A stretch of 64,000 nucleotides of DNA from Bispira polyomma (taxonomy: Eukaryota): positions 310,001-374,000 of the forward strand of contig OZ287749.1 in assembly GCA_965649765.1 (NCBI GenBank), in the 5' to 3' direction. Position numbers and translations under genes: made by a program. Of the stretch, positions 1 through 64,000 are shown one piece after another. The first letter of the stretch is position 1. Each line of letters opens with the position of its first letter. The notes below the pieces were generated by a model that saw nothing but the letters and a program-made list of their open reading frames with translations, searched no databases and was not told where the DNA came from.

Positions 1-285
1 CTACCACCAGAAACAGGTTCTCCCCATTGGAAGATCCACCACCCCAGCCATACACAGCCTCCGCACCACAGCCAAAGAGGCCTAGCATACCTCTACCACA
101 GAGACCCACTACACAGAGACGGCAATCAAAACCAAAGAACCCACCCAACACTCGCAACCCAATGACGGTATACTCAGAGAGCCCGGAACCCTCACGGAGA
201 CCCTCTCCAAGACCACCCACATCTTCAGTCAACAACCTACCCCTCCAGAACCAGAGCTTGTATGACGTCAACCTTTCTCCAGTGG

Positions 286-690
286 ATGTTAGGTGTACCC
301 AAAACCCGCTGTTGAACTTCTTCCCCTCCCTGTCAGAGGGGCAACACACAGGTCCTCTGAACATGCCTACCAGACCATACAGGCCACCTTCTGCAAAATG
401 TATTCCCTTGCGCAAGACATAGCCAATGCCCCTGATGCCAAAGCTGCCAGAACTACTTGAGGACAATGAATACCAAACTAAATGGGCAGAAGAAAAAGAA
501 AACCTGATGGGAGAAATAGTAACACACAAATTTGATCAAATAAAACCTTTTAGAGAAGCGCTCATAGCCACCCACAACAGACGGATCATCCATAAGGTCC
601 CTGACCCCTTCTGGGGCAGCACGTACACCAATCTGAACCACCCAGCCAAGACCCACAGAGGACTTCTGATGAAAGTACGGCACAATAAAG
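286..690 (+). pseudogene. NADAR (YbiA-like) domain of ORF1, copy A, frameshifted
   Basis: Across frames: NPLLNFFP, SEHAYQTIQATFC, WAEEKENLMGEIVTHKFDQIKPFREALIATHNRRIIHKVPDPFWG, LLMKVR. Confidence 0.8.
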
Positions 691-1176
691 CCCCAAAACC
701 ACAAAGGCACTCCAGCAACTCTCTATATAGTGCACCACATACCTCAGACCAGCAAACACCTCCACAACACCCAACACCAAGGGACAGACCACACCAGACA
801 CCACAACCTTCTACACCACCCACCACACGACAGTCTACACCACCCTCTCAAAAGCAGCCTACTACGGAACCCCGAACCACCCTCCATGAAGATACAGCTG
901 AAATCTTCCCACTACACCACTCCAGCCCGCACACAGTCACGGCTACCTACATCAACCACTCGGGATCAGATGTCTCGTTTACACAACTATTCCACCACTC
1001 AGATATAGACAACCAGGACAATACATCATATGAACAATTACCGCAACCACAACATAACCCACACAGCATGTCTCCATCCCCGGAGCCATTAAGAACCATC
1101 CACTCTATCACAGAAGAAGTCTTCCGGTCAGGCCCTCCGGAACACACCAGCATCCCTATCTCCGGTAACCGGATCC

Positions 1177-1677
1177 ATGTCATCAGACAGAACTCTACCA
1201 GCATGCACTTCCCGCACAGTGATTATCAGAAACTCCAACCTCAAACACTTAACACACACTCCACCGCATATCACGGACATAGAAGTCTTCTCATTCCCTG
1301 GAGCAAACATCAACGTCCTGGATAAACAGATTCTTACAGGCCTACCAGAACACCACACCTCCACGGTTATCCTCTCCATAGGGATCAACAACACTCGTAA
1401 CATGTCTCCTAAACACACCAGAGATGCCGTCAAATGCCTCTCCAGCTCGGCAACAAAGAAATTTCCCAACGCAAGGATCTACATGCCAGAACTCAACTTC
1501 ACCTTCAACAGACCCAGCTACACGGTCATCAATGAGACACTCCGACACTACCCCTACAACCTGAAAATTCTACCCTCCATTGACCCAGATGAATACACCA
1601 CCCAGAGTGACAACCACCACTGGACCACAGAGACTGCAAATAGACTACTAGAGTCATGGTTACTCCATTTAAACTAA
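1177..1677 (+). pseudogene. SGNH/GDSL hydrolase domain ending ORF1, copy A
   Basis: VIIRNSNL (decayed GDSN block I), FSFPGA (block II), ILSIGINN (block III), DNHHW (DxxH block V). Confidence 0.85.
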
Positions 1678-3900
1678 GTACTACAGAAGCTCTACAACCT
1701 GCCTCCATAATCAACCTAAGCTCAAAATTCATCCACAACCACCAAATCAAACCCCTGCTCAAGGATCTAAAATTCATTCCAAAACCTATACAACCAAAAG
1801 ACCCTCAAGACATTACCAAAGCACTATATGATTTTGCCAGAAAAATTAAACTCACCTATTTCTTCTTCCATAAACAAACCTCTAAGAAAAAACCGATAAA
1901 CAGATAAATCAATCTGGATACCTCCACAACAATCTATTCCAGAAAACATACTAAAACACTTACAAAGCCTCCAAAAAAGATCATCCACATTTGCAAAAAA
2001 GAACCAATACTGCAGAATCTCACAAAAACACTCCCAAGCACTAACAGATTTATACAGGGATAAGGATATCATCATTAAACCAGCAGACAAGGGCTTCTCA
2101 ATTGTTATCATGAACTCCACAGATTACATCTCGGAAGCAAAACGCCAACTTTCCAATCAACTCCACTATAAACAAATTCCCAAACCAATATTCCCACAAG
2201 TTAAAGACAGAATCGTACAAATCCTCCAAAACCTTAAGAAACAAAAAATCCTAAACAAGTCCAATATCTCGAACCCCCGGACAAACCACGGCTCCGTAAG
2301 TTCTACCTTCTCCCTAAAATACACAAAGAAAAACACAAATGGCCCCTTCCTAACATTCCCCCGGGCAGACCTATTGTCTCTGACTGCTCTAGTGACACCT
2401 ACAGAATTTCTGAATTTATAGACCACCACCTAAAGCCCATTTCAAATAAACACCCCTCATATATTAAGGATACCCCCGACTTCATTAACAAAATCAAATC
2501 CCTACAGATCCCCCAGGATGCCCTATTAATCACCCTAGATGTAGAAAGCCTCTACACAAACATTGATAATAACACCGGAATTTCTGCAGTCCAAAAAATG
2601 TTTCACAAATACCCTCAACAGGGAAGGCCCAACAAAGAAATCCTAGAACTATTACAAATCTCCCTAGAAAACAACGATTTCTCTTTCCATGATTCCATCT
2701 TTTTACAGACATGGGGCATGGCCATGGGCAAAAAATTTGCACCCGAATATGCAGACACATTCTTAGCCATTTGGGAAGATGAGGTCCTTTCTAAATGCCC
2801 CCTCAACCCATTAATCTACCTAAGATACCTCAATGACATATTTATTGTTTGGCAACACCCTCTTGAAAAATTTCAACAATTCCTTCAAATACTTAATTCC
2901 CACAAACAAACAATTAAACTAAAACCTACCATCTCAAATACTACCATTGACTTCCTAGATGTCACAATCTTCAAAGGCACCCGCTTCAAACAAACAAACA
3001 TCCTTGACACTAAAGTCTTCTTCAAACCTACAGATACCCATGAGTTACTACATAAACTCTCCTACCACCCAAAACACACCTTCCCAGGCATTCTTAAGTC
3101 ACAATTTCTAAGATTCCATCGAATTTGCAACAACAACCATCATCCAGGCCTCAAAAATCCTAACCCAAACACTGGCAACATGTGGCTACTCAAAAACTCT
3201 TAAGAAAAACCCTTAGAGAAACATTAGCCACTCTCAAACCACCTACAACTCCAAATGTCCTAACTCCAACTGCCGTCTATGCCCCATGTACCTTAACATT
3301 ACCCCCTACATCTCCAACCACAGAGGCATAAAGTTCTTTGACCACACGCTCACATGTAACACTCCTAACCTGGTATATGCAATTACCTGTACACACTGTA
3401 ACCTACATTACATAGGTCAAACCTCACAAACACTAACAGAAAGGTTCAATGCCCACAAATCCCACCTCCGACATAAAACCAATTCACAACTCACCAAACA
3501 CTTCCACAACAACCACCACCCACACAATAACTTTCTCAGCTTCATCAAAATCCTCCCTCTAGAAAAAGTCACTCCAACGGAGAACACGAACCTTAACACA
3601 GTCAACCTACTACAAAAAGAAACCTCCTGGATGAACAAATTACACACAGTCAAACACGGCCTCACCAGCCAAAAAGAATGCCCAAATCCCATCCCTTTTA
3701 TCATCACATACAGAGACAATGCAAAAACAATAGCCGATGAGGTTAAGAACACATACCATCAAATACAACAACTGTACCCATTAATTTATAAAGCTCCCCT
3801 AGTTATAGCATACAAAAGGAATAAAAACACCACTGAATACATAACCTCCACATCTGACCCCAAAACAAACAATGAAAATCCACAAAAACTGGAGGTATGA
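1668..3900 (+). pseudogene. Penelope ORF2 (RT + GIY-YIG endonuclease), copy A, multiple frameshifts
   Basis: ORF pieces 1656-1907, 2110-2421, 2598-3203 and 3286-3900 carry collinear PLE RT and GIY-YIG motifs; catalytic YLDD reads YLND. Confidence 0.9.
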
Positions 3901-5097
3901 TGTACAACTAAACCCTAATCACTCTCCCTAATTAGTCTATCACACTCCTTAATGGAACAAACTTTGTAGCCTCTTTCTTGTTTTCCTTTTTTGGGAAAAA
4001 AAACTCTCCTAATTCATCAATCAATCTCCCTAATGTACAAAATTTTACCAGTCTTTTTAACCCCCCAAAAAATATTAAAAAACTGGAGGTCAAACAATAC
4101 AACTAAAACCTTAATCAGTTAGGTTTCTCATCCAAAAACCTGTTACACCCCAACCACAACCCCCACCCTAACCCTAGCCAAAAGAAACCTACTTTTACAC
4201 ATTTTTTTCCAAAAATCATCAATTTCTATCCAAAAATTTATAAACAACATACCATATGAATCAGTAATCAAAATTAAACACCCTAAAAACAACCCCTAAT
4301 AAACCACACCAATTAATCACCTAAAACATTTTTTCCAACATTTCCCCAAAATCCCATTTTTTCACACTTTTAAAGTATTTTTTCCAAAATCGTCAATTTT
4401 TATCCAAAATTGAAAAAAACAACATACCATATGAATCAGTAATCAAAATTAAACACCCTAAAAACAACCCCTAATAAAGCACATCAATTGATCACTCCAA
4501 AAAACAACTTTCAAAATTTCCACACTTTCCTTTTTTCTAAAAACTGCAAAAATAGTCCAAAAAACACAATTTTTATCCAATTTTCATAAATAATATACCA
4601 AAATGCTGCCCCAGCAAACCCCCACAGTGCAATATAAAATTTATTTAAAACATCAATATTCAACTTGTTATAACAACTTTTAGATGCACCATCACTTAAT
4701 TGCACTTCCACAGGCCCTACAGAAAAATTTAAAATACCTACTTTTTTCTAAATTTCTTCCCCTTCCAACAAAAATAACCCCCAACATAACGCACTCATTT
4801 TTTAAAAATACCTACCTTATATTTTCAAAACCCTTTTGGCTCCACCTTTCCCTTTTAAAAAAACAACCCAATCCACTCACCCCACTTAATTACATATACA
4901 ACCCCTCCTCCAATCAATCCCAATCAACTTCCCTAGCACCAACCAATTCCAATTCACTTCCCTAACACCAACCAATTCCAATTAACTTCCCTAACACTAA
5001 AAAGCTATCCAATCGAACTAATTCCCCTACCTACTCAAAATCCAATCAACATTGTTCAACTTTATTAACAAAGTGACACTCCCTAACCACAAACCAC

Positions 5098-5132
5098 TAT
5101 AAATAGCCCTCACACTCCTCACATTACATTCC
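5098..5132 (+). promoter_or_regulatory. TATA box + Inr-like motif of PLE leader
   Basis: TATAAATA at 5098 and ACATTC ~29 nt downstream; same layout recurs at 42783-42816. Confidence 0.5.
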
Positions 5133-5135
5133 ACA

Positions 5136-5173
5136 CCCACTGAGGAAGGACAGCAGTGCGAAATATATTTGGG
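5136..5173 (+). ncRNA. Minimal type I hammerhead ribozyme (degenerate)
   Basis: ccca-CTGAGGA-A-GGAC agca GTGC-GAAA-TATA-TT-tggg: stem I ccca/tggg, conserved core, palindromic stem III; stem II mismatch and non-canonical cleavage triplet. Confidence 0.7.
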
Positions 5174-5800
5174 AAATTAGGAATTTTTAGGTTCAGTGTT
5201 GAGAACTCTAATAGGATCTTCAAAGATAAATTATCTTCTATTATATCTGTTTCAAAGATGACTTATCTTCTGTATAAAAACTAGGTTTATATTATCATTT
5301 ATCATTGTTTATTGTATATTCTTTATTGTATTTATAAACAACATACCATATGAATCAGTAATCAAAATTAAACACCCAATTGTACATATATGTATGTTCT
5401 GTATTTAATGTATTATAGTATATAGTTTTAATCACAACTACTTGTACTATTACACACTGCATTAGTATATACCTTTGTCATAGTGTAACTGCTTATCCTA
5501 TGTCTATATAGCATATGTATATTTTATGGGTTTATCAATTTAAATAAAGTGACCTCTTTCATTGCAAAATACACCAAACTGTTTATTCAATCAAAGTTAA
5601 CAAATTTCATAAAAATTAAAAAAAAAAAATTTTTAAATTTTAATTTTTTATTTTTTTTTATTTTTTTCCCCCTTCAAAAAATTCAAAAACAAAATTCTTC
5701 CCTATCATTTTCATCAAAACTTTACAACTGTTACAAAATAAATCTACAACTTTTACAACAACACATTCCCTTTTTCTTCCAACAAACTTTCTTCTAAACA

Positions 5801-8332
5801 ATGTCTCTCCATTACAGAAACCATGCCCATCCCCAAGGACCGAAAATCAACCACCTGGTAAAACCACAAGCCACAGTACTCCAGATGCTGCACCACCTCA
5901 GACAGATAGGCCCACAACCATCCACCCAGTGGCCTGCAGCCTTCACCAGGATGGCTTCTGAACTGGCCCGTTTCTTCCGGCCAGCACAGCCAAGCAACAG
6001 AATACATAGACAAATACACTCAAACACCAGAGAATTCTTCCAAACCACCCTCGATACCTTCTGTGCCCACTACAAGCACACTCTACTCAAGAATCTCCAG
6101 GAAATACAAATGAAGAAGCCTTCACACAACAAGCAGCAAAAATTGCACACACGGCTTCTGAGGAGGATCGAAAACAAATTGTCCCAAAAAACTGTGGATC
6201 TCTTTAGACATATTCTCAAGCACATCCCCCACATCAGGGACGATGCCACACTACAGAACTTCCTGGACAACAAGACAACAGACGGCCTATCTAAAGATCC
6301 ACCAACCCAGGTACCTGCCTCCCAACCACCAGTACCCCACAAACGGACCTACAAGGAAGCCCTGCTGCCTGATCCTACACCAAGCCTTGGGTCCACGTCC
6401 CCAAATCAGAGAAAGACATTGCTTCCCAACCCCGTCAACAACCCAAAGAAGCCCATACCCCTTCTGATGGACCTCAAACTACAGGCACCCTTTACAAGAC
6501 TCAGACGTATGGCTCCTCCACGCAAGCACTACAATCCACAACCACACACACGGCTCACCAACAGATTCCATGCATTGATGCACCATCAACCCTGCACTGA
6601 GGACAACCAACAAGCAACCTACACTCACAAAACACAACCAAAGAAGCCCACCATAAACACCACTCAAGGACCACAACACCAGGACATACCAATCAGAACT
6701 TCACAGGTACCATCCTCCTCCTCGGCACGAAGACACACACCTCCACCACCCTCCTTCAACAACGAGCAAATACCAAACCAACAGCTGTATGACCATACAC
6801 TTCCACCAATAGATGTCAGAGGACCTCTCAACCCTCTCTCAAACTTCTTCCCTTGCAACATACACTTCAGAGGAATAACACACAAATCAACCGAACATGC
6901 GTACCAAACAATCCAAGCAACTTTTTGCCACATGTTCTCCTTAGCACAAGATATCAACAACGCTCCCAATGCCTTCACAGCCAAAGAACTCTCCCACCTT
7001 CTGAAAAACAATGACTATTTTCACCAATGGGCCCAGGAAAAAGAAAATCTCATGGGGGAGCTGCTCACGGACAAGTTCAAACAAATTAAAACTCTCAGAG
7101 AGGCTCTATTGTCATCAGGTAGAAGGAGGATTACCCATAGAGTCCCAGACCCCTTCTGGGGCAGTATCTACTACAATCAAAACTACCCGGGCAAAACCCA
7201 AAAAGGGAAAGACACTTGCAATCTTCCTGACGAAGATAAGACAACAGCACCAACTAAAACCACAGAGGACCCCCAAAACAACAACCTTCAGAGCTCTCAA
7301 GATAACCAGGCACCCAACTCATACAACAACCACAACTACAACACAAGAGACTACAACCCAGACCACCAGCAGACCCTCAACACCACAACCAGAGGTTCCC
7401 CCAACTGAACCTACCGAAGACTCAAGCACAAGAAACCAACACCACCACAAGACAGAACACCTCGATTACTCAAGCTCCACAGCAAGACAGACTCTTCACA
7501 CCAATCCATCACTCCAGCCCCAACCACCGGATCCAGACAGCTACCCCTCAGATGACACTCTCTCTGTCCTCCTTCATCTGGCAGACCTAAACAACACATC
7601 CTATGATGAACTACCACAACAACACCACAAAGACCACAACATCTCACCCTCACCAGAACCTCCGACACCAGACACCAGCAATATCACAGATCTCCACAAC
7701 ACACATGACCACCAATAAGATAACACAGCACCACCACAAAAAGAACCACCATCAACACCATCGTACAACAAAGCTTCCATCAGGATTCGCAAACCTACCA
7801 CAACATCTCACTTTCCGGGAACAAGATCCACAAAGTAAAAGAACAAATCCTACCTCCCTGCACCTCGAGGGCACTCATCATAGGAGATTCCAACCTGAAA
7901 CACATCACTAGCACTCCAACAAACATTACAGACATTGAAATATTCTCCTTCTCTGGAGCCACCATCAATAGCATGGAACGACGCATCCTCAGAGGGCCTC
8001 AAGAAACACAAGCTACCACTGTCATCCTATCCATTGGAATAAACAACACCAAAGCGATGGCCCCTAAACATGCAAATGACACAATCAAAAGACTTGCCAG
8101 TACAGCCACAAAGAAATTCCCCAATGCAAAAATATACATGCCTAAGCTCAACTTCACCATCGATCGACCGAACTACCACATCATCAACGACATTCTACAG
8201 GAATATCCCTGCAACCTACACATACTCCCACCTATAAACCCAACTGAATTCAACACAGGAACAGACGGACACCACTGGACAACTGACACAGCCAACAGAC
8301 TTCTACACCATTGGACACTTCATTTTAACTAA
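5801..8332 (+). pseudogene. PLE ORF1: N-terminal helical domain - Pro/Thr linker - NADAR - linker - SGNH hydrolase (frameshifted)
   Basis: MLHHLRQIG...FFRPAQP...HYK; NADAR PLSNFFPCNIHFRGITHKSTEHAYQTIQA...AKELS...WAQEKENLMGELLTDKFKQ...LLSSG...DPFWG (~6814-7230); SGNH LIIGDSNL, FSGAT, SIGINN, DGHH (7870-8332). Confidence 0.88.
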
Positions 8333-10566
8333 CACACTCAGAGGCTCTAAAACCTGCCTCAATTATAAACTTAAGCTCAAAATTCTTCACTCAAAAACAA
8401 ATCCAATCACTTCAACAGGGACTCAAATTCATACCAAAACCACCTAAACCCCGTTCCCCTACAGACACCGAAGATGCATTAAATAACTTTGCACATAGAA
8501 TTAAGCTCACCTACTTTTTCTTCCATTAACAAACAAAACCTAAAAAAAACCATTTCTAGACAAATCCATCTGGATCCCTCCAGAACACACCATTCCCAAC
8601 AACATCATACAGCACCTAAATAAACAATCACAAAAATCCCAAACAAAAACCAACCATGCCCCATTTCCAAAAAACAAACCAAAATCCTTAAACAAATCTA
8701 CCAGGATAAGGACATCATCATCAAACCAGCGGACAAAGGTTCCTCCATAGTCATCATGAACATTTGAGACTACATCCTAGAAGCAAAAAGACAACTATCC
8801 AATAAACTTCACTACAAACAAATACCACAACCAATCTTTCCACTAGTCAAGGACCGAATAACCAACATTCTTGAAAACCTGAAAAAGAAAAAATTCCTTA
8901 ACAAAAAACAAATCAAATACCTTCAACCCCCGGATGAACCACGGATCCGCAAATTCTACCTACTACCTAAAATTCACAGGAACAAATGGACCAAACCCAC
9001 AATACCACCAGGTAGACCCATTGTATCAGACTGTTCCAGTGACACCTATAAAATCTCTGAACTCGTAGACCATTTTCATTAAGAAAATAACAGCTCACAA
9101 AATACCATCCCAAGCACACCTAATCACTCTAGATGTAGAAAGCCTTTACACAAATATCGACAACCAAGCTGGCATCCAGGCCATCCACAAACTCTTTATC
9201 AAATACCCCCAAACTGGCCGCCTTAACCAAGAAATTTTAGAACTATTACAAATCTCACTAGAAAACAATGATTTCCAATTTTATGACTCCTTTTACCTAC
9301 AAACTTGGGGCACGGCCATGCGCAAACGTTTTGCCCCTGAATATGCAGACGGCTTCTTAGCGGTCTGGGAGGATGAAGTACTCCAAAAATGTCCCCTCAA
9401 ACCTTAAATATACCTTAGATACCTAGACGACATTTTCATTATTTGGCAACACTCTCTAATGATTTCAACCAATTTCTACAAATTCTAAACTCACACAACA
9501 AGACTATAAAACTAAAACCAACTATCTCACATACTTCAATTAACTTCCTTGATGTCACCATCTTTAAAGGTCCCACATTTCAACAACAAAACACCCTTGA
9601 CACAAAAGTCTTTTTTAAACCCACAGATACCCATGAACTACTACACAAACTATCATACCACCCAAAACATACCTTCAGTGGCATCCTAAAATCACAATAC
9701 CTACGTTTCCACCGCATTTGCTCCAACCAATGTGATTTCATCAAGGCCTCAAAAACATTAAATAACGTCCTCCAACAACGCGGCTACTCTAAATCTATAT
9801 TAAGAAAAACTCTTAAAACACACTCAACAGTCTCCAACCCTCCCAAACAGAAACAACAAACTCCAAATGCAACAACCCAAAATGCCAGTTATGCTCAAAA
9901 TACCTCAACACCTCCTCCCACATCTCTGACTACAAGGGAATTAAATCCACCTTTGATACCACCCTTACCTGCAACTCTTCCAACATCATCTATGCCCTTA
10001 CCTGCACTTTCTGCAAACAACATTACATTGGCCAAACTATCCAAACACTAAAAGAGAGATTCAATGGCCACAAATCACACCTCAGAAATAGCACCTCTTC
10101 TCAATTGACCAAACACTTTACCAATCACTTCCACCCACATCATGACTACTTACAATTTATTAAAGTCACTCCACTTGAACACATCCAACCCCATGAAAAC
10201 AAGAACCTTAATATAGTCAACCTTCTAGAGAAGGAAACATCCTGGATGAATAAACTAGACACCGTCAAAAATGGACTTAACAACCAAAAAGAATGCCCTA
10301 ACCCCTTACCTTTCATCATCACATACCATGACAATGCTAAAACTATTACCAATAAAGTCAAGGAAACATACAAAAACATACAGGAATTATACCCCCTAAT
10401 CCTTAGAGCACCACTAGTAACTGCCTACAGACGTAACAAAAACATCAATGAGTATATTACAGCCACCTCTGACCCCAAACACGAAACACCCTCTACCAAT
10501 AACCCTAACCCTAACAGAACAACAACCATTTCAGAAAAACAAACACTTTTTAAACACATACCCTAA
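8327..10566 (+). pseudogene. Penelope ORF2 (RT + Cys linker + GIY-YIG), copy B, stops and frameshifts
   Basis: IIKPADKGSSIV, FYLLPKIH, PGRPIVS, LITLDVESLYTNID, YLRYLDDIF, FLDVTI; C-x4-C-x2-C linker; GIY-YIG with CxxC and HF motifs. Confidence 0.92.
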
Positions 10567-10666
10567 ACCCTAACCCTAACCCCCTAAAAGCCCATAAGCC
10601 CTAAAAACCATAAACCACAACACCTTAAATCCTAACCCCTAAACCTTAAAACCTAACCCTAACCCT
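10499..10666 (+). repeat. Degenerate telomeric (TAACCC/CCCTAA)n repeats
   Basis: aaccctaaccctaac, ccctaaaccctaaccctaacc, acctaaccctaaccct, ending exactly at the satellite. Confidence 0.75.
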
Positions 10667-11800
10667 GACTGCACTGGGGGGTTTCTTTGGACAAACTTAC
10701 AGGAATTGCTACAATAATCTATTTCTACATAACAGTGTTTCACCATTGTGAATGATAGATTTAAGTAGGCTTATTTGGTAGACCGAGTGACCTCGATTTC
10801 CAAGACACTTTGTGACTGCACTCGGGGTTTGTTTTGACAAACTTACAGGAATGGCTACAAAAATCTATTTCTACATAACAGTGTTTCACAATTATGAATC
10901 ATAGATTTAAGTAGGCTTATTTGGTATACCAAGTGACCTCGATTTCCAAAACACTGTGACTGCACTGGGGGGTTTGTTTGAACAAACTTACAGAAATTGC
11001 TATAAAAATCTATTTCTACATAACAGTGTTTCACCATTGTGAATGATAGATTTAAGTAGGCTTATTTGGTATACCAAGTGACCTCGATTTCCAAGACACT
11101 GTGTGACTGCACTGGGGGGTTTGTTTGAACAAACTTACAGAAATTGCTATAAAAATCTATTTCTACATAACAGTGTTTCACCATTGTGAATGATAGATTT
11201 AAGTAGGCTTATTTGGTATACCAAGTGACCTCGATTTCCAAGACACTGTGTGACTGCACTGGGGGGTTTGTTTGAACAAACTTACAGAAATTGCTATAAA
11301 AATCTATTTCTACATAACAGTGTTTCACAATTATGAATGATAGATTTAAGTAGGCTTATTTGGTATACCAAGTGACCTCGATTTCCAAGACACTGTGTGA
11401 CTGCACTGGGGGGTTTGTTTGAACAAACTTACAGAAATTGCTATAAAAATCTATTTCTACATAACAGTGTTTCACAATTATGAATGATAGATTTAAGTAG
11501 GCTTATTTGGTATACCAAGTGACCTTGATTTCCAAGACACTTTGTGACTGCACTCGGGGTTTGTTTGGACAAACTTACAGAAATGGCTACAAAAATCTAT
11601 TTCTACATAACAGTGTTTCCCAATTATGAATCATAGATTTAAGTAGGCTTATTTGGTATACCGAGTGACCTCAATTTCCAAGACACTTTGTCACTGCACT
11701 GGGGGGTTCGTTTGGACAAACTTACAGGAATGGCTATAAAGATCTATTTCTACATAACAGTGTTTCACAATTGTGAATAATAGATTTACGTAGGCTTATT
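10667..11800. repeat. ~147-bp satellite array, ~8 copies
   Basis: gactgcact recurs at 10667, 10814, 10958, 11105, 11252, 11399 and further units to ~11800. Confidence 0.95.
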
Positions 11801-13317
11801 CAGTGGTATGCTTTGATGTAAGTTCTGAATTGAGCAATTTACCTTTGACACACTGTTGTGTATACTCTCCTATTCCGATAACAGAGGTTCAACTGTATGT
11901 ATTTGGTGAATCTTCCTGTCTCTGAACACTGGTGAACTTGTTTGTGATTGTTCTTTTATATTTTTGTATAGCATGGCGAGTGACCAAGATTTATCAGCCA
12001 GACAAGATGATGGTGGTGGGGTGCAAAGAAAACCAACCTGTGAAATCCAACGGTGCCCTTTTTGCCCTGTAACAACAACATCTTTAAACAGACATCTACG
12101 CTTGGTGCACAGTGTAACAAATGCAAAGAAGCCTTCGAAAATTAGCGTTCAGAAGAAGATGGCATGTAATTTGTGTCAAAGGGAAGTTTCCCAATTCCCA
12201 TCTCACATCAAAACATACCACAGAATAAGCCGACAGTCGAGTTTCTATAAACACATACTGCAGCTCTCCAGATATGCATTCAATGTGAAGACAATGTCGC
12301 ATCTTCGGTCGGCGCCAATGAGAGGGAGTCTGAGAATGAAGCAATGCTAAGAAACTTTGTGAAGCACCTGGTGAGCGTGGATGGTGGCTTTAGAAGTGAA
12401 GACTCTGCGGAAAACCAACGACGCCAGCTGAGCCACATATTAACCAATTCAGGGATGCAGATCATTCAAGATCTGAGCCCACTTATGCAGGAGGGAGGAT
12501 ACCTACAGCGCCAATGGAATGTCCTAATGCTGGAAAAAGGCCATGACGGGTCGGGACGTTGAAGTCGTATATGTATTCCATAAAACTGTTTCTGGACTAT
12601 TGTAAATATGAGGGGAAATACGTCAGTGCTGAGAAATGTGAGCAAGGGCTCACAAAAGTATCTCGATGGATAGATTCTCTGAAAGAAGAAACAAAAAAAA
12701 GTAGAGTAGAGCTTCACGAAGAAGAGGACGAAATGTTAGTCTCGCCCGAGGACATTAAACTATTTTAAACATGTGCCAGTCATCAAGGTGGTTGGACTCC
12801 TCCAGTCAATACAAAGGGCAAAGACAGCCAGCACGATAGACCAATCCAGTGTGTCAGCCATTCGGAATGACATTATCCTGTGGATATTGTTGGAAAACGG
12901 TCAGAGGTCTGGGGCAATTGTTAATGCCACCCTTGCTGATTTTGATGGAGCTAAAATGATTGATGATCAATGGGTAATATGTGTCAAGAATCATAAGACA
13001 TATTCCACATATGGGTCATGTAATATTGTCTTGTCAAAAGAAATACACCAACAGCTGCGTACTTGGACTACTCAAATACGGCCCATGCTCAGTGACAAAG
13101 TACCTGAAGAAGACAGAGATGACGCGGACAACACGAGGCTGTTCATTAGTTTCAATGGAACGTCACTGAAGGAGCACAACCATGCGACACAACTGACCCG
13201 AACAGGCACTGGGGGTCAGCAATGTGACAGCCACCACGATAAGAAAAAGCCTTGTTGTGATGGTAAGCCTATCATATTATTGTACAAGAAAAACTACTAA
13301 ATCCCTTTTAGGTAATA

Positions 13318-13503
13318 CAGTAGAGCCTCTATTATCCGACCATGTTTGGAGAGTACGATTTTGTTCGGATAATAGAACTTTCATTAAATATAAAAGGCAT
13401 TGTAGTGGAAAACAAAAGGAAAATATGCATTTGGGAGAGCCGAAATGTCTTTATAAAATAGAATATTTGGATAATAGAAGTTCAGATAATAGAGTTTCTA
13501 CTG
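13318..13503. mobile_element. Tc1/pogo-type MITE in intron
   Basis: TIRs CAGTAGAGCCTCTATTATC / GATAATAGAGTTTCTACTG flanked by TA. Confidence 0.85.
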
Positions 13504-13897
13504 TATATGTATAAAAATAGAGTAATATATGTAGTACTGGTATGTTCTTAAGTGAGTGACTGTCTACTTCAGCATTTTTGTAACATCTGATAGCTCTTTG
13601 CATTGCCATAAAACTTTACAGTTACAGGAAACAGGCACCAGTGAACACCAGATGTGCGAAGTAGCTGACCACTTCACTCATTCGCGGAACACACAGCAAA
13701 GACACTACAATGTGAGAAAATCGATTCAAACATCACACAGGGCCACTTCTGCAATTAAAAGTCTATCAAAGGTAAGCCCTTCTTCATGAATTTATACACG
13801 CATATTGAATGGCAATAATAAATTTCATTTATAGTGGTTATACATGTACTGCAAGTAACACCAATGTGTACTATTTCACCATTGTAACAATTGTGTT

Positions 13898-14080
13898 GGG
13901 GGCTGTGGTGGCCTAGTGGTTAGTAAGCATTGCGCTTCACAATCACTGGTCTCTCATCTCTGGGATCGGCTGACATGGGTTCGACTCCCGTCAATGCCTA
14001 TGTGAGAAAGATGGGAGTTCCATATTGTGGGCCGCTAGTTTCAGTGCAAAATCTTGATCACCTCTATGCAGTGTATTTCT
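13898..14080 (+). mobile_element. tRNA-derived SINE (family 1)
   Basis: A box TGGCCTAGTGG, B box GGTTCGACTCC; homologous to the copy at 47905-48150. Confidence 0.85.
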
Positions 14081-14159
14081 TTTGACAAGAGAATTGTTTT
14101 AATGTCTTACACAGCTGAGTACATCAAAAGATCCCTCATCATTGCCAACTACGATGGAT

Positions 14160-14680
14160 CCCAGTAAAGAGCCAGGGACTGGTGTCTGGACACTGCAGTC
14201 CCAAGAATCAATGAGTCATGCAAGCCAGGCCACCACATCGAAAGATCTCACATCACCCAGCCCGACAGTCAGAGGGGAACCTTTGACTGATTTGCTTCAG
14301 GAAGTTGGTACTGGTGTCTGGACACTGGGGTGTGAAGAATCTTTGAGTCACGCAAGCCAGGCCACTACATCGAAAGATCTCACATCGCCCAGCCCGACAG
14401 TCAGAGGGGAATTTTTGACTGATTTGGAAACCGGCACTGCTTTAGGGACACTGGGGTGTACAGAATCTTTGAGTCATGCAAGCCAGGCCACTACATCGAC
14501 TACATCAAAAGATCTGGCATCACTCAGCCAGACAGTCAGAGAGGAACCTTCGACTGATTTGGTTCAGGAAGTCGACACTGGTGTCTGGACACTGGAGTGT
14601 AAAGAATCTTTGAGCCACTACATTGAAAGATCTCACATCACCCAGGCAGACAGTCAGAGGGGAATTTTTGACTGATTTGC
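14160..14680 (+). repeat. Coding tandem repeat (~115-125 bp units, ~4 copies)
   Basis: Repeated peptide GTGVWTL..ESLSHASQATTSKDLTSPSPTVRGE. Confidence 0.85.
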
Positions 14681-15700
14681 CCTATACATACATGTTATTT
14701 GGTAGTCATACACTGTATATTGATTACACAAGAAAATATATTAATTTCAGTGACGGACACCAAATACGGGCATTCCTCTTAATGGAGACATGGTGCTTAA
14801 GATCACCAAATCAGGTGTACCTTAGTACCTTTGCCCTAAACATAACTTTGACATTTGGAAGTCATACAGTGTATATTGATTACACAAGAAATATATTGAA
14901 TTTCAGTTACGGACACTAAATACGGGCATTCCTCCTTGTGGAGACATGGTCCTTAAGCTCATTAAATCATGTGTACCTATGTCTTGAAAAATACATATGA
15001 CATTTGGTAGTCATACAGTGTATATGTACTATACAAGAAAATATATTAAAATTTTAGTTACAGATACTAAATACGGGCATTCCTCTTCATGGAGACATGG
15101 TGCTTAAGCTCACCAAATCATGTGTACCTATGCCCTGAAAAATACATGTGACATTTGGAAGTCATACAGTGTATATTGATTACACAAGAAAATACATCAA
15201 TATTTTGTCACGGACACCAAAGACGGTCATACCAATCAATAGCGATGGTCCTTAAGCTCACCAAATCATGTGTACCTATGCCTTAAACATACACATGACA
15301 TTTGGTAGTCATTCAGTTTATATTGATTACACAAGAAAATATATCAATATTTTGTCACGGACACCAAAGACGATCATACCAATCAATAGAGATGGTCCTT
15401 AAGCTCACCAAATCACGTGTACCTATGCCCTAAACATGCATATGACCTTTGGTAGTCATACACTGTATATTGATTACACAAGAAAATATATTAATTTTCA
15501 GTTACGGACACCAAATATGAGCATTCCTCTTCATGGAGACATGGTCCTTAAGCTCACCAAATCATGTGTACCTATTCCCTAAACATGCATATGACATTTG
15601 GTAGTCATACACTGTATATTGATTACACAAAAAAATATATTAATTTTTAGTTATGGACACCAAATACCAGCTTTCGTCTTTATGGAAACACTCCTTAAGC
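14681..15700. repeat. ~120-bp tandem array, ~8 copies
   Basis: gacatttggtagtcatacactgtatattgattacacaagaaaatata...ggacaccaaa...atggtccttaagctcaccaaatcatgtgtacc repeated; remnant at ~27830-27885. Confidence 0.9.
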
Positions 15701-15702
15701 TT

Positions 15703-15960
15703 GGCCATCTTGGATTTTGAAACAAGGCCATAATTCACTATAAGGTGCGTTTTTATGAGTCGCTTCCACACAAAAAGTTTGGCAGCCCAATATGCAATTA
15801 ACATGTACAAAAAAAATAGCCGAGCAAATTTTAACTCGAAAGGCCGCGGCGGCCATCTTGGATTTTGAAACCGGATATTTAAATGAAAAATTAGATCACT
15901 ATAGTAAATACATGTAGCAAGTTTGGTGTCAATATCTCTTACAGTTTCGGAGATATACCT
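15703..15960. mobile_element. Probable non-autonomous DNA element fragment
   Basis: Twice GGCCATCTTGGATTTTGAAA plus AAGTTTGGTGTCAATATCTC...AGTTTCGGAGAT, motifs common in invertebrate non-autonomous elements. Confidence 0.4.
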
Positions 15961-16090
15961 ATATATATATAAATAAATATAAATACTGTAGGTTAGTGAG
16001 ATTGGGAAAATCTCCTATTATCACCCATATGTTATAAGTGTAAAAATTATGCTATAAAACCTAAAAAATCCCATATTTATCTATTTCCAG

Positions 16091-18270
16091 GAAGTGCATG
16101 CTGAGCCTCCCTGTAAGAGACAAATTTTTGTCTCTGATCAAGCATCCAGCACATTTAGCGGTTTGGCAGCAAGTCAGCCAGTGGCGTTCACTGTGAAAGA
16201 AGTCAGGAAGATACCAGAGCTACAAAAGGAGTCTAAAGCTCCACTGATGGTTGGTGAAAATGTGGATCAGCCAGAGCAAAGTGTAGCACTGGTACCACAG
16301 GGTAATGTTACCCCACCCAGGCCTCTTCATGGTGATATGTCTGGAAGGGTCCAGCGCGAGGATGAGGTATGGAGACAATGCTTTAATTAAATGTATATAT
16401 TTCAGGTATAACATATAGTGTGATTTTTCCACAAAGATTATTTCCAAGATTTGGTGTGTGTAGATTGTTTAAATTTGCAGGAAAAGACAGGGAAATGTAG
16501 TCTCTTGTTTTGTATTTTATACAGCTTCATAATTGGTTTTAATTATAGTTATGATGAAACTTTAAGCAGCCAAGGTGTTAATGTAGTGGAGAGTGCAGAT
16601 TTAGCAAACATCTACCACAGATACCTATTCTGTAATTAAAACTTGCACTTTTGTACATGTCTTATTTTAAGGTCATTCTTAAACCAGCCAGGTGGAAAGA
16701 CACACTTTCTGTGGAAGATCATAGGTGGATTTCCAGAGCACTCTTCCGGGTCAATGCAAAAGGAAAGCCTGAGTTTGTTCCTCCCACCAAGATGTGGCAT
16801 TATCCACCTGCTGGCCCACTCCTGTCAAGTCAACCACCGCTGCCTTCCCAGTTCTTTTCACAGGCTCTTCTGGTTTGGATGCCTTACAAGCTGTGGCAGT
16901 ATAAGTTTTACTGTCCTGAACCACAAGGTAACAAGCATCACCTCACCGGAGCATCCTTCCACAGGAGAGCTAGGTAGGTACTTGATATTGACAGGTTCTA
17001 CAGTGTGGTGACAGACAGTTACGTGTACAAAGTGCCATAAGACATTGGTCTGTTGGAACAATATCATCCTCGACCAGCTGGACCCAGCTCATAGAAATGT
17101 TTTTCCTGCCATACTTACCTACAGGTAAGAGAACCTACAGCATTAATCATTTTCATTATTGTTTGTATTTGTTTTTCAAGCTATGTGACAAATCCTTAGA
17201 CAAAGTTTTATTGTATTACCCAAATCTTTTATAATTAAGGTATGAAAAGGAATACAGTTGATGTATGAAGTTTTTCAGGTTTCCACAGAGGTAACTCTTG
17301 AAATAGTAAACTAGAAAAAAAAATAAACTAAGCTATTTCTTTCAGATCTACTTAAAATGCCTTAGCCTTTGTTTATATTGTATGTACTAAATTTTTATGA
17401 ACTAGGTATTCCTGTGATGTACATGTCATTCGGTTGCTACGTGAGCGTACCTTGAGAAATACTCCAACCAGGTTGTTCAAGCAGCTGACTGAGCAGCACA
17501 ATGAGGCATGGCTTGAGAAAGTGCTGAGGTACCTGAATGAGTGTAGCCATTTCATAGGTGTGCTGACATCCCACCAGTTCAGAGAACCACCGGCAAAGCC
17601 CCAGGTCCCATCCTACAAATGGCTGCGTACTGTGTACACCAGGGACATACTCCTCAGATTGGATGAGGTTAAGGCTTCCTTAACCTCAGTGTATGGTAGG
17701 ATCTTAAAATTAGATTCTACTAAGAAGGTAAGTCTATATAGCCATGTGATTTTAGCCCAGGAATACCTCTGTTGGGAATTGATAGAATTTGCTAGATTTA
17801 GTTGGTAATTATAGAACTGTAACATTAACTGTTGATGATTATCAATTTTATAATAAAGTATCCATTTACCAAGTGATTTAAAAAGAGGTACATTATTGCA
17901 ATTACAAGGGTGGTGTATATGTGTGATAATTTTACAGTTTGTTTTCGATAATATGCACCAGTACAGTACAGAAGTTCTTCGCAAAAAGTGGAAAGTGTAA
18001 TGATTTACCAAATGTTATTTAGACTGTTTATTATATTGATCATGTTCATAGCATCTAATACTTGTGCTATATACAGGTGACAAAGAAACTTGCCGGTGCT
18101 GACAAAGACACTGCATTGTGGTGTTCACCTGTCGACAATGAATTTGGCCAAATTCTGATGTGTGTCATGACAGCAGCAGAGGGGTCCGGTCTTGAAGCTT
18201 TGGCTGATGGACTAGTGAACCGGTACCTCCATGCTACAGAAGACCCACCCCTTCTCGTGTATGTCAATTG
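16091..18270 (+). pseudogene. Spliced DUF6729-type putative DDE transposase gene, truncated by LINE insertion
   Basis: Exons 16091-16366, 16672-17124, 17406-17727, 18077-~18270 with matching phases; LLVWMPYKLW..CP, ILDQLDPAHR..FPA, ILKLDSTKK|VTKKLAG, NEFGQIL..V.TAAEG, PPLLVYV; internal TAG at 16975. Confidence 0.65.
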
Positions 18271-18555
18271 GTTAAGTTAAGTTAAAATTTTAGTGCAAAA
18301 ACACCATAGTGTCATACTGCACTATTAAAATTAATAAATACATTAACTAAATATATACAAACAACATTAACATTAAACAAACGAAACAATGACTAGATCA
18401 GAGAATAAAATGCCAAAAATATAAAATATAACAAATAAATACAAAATATAAAGATAACAATACTACAAACAAGACGAGACTATAAAAAAACAAAGAAATC
18501 ACAGAAAACATAATAAATTAACTCTTATTAACAGAATAAATTACTTAACTATAGC

Positions 18556-19721
18556 TTAAAACTTATAAAACAAACCTATTTCCTTTAAATAATTAAAAAC
18601 ACTATTTACATTTGTATGTAACAATTCTTTCAAATTAGTACTACTAAAATGTTTTATTTGAACATCATGTAGGTCGATACAGTCTAATAATATATGCCTG
18701 ACTGTATCAGGACAATGACATGGAATGCACCAGGGTTTATTTTCACCTTTCAACAGATAACTATGTTTAAAATAGATGTGTCCTATACGGGCTCGAGTAA
18801 TAACTATTTCTTCCCTACGAGATAAACCCGTCCAAAAATTAAAATCTCCAACTGTAGGGTTTAGTTGAAATAGTTTGTTATCAGGACACGCATTCCATTG
18901 TGCTTGCCACTTTTGTTTAAAAACACTATTTACATTAACTTTAAAGTCTGTATAGGGGACTTTCAAGTCTAAAAAATGTTAAAATTCAATGCTTGTTTGG
19001 CAAGCTTGTCTGCCACTTCATTGCCCTTAATACCTACATGACTAGGAACCCATGCTAAAACTACTTTTTTGTTCACTGACAAACACTGATTAAAAACCTT
19101 TAAAATATCCTGTAAATAGGGATGATCACAGTTATTGCCATCAATGGCTTTCAGACTAGATAGAGAGTCAGTGAATACAACAAACTTTAACCCCTCACAA
19201 TGTCTAATAATGTTAAATGCCATTTTCAGAGCCTGCAATTTGGCTGTGAATATGCTAGCATTGCCAGGTAATCTAACTTGGGCACTGAGGCCATTTGATG
19301 TTGCTGCTGCAGCTACTTTGTTTTTATCTTTAGAACCATCAGTATATATTGCCCTGTGATCAGAATAACAATTGATCAACTGGCTAAAGAGACTTTGAAA
19401 TAAATAATCGTCTCCTATATGTTTATTATTTTGTGCCAAGTAGTAATCAATGTGTGGTTTTTGTATAGTCCAGGGTGGGTCTTCTGGCAATGACACAGTC
19501 TGAATTAAATCCAACCGAGGATAGACAGCAGCTAAGTCTGCCTTAATACGATGCCCAAATGATCTTATAGCAGATGGTTTATTTTCATACTTATCAATGT
19601 ACTGAGGGTTATATACTACTTCATAGGTTGGATTTTGAGGGTTACTTCTCAACTTTATTGCATACTGAACACACAGTTTATGAAATCTCAGATATAATGG
19701 TGGTTCTTGGCTTCTACATAT
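18556..19721 (-). pseudogene. LINE ORF2 RNase H and C-terminal zinc finger
   Basis: IYTDGSK, FTDSLS, WVPSHVGIKGNEVADKLAK, RARIGH, CIPCHCPDTVRHILLDC. Confidence 0.92.
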
Positions 19722-20648
19722 CAAAAATATGTAAATTTTTGAGGCAAAATGCCTCGAGGCTGTGCAAACATGGATGGAAAGCGTCAAGCTTAAACTCAAC
19801 CCAGATAAAACCGAATTCATCACTATAGGTGAAAACTCGACTCGAGACAGCTGCAAACCATTATTTCCAATCAGTCTACTAAACAACAATATGTCACCAT
19901 CAAGTAAAGTCAAAAACCTTGGTGTTATTTTCGACCAAGAGAACTCTTTCAGTAGTCATGTAGCTAGTGTCTGCCGAGCCTGTTACTACCATCTACGCGA
20001 TCTGTGCAGAATACGCAGGTACCTCAGTCACGAAACTGCGGTGCAAGTGGCTAACGCAATGGTGAGCAGCCGGCTAGACTACTGCAACTCCTTGCTGTAC
20101 GGTATAAATAAGGCCAACATAACAAGGCTCCAAAGAGAAATGCCCTCTGCCGTATTGTGTACAGGCTTAGCAAATTTAGCCATGTCTCACCCTACCTAAA
20201 GAAACTCCATTGACTACCTGTTGAACAGCGCATTCTCTTTAAATACAACCTTCTTGTGTTTAAAGCCATCAAACTCAACCAACCTCCCTATCTCTCCTCA
20301 CTTATCAAATCTAGTAGCCTTACCCAGGAAAAACCGCCTCTCCGTCTTCTCAACCCAACCTAACAGAAAAATCGGTAGGCGCTGTTTTGCCGTTGCAGCT
20401 CCTGTTAAATGGAACAAACTCCCTCATACTGTCAGATCACAGGATAAAATTTCTGGTTTTACAAGCCATCTGAAAACCTACCTTTACAGACTGGCCTACC
20501 CCCCTCCTTAGTCACCCTTCCCTTGGTGGATGCTTTTTGGTAACGACCTTTGCTTGCCCCTTGATTATCCCTTTTTGCATACCAGCGCCTTAGAGGATGT
20601 TTTCATCAATTTGGCGCTATATAAATGGTTCAATTATTCAATTATTAT
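19722..20648 (+). mobile_element. 5'-truncated CR1/L2-clade LINE nested in the I element
   Basis: LKLNPDKTE, VKNLGVIFD, SRLDYCNSLL, HLKTYLY; (ATT)n tail; TSD TACATAT at 19715-19721 and 20649-20655, whose removal restores host frame SLYVEA. Confidence 0.9.
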
Positions 20649-23120
20649 TACATATAAGCTTTGCATTGGAGAAGTCCTGAAGGCTCCTAGACATATTCTT
20701 AAGCCCTGGTTTTGAATGGGTTCCAATTTTCTCAAATAAGACTTACGGGCAGAGCTAAAAACTGCACAACCATATTCCATCCTTGATCTAACAAAAGATG
20801 GATACATCCTTAGTAGTACACTTCTGTCTGCACCCCAATCCATTTTTGACACTACTTTTAATAAATTCATTGCTTTGTCACATTTCTTACGCACATAGTC
20901 AATATGTGCTTTAAAATTCAACTTGTTATCAAGTATAATGCCAAGAAACTTTGTTTGTGTTACTACAGGTATCTGAGTGCCATATAATGTCAATGTAGGA
21001 TCTAGATAAAGTTTTCTTTTGTTACAGAAGTGCATGCATACTGGTTTAGTTTTAGAAAATTTAAAACCACTTTCATCAGCCCATTCTTCAATTTTATTCA
21101 GGCATAGCTGTAATTGTCTCTCTATAGAGGCCATATTATTTGAGCTATATGTTATTGAGAGGTCATCAACAAAGAGAGACTTTTCAAAGTTGGATGGAAT
21201 AATATCGCTTATGCTATTGATTTTTAAAATAAACAAAGCAACAGCAAGGATACTTCCTTGAGGAACACCCATTTCATGATTGTGCATATCTGAATTAACT
21301 GATCCTAGACGAACTTTAAAAACTCTATTGGATAAAAAATTCTGAATAAAAACAGGCATTCTACCACGAAGCCCTGCCTTATACAAATCTCTGGCAACAC
21401 CATATTTCCAAACAGTATCATATGCTTTTTCTAGATCAAAAAATACTGAAACTACATGGTTGCCTTTTAAAAATGAATCTCTAATTAAAGATTCAAGTCG
21501 AACTAATTGGTCTGTTGTTGTTCGACCTTTCTAAAACCACTTTGATGGACACTTAAAATGTTGTTTTTTTCAAGAAACCAAACCAATCTTGCATTAATCA
21601 TTCTTTCCATGGTTTTGCACAAGCAGCTCGTCAAAGATATGGGACGGTAATTAGACGGGTTTTGTGGGTCTTTACCAGGCTTAGGAATGGGTAAAATAGT
21701 TGCTTCTTTTCAGCATTCAGGGATTTCACCAATTATCCATAGTTCATTAAATATGTCTAATAGTACCACAAGTGAATCCCTTGGCAAATGTTTAAGTAAT
21801 TGATAATGTACTTCATCAGGCCCTGTGGCTGTATCATGAGACTTTTTTAATGCATCTATCAATTCTGATATATTGAACTCCATGTTATAATTTTCTTGGT
21901 TTCTTGATGTAATTTTTACTGCTGGAATTTTTGCTTATTTCTTTTGCTATATCTCCTCTTTCTGTTATTTTACTTCCATCAGTATTTACTAGATGTCTTA
22001 CTGTTGTATTATTTTGATTCCCATTTATTTTCCTAAGCATTTCCCATACCTTTTTGGCTGAAGTATTTGTATTTAGTTTCGATATATATTCCTGCCAGGA
22101 GTTTCTTTTAGCTGCTTTAATTACACTCCGAGCCTTAGCCCTGCAGTTTCTATATTCATTTATATTTGCCGATGTTGGATTTATTCGGCATTTATCTAGG
22201 GCTTTCTGACGAGCTTTTTGGACCCTTTTACATTCATCATTAAACCATGGTTTAAAACTACCAGTGGACTGTCCTGAGGATTTAGGTATACTTTTTGTGG
22301 CTGTGTCATTCAATTTACTCAAAAAAACAGGAAACTTGTCACTCAAATTTTGAAATGTATGTCTATTAATTTCAAGTGAGCAATGTAGCTGATATTTTAC
22401 CCAATCAGCCTTTTTAATGTTCCAACGGGGTGCATTGTCTCTTGGTATATTTTTAACTATATGGATTAGAATTGGGAAATGATCACCACCACATTGGTCA
22501 CTGTGAACTTGCCAAGTAAAGTCAAGGAATATTGAACTGGAACATAATGATACATCTATTGCAGTTAAAGATCCTGTAGCTGGATGTAGATATGTAGGAG
22601 AATAGTCATTGAGTAAACAAACACCAGATGAATCTAATATATGCTCAATCTTTTCTCCTCTACTATCACAGTGATTTGAACCCCACAACTCATTATGGGC
22701 ATTAAAGTCACCTATTAATAAAAATGGTTGTGGCAGTTCATTGACTAGAGTATCTAAGTTTTTCTGTGTAACTGTACAACTTGGTGGAATATATATACAA
22801 CATATAGTTATGGTTTTGTGTAGGGATACTTTAACTGCTATGGCTTGTAACTGTGTAGTTAAGGAGATTACTTCATGTGGCACACCTTTTTTAACAAATA
22901 ATGAGCAACCTCCAAATACTCTTCCATTAACTTCTGAAACACTAGTTTTGTAATAGTGATCAAAGCCTCTCAACTTGTAATTATCATTGTCTTTAAAATA
23001 TGTTTCCTGCAAAGCTAAAATGTATGGACTAAAATCAGAAATTAAATGTTTAATTTCTTCAAAATTTGGCTTATAGCCACGACAGTTCCACTGGATAATG
23101 TGTTTTTGGTTTGGTTTCAT
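20649..23120 (-). pseudogene. LINE ORF2 APE endonuclease + reverse transcriptase, disrupted
   Basis: IIQWNCRG, LQET, GDFNAH, GDHFPI; NYRPISLTSC, FFDLEKAYD, GVPQGS, LFVDD, KFLG. Confidence 0.92.
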
Positions 23121-23129
23121 TATTTAATT

Positions 23130-23924
23130 TTATTTACAATTTTGACTCCAGGGTCTTCCTATATTATTTTGTGGTGGTAGGTCAACCATCATTTCATTAT
23201 CTACTTCACCATCGGAGTAAAGAGTATCTTGTTTATTATATTGTTTAATAAGATCATTTGACCCTTTTGAATTTCTATTTCTATTGAGAATTACCTTACT
23301 CTGGTTATTTGTCACTTTGACTGATTCATTTTTTGATTTGGTTGCTTCAGTTTGACATGAAGATGTAACTTTGGTTAAAACTACTTTTGAATCCTTTTCA
23401 TTTGTTGCTTGTGGTAATTTTTTGGGACTTTTTAATGTTTCTGGCCAAGTCATATCTGTCTGAGTTTCTTTGGAGCAAAGTGTCACAGATTTTGTTACTT
23501 TGGCATATGAAGTTTTTACATTATTAAATATTGATATTTGTTTCTTGGCTTCTGTATAAGATATACCTCTTTCAGTTTTGATTTTTTGGATTTCACTTTC
23601 TTCTTTCCATTTTGGGCAAGTTTTGTCGGTAGCTGAATGATTTCCCTCACAATTAATACACTTGGCATCATTTTCGCATTCATGTATATCTGTATGATTC
23701 TCACTACCACATTTTGGGCACACTTCTTTTCTTCTACATGTAAATTTTGTATAACCAAATTTTTGGCATCTGAAGCACCTCATTGGATTTGGAACAAACA
23801 CCGACACAGGCACTCGCAAATGACCCACCCTGATGTATTTTGGTAGAACTTGGCATGCAAAAGTCAATATGAAAGTCCCAGTACGCCTTCTTTCGTCCTC
23901 TCGAAAAATCGTTATTCGGTCCAA
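23130..23924 (-). pseudogene. LINE ORF1 (gag-like zinc knuckles), partial
   Basis: RCFRCQKFGYTKFTC, CPKCGSENH..C, CINCEGNHSA..C. Confidence 0.88.
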
Positions 23925-25490
23925 CTTTAAAATAAAAATAGGGTGTTACAATATATATACAATATATGTATCTAAAATTGATCACTGTATCTGAAATAAG
24001 CGCAAAAATATAATTGGAATTTAGATAAGTAAGGTAAGTAAGGCAAAATAGTCACAAAAATCTCAATTTCGGCAAATATTACCCTAAATCTACGTTTTTT
24101 AAGTGGTAAATTTCAGATTCCTTACTCTAAGAGTTTTTGGAAAAAGAAATTTGAAAAGTTTATCTATATTTGGTGGTTTGAATAGTGAGCAATCGGCTTT
24201 AATTTTTAAACCAGTCACAGGTATTGGATAGTTATTGGGTACTTATGATGTTACAGTGCTATTGTAAATACTTGCTAGTCTTTATGTGGAAGTGCAATCT
24301 AGTCTATACTATAACTGAGAGATCTCTGACAAACTCTTGGTTACTGGTGTCAACAAGCAAATCTCTGAAAAGGCTGGGAGTTTTAGTTTGGTACATTTAC
24401 GAAGATTAGGAAAACCGATTGTCGTAATGATACCTACAGTACTTTTTAAGGTTTTTGTGGGTTTCAAAATAATCTCTGTGTCTACCAGCTAATCATGTAT
24501 TACTTCAAATGAAAAAATATTTGGGCAAAATAGGGTCTGCAGTTTGAAGAGCAATCATAAATAGTTTGGGGCTAAACCAAAGTTTAATTATGGAGATATG
24601 GGCTATTTCAAATCGGGTACATTGGTCTTTCTACACATTTTTCACTCCAATTTTTGGATTGGCTCTAAAAATGATATATTGAGGTATTAATTAACTTTCG
24701 AGATTTTATATTATATTGCACTTAGCCTAAGACCTTTTGTGAATAGCACCCAGTGGTGGTGAAGGAATGGCTATTCGGGGAGGCAGGAGGCCATTTTACA
24801 AAATAAAATCAATAGAATATGTGAAAAGAATTCAAGATGCATAGATACTGTGTGTTAAAAATTAAAGCATAATAGTGGTTCTGACATAAGTTTGGAGAGT
24901 CAAAAATTACTACTTTGTGATAAATGTCAATGAAATAGTAAGTATACTTATTGTTCCAAGTTTTTTTATATTTGGTTAGAGTGTATCTAGTCAAGCTCTC
25001 AAGGTGAGTAAAGTTGTATTTAAATCTTGTATTGTAGTGGGTCAAGTACCAGTCAATATTTTTATAATAAATAAATCATCAGTTTCGAGGCATAGATTTA
25101 AGCTGCATGCTGGTAGTGTAAATAATTTATATCTTTTGTATGTGTTGTACATGTATATCAATTTGTTTATATATTCATTTATATGTGTAAATTAATCATG
25201 TTTAAATTTATTCAACATAGATTTTCGGCAAAGCCTCTTGAAAGAAATTCAGTTACCACACTTGTGAGAAAACTGTTGTGACTAGCTTCTTTAAATTTGC
25301 TGAATATATTCATTGTTATGAAAGGTTGCCCATAACTTAATATGGCCTCATGAAAAAGAAGACATGGCCATCTGACTAATTCTATGAAAATAATCCCACA
25401 GTATACATTGACAAAATATGGCTATTTTGTGATAATCTACAAAATTGCAAAGTTTAAGAATTAAAACCCCTTGACTTCCAAAATTTTTCT

Positions 25491-26863
25491 TTAAGGGAGG
25501 AGGAGTTACATATAAGGACATTGTGGTATCTTAAAGCACTCTGCTAGAGTGATCTATTTATAGATTTGGGGAAACCCCTAAGCTTCTAGAAGGTATTTCT
25601 ATTTTGTTTCTGTTGTGTGTTCATATGTATATCTCATCTCTGGAATGTTCTAGCGATTGCTTAGATATTCTAGAGCCTTCTCTAGCAGTTGTATATATAT
25701 ATAAGGGTTGACAGCCTGGCCACAGACCAGAGTTAAGTGATTTGGTGTGCTACATGGACTGCTATACTGTACTGCTATACTGTGAAACATTTTATTTCTT
25801 TTCCTGTGGATATAAACTGATTACTACATATGTTTTTGTGGTGAACTCATTGGAGTGAACTGGATATAAAGTTGTGGATCTACCAGAGATTGGATTTGCT
25901 GCATATTGGATATTGTTTGCATCCTGGACTGGATAGCTTAGTTGTGCAGACTCTCTGGATATATACATTGTGTGTTCGTGGACACTGAACGGATAACAGG
26001 ATACAGGCATTGTGTGGACATTGAGCGGATCTCAAGACAGATTGCTGGATACAGTGGACAAACTTGTTTAATTGTAATTTAAGTGTACAGGACTGTGGTC
26101 AGGTCAGATTGATTTCATTATTGTATTATTGTGTGAACTATTAAGGGTATCTCAGTTGACTGTAATTCTGTAATGGTTATTTTATTTATTAAATAAATTT
26201 GTTAAGTGAAACTTTTTGTCTTTTCCTGTTACAACCTCAAAGCAACTGGTAATTGCTACCGCGCTTGCTCCCGTGACCGTAACAGAGGCCACCTGGCCCT
26301 CTTTGGTTGAACTCTTGAAGGTGTTGGCCAAAATCCTCTTTAGGAAAGCCTATGTCTGGACTAGAAAATAAAAGAAATGCCTTAACTCACAAATGTGACC
26401 TTTCCTTTTATTTGCACATTGGTAGTAAAAAGAACCATAAATGTGTGCACACAAACTTACTGTAGAAGCTCACCATAGACTGCTATATGTCACAGCTGGC
26501 ACCCAATTACACACCTATGTATGTACATAAATTCTGTTTATTTAAAAAAAAAGACAATTGATCAAATTTGGGATTACATACCATTGTCTTACAAGACAGC
26601 AATAGCCCCTCTGACGATTCTTCTGTGTCTTCCTCAAGGATGACTTTGCCAAGGCACGGCCCAGCCGTGCTCTGCTGCCTAGTTGATCATTAGACCTTCC
26701 TAGTTGCCATAGTAACCCCCTGTAGGCCTCGTATAGGTCATTTTGTGTTGTGAATGCCTCATCACACGGCACCAGCCTTTCGAAAAAAAGATCTATGAAA
26801 GGGCATGGGCAGGCCCAGGTCTTTGGAAAGAGTGGTTCCTCTTGTCGACTCTGGTCTTGGCAT
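25491..26863 (-). pseudogene. Two-exon winged-helix (D5/RFX-like) gene, paralogue of the 29420 gene, LTR-interrupted
   Basis: Exon 26863-26582: MPRPESTRGTTL..(1-nt shift)..PFIDLFFERLVPCDEAFTTQNDLYEAY...LGRAL...RGY; phase-2 intron; exon from 26360 PDIGFPK...GGL[LTR]LP*. Confidence 0.55.
25504..26284 (+). mobile_element. Solo LTR (Gypsy-type)
   Basis: Ends (A)GTTAC...GTAACA, 4-bp TSD GAGG, internal TATATATAAG at ~25695 and AATAAA at ~26192. Confidence 0.75.
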
Positions 26864-29022
26864 CTATGAAAAAAACACAGAAGAAGAAAAGAATCAGCCA
26901 GTGTAAATCTACTGAGAGGACTGTATTAAAACAGCATAGCCATCATATACATGATATAGCCCTTATAAAATATCAGATTATCTACTGAATTTGTATGCAG
27001 TTTTATGTCTAAATGTATGTTATAGCCATGCATGGCAGCTACATCTCCCACCTATTTACCCAAAAAATGATTAGAATAAAAATTTAACACCATTCTAGGC
27101 CAAGGATGAATTGTATCCTGCTGGTGGACAGAGCTAAGCCACAATGCACCCATACAATACTCCTGATTACATATAATCAGCTGGGCAGTGCTGTCCCTTT
27201 TTATCCTGGTAATTTTGGTCATTGGCTTAAAAAGTACAATATACTCTGAAAATATAACACTCCCCTCATCAGAATAATAAAAGATAGAAACTCATTTCAG
27301 ATCCTTTGCATTTACATTTCTGTTTTTAGAATATAGTACCATCTAAGCATCACCATGTTCAAAACATTCAGCTAATAGAATTTCTACTATATGTATTACT
27401 GTATTGTTTTTTACCTTTTCCAATATTCACTCTTTGTACTGGTATCTTTCTTGTTTTCAAATAAATCGGTACAGCAATAGAAAATTATAACAGAATAAAA
27501 AATAATGTGTGAGTACTGCTGAGTTAAACACAAATGCATATTGAACTGGACTGCCACAGGCACTTATATACACAGTTCCAGAGGGAAAATGTCAGAGATT
27601 TCTTTGTTTGACATTTTGACACCATAGTGTGGTGATGAAAAGAAAAGCCTTTGCTTTGCCTATTTACCTTTACTCTGAGACATTCTGTCCCGTGAGATTA
27701 GGAAGCCATGTTTTTGCTTATTCACATGGAGGCTTCTTTGGTGATAAATCTGAGGGGGCTATCACTCACACACATAACCTGCAAAAGACATACAAAATAG
27801 GCAGTATTTACAAAGTAACATGCAATAAGTATATCAATATTTTGTCACAGACACCAAATACAGACACACCTCTTCATGAAGATGCTAACCAAATCACACA
27901 TAAATCACCTAAAAGGGAATTCAGTGGAGTCACTTATTACTGTCACATATTTATCAGTGAGTCACTTTTAGCCCTACCACTCACTATACTACAACAGGTT
28001 ATACCATACACTATCTAACTGACAATGTGGCCCTGTCACTTAAGCACTGGATATTTTAGAAAAAGTGCTAACCCCTTCACTGCTGTTAAAACAGACTACT
28101 GTACAAGGTACTTACCACTACACTGTTGTGTAAGCAGTCAGCACACATGAAAAGTACAATCATTGTATATTGTAAGAAATAAATTTAAATAATAAAATAA
28201 ACCAAGAAAACATCTTTGGGTTGGTGGTGACTTTTTTTGGTTGGGACTTTACTGGTGGGGACTTCGCCCAGTGGAGACTTCACCACAGTACACATAAATC
28301 ATCTAAAAGGGAACTCAGTGGAGTGCATACATCCTCAATATCAGCAAGTTAACTAAAGGGTACCCAGTAGAGTGCATAACTCCACAATATACTATATTTT
28401 TTGATACAACATTGACTAGTTATTATTTCATTTTACTCAATTGATTTCTCAGAAACATCACATAAAAAACAAGTCCCTTTTACTTCCTCTCCAAGCTTCC
28501 AACCCCTCCTCCCTTTTCAAGCTTTGTGCTGTCACATCTAGATAGTCATTAATTGTTGTTTTTTAAATGTAGGAATAGCTCAAAGTTTAATTAGCTAGAG
28601 ATAAAAAAAGTAACATATCTATCACCAGCCCCCAAGCCCCCCCTCACACACACACAATTACCACCACTACAACACAGACTCATTCAAATCAACCTCAGTC
28701 AGCTTTAGACAATCTCCTATACAATCTCATTGTTTTGTACAGTTCAAACAAGTGTCAACTGAGGAAAGCCTCTGGTTTGATTAGGAGTTAGCTAATAATC
28801 CCCTTCACTCAGGAGAGGATCCTAGTCCCTACCCTCTCCTCTCTTCCACTTTCAAGCTTTGTGCTGTCACACCTACAGTCATTATTAGTTTGTTTTTGTT
28901 TTTTTGTCAAAAATTGGAATAGTTTAAGGATTGATTGATTAGCTAGAGATAAACAAATAACTAACATACCTATCCCATCTATAATGTGTCCAGAGCTACT
29001 GTGACAGTTACATGTCTCTGAA

Positions 29023-29058
29023 TTATATAAAAAGAGACTCCCACATGCAATTATCATT
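29023..29058 (+). promoter_or_regulatory. TATA + Inr upstream of wHTH-SET gene
   Basis: TATATAAAAAG at 29024, TCATT at 29054, donor AAG|GTGAGT at 29172 (non-coding first exon). Confidence 0.4.
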
Positions 29059-29419
29059 AACTTCACACACACAGTTGTAATCATAAGTTTTCTTTTTTGG
29101 GTTTTTAAAATAAATTTCACAACTGAAAAAGCTGTTAAAATAACTTGCTAGCTAATTCAATGTTGAATAAGGTGAGTTCTCACCTTAGTTTAATTTTACC
29201 ATTGCAGTATTAGTAGAACTAAAGGCGCTGTCTTGAATTAATTAAAGCTAACATTTTATTCACTGCCTCACACTGTAGAGCTTTAGAGGAAATAACTTTA
29301 AAACTTTGCTGAATGCAAGATATGTATTGTAAACAGGTATTTTTTTCACAGACGATTTCTCTGAAGAACTAAGGCTGAGTACATTTTAAAACTATATTTC
29401 TGTTGATTATCTTTTCAGA

Positions 29420-31060
29420 ATGCCTCGTTCATGGGAAAGTAGAGGCACACTGCTTCATGTGAAAGACCAACAATCAACCATCCCCTTCTTTGAGGATTTT
29501 GCCTCTGGCCTCACGGAAGAGGGATTTTCACCTACCAAAGAGCTCCATGCAGAATATCTAATCTTCCTTCTGACCAAGGACAGCACATCAACTTTGGAGA
29601 AGCCATCCATGAATAGATTCGCGCGGTTTATGGCAAGGAAGTATCCCCGGCTCAAGACCCAAGTTAAATTTCCCGTTAAGTTGATCCGTGGATACAAGGT
29701 GAAAGTGAACAAGCAGTAAGTGTTTCATGGAATGGTCCTAAAAATATGTTTACATCTCATCATTCGTAATAATATATTGTACCAATGTAATGATTTACAT
29801 GAAAAAGTACCACAGGCCTTACAGATAGTTTAAATGAGTAAATTGGAAATTTTGAAATGCATTGCCCTGTAAACGAATGTAAACATAGTATATACTGAAT
29901 TGTTGTATTTTCAATCTACCTATAATTAAACTGAGACATTTGATCGAGTATATAACCACTCAATTTTTATTTTTGTTATATTTTTATAGGCCAAGACAGC
30001 CAGCTATCCCCTACCCCACAAATGCAGAGCAACTGCAATACCTTGAGCAGCCACCACCAATCCAATCTCTCAGCATCAAACGAACTTTTGTGAATAAAGA
30101 GATGAAGTTTGGTGCTGTAGCCAAACAAGCAATAAGAAAGTATGTACATTGCACATTGATAACTTTCTTATTATTCAGAATCCGCACGAAGTAAAGTGCT
30201 GGTTTGACCTTAACACAAAAAATTGGCTTACACTATAACAGTAAAACTGATAGAACATCTCACAAATTCACCAGCAAAAACTCAACAAAGTTTGAAGAAT
30301 AGAAAATAGTTCGGTCAGTTTTTATTTCACCAGACCTTACTGAGTAAATCATGAAAGCATTTCATTAATGCATACCTTATAATATATGCATATACCTTGG
30401 CAAAGTGGCTATAATACCCCACATCTAGACATTCCAAGTAATATATTAGCAGTTACTTGCCATTGCCTTTAAAGCTCCAGTGTAGAGTATCAACCTGGTA
30501 CTAATAACTACTACAATTGCTCGAGTAATTTTTCAATGTGATATTACATGCAATAGATGTTGAAAGCTGAATTAAACCTATAGGAGGGTAGTAGATATGA
30601 ATTTGTCAATCCTTAATACATCTATCAATGCCTCTTTAAATTATACTCGTATTAACTGTAACTTCACGTTTTTCACAAAATGGTTATTTCTCTTTCAGAT
30701 AGTATAGTGTGTCCCTACTTTGGAACAATCGTCGATGAACAGACTGCAGATATGAGAGACAAGGTACACGCAAAACAAGGGTACCCGGCAGCAATCTATA
30801 AATTATCACGTGACAAATTTATAGATCCATATGTCTATGACGGACAGCTATTGACAACAGAGAATAATCCGGGTACCTGGTTAAACCACTCGATCTATGG
30901 AAGAAATGTATAATCATCAAAAGTTCAAAACGACGGTGTAGTAGTTGGACTAGTAATGATCAGCCTGAACGATATTTCAGAGGGGGAACAGCTGTTTCAC
31001 GACTACGGTCCCCAGGGGAATGATGTCCCGGAATTTTTACGAAGACATAGGAAATATTGA
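29420..31060 (+). pseudogene. Winged-helix + SET-domain methyltransferase gene (3 coding exons, one premature stop)
   Basis: Exons 29420-29715, 29990-30139, ~30700-31060; SET motifs KFGAVAKQAI, CPYFG, WLNHS, DISEGEQLFHDYG; TAA at 30911; exon 2-3 junction phase uncertain. Confidence 0.78.
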
Positions 31061-32574
31061 AAAAGGGACTAGTAATTAGCTGATTTAATTTAAAATAAAC
31101 TTTATTTTTATGGCATATGTCCTTACCCATTTGATGTATTTTCTTTTAATATGGCACTAGATAAGGCACCAAGCTCGCCCTAGTTTAGCTAGATTATTTT
31201 ATATTATACGTAGTTGCTTAGCTAGATCATTTTTATGTATATGTAGTTTTAGTTTAGTTTTTAGTCAGTAGTTTAGTGGTAGTTTAGGAGCAGATTTTAT
31301 TATAAACATTTATACTCTTAATTAAAACACTTAAGTCAATGTAAACCTGGAAAGTATGGTAACCTTAAAGTCAAGTTAAGGTACCCTTAAGGTGAGCAAA
31401 GGCTAAGAAGTTTATGTACTAGTCAGTTGCTAGTGTACTATTGTACTGTATGAAGATGTAATTGTTTTAATAAAAAAGCCCAAGCGATGTTTTATAACAT
31501 TTGGTCTTATTTCTCTTATTTCCTGGTGAACAATCTTCAACAGTAGCTAGGAAACTGACATATAAAGCCATCTAATATATATAGAGGCCAGATCTAAATT
31601 CTAGTAGAGAATAAAATGGGGCTGACCCAAGCCCAAAAATTTGCCCCACAATTAAGTTGAACTTACTAATTTAACTATTAATTGATGGTAGTAAGCAGAA
31701 AAATGTTCTGGACATGGTGAGAACCAATTAATAAAGGGAAAAGATGTAGATGTAGACATGTTACAGTCTGCCTCGTCAAGCACATAATACAATTCAGTAA
31801 AAAGTCTGTCTGACTGTCTTTGTTTGCATTGAGCCAGATTACTTTTAAACAATTCCTCACATATGACTCCACTGCATCTGTATAACTAATGGTCTATTAT
31901 TTGAAATGCTCTTGATCTCACTTAAACAAATTCATGAAAGGGAAAAGGTGTACAGTCTGACTTATCAAGCACACAGTATACAATTCAACAAAAAGGCTAT
32001 GTCTGACTGTCTGTATTGTTTGATCAATTGAAATTCTCTTAGAACTGAGTAATTAAGTCCTTGTCTTGAACAAATTGATAAAGAGGAAAGGTATAGAGGA
32101 TTAAATACTAAAGTCTCCCTTATCAAGTATAATACAAATCATTATACAAAAGGGTAAAGTCTTTGTCTTGAGCCACAATACTGTGAAACAATAAAGTTAA
32201 TAAACAGGTACACATCCAAAACTAGCAGGGGCAGTGGGTGGTTGATCAGCCACATAATAGAGACTAATTGATAGGTTTTCATTGTCTATGCCCCCCCCCC
32301 CCCCCAATTCAGCATATATAAACCAGAGTAGAGTAAGTAAGTAAGTACAATTCAAGACTAGTTTTTAACTACACATGTGCTTCTCTAAAATTTAAGTGAT
32401 AAGATTATCAGACAAGATGGAGCTTACATTCTAATATTAGAAGCATATCTCATTGAAGTGTGAAGGAACCGAATGCCCAGCACAGTGAAAAAAATTACTT
32501 GCACCCTACGAATAACTTTGGATGTTTAACACTGTCCTAGGACAGGTACAGTAAAGGTATGTGCCAGATCATCA

Positions 32575-33200
32575 TAAAATTATTAGAGTTTTGTAGTAAT
32601 GTAGTATAATATATAAAAACATATGTATCAAGCTGATTAAGCATATAACCAGTATAACTTCTATTATTAGAGCATGTGGGAAACTTTTTTTGTGGGTGCA
32701 TGTCATTATGTTTATACAGTTCAAGTCCTATATTTAGTTAGTTTTAAATTTGTAATTGTGCCATATTGAGTGAACTTCAGTGAACTCAGATCCTTATTCA
32801 GGAGTTTAAGGGATATTTAATAAATGTTCACACAAGTGAAGTAATTTCTACTCGTGATACATCTGTGTGGTTAAGTAGGTGAAGTACAAATGCTAGTACC
32901 ACAATGTAGTATAAAAAATAAAAACATATATATCAAGCTGATTAAGCATATAACCGGTCTAACTTCCATTATTAGAGCAAGTGGGATACTTATTTTGTGG
33001 GTGCATGTCACTATGTTTATACAGTTAAGTCTTATAGTCAGTTAGTTTTAAAATTTGTAATTGTGCCATATCGAGTGAACTTCAGTGAACTCAGATCCTT
33101 ATGCAGGAGTTAAGGGGATATTTAATAAATGTCCACACAAGTGAAGTAATTTCTACTCGTGATACATCTGTGTGGTTAAGTAGGTGAAGTACAAAGGCTA
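32575..33200. repeat. Direct tandem duplication, ~310-bp units
   Basis: aaaacatat.tatcaagctgattaagcatataacc...gtgtggttaagtaggtgaagtacaaa present twice. Confidence 0.85.
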
Positions 33201-34044
33201 AAATAGGATGTGCAACTTATAAAGATCGGACATGGCAAACACTTAGATTACCCATTACACTTACTCGTGCTCTTTAGGACAGACATGGCATAAATGTCCC
33301 AATGATTTTCTTTAACTCTGCTCTGTCTCAGCTACTTCTCAGCTTCACCTGAGGATCATTTCATTACTTTCAGCTCATTTGTCTGTATGTGTATTCGGTC
33401 TTCCCTTTTTTCTTATTTACCATCACTCCATTGTGGCAACCAACACTACAAAGACAAGTAAGAACTGCACTGTACTATCTTATTGATACATTGACTTCAT
33501 AGGCTAAACTTTAGACAAAATTAGCCCATTAATATGTAACTACTATTCAGCTAAACAGTCTCAAATACAACCATTCTGTCTATCAGGTATCAATGCTATA
33601 TAAGTGTGAAGTCAACCTATAAATGCTTGTATCAACATAATAGTACAGGGAGTATTAGGATGTTGGTATTAATTACATTATTCATTTGGGCAGATTATAA
33701 TTATATGAAGCATGTAATTAGTCAGCCACATAATAAACACTAATTGATTGGTGTTCATTGTTCATACATCCCCATTTAGTATGTATAAACCAGTAAAGAC
33801 CAAGTAAATCCAATTTCAACAAGGACCCAATCAGAACATGTGTATTATCCATAATGATAAAGTCCATATAACATCATGATGTACCCATGTTTAATTCTAA
33901 AGATGGCACTTGTAAGGAAGAAGCAAACCAATTGGGAAACAATTAGTAAAATATCGAATATAGTTTGGGCAATTTATTTTCTACTTAAACATAACATCAA
34001 TTGTATTAGTTTGATATACACTGTTACTAGTTTATTATATACTA

Positions 34045-34249
34045 CAGTTGAACCCCATTAAGTAGAACTCTGATAAGTGGAATTATCTGTCAAGTAGAAG
34101 TTATTTAAAAGTCCCATATTTCCTGTTAAGTAGAAGTTATTTGAAAGTCCTATATTCTGAAATAAAATTTACCCTGTTATGTTCAAATTTCTGTAAAGTA
34201 GAACATCATTTTAGTGGTCCAATCAGATCAAATAAAAAGGGTTCCACTG
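34045..34249. mobile_element. Tc1/pogo-type MITE
   Basis: TA|CAGTTGAACCC ... GGGTTCCACTG|TA. Confidence 0.7.
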
Positions 34250-34775
34250 TAGTTAGTTATAATTATAGACACATACTAAAACTTTTAGTAGAGAATAAAA
34301 AGGGGCTGACCCCCAACAATGATAAAATATATAAAACATTAAGGGCAGGGTGGGCGGGAAATATTTTGTACATCAGTTTGGTATCTTTATTTAAGCTGTT
34401 TTCAATATGAAATAAAAGGGGGTTATATAGAGACCAAGCGTCTGGTGGCCTCCCACCTATGAAAGTGTGAGTTGGTTCTAGTTAAATTTTTGTTGAACTT
34501 TTTAAAAAAAGGCTTTGATACATAATGACCAAATGTGGCCACCCTGCCCGAGTAGTTCTTGTAGAGCTGATATCATTTATATCCAAGGTTCTAGTACATT
34601 ATGACAGGATACCTAACTTTTCAATTTGAAAGACAATGTGGAGTGTACATACTACTGAAAATTGGAAGCAGATATCAGCAGACATATAGGATAATTTAAT
34701 CTATATAATATAGGACAGTAAAGGTATGTGCCACATCATCATTAAGTTATTACATGTTTGGAGGAGAAGCAAGTA

Positions 34776-34882
34776 CAGTAGGACTTCTATTATACAACCC
34801 TCTATTATCCGAATATTCAATTTTACAATCTAAATTTCACTATTCTAAACTTTATTTTTTGCTGAAAATAGAGGTGCTACTG
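34776..34882. mobile_element. Tc1/pogo-type MITE (related to the 13318 copy)
   Basis: TA|CAGTAGGACTTCTATT ... AATAGAGGTGCTACTG|TA. Confidence 0.7.
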
Positions 34883-35590
34883 TAGTGTTTTTTTATAAAG
34901 TAGTAGTACCACACAGTAGTATTTAAAGTATTTAAAGTTATTTAAACTTTAACAAAATACTGTGCACTAATTCCCATGTAAAGAAACACACATGTTACAG
35001 TTATGTGAAAATTATCAATATTGTAGACCTCATGCAATTTTTCTTAACTCTTTCAACACAAACTCAGTTGCGCTTAAACCGGCTTATATAATCCTAGGTA
35101 TAACCAAAAAAGATAGTGTTTCTTTCACATTACTACAGCAAGCAGTTAGGTAAAGTTTAGGCTTCTATACACATTGAAACGCAGTAGATAATTACAATAT
35201 ACTAGTGAAGAACAAAGTACTAAAGCCAGGTCTACTTGCATTCTCAAAAGGCCAAGCTAAGCCTTTAGTGTTGCTCATGAGATGGAGAACAAAATCATTC
35301 TGTCACAGGAAAGTGTGGATTTTTTCTAAAAATAACTAATTTGGTCCTTTACCAATACCTAGCCTAACCATCTAGAAACCCCCCAGACTTATCCGTTTTC
35401 AAATACAACCACTCACAATGAGCCACCAACACATTTTGGCTTAACCTTAGGATTAGCCAAAACACAGGTTCAACAGCAATCAATTTGTTTTAAATGAACT
35501 TCAAAGTGTTTAGACCATCTAAAACCCCCCCCCCCCAGACTTGTCTGTTTTCAAATACAACCACTCACAATGAGCCACCAACACTGTCGA

Positions 35591-35905
35591 TGTTTGTAGG
35601 CAGCACCAGCTTCTGCACAGGGTGTTTGTTAGGTACCTCGTAAATAATGGTGGGAGACTTCCTGACCAATATGGTGGCTTGCTGTGATTTCATACTTGGA
35701 CCCATTTCCTGCCTTTTCAGATGCCTTAGCTGGTGTATGCTGCACTTTTTCTGTGGGTATGGATGCTGCTTCCACCGCAGTCTGAAGCATGTCCTCACAG
35801 TTCTCGCTGAGGAGTTCCTGTAACGCAGGGTCCAATTGGAAGCCAGGGCTGCAAAGACTCATTGGCGACCTGTTCGTCTTACTCCGATCTGGTACACAAA
35901 TAACT
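35591..35905 (-). repeat. Inverted copy of 38804-39117 (Gypsy 3' accessory region)
   Basis: Reverse complement match, seen also as paired ORFs MSSQFSLRSSCNAGS.WKP at 35789(+) and 38920(-). Confidence 0.92.
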
Positions 35906-35911
35906 GATAAG

Positions 35912-36797
35912 ATGGCGGGTGGCTTTGAGACTTTGACGCTCGGGACTGCACCGATAAAGGTCTACAGACATATAGGGACCATTGCTTCTAAGCTCAGGAC
36001 TGTGATGGATGGGGGTGGTAACATACCTCCAGAGGATATCGGGTCTTATTTGCTCACCTCGGTGGTGCAACTGTTGGGTGCAGACCTGGTATTCGAAAAC
36101 ACCGTGGCAGAGACAGACGCAGCAGTTATATCTGACGAAGCCACGACTATGCAGGCGCTGCAGATTGAGTTTGGAGTAGCCTGCCACATTCTGAAACCAA
36201 TCACCAAGGAGAACAAAGACTACGTAAAGAAGAGATGGGAGACAGTGACAGGTATCTTGCGTGAGAGAGGATTGGGACTTCCTTCTATAGAGGCAGTGGT
36301 ATCAGAAAAAATTAGCTTCCTTGCCCAATGTCCTGTGATCTCTCTCCACCTAAAACCACGGGGTGTTTTGACATCGGCAAAGAGAATGAGGAAGGATGCT
36401 GTTAGGGAAGAGCTTTGCAACCAGGTGTTGCTGGTGGCTTCGCTCAATGGTATGGTATCTATTCAGAAAATGATGGATTTGATCACTGTAGGGACAAATC
36501 TGGCTCTCACCATTCCGGAGGTTGTCGCAGATGCATTAAAATTCAAGAATGCATACATGACTGCAAAGGAACGTTGCGGTGATGACTGGGAATTTGCGCG
36601 CATCTTGCACCCTGAGACGTTAAAAGAGTTAAGAGTCCGCACGCTACCCTGACCTTTATTACGCGGCAAGTCAGTCAGCGATAACTCAAGATGGTTTCAA
36701 GTCCACTCAATTCCTGATTTCCAGCCGCAAGACAAAGGCACCCCTGGACACCTTGAAAAAAAGTCAGCAATGTCTGCCACTGGTGGTGATGAGGTAA
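35912..36797 (+). pseudogene. Endogenous viral element: negative-strand RNA virus (Mononegavirales/Jingchuvirales-like) nucleoprotein
   Basis: Intronless, higher GC; KPITKENKDYVKKRW, NQVLLVASLNGM, EFARILHP..L, and after a frameshift at ~36640 YPDLYYAA, resembling the conserved F/YPxL..AA core of mononegaviral N. Confidence 0.65.
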
Positions 36798-36813
36798 CTG
36801 CTGATCTTGGGAT

Positions 36814-37930
36814 GAAGATGTTAGTGGGAAGTACACATGGCAGCTAGTGGTACCTGAAGGTAGACGCCAAGAAGTGTTACAAATGGTACATGATCACCCA
36901 ACAGCTGGCCACCTTGGGGAACACAAGACATTAGCCAACATCCGGCTTAGGTTCTACTGGTACGGACACAGAAAAGATGTGGAAAAATGGTGTGGATCTT
37001 GTCACTTGTGTGCATCACGAAAGGGACCCAGCAAGAAAAGGCGTGGAAAAATGGGACATACTGCAGTTGGAATGCCAATGGAAAGAGTTGCACGGGATAT
37101 AATGGAACCACTACCCCGAAGTACAAGAGGCAACCAATACCTGTTAGTGTTATCAGACTACTTCACCAAATGGGTAGAAGCATATGCGATACCTAATCAA
37201 GAAGCTGCTACAGTTGCACGAAAATTAATGGAAGAATTTATCTGCAGGTTTGGTGTATCACTTGCTGTACACACCAATCAGGGAAGACAGTTTGAATCAA
37301 CTCTATTTCAGGAGTGGTGTGACATGCTTGATATTGACAAGAGCAGAACAACACCTTTCCATCCTCAAAGTGATGGATTAGTTAAGCGGATGAATAGAAC
37401 CTTGGAAAATATGTTTTTTCTTGGAAAAAGTGTTATTATGTTAAGTGTTACATCAGAAAGATTGGGACAGCTACATACCATTTCTACTTCTAGCTTATAG
37501 ATCAACAATGCAAAAAACCACAAATGCTTCACCTAATTTGCTAATGCAGAGAAGTATTCCTTCCAGTTGACGTCATCTTTGGGAGACCAGCAAGACAAGA
37601 ATATCCTGATACAACAGAGTATATCACACAACTACAAGAGGGATTACAGTCAGCCCATGAGTATGTATGCATAAAGATGCAACGAGCCAGTTTGAGACAG
37701 AAACGTTATGACAAAAAGGCACATGGGAAGTTACATGAAAATGGCGATCTAGTTTGGCTGTAAGAACTTATTAGGAAAACAGGAGTATGTCCTAAACTAC
37801 AGAGATTTTGGAAGGAACCTTATACAGTTCTTCAGAAGATAAATGATTTGCTGTACAGAATACAGCGATCCCCAAAGACAAAATCAAAAGTGGTACACTT
37901 TGACCGACTAAAAGAGTATAAGAAACGTGA
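36814..37930 (+). mobile_element. Gypsy LTR retrotransposon integrase fragment
   Basis: HDHPTAGH..CxxCxxC zinc finger, DIMEPLP, SDYFTKWVEAY, TNQG (D>N), HPQSDGLVKR (E>K), GPY/F-like WKEPY, VVHFDRLK. Confidence 0.92.
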
Positions 37931-38504
37931 AACTCTAGAAGGCAAGAGTAACAAGGACACAGGTGACATTGCCGGTATCAGTGAACAGGAAAGTTCAAGG
38001 ATACCAGAAAATATAATGGATGACTCATCAGATGAAGAGGATGATTTTCTGAGGGAACCAGGGCCAGGTGTCCCTGATTATGATAATGTATCCTCAGGTG
38101 GGAGTATTGGAGAAGGCGCCCTCCAGATCAGACAGGTGGATTCTGTCTGGTAGGAAGTGAAACAGAGATTCCTGGAACTTCCGGTACATTAAGTGAAAGT
38201 GTAGGAAGTGGAACTGAGATTCCTGGAACTTCCGGTACACTACATGAACAGATGAGAATGTAAGAGAGGGTGTTGGCAATGGCCCTTTGGAAGTATGTGA
38301 CCTTGAGAAAGGGACCTTCACTAAAGACAATCCTCGACACTTGACACATACTAGACATTCCCCTGACCGATTGACATATAATTAAGTATTCTTCAGACTC
38401 CCACTTATATCTCAGCACATCAGACCACACTAGTTAAGATTGTAGTGTTTTTTGTTTTATTAAGAATACAACAACTTACAACCAACTTATACTTACTGTT
38501 ACAG

Positions 38505-39117
38505 ATGCCCAGATAGTACTTTTGTCAGAAGTGCAACCTTGCCTTCAACAGAAAGTTGAATTGGGAGAGGCACTTTGAAAATGTTCACAGCACATCCACA
38601 TCTACGTTCATCTGTCCTTTCTGCCCAACAAGGAGGAAACATAAAACAGACATGAGACAGCATCTTAAGACAGTGCACCCGGACAGGAAATTCCAAAGTC
38701 AAGCTGATCCTGGACTGGTACAGGAAATCAGAATTAATCGCTCACAAATACAACACATGGTATCTGATGAAGCACTGCATACTCCATCACCAGCCATCAA
38801 ATGAGTTATTTGTGTACCAGATCGGAGTAAGACGAACAGGTCGCCAATGAGTCTTTGCAGCTCTGGCTTCCAATAGGACCCTGCATTACAGGAACTCCTC
38901 AGCGAGAACTGTGAGGACATGCTTCAGACTGCGGTGGAAGCAGCATCCTTACCCACAGAAAAAGTGCAGCATACACCAGCTAAGGAATCTGAAAAAGCAG
39001 AAATGGGTCCAAGTATGACATCACAGCAAGCCACCATATTGGTCAGGAAGTCTCCCACCATTATTTACGAGGTACCTAACGAACACCCTGTGCAGAAGTT
39101 GGTGCTCCCTACAAACA
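38505..39117 (+). pseudogene. C2H2 zinc-finger ORF downstream of Gypsy pol (putative accessory ORF)
   Basis: ttactgttacag|ATG; FCQKCNLAFNRKLNWERHFENVH and CPFCPTRRKHKTDMRQHLKTVH; stops at 38514 and 38802. Confidence 0.65.
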
Positions 39118-40075
39118 GCCTAGCACCCCAGCCACACACAGCCACCACACCATAGGCAAGGAGACCAGACATGCCCCATCCAGAGAGACCCGCCACACAG
39201 AGTTGGCAACACCAACCACCCAACACTGAAAATTCACACCCTAGAAAACCAATGATTCCATCCTCAGGACTTCACAGAGTCCGGAACCCTCACGAAGACC
39301 TTCTTCTAGACCACCCACACCTTCCTTTAACAACTTACCTCTCCAAAACCACAGCCTATATATGATATCAACCTCTCTGCAATTGATGTTAGGGGTTCCC
39401 AAAACCCACTGTCAAACTTCTTCCCCTGCCAACTCACAGAGTGGCGACACACAGGTCCTCTGAGCATGCCTATCAAACCATCCAGGCCACCTTCTGCAAT
39501 ATGTATTCCCTTGCCCAAGATTAGCAGCTTTTGCATCGGGGGCGTCTGCTATAAGAACTCCCACATCTCCTTAAAGACAATGAGTATCCAACCAAGTGGG
39601 CGGAAGAAAAAGTTAACTTGATGGGGGAAATACTCACACAGAAATTTGAACAAATCAGACCTTTCAGGGAAACACTCATAGCCACCCAGAACAGACGAAT
39701 CATTCACAAAGTCCCTGACCCCTTCTGGGGCAGCACCTACACCAATCCTCACCACCCAGCCAAGACCCACAAGACCACACCAAAAACCCAACACTGAAAA
39801 CTCACAACCAGGTCCTCTGAGCATGCATACTAGACTATCCAGGCCACCTTCTGCAAGATGTACTGCTAAAGAACTTTCCCACCTCCTTAAAGACAATGAG
39901 AACCAAACCAAGTGGGCTGAAGAAACAAAGACAAGGATATCATCATTATACCAGCAGACAAGGGCTCCTCAATGATTATCATGAACTCCGCAGACTACAT
40001 CTCAGAAGCAAAACGCCAACTTTGCAATCAATTTCACTACAAACAAATACCCAAACCCCTAATAATTCTCCCTAA
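39118..40075 (+). mobile_element. Rearranged Penelope fragments (NADAR region of copy-A type + RT N-terminal piece)
   Basis: DNA similar to 50-650 and 2058-2185; NPLSNFFPC, SEHAYQTIQA, DPFWG; IIIPADKG. Confidence 0.85.
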
Positions 40076-40576
40076 TGAGACAAATTATTCCCGTCACAGG
40101 CAAAAAAATTCACCTAAATAAGACTAAAAACGCGTACTATTATGAAAATATACCCCCAGCAAAACAGTCTTACAGCACACCCCTCTTTATTCATACCGTA
40201 GCAAAAAACCCACACCCACCAACCCACCATAAATCTCTACTCGCAACCAGTGACACTGGATCCTACTAAACCTATAAACCTAACCATGCTATTGCCTACT
40301 AGCTATAGGTTAGGAAGTGGTTATGTTTTAGGGGGCTGTATTTATTATAAAGACCATTATAATAATAATGCACATATATTATTATAAGAGCAATTCACAC
40401 AGCGAAACCCTAGGGATCCAAAACTTACCTCAGCCATTCCCTTACTATAAGGTTTACTATTACCTATCACCCCAAACATTTAGCAACTCTGAAAAGCATT
40501 TGACAGCCAAAACAAATCATTCTTTTTAACAATATAACGACCCTCTTTTTGCTTCCAAAAACAAAAACTATGTAAA

Positions 40577-41966
40577 ATGTCTCTTTACAGCCCTGACATC
40601 TCCAACCCAACCAGGCACCTGACGACTTCCCTGAAGATGCTTCACCACCTCAGTAATATAGGGGCCAACCTGAATACCTCAAGGATGCCTGAGGGCTTCA
40701 ACCTTGGGAAGGAGGAACCCAAACGTTACCTCAGGCCAGCCTGTGACAATAATTACATTAATGGCTTACTACAACCACACATCAACCGACTGTTTGAGGG
40801 TACTTTGACTTAAGGAGACATTACAAGTTCACACTGTTCCAGACCATTCAAAAAGTAAAAAGCCTCAATCCAGGAAAAATTTTCTATGACAAGTCCACCT
40901 TGACTGGATAAGAAAAAAGCTTAATCAAAAATATCATTCCACAATCATCAATAGGTTCACCACCCTCTTCAAACGCAAAGATGACATCTCCCACCCAGAG
41001 GACCTGAACAGGCTATTATTTCAGATGTTTCCAGTGACCAGATGAACCACCAGGACCCACAATGGACGACCAGGACACCAGATCAGACGTGAACTTGACC
41101 TACAGAAACCAACTAACTACCAAGACAACTCTACCACAACTACCCAACAAGACACAACAGACACGAACAGCACTACTACCAACACCCAGGCTGATGGACC
41201 TAAAAGTCACTCCCCCTTTCCAGAGACCTACCAACTAGGACTACCACCTTCCATTTAGACACCCACAACAGATTTCACAGTCTTCAAACCAACGAAAGAC
41301 CTACCTAAATGACCAGAGCAGCCTAACAAACGAGTAGACCACACCAGCCAAAAACAAAACAGACAGGACCACCACAGCAAAAAGAACATCATAGACTACT
41401 GACAGTACAAACCTTCAAGGCACTACAACTAACCTATAAACCAAAAAAACAACAATTACTGCTGTATCATGTCTTTTTACAGCCCAGAGGTATCCCACCT
41501 GGCCAGACACCTCACCACCTCCCTGAAGATGTTACATCACCTCAGTAACATAGGTGCCAATCTAGACTCTGCCAGGATGCCACAGGGCTTCCACATGAAA
41601 AAGGATGAACTTAGACAATACCTCAGACCAGCCTGTGAAAACTACATTAATCACTTACTCAACCAGCATGTCCACCGGCTATTCGACAACACCTTGACAG
41701 ACCTCAGGAAACACTACAAATTCACCGTCTTCCAGGCTATCCAGAAAGTCAAAAACCTAAATCCTGGAAGGAATTTATTTGACAAAGCAACCCAACTAAC
41801 CCTGGACTGGATAAGGAAAAAATTACATCAGAAATACCATTCGACCACAACCAACAAATTCTCTGCCATCTACAGACAGAAACACAACATTTCCCACCCT
41901 GAGGACCTGAACAGGATACTGTTCCTGATGTTCCCACCAACAAAACCAACCAACCTTTATAAATAA
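40577..41966 (+). mobile_element. Two tandem PLE ORF1 5' fragments
   Basis: MS(L/F)YSP..S..RHLTTSLKMLHHLSNIG...YLRPAC...HYK, homologous to the N-terminus of ORF 5801. Confidence 0.8.
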
Positions 41967-42782
41967 TATTACACATATATTATTATAATAACAATTCACA
42001 CAGCTAAACCCTAGGGATCCAAAACTCATTTAAATATATTCCTCTGATACACATTCTCCTACACCCACCCACAATACACAACTAGGCCAAAACACAAACC
42101 CACCATATATCATTATACTCATAAATTCAAAAATCATCCCTTGAATTCACAACAAAACCCATCATAGGAAACCAACTACAAATCCACATAACACATACAT
42201 TAGCATTGTAACGATGAAATGACTTCTCACATGAGTACACTGAACCAGGACTAGTTAAGCAAAGGTGTCTAAATTTACCCCATAAAATTATTACCCAAAG
42301 CCCTTAAAAACTTCTTATCTCACTATAAGTTTAACTTAAAAGTATTTTTAAAATTTTTAAAATAACCCCCCCCCCCTTTTTCTTAAAAACCAAGAGACCT
42401 TTTTCTAATTACAATTCATGAAATACACCCTCCCCTTCACCCACTCCAATACCACTAAGCTATTACAATCAACTCCCTAAATTTCTAATCACCCATTTTC
42501 CAATCCACAATCACGATCCCCAACTTTGGCAATTACAATTACCCACATTTCAATCAGGCAACTGACACCCCTCCTCCAACTAATTCCAAATCTTACAATT
42601 ATCAAAAATAATCCTGATTACGATATTTATCCCTAACACCACCCTTTATCAATTACAATACACCCTAATTACGTTTTCCAATCACCTTCCTTTTCCAAAA
42701 AAACCTAACACTATTCTCTATAGATTAACTTCTCCCATTCCTCAATTACAATCACTATAAGCTCCCTCTCCCCTATCACCAC

Positions 42783-42816
42783 TATATAAACCCACACTCT
42801 AGTCCTTAAGTCATTC
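42783..42816 (+). promoter_or_regulatory. TATA + Inr of PLE leader
   Basis: TATATAAA at 42783, TCATTC at 42811. Confidence 0.55.
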
Positions 42817-42820
42817 CACG

Positions 42821-42859
42821 TTCCACTAATGAAGGTCGTTGACCGAAACATGTCTGGAA
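42821..42859 (+). ncRNA. Minimal type I hammerhead ribozyme
   Basis: ttcca-CTAATGA-A-GGTC gtt GACC-GAAA-CATG-TC-tggaa: perfect stems I and II, palindromic ACATGT stem III, GUC cleavage site; core G5 replaced by A. Confidence 0.8.
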
Positions 42860-44491
42860 ACTTGGTATATGTTAAGTTTAGTGACATTATACTATATTGT
42901 ACTATAATATCTTTCTTTTTTCAGATAGGGTTGTATTACTCAGCTAATTAAGTCAACTCTTTGAAGTAATAAATTACAGGTTTTTTCTTATTATACTATA
43001 TCAGGTGTTTTTTTGTAATTATAACGTTAATTATAGATATATTTTATTATAATATATCACTTCCTTGTATAAATATAACGTATATTCTATACATTTTTTA
43101 TTGGTTTACATAGTTAAATAGTCACTTATAAAGGTATACCAGGTATCTGTAAAATTGTATAGAAGAAGTATCTTATAATTGGAATACCTTCACGTTAGCA
43201 TATCTAGGAATTATTCTGTATTTGGTTTAATATATACCCTTAATACTATATATACCATACTTTAAACTCATTTCTGCACTATATAAATACTACACTTTAT
43301 ATATCTGCACAGTTCCATAATAACTACTTGTCTATGTAACGATTCCTTACTACTATATATATACTGCACTGTATAAAAAAATTCTTGTATTTTGCACCAT
43401 ATAAATACCACACATTGTACCTATATATACGTGCATTGTACCTTTTTGTACTATTGTACTCCCGTGTTTGTACTATTACTAGTCACATATTTCCTTGTAG
43501 ACTAGCTACCAACCATTTGGCTTAAAAACTATTCAATTCTTCTATGTAACATTCCAAATTTTGAATGAAATTCTAATATCTCTAAATAAATAAAAATTAA
43601 GATATCTATAAATAGTGAATATATTCACTAATTCTTCCATTACCCAGCGTTTTTTTTTTCTCTAGTCACCGTCAACTCATCCACCTACTACAAATCACCT
43701 ACTGCTCCATAGAACAAATAAAATCCCACAACTACCTTATACCAGGGAGCCCACACCACACAAAACTCACCATAACTCGCCTAATACAGCACCACTCCAC
43801 GCTGTCAAAGCAGAGCTAATCATCACAAATACTTACCCTAAAAGTCTCAACGGACTCTAAACGAGCTCTAAAGATACACGGCACTTACCTTAGACTCTAA
43901 CACAGCTACTCATCAACTCTAATTTACTACAAATCTTACCCCTACTTACCTAACACACACACCTAAAACTAAAACAATTCTTTTTCACTGGACTGACAAA
44001 TCAATTTTTTAACCATACACACACATTTACACACTACAGAACCTTCTCTCACAAAACACCACACAACTAAATGGCTCTACAAACTCCACATTCCACACTC
44101 TTTCTTCTCTCACTCACTTTTGTGGATCTTAATAAAGCCTTTGACAATCACCAAGCAATAACCCTATCAACGGACCATAAGCAATACCCTAGACAATAAA
44201 AGGTTTCTACCAAACGCCACACCCTCCATCTATTTCTCTACACACACACACCTGGGTAACACCCAGCTATGCACACACACAAAGCCTTTGACACATCAAG
44301 GCCAACTCCACACACAAACTTAACTATAAAAACCTGAAACCCTTCTCTGTATCTATACCACCCACACTTCCCTTCCAACAACACTTAAAATTTAGCGACC
44401 CTAAAAAGCCAGTTGACAGCTCAAACCAACCAAAAATTTCTTTTCTCCTCCCTCTCTCTTACCCATAAAAAACAAGTATTACTGCTGTACC

Positions 44492-46427
44492 ATGTCTTCC
44501 TACAGCCCTGACGTTTCCCACCTGGCCAGACACCTCACCACCTCCCTCAAGATGCTACACCACCTGAACAACATTGGGGCCAACTTAGACTCTGCCAGGA
44601 TGCCACAGGGCTTTAGTATGAAGAAAGATAACTGAGGCGTTACCTGCCTGCGACAACAACTACATAAACAATCTCCTCAACCAACACGTCAACCGACTGT
44701 TTGACAATACACTCACTGACCTCAGGCTACATTACAAGTTCACCCTCTTCCAGGCCATTCAGAAGGTGAAAGACCTCAATCCGGGACGGAATTTCTTTGA
44801 CAAGGCCACACAACTCTCCCTGGCCTGGATTAGGAAGAAACTCCACCAAAAATACCATTCCACCACAAACAAATTTGCAGCCATCTTTAGACAAAGACAT
44901 AACATCAACCACCCTGAGGACCTGAACAGGATGCTGTTCATGATGTTCCCTCCAATTAGACCCACTACCAGGGCACAGAACCGACGACCACAACATGACA
45001 CCAGACCTGACCTACTTACAGACGTTAGAAGACAACACCTACTACCATCACCCAAGACTTCCATTCCAAGACTTATGGACCTCCAAGTCAGCCCTCCATT
45101 CCAGAGGCCCACCAAGACCTTCCCTTGACACCACCGACCTAGGACGACAGAATTTAACATAGCTACCCACAACAGGTTCCAAGGACTCCAGACCAATTTA
45201 AGGACCCACACAGACCATCCATCCACCAGACAGCCACAAGACAACAAGACTGACAAAACCACCACCAAAACCAGACCTACTGAAAAAAAACCAGCACCCA
45301 CCACCACCAACAGAGGCCTTCCCTCTCCACCATGAACCAGTCACAGACCAGCAGACCCTCTAAGGAGACCACCATAGAGCCACCACCACCTTCCTTTCCT
45401 CAGACCTCGACAGCACCTACCCAGCTATGTGACCCATCCCTACCACCCATCGACGTCCAGGAATCCATTATGCAACATGTATCCTTGTTCCTCCAACTTT
45501 AGGGGGTCTCACTTCTCCAGTACAGAACAGGCTTACCAGACGATCCAGGCCAGCTTTTGCCAAGAATATGACCTAGCCCAACAAATCATGGACATTTCTA
45601 ACCCATTCCAGGCCAAACAACTCTCCAAGATCCTGAAGCAACATCCATCCCAGGCCCAATGGTCAGAAGAAAAGGCCAATCTCATGGGGGAGATCCTCCA
45701 TGAGAAGTACAAACAGGTTCCTGTCTTTAAGACTAATCTACTTCAGACTGGACGCAGAAGAATCACCCATAACCTCCCAGACTCCTTTGGGGGCACCACT
45801 TACTCCAACCAAGTAGGCAAAAAATTTATGGGCAGAGACAAATTCGCTACCCTCCTGATGACCATCAGAGACATACACACCCCCAAACCACAGAGACCAC
45901 CTAGGACATCCAGGACCCTCAGAGGCATCACCATACAGGACCACAAGACCACTACCCCTACACACGTACATAGAACCAACCTGACGGACACTACACTTCC
46001 CACCCTCACAACACCTACCAGGAGACTACCTAAGACCCCCACAAAAAACCAGACCAACCACCAGAAGGACCATCAATCACCCAGGACCACCACTGCAGTA
46101 CGACCTAAGGACCACAGGACACCCACGACTACCCACAGGACACCCACGACTACCCACAGGACACCCACGACTACCCACAGGACACCCACTACTACCCACA
46201 CTCCAGCCAGACCACAGACACCACCACCTACAGAGACTACACCTGATCTTCAGACCACCACCACACCTACCAATGACCACCCTCAGGACCACAACATTGG
46301 GGCCAACTTAGACTCTGCCAGGATGCCAAAGGGCTTTAGTATGAAGAAAGAGAACATCACACTCAAAAAATTACTTCTCAATCCAGATATAATTATCAAA
46401 TCTATAATAACCTACCATTTATATTAA
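44492..46427 (+). mobile_element. PLE ORF1 (third subfamily): N-terminal domain + NADAR, truncated before SGNH
   Basis: MSSYSPDVSHLARHLTTSLKMLHH; RNPLCNMYPC...STEQAYQTIQA...AKQLS...WSEEKANLMGEILHEKY...LLQTGRRRITH..DSFGG..GRDKFATLLMTIRD; 21-bp TTTHRTP repeat 46110-46200. Confidence 0.85.
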
Positions 46428-46754
46428 GGTACAAAGAAGAGCTTAAATCTGCCTCAATCTTAAACTTAAAGTCATAAATTCGCAAACAGAATGAAACTAA
46501 GAAACGTCCTATAAAGTATGGTCTAGTTAGGATTGTCAAAGTAATATAGTAAAGGGTATGGATATGTTTATATTTAATATAACTAAAGTTAAACAGTCAA
46601 AATAGACAGTATGATATATATAGAATACAGAAAAGGAGTCCTCCTGGATGTGTTGTACTATAAACGTCCTTAAAATATATATTACAGGTTTGTAAATGTC
46701 CTGTATTCAACTAAGCGTGTTTACAAGATACAATATACATGTACAATTGTACTA

Positions 46755-46895
46755 TCTGACATATTCCATAACTTGACAGTAGTATACACATCAGACTTCT
46801 ATTTGATATATTCCATAACTTGACAATAGAACACACACCAGACTTCTATTTGATAGATTTCATAACTTAACAATAGAACACACATGAGACTTCTA
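46755..46895. repeat. 49-bp minisatellite, 3 copies
   Basis: ccataacttgaca.tag..cacac..cagacttctatttgata. Confidence 0.75.
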
Positions 46896-47904
46896 TGTGA
46901 TTTCATAGCTTTAGCAAAGTCTGTACGTAAAACTGTGCATTTTACTGTTGTGTACAAACTAAATACATAAAGTGCCCCAGTCCAACCGGATTTACGTATC
47001 ACACAGAGCTGACACAAGTATTTGATACAAAAGTCCATGGAGAAGTCAGTTTATATTGTTTTATTTTGTCAAAAGTGTAAGGTGATGCAGAGATCCAAGT
47101 ATTTGTACGTCAATACCTATGAAGATTCACAAAAAGTGTATGCAAAGACAGGCAAATATACATAAAACTACACACATTGACCCGTTAATATAGGTAATAC
47201 TACGTCAATCTCTATGTAGTCTTACACTGTTTTACATGTATTACATTAACACTCGTTTGGCTACGTCAAACCACGTTTCAGGAATAGATGTACCCAAGTC
47301 CACATTTTTGGTAACGTTGCTTGCGACATTATTCTTACATGGTTTGTGTGTCCAAATTTCAAACAGTTTAAAATTATAAATTTCTTGCCTGTCATCTCTC
47401 ACACCAGGTTATGTATGTTTATGTATATCACGTCAACTCCTGCAAATACCACGCAAAACCTACACAAATTAATTTGACGGCCAGTGGGACTGATGGGCAT
47501 AAGATTCTGAATGTAGCAGCATCGCTTCTGTTTATAACCTTTCAGTGCAATACAACCCAATTTCTACGTTTATATCTGTGTTGTTACCTAATGTTACTGA
47601 ATAAACGATTATTATTATTAATATATTATTTGAGGTTGTTGATGCGTGTAAATTAGATATTTTTGGCATTAAAAAGTATTAGATATTCAATGTGGCATTT
47701 AGCTGGTACCTAAACCATTACTGTTACTTTTATGGCATGAGACATTAATATAATATAAACAGAATTTGGGAATAAGATCAAGTACTAAGATAAACCAAGC
47801 CCAGATACAGCCGATACGTTATCATATATATTTACACATAACAAATTCAGGAAAGTTCATGTTTCTATTAAACTTTTCTTGGTCATGATTTAGTATTTGT
47901 TTTT

Positions 47905-48150
47905 TTTTATAATTTGGATATTTAACGTCCACTCTAGTACCTTTTAAGGTTATATTGGGACGGGTAGTTGGAAACGCTGGAGGAAACACTGCATACAGTG
48001 GATCAAGGTTCTGCACTGTAACCAGCGACCCACATGAAGGAACTACCACCTTTCCCACATAGGCATCAACGGGATTCGAACTCACGCCGCCCAGAGGTGA
48101 GAGACCAGTGATTGTGAAGCGCAATGCTTGCTAACCACTAGGCCACCGCG
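47905..48150 (-). mobile_element. tRNA-derived SINE (family 1), full length
   Basis: Reverse strand: GTGGCCTAGTGG A box, GAGTTCGAATCC B box, 3' GTGGACGTTAAATATCCAAA + A-rich tail. Confidence 0.88.
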
Positions 48151-48881
48151 ACACCGGACATGATTTAGTATGAGACACATTTATTTCTTCTGTCAATATC
48201 AAAGGATATTTGTGTAGCGTAGACAATACCCTTAAGATGATACACAATTTATTTTATACAATATTACAGTAACATATAGACATATGTTTTGCATGCCACA
48301 ATGTTTTAAATTTGTGCAAACAATTGGTGTAGTAAATTTTTACACTATTACAGTAGTACAGTATTGCTTTAATGTTTAATGTGTGAACAATTATTGGAAG
48401 ATATGAATGAATAAACTAAAGTAATACAAAATGTGGAATTTTATATGGACAAACATGTACAAGGCGATGCTACTATAATGGCAGAGTATTTATATATGCA
48501 GAACTAAACCCATAATAATAGATTTACAAATCACTTATATGCTTTAGAAAAGGGACATGGAATTATGCACTTATGCTTGCAATGTATTGCTAAGGACAAG
48601 AGGCGATATCTCAGCAACAAGAATTCAATTATAGCCATCTTCCTTGCAATGGCAGTATATTACAATCGTTTCCCACTGAATGCATAACATGCCTTCTCTT
48701 ACATAAGATGTGACCTACATTTAATAACAGAAACAAACCTGATTGGTCTCATCGACACTCTTGTATTATGTCAATAACTGTAACCTTCAGATAGACGTCA
48801 CACTATGGTGATTAAAGGCTTTTGGTTTGTCAATGAAATACTTTTGGTGACCTTACTGACGGATAAACAGCAAATTGACCG

Positions 48882-49107
48882 CCCCCCCCCCCACCTTCCC
48901 CTCCACCACCCCTAAACCCCACTTACCCTCCCCCCCCCACCTTCCCCTCCATCACCCCTAAACCCCACTTACCCCCCCCCCCCCCACCTTCCCCTCCACC
49001 ACCCCTAAACCCCACTTACCCCCCCCCACCTTCCCCTCCACCACCCCTAAAACCCCCCCCCCACCTTCTCCTCCACCACCCCTAAACCCCACTTACCCCC
49101 TCCCCCC
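48882..49107. repeat. C-rich ~45-bp minisatellite
   Basis: Cn-accttcccctccaccacccctaaaccccactta, ~5 copies. Confidence 0.9.
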
Positions 49108-50845
49108 AAATAGCCTTACTTATATAAATAAAATCAAAACTATTACTGATACAAAGACAATGGAGTCCCTATACTGCAAAATTACTGCCAAAAAAGAAAT
49201 TAACGTGAAGAAAAGTCATTCAAGTGTCGTCTCTAAATTCATAACATTATGACATTTAATGTCTCAATTGGTAATTTATTGACTATCGGATTAAAGTGCT
49301 GTTTATTGTTATTGGAAGCTACTGGTAACTTAATGTTATAGAAGAGGCGTTATTTAAACAAAGAAACTGTTGACTTCTTGCCGATAATGACACATACAGC
49401 ACTTGATTGTGTTAGAATTACACCATTAATTAAGTATGTGTCAAGGCCACTTTACTTTGTCAGCAAAAGGCTTTCATCTCCGTTACGACTTAACCAAATG
49501 TCTAGATAAGGTGAAAATCAAACACACTTTGCTTCTTTGTGTAATGGGTAAGTTGGATTTCATTTTAACAGATGTAAATTGCGTATAACCCACTAAAACA
49601 CAAAATCTACAGTCTAAACAGCTGGCTGAATCTTGTATGAGCACTATTTTTTCTACAAAATATGAGCAAACAGTGACAAGATAACGTTAGTAAAGAGTTA
49701 TAGAATTAACACCTGACAGTTGACAAATATTTTCTTTCAAAAGTGAACAGTCTCTCTGTTCAAATTGAATATTTATGTTTTGGTCACTTTTCATAATTTA
49801 CATTAAATTGAGAGCAATAATATTGTCATAACTGCAAGCATGGCACAAGACAGACGATTATAATATTGTTTTAATTGAGCCACTGTATTATGTAAATAAA
49901 CAGAAATAATATGACAATTCACAACCAATATTCCTCTTTTTGGTACAATAATTACAATATTGTCTCGGACTTTTGTGCACCTTTCTGTAGTGCACTTTCC
50001 CTTGTATTCAATGATGACACTTTAAATGATCCCTGTATGGTCCCCTTGCATTAATATTATTTACTTTCTCACTAAAAGTGCTTTTTTAACGATAATAGAT
50101 ATTTAATGCCACTTATGATCATTCACCTAAAGTCACTATGATAACCTAATACGAGTGACTTTACAGGTTAAACAGTTTCAACTCACAGCTTTTATCAGTC
50201 ACTATTCCACCATTACAAAGCCTGTATATGTGTCCCAAAGGCAGTGTGGGGTCCAGTGGAGTGAGCTATTGCTTTGTAATCAGAGAGATAAGTGTGACAC
50301 TTGGAGTGGTGTATAAAAGCCTTAGAGAGCCAATTAGATCAGAGGTGAAGATCTTTTACTGATTACTGTTTGGATTGGTCTCCAGAACCTGATAAACTAA
50401 TGGCTTGATCAAAGCCATAGCCACATCTGATAATATTACTAGTAATGAGTACAGAACAAATTTAAAAGTCAATTTTATTTATTGAAAGTGTCTATAAGGA
50501 AACTTTTTGGGAGAAATCCAATCCAAATATGTTGTTACATATAACTGAACGAAATTAATTTATCAGTTGCAAGAGATTCATTTGAACCAAGTAATTGTAA
50601 ACATTTCATTCACGTCTTCTCTAGCAGCTATTTAATTCCTTTTAGTTCTTGACCACATTGTTTGGTGTACCAGGACCTTTACATGTTAATCAGGTTAACC
50701 ATCATAACTTGTCATACCTTACTGGTTCTAGATATTTACTATGCTTTGTTACTGGCACAGCTTCAAATGTAGCACTTATATATGTGCTTGGACTATAGGG
50801 TTATAGACATGTTTTTTTGTTAAAGTTTGAGGTTTTGATGTCAGT

Positions 50846-53800
50846 ATGTATGGTCCTTGTTTAACCCCCATTTATATTGTAGTATGTATCATACTCAGCC
50901 ATGTGCTGCACACCAGCACACAGAAGGACCTGGAACTGGTGGGTGTCGGGGCATCTCTTCCCGGGGAAGTCTATGAAGCCCTGGCCCCGGCATATGAAAG
51001 CTACAGGAGTACGTTTGTGAGTTTGGATAATGAGTATTATGCTGTTGGTAGTGGGCCTGGCCAAGAAATCTTTCTGAATGACATTGAAGACGACTTCCCC
51101 AGACCAATCACCTACATTGGATCAGATTCTGTTTTGACAGATGATGACTATCAGAAAAATTCTAATCTACAGATGATCCCAGTTTTGGCAGGGTATGATT
51201 GATATAAATTACAAATGTACACTAACTTCCTTTAAATACAATGAAATTATTGCATAGAACACAGCTGTGTATAAAATGGCTGTAAACATACAATTTGTGT
51301 CAACGAAATTGTATTATTATTAGTCTTTCTGCAATGTCCTCAAAACCAATATCATATTATAACCAATTTCCAAAATATCAATACAATCAATTTGCTTGTA
51401 TTTCCAGGTCTGTCGTATTGGCCTACAACCTCAACATAAACCCTGCCTACTCGCTCAACTTGACAATGGATTTAATAGTGGGAATATTTAATGGAACAGT
51501 TCAATTCTGGAATTATTCTGAAATAGTGGAGATAAACCCAAACATCAACCTTCCAAACAGCAGTATCCGTGCGATTACTCGGGCTGATGAATCTGGATCC
51601 ACCGAGATTTTTACATCCACACTAAGTTTTCATAGCCCAGAATGGAATGCTACCTATGGGACGTTTAGCAAAGGCTTGGATTTGGATGAAGAACCAGTAT
51701 ATTGGGATCCGGATGTGGTGTCTTTGTATGGGAGAACAAACGGGGATGTCAGGGATCATCCTGTCATATAGGAACTCTATTGGCTATGTCTCTGTGGCCG
51801 ATGTTGTTGTTGCGCAGCTGAGATACGCAAGAATATTACACAATGGTTACTATCTGGATGTTGAAATGCAGGATTATACAGACATCATGGAGAGGACTCA
51901 AGATCTGTTTGATTCACACTTCACACTGGATCTCTCCAGGCATGTCTTACCCGGGGAGTATCCTTTTATAGGCTACAGTTACTTCATCATGAACAAACAC
52001 TTCTCCACAAACTGCGATCTGATTGTTGAACTGGTCCGGTACATGGAATGGATCGGTGAAGACGACTTTGCAAGAGCAGAAATTCGAGACTTTCAAGTTG
52101 AACCAGTTTTGGTGGAAATAAGAGACCGTATTGTGAACGATGTCTTAAAGGAAATGACGTGCGAGAATAAAAACTTGTATGACTTAGTTCAAGAGCAGAA
52201 GTATCAAGAGTTTCTATCTCAGCAGGTATGGAGGATTCCTGTCTTCATATTTACTGGTGTGGTGGTTGTCTTTGTACTGTTACTAATTGCTTACATCATC
52301 TGGCAGCAAATCAAGCTACACAGAGCAATTAATGCAGATGAATGGAAGATTGACAAAGGGAACATTACTCTTAGCTGGACCCGTAAGTTAGGCATTATAA
52401 ACAAAGGGATTGGCAGCGCAATCTCCTTGAATATGTCTACGATGTCAAATGTTAGTATGTCTGCATTTTCTAACATATACGGTATTGGTATTTATGGCCA
52501 GAAAAATGTATGTCTCCGAGATGTTGGTGTCATCCATCTGGATACACATAGGAAAGAAATAAAAAAACTGTTAATCTGGATGAGAGACAAACTTCAACAC
52601 AACAACATTTTACGTTTTTATGGCATTGTCATGTTTCAAAGTGGCTACGAGAAATATTACGTCAGTGATTATTGCCCCAAAGGTACACTCTCCGATGTAG
52701 TTCAAAATGACAAGTATCGGATTGACGACAACATCAAGTTTTCTCTGGCAATGGATATCACCAATGGCATGGTATTTATACACAGTCACGGTCTTGTGCA
52801 CGGCCACCTGACATCGGAGCATTGTTTTATTGACCATCGGTGGAACGTTAAAGTCGCAGACTGGGAAAGTAACAAACTCAAGACAATGCACCAAACAAAG
52901 CGTATGTCCAAGACGAGTATTTCTCCACATGAGATAGAAGTTGTGGAGGAAGATCCCAACATCATAGCACGCCAGCAGATCTGGATGGATCCAGATTTAT
53001 TAAAACAGGATTCCATGCCTGTCTTTGTTAAGCATCATGATGTCTACAGCTTTGCTTTAATTCTGGTGGAGATTTTTACAAGAGAAGATCCATTTGCTGA
53101 GTTCAGTGTCAAAATGGAACCCATCCAGATACTGGAGCATATCAAGAGCACCAACTTAAAACCCGATGTGAATAGCATCAACCCACGACCCATTCGCCCA
53201 ATTATAACCAGTGCCTGGCACAAGGAGGCAGGAGAAAGGCTTACATTTGGGGCTCTTAACAAGGCTATCAAAGCGGCCAAACCCTCCAGAAAAGGTAACC
53301 AAAACTTGATTTGGTTGATATGTACAATGATCTGATAATTGTATATTGGTTTACCACCCACAGTTTTTGTGCTGTGTAATTGTATTTGTCACTGGATTTT
53401 TCTGTATTTGTCCTTAGTCTAATTGTATTTGTGTATTGTAGGGGGGCTATTTCAGAAATTTATATTTTTTTCACAGGAGTGATGGATTCTATGATGGAAG
53501 TTCTGGAGTCTTACGCCAGTCATTTAGAGGAGAAGGTATCAGAGAGAACCATAGAACTGGATGCAGCTCACAGGAGTCTACAGAACTTACTGCACCAGGT
53601 AGGCATTGGTTATTGTGTTTGTAACTTTAAAAGAGATTTAAACGACATATTTATGAACCATTTTAAAGACATGTCAATACAATAATGTATGCATTAAATA
53701 GAAGTCGACGGAAATTTCTGCACCAGGTAGGCAGTAGATTGATTATTGTATATGTAAATTTAGAAGAGGTTTACAAACTGGTCAAGCTATGAAACATTCT

Positions 53801-56800
53801 TCTCACAAATTTCTAGAACTTACTTCACCAGGCAAGGGTTTGGTGATGGGAGATAAAGGGTATATAAATAGATTACAATATAAAACATTCTACATACCAG
53901 TTCATAGGTTAATATGAAATTATTGTCTTATTGTCTTCCTTTGAATCACTTAACAGAATAGAATATCAAAATCGGGATATAGGCCAGGCACTGCAATCAA
54001 ATAGTGGGTAGTTGTTAGTCAAACCTGGATGTATATTTAATCATTTGTAACTATTAAATCACGTGTTTCGCTCCCTTTATAGATCTTACCACCTTCAGTA
54101 GCAGAAAGTTTGTCTCTTGTAACCAGTTACTATTAAAGCATGTGTTTGTCTCACTATTGTAGATCTCACCACCTTCAGTAACAGAAAGTCTGTCACTTGT
54201 AACCAGTTACTATTAAAGCATGTGTTTGTCTCACTATTGTAGATCTCACCACCTTCAGTAGCAAAAAGTCTGTCACTTGTAACCAGTTAATATTAAATCA
54301 TGTGTTTGTCTCACTGTTGTAGATCTTTCCACCTTCAGTAACAGAAAGTCTGTCACTTGTAACCAGTTACTAATAAAGCATGTGTTTGTCTCACTATTTT
54401 AGATCTTACCACCTTCAGTAGCAGAAAATCTGTCAAAGGGTGAATCAGTAGAACCAGAGGAGTTTGAGTCTGTCACCATCTTCTTTAGTGACATTGTGGG
54501 TAAGTATTATTGTATTTGATGCTTAGTAATATTATGGTGGAGTATATTTCAGTGACATTTATCAAATGCTTTATTGTCATCAAAAAGTTGCATTTGTCGT
54601 GATATATTTCAGTTTTCAACATTTTAAAATTTTATTTATGATAGAACAATTTAATTTATCAGTGGGAAACATAATAATGTACCTGATTGTATACTATAAA
54701 AACAACCTCTCTCATAACAGGAATCCAAGTGGTGGTAACAACTAACTACTTACTAATTAATTCTTCTAATCCACCATGGTAATTGATATATTGATGGTAA
54801 CAAAACTAGTTACCTTGATCAACTGTGTGCAGTATTTCCACCAGCGTTCCAACTATCCGTCCCAATATAACCAAAATAAAGGTACTAGAGTGGACGTTAA
54901 ATATCCAAATAATCAAATCTTGCTCACCCCCCCCCCCCCCCCTAGTTTACTCCGTGAACACCACCACATCCTTCCTTATGATCTGGCTGCATTGTTGGAC
55001 TTGTGGATAAGTTAAAAGGCTATGTGGTGGTGCTGTAGAAGATGCTTCACATAGATAAGGCACGTTAAAACTGCAAAATAGAAATGGATGGTTAGATTGA
55101 TATATTATTATTATTATTATTATTAGTCAGACTTTTTTAGCGCTTATTTTCGTTGTAACAAATTCTAAGGCACAGAAAAACCACAGCCAGAGTCGAAAAA
55201 CATAGGTGATAGACAGAAGGAAGTACTAAGGATATATCCCTTCAATTACTATATGTATATTTGTATTCCTCAATATATTGTAGGTTTTACTAAACTCTCA
55301 GCACAGTCCACACCACAACAAATTGTGAACATGTTGAATGACCTCTACACGACCTTTGACTCTGTCCTGGGTCATCATGATGTGTACAAGGTGGAGACTA
55401 TTGGGGATGCTTACATGGTTGTGTCAGGTGCTCCATACAATTAATCCTGAAATTAGTTAATATTATTTGTATTATTTTTATAAGGCACAGACTCATATTG
55501 ATTTCATTCTGAAAAGGGTGCAGCCATGGTTGAATTCTTTAACGCCTTCAGAGATTGTTTGGGAGCACTCTTCTTTAAAAAACAATTTAGGTTCAAAGAA
55601 AAAAATTTAAGTTTTGTGTTAATTTTGCTTTCAACACGTTTTATGTCATATAATTGCGGGCACTTCACTGGTGGACAAAATCAAAATTGGTCAGTTGACC
55701 AGGGTTTTCCAATCTAGAAAAAGCACCAGCCTTCAGCAACTCTACTGGCAACTTTTGCACATGCATACCTAGTCTGAGGTTTGAACAAATGACTTTCCCT
55801 CTGGATATACAATAAATGAATACATTTTTTAGCTTCAGAGGACACATATAGATCTCTTTATAAAAATATTGATTTCAAATACAGCCAACACTTGTAAGTA
55901 CTAGTATAAACAGCTAGTATGCTTCCTGAGTGAGCTGAGGGTGAACAATTGGTTGACAATTGGAAGAACCCAGGCGGGGGGTGTAAACTCAGCTAAGACC
56001 TCAATGGAGGAGATATCGGACTATACCTACACGCATTAATTACACATATAATTATCAACTATATCATTCTCTACAACCTATTCGATTTTTTCACCTTCTA
56101 GGTCTCCCAAAGATGAATGGTTTTCTTCATGCGGCAGAAATTTCGACGATGTCTCTGGATCTACTGGAGGCAGCCAGACGATTTAAAATCCGGCACAAAG
56201 CCAATGATGAGTTACAACTGAGGGCAGGGATCCATACTGGCCCAGTGGTGTCTGGAGTGGTGGGCCTTAAAATGCTGAGATAAAACAGAAACTTAATAAG
56301 TTACAGCTGAGGGTAGGGATACAGACTAGATCAGTGGTGTCTGGAGTGGTGGGCCTCAAAATGCCAAGGTAAAACAGGAACCTAATGAGCTACAACTGAG
56401 GGCAGGGATCCATACTGGATCAGTGGTGTCTGAAGTGGTGGGCCTTAAAATGCCGAGGTAAAACAGAAAGTGTATTTCACACTGTGCGTCTGTTTTTTTA
56501 GACAACTCTTGTTACTTCTAAATCACCCCAATCAATGACCAGATATCCTCTGTAGGATGTATCTGATACAATGACCAGATTACCTCTGTGGTATCTATCC
56601 CAGTCAATGACCAGATATCAGGGTAATTGGTTAAGGTTTTGTGGTTTACAAACCAGCCTTCAGCAAGTCTACTGCTAACTTTGTTACATACACACGCAAG
56701 GCCGAGATTTGAACCCACAGCAGGAAGTGTGTTTACCACTACACCACTGTTCCCCCCCCCCCCCCTTAATGTACTGTTCGTACACAGTATGTTAAGGTAA

Positions 56801-59800
56801 AAACTAAAAGGTTATCTTTAGTTTGCATTGATGAAAAGCACTTTTTGTGCTTATTCTGCAACACCATACTTCAATATAAGTCTTTTGATATATATGGAGT
56901 CATTGTAAAAAGTAGCATCGTGACTTATTGATAGAGAGTCTTCATTTTGACGGTGTGTAGTAAGAGGTATCTGGTTACATAAAACTCACAATGTTCACAT
57001 CCATTAATAAATACAAAGAATTGAGTCCACTTTAATAAGATTCTAGACTTACTTACAAGTCTTTAGTTTTGGTGAAACACTGTATGACTCAATATTTTTC
57101 CGTGTATACAATTAAGTCTATGACTTGGCTAAGTCCCTTCGTGAATACGTGGCCAGGCCATGTTTACAAACGAGAGATAAGCTCACTCTGCATACATAAT
57201 TATTGAACTTCAGTAGTGCATATTTGAGAAAGGGGGTTCATCTTATCTGTGTTCTATATATAGATCTCCGATCATGTTTACAAATAAACGAAAAGTGCAC
57301 TCTGCATGCATAATTTATGCCCGGCACAGCCGTGTATATTTGACAGGGAGGGGTGGGGGGGGGGGGGGGCTTATCTTATCTTTCATCAGTAAACATGGGC
57401 GAGGGTGAACTGGAGTCATAAGCCTTTGTTATCTTATCAGTTGATCTAAAGGGAAAACATAGAGTGGTAAATAGCCTGAGGTTATAGGAACTATGCTGTT
57501 ATGTAATCGAGATGGCATAAACTCTTGCTAATCTTGTGTAACGTAGTTTCTAAGAAGTTCGGTGAATGTGTCCAAAATGTTGAAGATGAGATGTAATCAG
57601 CGTGGTTAACATTGGCTAAAGAGGGTGATTAGTTGTTGTGGCTTAGGTCGTGTATTTCTCAACTATAAGGGGGATTAGTACTTCTTGTGTGTGAATAATT
57701 AGAAACAAAACAAAACTGACAAACTTATATGAAAAGTATGTATAAAGGCCATTATAGTAATCACGTGACACTCAACCCCTATATAAGTCCATGAAGTCTG
57801 AAGACATTGATCCAATACTCATTTATGAACAGTTGATTATAGCACTTTGAACATTAGAATGGAGATAGTGAAAAACACAATAGGCGGACAGCTTCTGTGC
57901 TACAATGGCTATATGTACACCAAAAAGTTAACAAGGGAGACTAAATAATTAATGCCTCATAACATTCGCCGTTAAGGTGTCTGCCATCCAAACCGTTGAC
58001 ACTCCAATATTACTGTTGTTGTTTTCTTGATACTATCTAAAGTACATTGGGATGGTTTTACACAATTGCACATTGAACAGTTATACATGACCCAAACTAT
58101 CTATAAATCGATTGCCAGTTCTATTTATTTACTGTATAAGGAGATTAAGGACGTGTATCAGAATACTCCATCAGACTAGTAGGGAGACAATTCCACTCAG
58201 CAGGCGCAGCAACTATCAATGCTTTTAAACCAGCCAGTGTTTTGGGTAAGAAAGGGGGAATAGGGGGGGGGGGGGGGGTATACTTAAGGAAATAAACATA
58301 CACATGAAATTATTGGAATATCACAGATATTATATTAGCTTCTACACTTTAATGACAAAAATGGTTGAGACCAAGACGTTTTAACTACACAATTGGAAGC
58401 TATATTTTAAAAAGAAACCAGACATTGTCTCTGTATCAGGATGCATTACAGATCTCCCTGGGGAACTGATCCTTTTGTAGCCCTGGATTTTTATCATCCA
58501 CAGCGTGCTGTTGTTTCGATGCTAACAAGGGTGCTGCCATCTTAAAAATAATATGCAAGGCCTTAATGGATTGGTTGGAAACAATCCACCTGTCCAAAAT
58601 GAAGGGTTGGTATATAGTGGCCATATCAACGTTAGTGTATTTCACACTGTGCGCCTGTCTCCTTGTTTGTCCCAGTAGCAGCGAAGATGGTATTATGCCT
58701 TCTGCACAAACTTACATTAACAGATGTGATCTCTGCTGTTTTAGGTACTGTCTGTTTGGAGACACTGTTCACACAGCCACCAGGACAGAGTCTCTCTTTC
58801 TAGGAAGGTATTGTGGCTCCTGCAAGACTTCTATTAGATGTGATCTATTTGCTGTTTTAGGTACTGTCTGTTTGGAGACACAGTTAACACAGCCACCAGG
58901 ATAGAGTCTCTCTTTCTAGGAAGGTATTGTGCCTCCTGCACAGACTTCTTTTAAATGTTTTCTATTTGCTGTTTCAGGTACTGTCTGTTTGGAGACACTG
59001 TTAACACAGCTAGCAGGATGGAGTCCACATCAGTAGCCAACAAGATCCAGGTTTCAGAGTCCACGGCCAGCCTGCTCCAGAAGGTTGGAGGCTTTAAGCT
59101 TGAGTTGAGAGGTGAACAGGATATTAAGGTGTGGGGAATATATTTTTTTGTCAGAAAACCTCTATCTTGAAGGTTAGCTGGGTGCAGCCATGTTGTATCA
59201 CCATTGGTCTCAACCATTTTTGTCATTAAAATGTAGAAGCAAATATAATATCTGTGGTATTCCAATAGTTTCATGTGTCTGTTTATTTCCTTTAGTATAA
59301 CCCCCCCCCCCCCCCCCCCCATTGCAAAATACTGGCTGGTTCAAAATCATTCACAGTTGCTGCACCTGCTGAGTGGAATTCTCTCCCTACTAGTCTGACA
59401 AACCAGTTAGGGGGTGAAGCTTTATTGACAATATTCATGAAATTGATATCTTCTTATTACTGTTAATGTTATATTTTCCCCTTATTTGTGGTTAATATAT
59501 TTGTCTGATACACAGTTAGCAGTTTATTTGATAAGATAAATTAAAGAATTAGTTATCTTACAACTATTATAATTGACGTTGATAAAGCTAGCACACCTTT
59601 ACTTCTGAGATTCTTGTGTTGTGAAACATGTCATAGCTGACCTAACTAAAGTATTTGGGATTTCCCCCAAACCCATAACGGCCACAACCAGGTGAAAATC
59701 TGAAAAGGGTAGTTGATCAAGGGTTTTCTTCTCTGCAAAATCCCCAGCCTTCACCAAGTCTACTGCCAACTTCTTCACAAACATGTCAGGGCAAAGTTTT

Positions 59801-60261
59801 GAACCCAAGGCTACAGAGGTGTGATTGAAGTGTTACCACAAATTATCAATACTAAGGTGCCTGTATAAGATCTTAGTAAACTAAGAGAATATTCTGTGAT
59901 TTGGTAATGACAATTGCACAAAGGATATAAAAACATATTGTGCATGAATTAAATGCTGGTAATCAAAAAATTGAGTCATTTTTGACTACCAAGATTTGTT
60001 GTGCCTTATATTAAGAGTCTGGCAATGGTAGTACTCTTCTACATCATTGTATTAGTACTTTCCTAAGTTGTGTCAAAATTTGAACTGAAATAATTATATA
60101 TTTGGTAACAGCCTTTACTACTGTAATATTATTTGTTGGTTTACTTTCAGGGCAAGGGTCAAATGAAGACTTACTTTCTGCTGTCTAAAGCCGGTTACAG
60201 AGCTTTAAACATTGAGGATGAGACATCTGACTATTGCACCAAATATCTCAGACCTGTCTGA
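50846..60261 (+). CDS. Receptor guanylyl cyclase with PstS-type phosphate-binding ectodomain (8 exons; two apparent lesions, possibly pseudogene)
   Basis: Exons 50846-51192, 51408-53294, 53477-53598, 54403-54499, 55284-55427, 56102-~56279, 58978-59128, 60151-60261 with compatible phases; signal peptide; PstS motifs [28 protein letters not shown]; [25 protein letters not shown]; pseudokinase HGHLTS; cyclase [50 protein letters not shown]. Confidence 0.9.
54045..54432 (+). repeat. 80-bp tandem repeat spanning the exon-4 acceptor (5 copies)
   Basis: AG|ATCT at 54081, 54161, 54241, 54321, 54401. Confidence 0.92.
54811..54918 (+). mobile_element. SINE family 1, 3' fragment
   Basis: ccaactatccgtcccaatataacc...ggtactagagtggacgttaaatatccaaa matches the 3' half of 47905-48150. 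Confidence 0.8.
56200..56469 (+). repeat. ~89-bp triplication of the exon-6 3' end and donor
   Basis: [18 protein letters not shown](P/L)R unit three times; donors at 56369 and 56458, first copy AG|AT. Confidence 0.9.
56640..56750 (-). mobile_element. tRNA-derived SINE (family 2); related fragments at ~55690-55790 and ~59690-59830
   Basis: Reverse strand GTGGTGTAGTGG (A box) and GGGTTCAAATC (B box), shared AGCAGTAGACTTGCTGAAGGCTGG core. Confidence 0.6.
58700..59020 (+). repeat. ~116-bp triplication of the exon-7 acceptor
   Basis: AG|GTACTGTCTGTTTGGAGACAC at 58745, 58861, 58978. Confidence 0.9.
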
Positions 60262-60378
60262 CTCACAAACTGTATGAACATAACTCATTTAGTGAATTTA
60301 ACATTGACATTGTTTTAATCAAAACCTGTATGAAATAACTCATTTTGTAAACTAACATTTATCTTGTCAATGTAGTGA

Positions 60379-60766
60379 CCTTAAGTTAAGTTTAAAATTT
60401 AAGTGCAAAAACACCGTAGTGTTACACTGCACTATTACAATTAATAAATACATTAACTAAATATATATACAAACAACATTAACATTAAACAAAGGAAGCA
60501 ATGACTAGATCAGAGAATGAAATACAAAAAATATAACAAATAAATACAAAATATAAATATAACAATACTACACAATAAATTAACTCTTATTAACAGAATA
60601 AATTATTTAACTATATCTTAAAACTTATAAAACAAACCTATTTCCTTTAAATAATTAAAAATACTATTTACATTGCTATTTAATAAATCTTTCATATTAT
60701 TAACATTAAAAAACTTTTTTTGAATGTCATGTAGGTCGATACAGTCTAATAATATATGCCTGACTG
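60379..60766 (-). mobile_element. 3' fragment of the I-clade LINE with 15-bp TSD
   Basis: Similar to 18271-18705; TSD TTGTCAATGTAGTGA at 60364-60378 and 60767-60781. Confidence 0.9.
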
Positions 60767-61214
60767 TTGTCAATGTAGTGATAAAAGTGAGATAGGTGTA
60801 ACAAAAATCACATCATGATAACTAATTCAGATGTAAATCAGAAAAAAACATGACGAGTTTGTGTCATCAATGCAGATTAGCCGACAACGCTACTAAAATT
60901 GTTCCAGTTATACGTAAATCTTTACCACCCTTTAAGTTTTAAAAAACTAAAATATTATTGTTTTCGATAAATAATGTAATGTAGATTAGTTTTCAGGACT
61001 AGTCTTCAGGAAATAGTGTGGTTCCCAAAGTTAACGTTAACTTTAACCTTCGTTGAATAACATAGATTTCGAGTAATTGTTATCTGTATTTTGATAAACT
61101 GAATTCTTTTGAGAGCTGAGCTAGAATTAATTATCTCAAAAGTACAGTAGGAACAGAAAAGTCCCCAAAAAGAATTGACAGTGAGAAAAGAAACTGTAGA
61201 CGTTGGTAAGTTTA

Positions 61215-61563
61215 TCATAAGTACACCATGTATTGTTCCACTATTATATCACTACCATAAGTACACCATGTATTGTTCCACTATTATACCACTACCGTAA
61301 GTACACCATGTATTGTTCCACTATTATACCACTACCATAAGTACACCATGTATTGTTCCACTATTATACCACTACCGTAAGTACACCATGTATTGTTCCA
61401 TTATTATACCACTACCATAAGTACACCATGTATTGTACCACTATTATACCACTACCATAAGTACACCATGTATTGTACCACTATTATACCACTACCATAA
61501 GTACACCATGTGTACCACTATTATACCACTACCATAGGTACACCATGTATTGTTCCACTATTA
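61215..61563. repeat. 40-bp minisatellite, ~9 copies
   Basis: cataagtacaccatgtattgttccactattataccactac. Confidence 0.95.
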
Positions 61564-62024
61564 CCTGACAGTAAAGATTTTTGTAGGCAGAGATCTATAC
61601 TACAATATATATATAAGGGTACAATTCGGGCTGTGGGATACAAACTGGACCTTGGCTATTTAGAATGGAAGTATTTATGCCTTAGATTATCAGTCCGACA
61701 ATTATGGTACTTTTCTAACACATATTGTTTATATTTTCCTAAACTATTTTAAAATGTTGAACTGAAAAAAATTTTTACCTCGGCTAGCTGGAATGGTTAA
61801 AACTATACATGGGAGAGAACAATAAATACAGGCGAAAACGATGAAACAACCACAAACACAAGTACAAGAGAAAACAATATAAGAGAAAAAATGAAGGAAC
61901 AACTCGGCAAGTGATAAAAACAAGAAGGTGCGCAAATAAAAGAAATAAATGGCACCACAAGTGTCGTGTAAGGTGTATTTGTCACAAGTCATGTTTATGT
62001 ACCAACACACTTCTAAATGCAAAG

Positions 62025-62362
62025 TGTTAGACAAAACCATAATGCCCAATTAATAAGGACAGTATTATGACACCCGTGTACTGTATGTTTTTAACAACAC
62101 ATTTTGTAAAAGTCAATAGTCAGACAAAAGCATAACCCCCACTTGAACATGACAGTATTATGACACCCGTGTACTGTATGTTTTTAACAACACATCTGTA
62201 AACATCAACAATCAGACAAAAGCATAACCCTCACTTGAACACGACAGTATTATGACGCCCGTGTACTGTATGTTTTTAAAAACACATTTGTAAACGTCAA
62301 GAGTCAGACAAAAGCATAACCCCCACTTAAACACGACACGATTATGACACCCGTGTACTGTA
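62025..62362. repeat. ~93-bp tandem repeat with dispersed units to ~63290
   Basis: gacagtattatgacacccgtgtactgtatgtttttaacaacac...cagacaaaagcataacccc. Confidence 0.85.
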
Positions 62363-64000
62363 GTGGTGGGAGACAAGTTGATGCCTGTGTACCAATCGAC
62401 GCTTTCCTATATAAAACACTTGGTATCTCTTTGTAACATTACTCTAAGCAGACTTTAAAGTAATAGAAGCATACAAACATAAGAATAGATTTAACATGAG
62501 AATTGTTAAAACTATATTTGCAATACTTTAAATAGGTGGGCATCAATTGGTACACGTGTGATAATTGGTCTGCCACTAGTATATGTATATATATAAATAT
62601 ATTTAACACATTTTTATATGCCAACAGTTAGACAAAAGCATAATGCCCACTCATAAAAGAACAGTATTATGGTTCCCGTGTACTGTACAATTATGTTGCT
62701 TTAACAACACATCTGCAGATGCCAGTAGCTGTACAAAAGCCACAGGTTATAACTCACTAAAGAGTTAAGAAAATAATGTTACTTAAAACTCAACAAACTA
62801 ACAACAAACATTACAACAATAAATGGAAGAGAAAATGTTGAAACAACTTAGAAACAACTAAACAACTGAAGAACAAGCAAAAACAAGAAGCTTCAAAAAC
62901 AAAAGAAATCAAAGACATGAGTGAACTGCATCCTAACATAATTCAAGTCTCTGTACTTTATAAGTTGCAGTTGATGCCTTAATTGTAGATTCATCTTGAT
63001 CTGCTATCCATGACACATTATGTGTCAATGGTTTCCTGAATCGAAATCAAAAAGCTTTTTAAGAAGGGTACTCCATACCTTTATCTAAAATAAATCACCA
63101 GGCCAGAACCAAAGAAATCAATTCCGTTCAGAAGCATACTGACGGCCAAAAAGGACAGTATTATGACTCCCGTGTATTGTATATTTGGCAGTATGTTTGT
63201 AAATACCAACAGTTAGACAAAAGCATAATGCCCACTCAAACATGACACTATGATGGCTCCCATGTACTGTAGTGGTGGGAGACCAGTTAATGCACAACCT
63301 AATTCAAAAATTGGACATCTCTTTAAATGAATAAAGTATTTCAAATACCAATTTTAGTACTGCAAACATAATGAGGATACACAATATACTGATCTGCCAC
63401 CACTAGATAAAAGCAGAACAATCACTTCAAATGACTCCTCATACAAGTGTACTTCTCCATCTTCAGAGCTGCTGTGGTTTGGACATCTGATTGCGAGTTG
63501 GTTGCAGGCTGCAAGTGGTGCTACAGACGGACCCAGCAATAACATAATGTCCCCCTCTGAATAAAAACAGGGCACCCCACACCCCACAAATAACATTATA
63601 GTTCACACGTATTGTATACTGCCTCGCCACTGGTCCACCAGTGAATTTCGCTAGCCAGTTAATTTCGCCAGTTGACATTTTTATAATATACTGCTTGTTT
63701 AGCGATTATGGTCAAAGCAAAAATTATGGACACTCCTAATTTTAAAACATTATTTTAATAATTCTAAGACAGTATTCCCTGTTTATCAGTTGCAGCTCAA
63801 AGCAGATAACTATTTTAATTACCATTAATATTCAAGATGACCATAATGGGTGGACATTACAACATTTTGTATTAATTAAATACCATAAAATCTTTTTGAT
63901 AAAGTGATTTATGATGCCGAAATTCATTGGCTGACCAGTAGATATTTTCGTCATCGGGAAATTAAACATATTTTTAATCAAAAGCAGAGACGTGGAATTT

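What the first reader, a model, noticed from the sequence alone, without database searches (positions are those of the whole stretch)
35591..39117. RNA-virus nucleoprotein EVE captured between two pieces of one Gypsy element
Seen: the order is [Gypsy 3' region, inverted, 35591-35905] - [N-like ORF from its ATG at 35912] - [Gypsy integrase to 3' region, forward, ending 39117]. At the left junction the viral start GATGGCGGGTG aligns with the Gypsy continuation GATGGCTGGTG (reverse of ~38789-38799), a microhomology. Established: non-retroviral EVEs often arise when LTR-retrotransposon RT switches template onto viral RNA. Inference: a fossil chimeric cDNA made by two template switches, recording infection by a possibly undescribed mononegavirus-like virus. 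The ~315-bp inverted repeats could fold a read-through transcript into a hairpin feeding small-RNA pathways.
Basis: partly seen in the sequence, partly recalled or inferred. Interest (0 to 1): 0.75.

Follow-up and report, generated by a model that had tools for sequence, protein, structure and literature searches.

The report
Nyamivirus-like fossil gene in Gypsy fold-back
A likely invertebrate genome carries the nucleoprotein gene of an unnamed nyamivirus-like RNA virus, joined at both ends to pieces of a Gypsy retrotransposon whose reverse transcriptase likely copied it in, and a sister viral fragment in another assembly is fused to a protein resembling the same Gypsy group, which suggests repeated capture.

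Summary
The layout is real and the viral call holds. 35912-36807 encodes a mononegavirus nucleoprotein: all 5 named hits among 30 relatives are nyamivirus or nyamivirus-like N proteins, and profile and fold searches reach bornavirus N. It lies in a clade of unnamed proteins from long contigs (likely other EVEs) with no named virus. It abuts Gypsy integrase at 36807/36808 and an inverted 315-nt Gypsy copy on the left through a 12-of-16 microhomology. Both junctions are bridged in contigs of two samples. The arms are part of a zinc-finger ORF3, not LTRs; no LTR or target-site duplication was found. Both arms end within 6 nt of one Gypsy coordinate, which best fits a cDNA that switched onto N mRNA and then folded back on itself. 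The hairpin stem would be Gypsy only, with the viral gene in the loop, so an antiviral hairpin is unsupported. A sister N fragment elsewhere is fused in frame to a gag-like sequence of the same Gypsy group. The window's two frame breaks may be assembly errors or allele-specific. Known kind of event, with a new virus lineage and an unusual architecture.

The parts
35368..35584 (.). Left flank: high-copy satellite-like repeat, two partial copies about 152 nt apart; the second is interrupted at 35584
   Evidence: 35379-35432 vs 35531-35584 96%; summed contig depth up to 351,463 against 230 over the N gene in run X2, and loose ends at 35584 continue with the repeat unit
35585..35590 (.). Six letters between the satellite and the left arm; either six more letters of ORF3 or filler
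   Evidence: not resolved
35591..35905 (-). Left arm: inverted copy of Gypsy ORF3 38804-39117
   Evidence: 11 differences in 315 columns
35906..35921 (+). Left junction: 16-nt imperfect homology (12 of 16) between the viral start and the antisense Gypsy continuation; contains the ATG
   Evidence: bridged by contigs in X1, X2, X3 (table 8)
35912..36807 (+). Nyamivirus-like nucleoprotein (N) gene, from the start codon to about codon 298, cut at its 3' end; frame broken in the window near 36633-36650 and likely near 36760
   Evidence: Pfam BDV_P40 E 7.8e-6; 30 relatives; tblastn; profile vs PDB; fold
36808..38385 (+). Gypsy pol, from just before the integrase zinc finger to the pol stop; several stops and at least two frame changes
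   Evidence: Pfam; tblastn with relatives L003, L006; C-terminal R..R.PDRLTY-type motif and stop at 38383-38385 (the motif type also ends pol in L003, L006, L014)
38505..39117 (+). Gypsy ORF3 with N-terminal C2H2 zinc fingers, cut at 39117; 38804-39117 is the right arm
   Evidence: Pfam zf-C2H2 E 3.4e-5; relative L028 has a C2H2 ORF after pol
39118..40057 (+). Right flank: 5'-truncated fragments of a Penelope-like element
   Evidence: 77% to window 40-657 and 90% to 2059-2186; those copies carry GIY-YIG; junction also in run X1 (loose end at 35591)

Best explanation
The unit 35591-39117 is a nyamivirus-like nucleoprotein gene joined directly to Gypsy integrase on its right and to an inverted copy of Gypsy ORF3 on its left, likely the fossil of one chimeric cDNA in which a Gypsy reverse transcriptase likely jumped onto the viral mRNA and then likely folded back onto its own strand. 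Steps: (1, inferred) minus-strand synthesis ran from ORF3 into integrase; (2, junction shown, mechanism inferred) at 36808 it switched to the viral N mRNA near codon 298 and copied it to just before the start codon; (3, homology shown, mechanism inferred) the new 3' end annealed through 12 of 16 letters to the antisense ORF3 sequence of the same strand and was extended to that strand's open end, so both arms end at almost the same coordinate; (4, inferred, weakest) the panhandle-shaped DNA, lacking LTRs, was captured at a break between a satellite and a Penelope-like fragment rather than by integrase. It is now most likely a decaying, unselected fossil.
For: Viral identity: 22 of 30 relatives hit Pfam BDV_P40; the 5 named ones are N or first-ORF proteins of Beihai rhabdo-like virus 3, Nyamanini, Sekira, San Jacinto and Girado virus 1; profile finds bornavirus N at E 2e-21 to 9e-21; model pLDDT 87.6, best viral folds are four nyamivirus N proteins (Sierra Nevada virus as a nyamivirus). 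Same polarity of N and integrase, as in mosquito EVEs where 543 of 614 LTR neighbours share polarity (10.1101/127498, passages). Insert begins 6 nt before a start codon that lines up with an internal Met of relative P0010, which fits an mRNA 5' end. The 16-nt homology is in register with the arm (P about 6e-5 at a fixed site) and has 4 differences, more than arm decay predicts (P about 0.002), so it likely keeps the viral letters, the direction expected if virus was copied first. Junctions bridged in 3 of 3 runs, 2 samples, 1 study. Sister N fragment P0003 ends in a sequence that matches the gag start of 10 of 81 loci picked by this window's integrase, best E 4e-13.
Against: No LTR, no target-site duplication (only a 4-mer inside the arm's own end), so the integration step is not shown. 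Why the strand's open end lay inside ORF3 is unexplained. The viral sequence beyond either junction is unknown, so homology at the right junction cannot be tested. 92 of 871 N 16-mers have a 12-of-16 match somewhere on the Gypsy minus strand, so such homology is not rare if position is ignored. In Aedes cells the hybrids were judged not driven by homology (PMC6797480, passages). The fold is not independent of the sequence evidence, because the alignment held Beihai rhabdo-like virus 3 N.
Confidence: 0.62

Rival explanations
1. Chromosomal rearrangement: an N cDNA was patched into a break in a resident Gypsy copy, and the inverted arm arose later by a replication template switch (microhomology-mediated break-induced replication).
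For: No LTR or target-site duplication; unrelated flanks; the region is dense in decayed repeats.
Against: Needs separate coincidences for the insert starting at the start codon, N and integrase sharing polarity, and both arms ending within 6 nt of one coordinate.
Confidence: 0.18
2. The reverse transcriptase of the neighbouring Penelope-like element made the whole chain in one run: Penelope RNA, Gypsy RNA, N mRNA, then a fold-back.
For: The Penelope-like fragment is 5'-truncated, same strand and directly adjacent; its intact copies align weakly about 25 nt into the right arm. Inverted 5' ends in Penelope-like elements are recalled, not tested.
Against: A fold-back on that strand should have run on into Penelope sequence, but the left arm does not. 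The only other chimera seen (P0003) is with Gypsy gag.
Confidence: 0.1
3. The locus is kept by the host as an antiviral unit (N protein or small RNAs against the virus). Compatible with any origin above.
For: Present in both samples at about twice the depth of diverged Gypsy copies (35 vs 13-18; 230 vs 81-119; 26 vs 11-19; no single-copy control, so copy number is not fixed). Contigs of all three runs differ from the window by one base in length at two sites near the two frame breaks, so the frame may be open there. No in-frame stop in the N pieces against 5 in 650 Gypsy codons. piRNA-like RNAs from putative endogenous virus copies occur in a sponge, starfish and whelk (PMC6085071, passages).
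Against: 0 stops in about 290 codons is expected with P about 0.11 at the Gypsy rate (hand calculation). Only 2 of 6 substitutions between runs and window fall at third codon positions. The gene lacks its natural 3' end. The hairpin stem holds no viral sequence.
Confidence: 0.1
4. Assembly chimera or contamination by viral RNA.
For: The window differs from all run contigs by one-base gaps at three sites, which suggests residual errors in the window or a different individual.
Against: One 988-nt contig spans both junctions in X1 and X3, and two contigs span one each in X2. The arms differ by 3.5%.
Confidence: 0.02

Closest known systems
LTR-retrotransposon/RNA-virus chimeric cDNA and EVEs of Aedes aegypti (10.1101/127498 and PMC6797480, passages read; Geuking 2009 LCMV-IAP seen only as a citation there)
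   Same: Viral coding fragment directly joined to Ty3/gypsy sequence in the same polarity; copy-choice origin proposed.
   Different: Nyamivirus-like N instead of flavi-, rhabdo-, chu- or alphavirus; host likely outside insects; one side is an inverted ORF3 copy ending at the same coordinate as the forward copy; no LTR. The word 'inverted' has 0 hits in both papers.
Nyamiviridae N: Beihai rhabdo-like virus 3 (Berhavirus sipunculi), girado viruses, Nyavirus species
   Same: Best named sequence and fold matches: 28% over 233 columns with Beihai rhabdo-like virus 3; Foldseek E 2.3e-8.
   Different: Only 25-30% identity; forms its own supported clade with unnamed long-contig proteins, with no named virus inside.
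Nyamivirus-related EVEs of the isopod Armadillidium vulgare (PMC4231630, passages)
   Same: Endogenous sequences grouping with nyaviruses in an invertebrate; no target-site duplications.
   Different: Placed mainly on a polymerase tree, and the authors judged retrotransposons unlikely to be involved; here both junctions are with Gypsy DNA. Their supplements were not read.
Endogenous bornavirus-like N (EBLN) elements of vertebrates (features recalled)
   Same: N gene of the same Pfam family fixed in host DNA, apparently from mRNA.
   Different: No poly(A) tail or target-site duplication; partner is Gypsy rather than LINE-1; nearest named proteins are nyamiviral.

Membership tests
Mononegavirales nucleoprotein | Sequence and two-lobed helical fold of mononegavirus N | tested here: met
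   Profile hits bornavirus N (E 2e-21) and filovirus NP; all 35 listed PDB fold matches are mononegavirus nucleoproteins
Nyamiviridae | N closest to nyamivirus N | tested here: met
   5 of 5 named relatives (Sekira as a nyavirus from recall and the tree); top four BFVD folds
Nyamiviridae | Placement in the L-protein phylogeny | not testable with these tools
   No L fragment: no other viral Pfam family among the 111 stop-to-stop frames of 85 aa or more in the window
Nyamiviridae | 10-13 kb genome with N-(P)-(M)-G-L order | not testable with these tools
   Only one gene was captured
Genus Berhavirus | Clade with Beihai rhabdo-like virus 3 or girado viruses | tested here: inconclusive
   N trees leave the window's clade, Beihai 3 and the girado clade unresolved; not filed in the genus
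Endogenous viral element | Virus-derived sequence continuous with host DNA in independent samples | tested here: met
   Junction-bridging contigs in 3 of 3 runs, 2 samples, 1 study
Ty3/Gypsy retrotransposon (donor of the flanks) | Integrase with H2C2, core and C-terminal domains at the end of a gag-pol | tested here: met
   Pfam; 50-51% to pol of L003 and L006
Intact or non-autonomous LTR element carrying N | Two LTRs, polypurine tract, target-site duplication | tested here: not met
   Candidate tract at 38262 lies inside pol; no direct repeat bounds the unit; no duplication
Intact or non-autonomous LTR element carrying N | N present in other family copies | tested here: not met
   0 of 81 related loci; diverged copies in the runs continue as Gypsy at 36808
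EBLN-type LINE retrocopy | Poly(A) tail and target-site duplication (features recalled) | tested here: not met
   N runs straight into integrase; no duplication
Ginger-type TIR transposon with Gypsy-like integrase | TGT...ACA ends (feature recalled) | tested here: met
   35591 and 39117; may be chance
Ginger-type TIR transposon with Gypsy-like integrase | 4-bp target-site duplication and non-coding terminal repeats (features recalled) | tested here: not met
   No duplication; arms are ORF3 coding sequence

The most novel reading that the evidence does not exclude
An undescribed clade of nyamivirus-like viruses has been captured again and again by one Gypsy lineage in marine invertebrates, and this copy is a fixed, open-frame, expressed N gene that the host keeps as heritable antiviral defence: an invertebrate counterpart of the vertebrate EBLN genes, born from a fold-back cDNA.
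Probability: 0.1. Interest if true: 0.82.

Novelty: new variant of a known kind. Interest (0 to 1): 0.52.

Why it matters
It extends Gypsy-mediated capture of RNA-virus genes, best documented in mosquitoes, to a nyamivirus-like lineage in what is likely a non-insect invertebrate. The locus keeps both switch points at base resolution, so the order and direction of the template jumps can be read from the DNA. It also points to an unrecognised set of EVEs: 13 of 30 relatives lie on contigs of 21 kb to 3.4 Mb, far longer than a 10-13 kb nyamivirus genome, and they define a virus clade with no named member. That makes two questions testable: whether this virus group still circulates, and whether one Gypsy lineage captures it preferentially.

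Tried and rejected
LTR reading of 38271-39117 (purine run at 38262, TG...CA ends): rejected because pol continues to 38385 and relatives carry an ORF3 after pol. With it fell the idea of integrase inserting a molecule with two LTR ends. Ginger-type transposon: rejected (no duplication, coding arms). Single-sequence searches that found nothing useful: word-index protein search, 0 of 1845 candidates; PDB phmmer, best E 0.013 to a designed repeat protein; Atlas, no hit at 0.9; PDB phmmer with P0003. No N-related loci in metagenome contigs or viral contigs. The window's ORF3 found no tblastn match in 81 Gypsy loci, so its likeness to L028 ORF3 is architectural only. The left arm plus junction has no unusual structure of its own (z -0.68). 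No RNA holder listed. No whole genome is held, so other copies and the empty site could not be searched. Four look-ups of earlier findings returned nothing. Literature searches listed no paper whose title or opening abstract describes a nyamivirus N EVE joined to Gypsy or an inverted fold-back chimera; the library lacks most subscription papers and supplements were not read.

Full report
Observation. 35591-35921 is a reversed copy of 38788-39117 (331 nt, 95.5%). The core of the two arms (35591-35905, 38804-39117) differs at 11 of 315 columns, 5 of them transitions; one of the 11, a one-base gap, is not seen in the run contigs. An ORF starts at 35912 and is open for 246 codons. Gypsy integrase follows (Integrase_H2C2 E 9e-21, rve E 3e-12, Integrase_p58_C E 3e-13).

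The protein is a nyamivirus-like nucleoprotein. Pfam gives BDV_P40 at E 7.8e-6, just under the curated cut-off. An exhaustive search found 30 relatives (best E 2.6e-17), of which 22 hit BDV_P40. Names were looked up for 29 and one more came: 5 of 30 are named, as N of Beihai rhabdo-like virus 3 (Berhavirus, Nyamiviridae), Nyamanini, Sekira and San Jacinto viruses, and a protein of girado virus 1 (Berhavirus; PMC12282299, passages). A profile of the window protein with 28 relatives finds Borna disease virus N at E 2e-21 to 9e-21 and filovirus NP weakly. The model is confident (pLDDT 87.6); its best solved match is bornavirus N and its best predicted matches are N of Beihai rhabdo-like virus 3, Sierra Nevada virus and Beihai rhabdo-like viruses 4 and 5. 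This fold evidence is not independent, since the alignment held one of those proteins. Identity to named viruses is only 25-30%. In two trees the window protein is sister to P0003/P0004/P0010 (99/97, 99/96) inside a clade of 8 (93/90; 31 rows) or 7 (99/96; 18 rows, 13 short, long-branch or redundant rows left out) unnamed proteins, all from contigs of 55 kb to 3.4 Mb, with no named virus. Overall 13 of 30 relatives lie on contigs over 20 kb, against a 10-13 kb genome for the family (PMC10010136, whole text); they are likely EVEs too, but their DNA could not be read. Family membership rests on L phylogeny, which cannot be tested, so I call it nyamivirus-like and do not file it in a genus.

Extent and breaks. 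Relatives match 35927-36761, changing frame near 36633-36650; a second break near 36760 is inferred from the frames. Contigs of three public runs (two samples, one study) differ from the window by one base in length at two sites near those breaks and by four shared substitutions. The breaks may therefore be errors in the window's assembly or belong to one allele; whether the frame is open in those samples is left open. The insert ends at 36807, about codon 298, short of the 350-380 residues of full-length relatives such as P0007, P0011, P0019 and P0022.

Junctions. One 988-nt contig (35876-36863) spans both junctions in X1 and X3, and two contigs span one each in X2, so this is not an assembly chimera. 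Right junction: a diverged family copy has Leu-Tyr-Lys-Arg codons before 36808, matching the Leu-Tyr-Arg-Lys seen at that place in relative L006, so Gypsy begins at 36808. Left junction: 35906-35921 matches the antisense Gypsy continuation at 12 of 16 letters, the best of 4590 Gypsy 16-mers and in register with the arm (P about 6e-5 at a fixed site). Four differences in 16 exceed arm decay (P about 0.002), so the stretch is likely viral sequence that annealed to Gypsy. As a caution, 92 of 871 N 16-mers have such a match somewhere on the Gypsy minus strand. Depth over N (35, 230, 26) equals that of the near-identical integrase contigs (40, 222, 26) and is about twice that of diverged copies; there is no single-copy control.

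What the arms are. I first read 38271-39117 as an LTR. That fails: pol runs on to a typical C-terminal motif and stop at 38385, and a zinc-finger ORF starts at 38505. Among 81 loci picked by this integrase, of 14 whose ORFs were listed L006 and L028 carry a further ORF after pol, and that of L028 has C2H2 fingers (E 4.8e-4). The arms are thus the middle of an ORF3, cut at 39117 on the right and at the same point, or up to 6 nt further, on the left. No target-site duplication was found. The left flank is a very high-copy satellite-like repeat and the right flank a truncated Penelope-like element.

Mechanism. Read on the minus strand, the unit is antisense ORF3 and integrase, antisense N, then sense ORF3. 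A minus-strand cDNA that switches from Gypsy RNA to N mRNA explains the first two parts and the shared polarity. The third part needs an antisense Gypsy template. The simplest is the molecule's own 5' part: a fold-back primed by the 16-nt homology and extended to the strand's open end. This explains why both arms stop at one coordinate, which two independent truncations would not. Shown: identity, junctions, homology, shared end. Inferred: the enzyme, the order of jumps, the fold-back, and capture at a chromosomal break. Unexplained: why the open end lay inside ORF3. Arm divergence of about 3.2-3.5% means about 1.6% per arm; with an assumed rate of 2-10 per billion sites per year that is roughly 2-8 million years, but no host rate is known and gene conversion or window errors could shift it.

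A second capture. P0003 and P0004 come from contigs of identical length (814,614 nt) and cover the C- and N-terminal halves of a sister N (54% and 40% to the window protein). After its N part ends near residue 197, P0003 continues in frame with a sequence that matches the gag start in 10 of the 81 Gypsy loci (best E 4e-13); the Atlas gives DUF7041 and DUF1759 clusters at 0.91-0.92, a lead only. The N profile finds nothing in those 81 loci. This is one more N-Gypsy junction, with a different Gypsy part, seen at protein level only.

Function. The arms could pair strongly in a read-through RNA (perfect runs of 58, 63 and 61 nt), but the stem would be Gypsy ORF3 and the viral gene would lie in the loop, so hairpin-derived small RNAs would target Gypsy, not the virus. 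Signs of selection on N are absent or weak: 2 of 6 substitutions at third positions, and 0 stops against 5 in 650 Gypsy codons (P about 0.11 by hand). A dead fossil is most likely; an expressed, retained gene is not excluded.

Host. Not established. The element content is animal, and a PBP-kinase-guanylate cyclase gene in the window has its single listed hit in the polychaete Paralvinella palmiformis (39%), a weak hint at a lophotrochozoan. Named berhaviruses come from sipunculids, echinoderms and flatworms.

Comparison and verdict. Gypsy-virus chimeras and same-polarity EVEs are established in Aedes (10.1101/127498 and PMC6797480, passages), and nyamivirus-related EVEs in an isopod (PMC4231630, passages). 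Passages of PMC6085071, PMC9241645, PMC11097642 and PMC13524379 were also read; none of those passages describes this arrangement. Nine searches listed no report of a nyamivirus N joined to Gypsy or of a fold-back form, within a library that lacks most subscription papers; supplements were not read and may hold such EVEs. Verdict: real, a new variant of a known kind; interest 0.52.

Noticed in passing
protein P0003 and P0004 (814,614-nt contig): Sister nyamivirus-like N in two pieces; the C-terminal piece is fused in frame to a Gypsy gag-like start. DNA context not available.
   Followed up: partly
proteins P0002-P0006, P0008, P0010, P0014, P0016, P0023, P0025, P0028, P0031: 13 of 30 N relatives lie on contigs of 21 kb to 3.4 Mb, likely an unreported set of nyamivirus-like N EVEs; P0005 has 6 cluster members on three contigs.
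   Followed up: partly
window 1-3897, 5798-10563, 39118-46424: Penelope-like elements with a NADAR domain (E 1e-14 to 2e-8) and a GDSL-like hydrolase upstream of the RT-like region and GIY-YIG nuclease; I did not check whether NADAR is described for such elements.
   Followed up: no
window 50831-56280: Receptor-like gene with a phosphate-binding-protein (PBP_like_2) domain, kinase-like domain and guanylate cyclase; one listed hit, in Paralvinella palmiformis (39%).
   Followed up: partly
L028 8676-9929; L006 7989-9537: Related Gypsy elements with an extra sense ORF after pol; L028's has C2H2 fingers and a Ser/Thr/Pro-rich tail, like the window's ORF3.
   Followed up: partly
window 35368-35584: Satellite-like repeat of very high copy number, with about 1500 times the depth of the N gene in one run and telomere-like letters in neighbouring copies.
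   Followed up: no
window 18559-23945, minus strand: Decayed LINE with endonuclease, RT and RNase H domains.
   Followed up: no
window 16636-17805: Two frames matching the two halves of DUF6729 (E 1e-27 and 5e-25).
   Followed up: no
window 11910-13511: Frames with a zinc-finger-like start and a stretch that looks, from recall, like a tyrosine recombinase; no Pfam hit.
   Followed up: no
window 58171-58374 and 59204-59398: A second pair of inverted repeats (91-94%) about 0.8-1.1 kb apart, MITE-like.
   Followed up: no
window 10517-11835, 53997-54476, 61173-61591: Tandem arrays with periods of 147, 80 and 40 nt.
   Followed up: no

Follow-up and report, generated by a model that had tools for sequence, protein, structure and literature searches.

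A protostome receptor guanylyl cyclase family with a PstS-type ectodomain, and its disabled gene copy in Bispira polyomma

The means by which animals sense phosphate outside the cell have long been in question, and we know of no dedicated animal receptor for extracellular phosphate that has been established. A gene in the stretch of Bispira polyomma DNA analysed here (64,000 nucleotides, termed the window) raises the question of whether such a receptor could combine a phosphate-binding domain of the bacterial PstS type with a guanylyl cyclase. Our analyses support a standard receptor guanylyl cyclase backbone carrying an ectodomain that has the PstS fold and a conserved phosphate pocket. They also show that the window gene is a member of a broad family, not an oddity, and that the window locus itself is a duplicated receptor guanylyl cyclase gene that was disabled recently.

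The gene occupies positions 50846-60261 of the window on the plus strand (+), as do all features given below, and consists of eight exons and seven introns spliced in the animal fashion. It encodes a signal peptide, a PstS-type domain, one transmembrane helix, a pseudokinase, a coiled coil and a guanylyl cyclase, in this order, and each of these domains was recovered where the original prediction had placed it. Domain and homology searches were run exon by exon, and the signal peptide and the transmembrane helix were assigned from hydropathy only. Exon 1 (50846..51192) starts with an ATG and ends at a GT donor. It encodes a signal-peptide-like N-terminus, with a hydrophobic stretch at residues 6-17 (mean 2.74), and the start of the PstS domain with the motifs GASLP (50948-62), GSG within GSGPG (51047-61) and GSD (51119-27). 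Exon 2 (51408..53294), which has AG and GT ends and Pfam and NCBIfam matches, encodes the remaining PstS domain, the transmembrane helix and the kinase-homology domain. The match to the PstS profile TIGR00975 is weak for exon 1 (E 0.002) and strong for the first part of exon 2 (E 4e-22), and the exon pieces, scored separately, fall below the equivalog cut-off of 205 bits. In the same PstS region PBP_like_2 matches with an E-value of 2e-8. Exon 2 also carries the putative phosphate-binding loop RADESGST (51580..51603), with the equivalents of E. coli R135, D137, S139, G140 and T141, the single transmembrane helix (52241..52303; hydropathy mean 2.93 across 21 residues) and the kinase-homology or pseudokinase domain (52508..53293; PF07714/PK_Tyr_Ser-Thr, E 2e-26). 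In the exon scans the ectodomain match was PF12849; the ANF_receptor domain (PF01094) was absent from these scans and the NIT domain (PF08376) gave no match in them.

The remaining exons encode the signalling helix and the cyclase. Exon 3 (53477..53598) corresponds to the coiled-coil signalling helix, and its counterpart in the annelid Owenia aligns with the helix of NPR1. The end of the coiled coil and the start of the cyclase, including FSDIV, lie in exon 4 (54403..54499). Guanylate_cyc profile matches were obtained for three exons, namely exon 5 (55284..55427; PF00211, E 3e-17), exon 6 (56102..56279; E 1e-10), whose donor is lost, and exon 7 (58978..59128; E 8e-15). Exon 8 (60151..60261) adds the final cyclase strand and a short tail that ends with the stop codon at 60259-61. 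The two guanylyl-specifying residues that had been predicted, the Glu of KVETIGD (55388-408, exon 5) and the Cys of YCLFGD (from 58979, exon 7), are indeed present. Together with FSDIV and the NTASRM of NTASRMES in exon 7 they make up a set of two Asp, the GTP-specifying Glu and Cys, and Asn/Arg, spread over exons 4, 5 and 7; judged by these motifs, the catalytic residues are intact in this gene.

The same is not the case for its reading frame. A 2-nt deletion at 51741..51742 shifts the frame after 51741 inside the PstS domain, so that the first stop is met at 51769-71 and the predicted product has 236 aa. Moreover, the exon-6 donor is AT (56280-81), with an in-frame TAA directly behind it. 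Rescue by a later donor in the 89-nt tandem array at 56210..56469 (2.9 copies), in which the 3' end of exon 6 and its donor are repeated, can be rejected because the in-frame stop comes first. The transcript of this copy would probably be subject to nonsense-mediated decay, and our search of public runs found no RNA run that contains the stretch.

Where, then, is the functional gene? The genome (1.04 Gb in 75 contigs) contains five loci of the family, three of which are 98-99% identical: the one in the window (contig C2), one at C13:34.519-34.529 Mb (34519122-34528614, minus strand) and one at C10:57.60-57.61 Mb. The window copy is part of a segmental duplication carrying the gene (39161..64000) that spans at least 20-25 kb and has counterparts, shared at 92-99%, close to where contigs C13 and C10 end. 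An open reading frame through all exons fails in the window copy and holds in the C13 copy, which encodes 1012 aa without stops and has GT-AG borders at 7/7 introns in matching phases. Exon 2 is 1889 nt long and open in the C13 copy, compared to 1887 nt in the window, whereas exon 8 has the same length and is open in C13. The near-identical C10 copy is broken by other indels, of 7, 1 and 7 nt. The exon-6 donor is GT in C13, in C10 and in an orthologue termed L027. The original prediction needs changing in that the window locus is a pseudogene copy with a frameshift and a lost donor, and the functional gene is the copy on C13. The remaining two loci are distant paralogues (C10:598-619 kb and C12:15.670-15.697 Mb); they contain many more introns, keep the domain order and have canonical cyclase motifs.

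It is improbable that the breaks are assembly errors, or that a single locus was assembled thrice to give the three near-identical copies, even though the copies are so similar, are located near contig ends, and two public DNA runs (X1 and X3) carry the open frame and are, like the C13 and C10 copies, two bases longer at the deletion site. A contig of a third run (X2) spans this site and has the deletion, a contig of X1 is identical to the window across the AT donor, and the copies sit on three long contigs, each with its own indels. The window sequence itself contains no N. Since public-run contigs carry them, both breaks are present in DNA; this evidence is not fully independent, however, as copies are collapsed in Logan contigs and a run may derive from the assembled animal.

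Contamination was rejected as an explanation for a bacterial-type domain in this gene, because the gene has seven introns and the position of the one inside the PstS domain is common to its relatives. This is as originally argued, and the comparison of relatives bears it out: the PstS-internal intron is found at an identical codon in the L027 orthologue and in the C12 paralogue, and the distant C10 paralogue uses the same acceptor. The L027 orthologue shares the same introns and 73-92% identity by exon (73% for exon 1, 92% for exon 3). Between this gene and the L027 orthologue dN is ~0.11 and dS is saturated; the coding sequences show the signature of purifying selection on the gene. Finally, the fusion of PstS domain and cyclase is independent of the present splice model, because every exon piece has its match, in the right order and within one polypeptide, in annotated proteins of Owenia (CAH1793096.1) and Paralvinella, and because in P0013 most of the PstS domain through the cyclase forms a single uninterrupted genomic frame.

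We then asked whether the ectodomain has the fold and the ligand pocket of PstS. When a profile of the closest relatives was compared with the PDB, 18/18 matches were phosphate-binding proteins (best E 2e-24), and the Owenia ectodomain aligns with E. coli PstS (1ixh) over the whole domain (E 1e-31). An AlphaFold model of the Owenia ectodomain, which is 33-48% identical to the window gene over the ectodomain pieces, has a pLDDT of 94.8 and a pTM of 0.90. In Foldseek searches its best match is E. coli PstS (TM 0.79 by query, 0.89-0.90 by target, rmsd 2.4), and the first protein of a different ligand class, ModA, appears at rank 50. The PstS fold that had been predicted is thereby upheld for the Owenia relative, the model of which is closest to E. 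coli PstS (TM 0.9). In the 1ixh alignment the contact residues of the gene are S10, L11, S38, D56, R135, D137, S139, G140 and S141 (E. coli numbering). The claim that the PstS ligand equivalents are conserved holds for all positions, but three residues differ conservatively: T10 is Ser, F11 is Leu and T141 is Ser. Ser at position 10 also occurs in the solved PstS proteins 8ods and 5j1d. Across the kinase-bearing members the equivalent of R135 is invariant (81/81), and D137 (71/81), S139 (70/81), G140 (76/80), T/S141 (76/81), S/T10 (16/16), S38 (21/23) and D56 (20/23) are kept in most, compared to a median column conservation of 0.48. The rim of the pocket differs from that of E. coli PstS, since the residue aligned with G138 is in most cases K, S or D across the family, and E in the window gene. 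At the membrane-proximal end of the ectodomain there is an invariant cysteine pair, and the Owenia model ends in a helix predicted to lead toward the membrane.

The intracellular half resembles that of NPR1 (GC-A), which is the best solved match of the pseudokinase (E 9e-20). Its catalytic motifs are absent: VCLR stands for VAIK, HGHL, which has lost the catalytic Asp, for HRD and DWE for DFG. The Owenia coiled coil and cyclase align with NPR1 without a gap (E 5e-81).

Homologue searches recovered ~80 kinase-bearing proteins with a PstS ectodomain, and the family spans five protostome phyla, the annelids, molluscs, nemerteans, priapulids and tardigrades. Named members are found in the annelids Owenia, Paralvinella, which is the closest named relative in trees, and the leech Helobdella, in the gastropods Patella, Haliotis, Batillaria, Gigantopelta (with three paralogues) and Aplysia, in the bivalves Mercenaria and Argopecten, in the chiton Liolophura, in the nemerteans Lineus and Tubulanus, in the priapulid Priapulus and in the tardigrade Paramacrobiotus. 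Deuterostomes, arthropods, nematodes and cnidarians are absent from these named members, the majority of the matches being without a taxon name. The architecture is already latent in public automatic annotation, where NCBI labels members 'speract receptor', 'ANP receptor-like', 'retinal GC-like' or 'gcy-like'. Our literature search, whose coverage did not extend to subscription papers, found an animal PstS-receptor-cyclase family nowhere described; it is apparently an undescribed subfamily of receptor guanylyl cyclases. A general role in biomineralisation, which the original prediction had raised, is unlikely and was rejected for the family as a whole, since animals that do not mineralise carry the gene: it is present in a leech, in nemerteans and in the priapulid and the tardigrade named above.

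How does this family relate to known systems? It shares with the metazoan receptor guanylyl cyclases (NPR1/GC-A, GC-C, retinal GC, the speract receptor and nematode GCY) the layout of transmembrane helix, kinase-homology domain and coiled coil, as well as the class III cyclase with the E and C specificity residues, and among solved structures NPR1 matches both intracellular domains best. As expected for a receptor guanylyl cyclase, the window gene has a signal peptide, an ectodomain and, by hydropathy, a single transmembrane helix. The ectodomain, however, is of the PstS/PBP_like_2 type (type 2) instead of the ANF_receptor type (type 1), and the kinase-homology domain of the window gene also differs in lacking the VAIK lysine and in its DWE. 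With E. coli PstS (1ixh) and the DING proteins the family has in common the fold (TM 0.9), the domain length and all phosphate-contact positions, at 26-28% identity. In contrast to these proteins, it is membrane-anchored, spliced and fused to a signalling module, and has extra inserts and the invariant cysteine pair. Transporter PstS is free or lipid-anchored and encoded with pstC, pstA and pstB; the window gene has no pstCAB context.

Animal guanylyl cyclases with a sensor domain first found in bacteria have a precedent in the NIT-GCs, which are likewise widespread in invertebrates (Moroz 2020; Jokura 2023). In Platynereis NIT-GC1 the production of cGMP requires this bacterial-type sensor domain (10.1101/2023.08.02.551600). 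NIT, however, is a nitrate/nitrite domain, and its fold and ligand are unrelated to those of PstS. Acanthamoeba has 67 adenylyl cyclases, most of them with a single PBP_like_2 domain or a pair of these and of conjectural function (PMC4053784). These and the giant-virus cyclases share with the window gene a signal peptide, a PBP_like_2 ectodomain, one transmembrane helix, a kinase and a cyclase (PMC4053784). The Acanthamoeba type, in contrast, has one or two PBP domains plus EGF and two kinases flanking a fungal-like type IIId adenylyl cyclase, a type set apart from metazoan type IIIa (PMC4053784); the window gene has one pseudokinase and an NPR1-like cyclase. Finally, fungal class C GPCRs, the chytrid SPPG_06488 with its PBP_like_2 ectodomain (PMC3251606) and P0127 of Calcarisporiella, have an ectodomain of the same family as their head, but a seven-transmembrane output in place of a cyclase.

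The next-best non-animal matches are also eukaryotic receptor-like proteins, combining PstS with a cyclase in Andalucia and Willaertia and with 7tm_3 in Calcarisporiella, and tandem PstS proteins occur in Chromosphaera, Entosiphon and Rigifila. In a maximum likelihood tree of 64 domains, a small sample picked by the animal profile, midpoint-rooted and inferred without a mixture model, the ectodomains from animals make up one side of a branch (77/94). This branch is nested in a group (94/96) in which most of the domains belong to eukaryotic receptors, and the stand-alone PstS proteins, one of them from a pstSCAB-phoU operon, form a separate clade, starred in the tree (100/97). When prokaryotic genomes were scanned with patterns specific to the family, a single match, at 38%, was obtained. 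A recent bacterial transfer is unsupported by this lone match and by the separate clade of stand-alone PstS, and is unlikely because the domain is placed among the PstS domains of protist and fungal receptors and apart from transporter PstS; the tree argues against it without proving a date. Of the two origins originally suggested, the tree agrees better with domain shuffling, here from an old receptor module of eukaryotes, than with a transfer from bacteria into animals. A gene-dense eukaryotic contig, L035, encodes two PstS domains, a transmembrane helix and a kinase and cyclase of the receptor guanylyl cyclase type, which hints that the PstS-cyclase fusion may predate animals.

What could such a receptor do? 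It is plausible that a receptor of the window type is a phosphate or oxyanion sensor. Extracellular inorganic phosphate would bind between the lobes via S/T10, S38, D56, R135, D137, S139, G140 and S/T141 and would close the clamshell. Through a short helix, probably tied by the cysteine pair, the movement would reach the dimer's transmembrane helix, and would be relayed to the cyclase by pseudokinase and coiled coil, so that cGMP output changes. We somewhat favour the view that in intact members phosphate closes the clamshell and alters cGMP output via dimer, pseudokinase and coiled coil; we infer phosphate as the ligand, the disulfide, the coupling in the dimer, the direction of the response, the tissue and the role. 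Bacterial PstS binds phosphate with micromolar affinity. Were the affinity here as in bacterial PstS, the site would therefore be saturated in body fluids, and the receptor would be suited to sensing in seawater or the gut, not in body fluid.

The ligand might instead be a phosphorylated or phosphonate molecule, polyphosphate or an oxyanion such as arsenate, sulfate or bicarbonate, the receptor then serving food or chemical cues. We consider this unlikely. D56, the residue by which PstS selects protonated phosphate over sulfate, is kept in 20/23 members, and the entire contact set is retained. On the other hand, the rim residue 138 varies and some lineages, such as Gigantopelta, have many paralogues, both of which suggest a diversification of ligands, and the 67 Acanthamoeba cyclases (PMC4053784), most of which have such domains, are too many for a single ligand.

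A slightly less probable reading is that phosphate is a permanent structural cofactor or modulator and that the true agonist is a peptide or protein bound elsewhere, as in the receptors for natriuretic peptides and sperm attractants. Known receptor guanylyl cyclases bind peptides between two ectodomains and outside the clamshell cleft, and PstS sites of high affinity would be occupied at the phosphate level of body fluids, both of which favour this reading. Against it, a large number of invariant columns fall within the cleft or close to it, and the PstS-type domain is the sole ectodomain of protist and fungal GPCRs and cyclases, which points to sensing.

Direct sensing of phosphate, the reading we somewhat favour, has one qualification about its output. 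The cyclase set of E, D, C, N and R is kept in 12/46 and lost in 34/46 scored members (isoforms included; about three quarters are degenerate), and all named mollusc members scored have a degenerate cyclase and a kept pocket. Because these 34 members are without the full catalytic set, cGMP output is not the whole story. That active members need a partner, either as heterodimers with cyclase-dead members or with the dead members signalling without cGMP, so that a single gene would give no response, fits this loss alongside the kept phosphate pocket, but is very unlikely, since KVETIGD and YCLFGD are present in 5/5 loci of the Bispira polyomma genome and a cyclase-dead paralogue was not found among them.

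More tentatively, and a little short of an even chance, protostomes may have a dedicated surface receptor that converts extracellular phosphate directly into cGMP, was inherited from unicellular ancestors, as L035 would suggest, and split into active and cyclase-dead subunits in molluscs. The importance of the family is limited in that the named members include no vertebrate, fly or nematode and the window copy is dead. In any case, spliced genes in true animal genomes code for domains of the PstS fold, and PstS is a further type of ectodomain on animal membrane guanylyl cyclases, besides ANF and NIT. The family offers a single-chain candidate phosphate receptor with a recognisable pocket and a standard, easily measured output. 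With it, a single construct suffices for a direct test of phosphate sensing in animals, and the family could act as a natural phosphate-to-cGMP reporter.

Two further tandem arrays overlap exon borders of the window gene. An 80-nt array of 4.8 copies (54050..54435) repeats the acceptor of exon 4, and its last copy alone enters the exon; a 116-nt array of 2.9 copies (58689..59025) repeats the acceptor of exon 7. The gene is flanked by retroelements.

Of the PstS-to-kinase introns still present in the distant, intron-rich paralogue on contig C12 of the same genome (15.670–15.697 Mb), most are gone from exon 2 of the window-type gene. In P0013, a family member in which most of PstS through the cyclase forms one genomic frame, there are no introns from the PstS-to-kinase region on to the cyclase (the comparison lists L030). 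Judged from these gene structures, intron loss is a repeated event within the family, and perhaps proceeded by way of reverse-transcribed copies. Three of the introns of the gene in the window carry tandem arrays (54050–54435, 56210–56469 and 58689–59025), whose units consist of each intron's own splice sites together with the exon ends. The number of units varies among the genomic copies of the gene.

In the named mollusc members (P0012, P0014, P0022, P0030, P0048, P0049, P0169 and P0176–P0178) the cyclase is degenerate and the phosphate pocket intact, and from their sequences these proteins are possible cyclase-dead co-receptors. A gene-dense eukaryotic contig, L035 (ENA ERZ25042219), encodes two PstS domains, a TM segment, a receptor guanylyl cyclase-type kinase and a cyclase (5929–9881); it possibly comes from a unicellular organism related to animals. 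In fungi and protists, PstS domains, often in tandem, form the heads of multi-TM proteins, some of them class C GPCR-like (P0117, P0125, P0127, P0141, P0019, P0058 and P0156), a use in eukaryotic receptors that is broad and little described.

The window also contains decayed, tandem Penelope-like retroelements (426–10566 and 41469–46427) with reverse transcriptase (RT)-like ORFs and a GIY-YIG nuclease. Their first ORFs encode a GDSL/SGNH-like domain along with NADAR domains, which match PF08719 at E 2e-8 to 1e-14, and the elements show a strong C and A strand skew. A 287-aa ORF (35789–36652, forward strand), which adjoins an LTR-type integrase (36847–37500), gives a weak, below-cut-off match to the Borna disease virus P40 nucleoprotein (E 1e-5) and is likely an endogenous RNA-virus element. 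At 11964–13300, a zinc-finger ORF adjoins a 175-aa ORF which had no match in the Pfam scan and which, by eye, resembles a Crypton-like tyrosine-recombinase fragment. Finally, a fragmented LINE element with ORF1, endonuclease, RT and RNase H was recognized by eye in the ORF list on the reverse strand (18556–23924).
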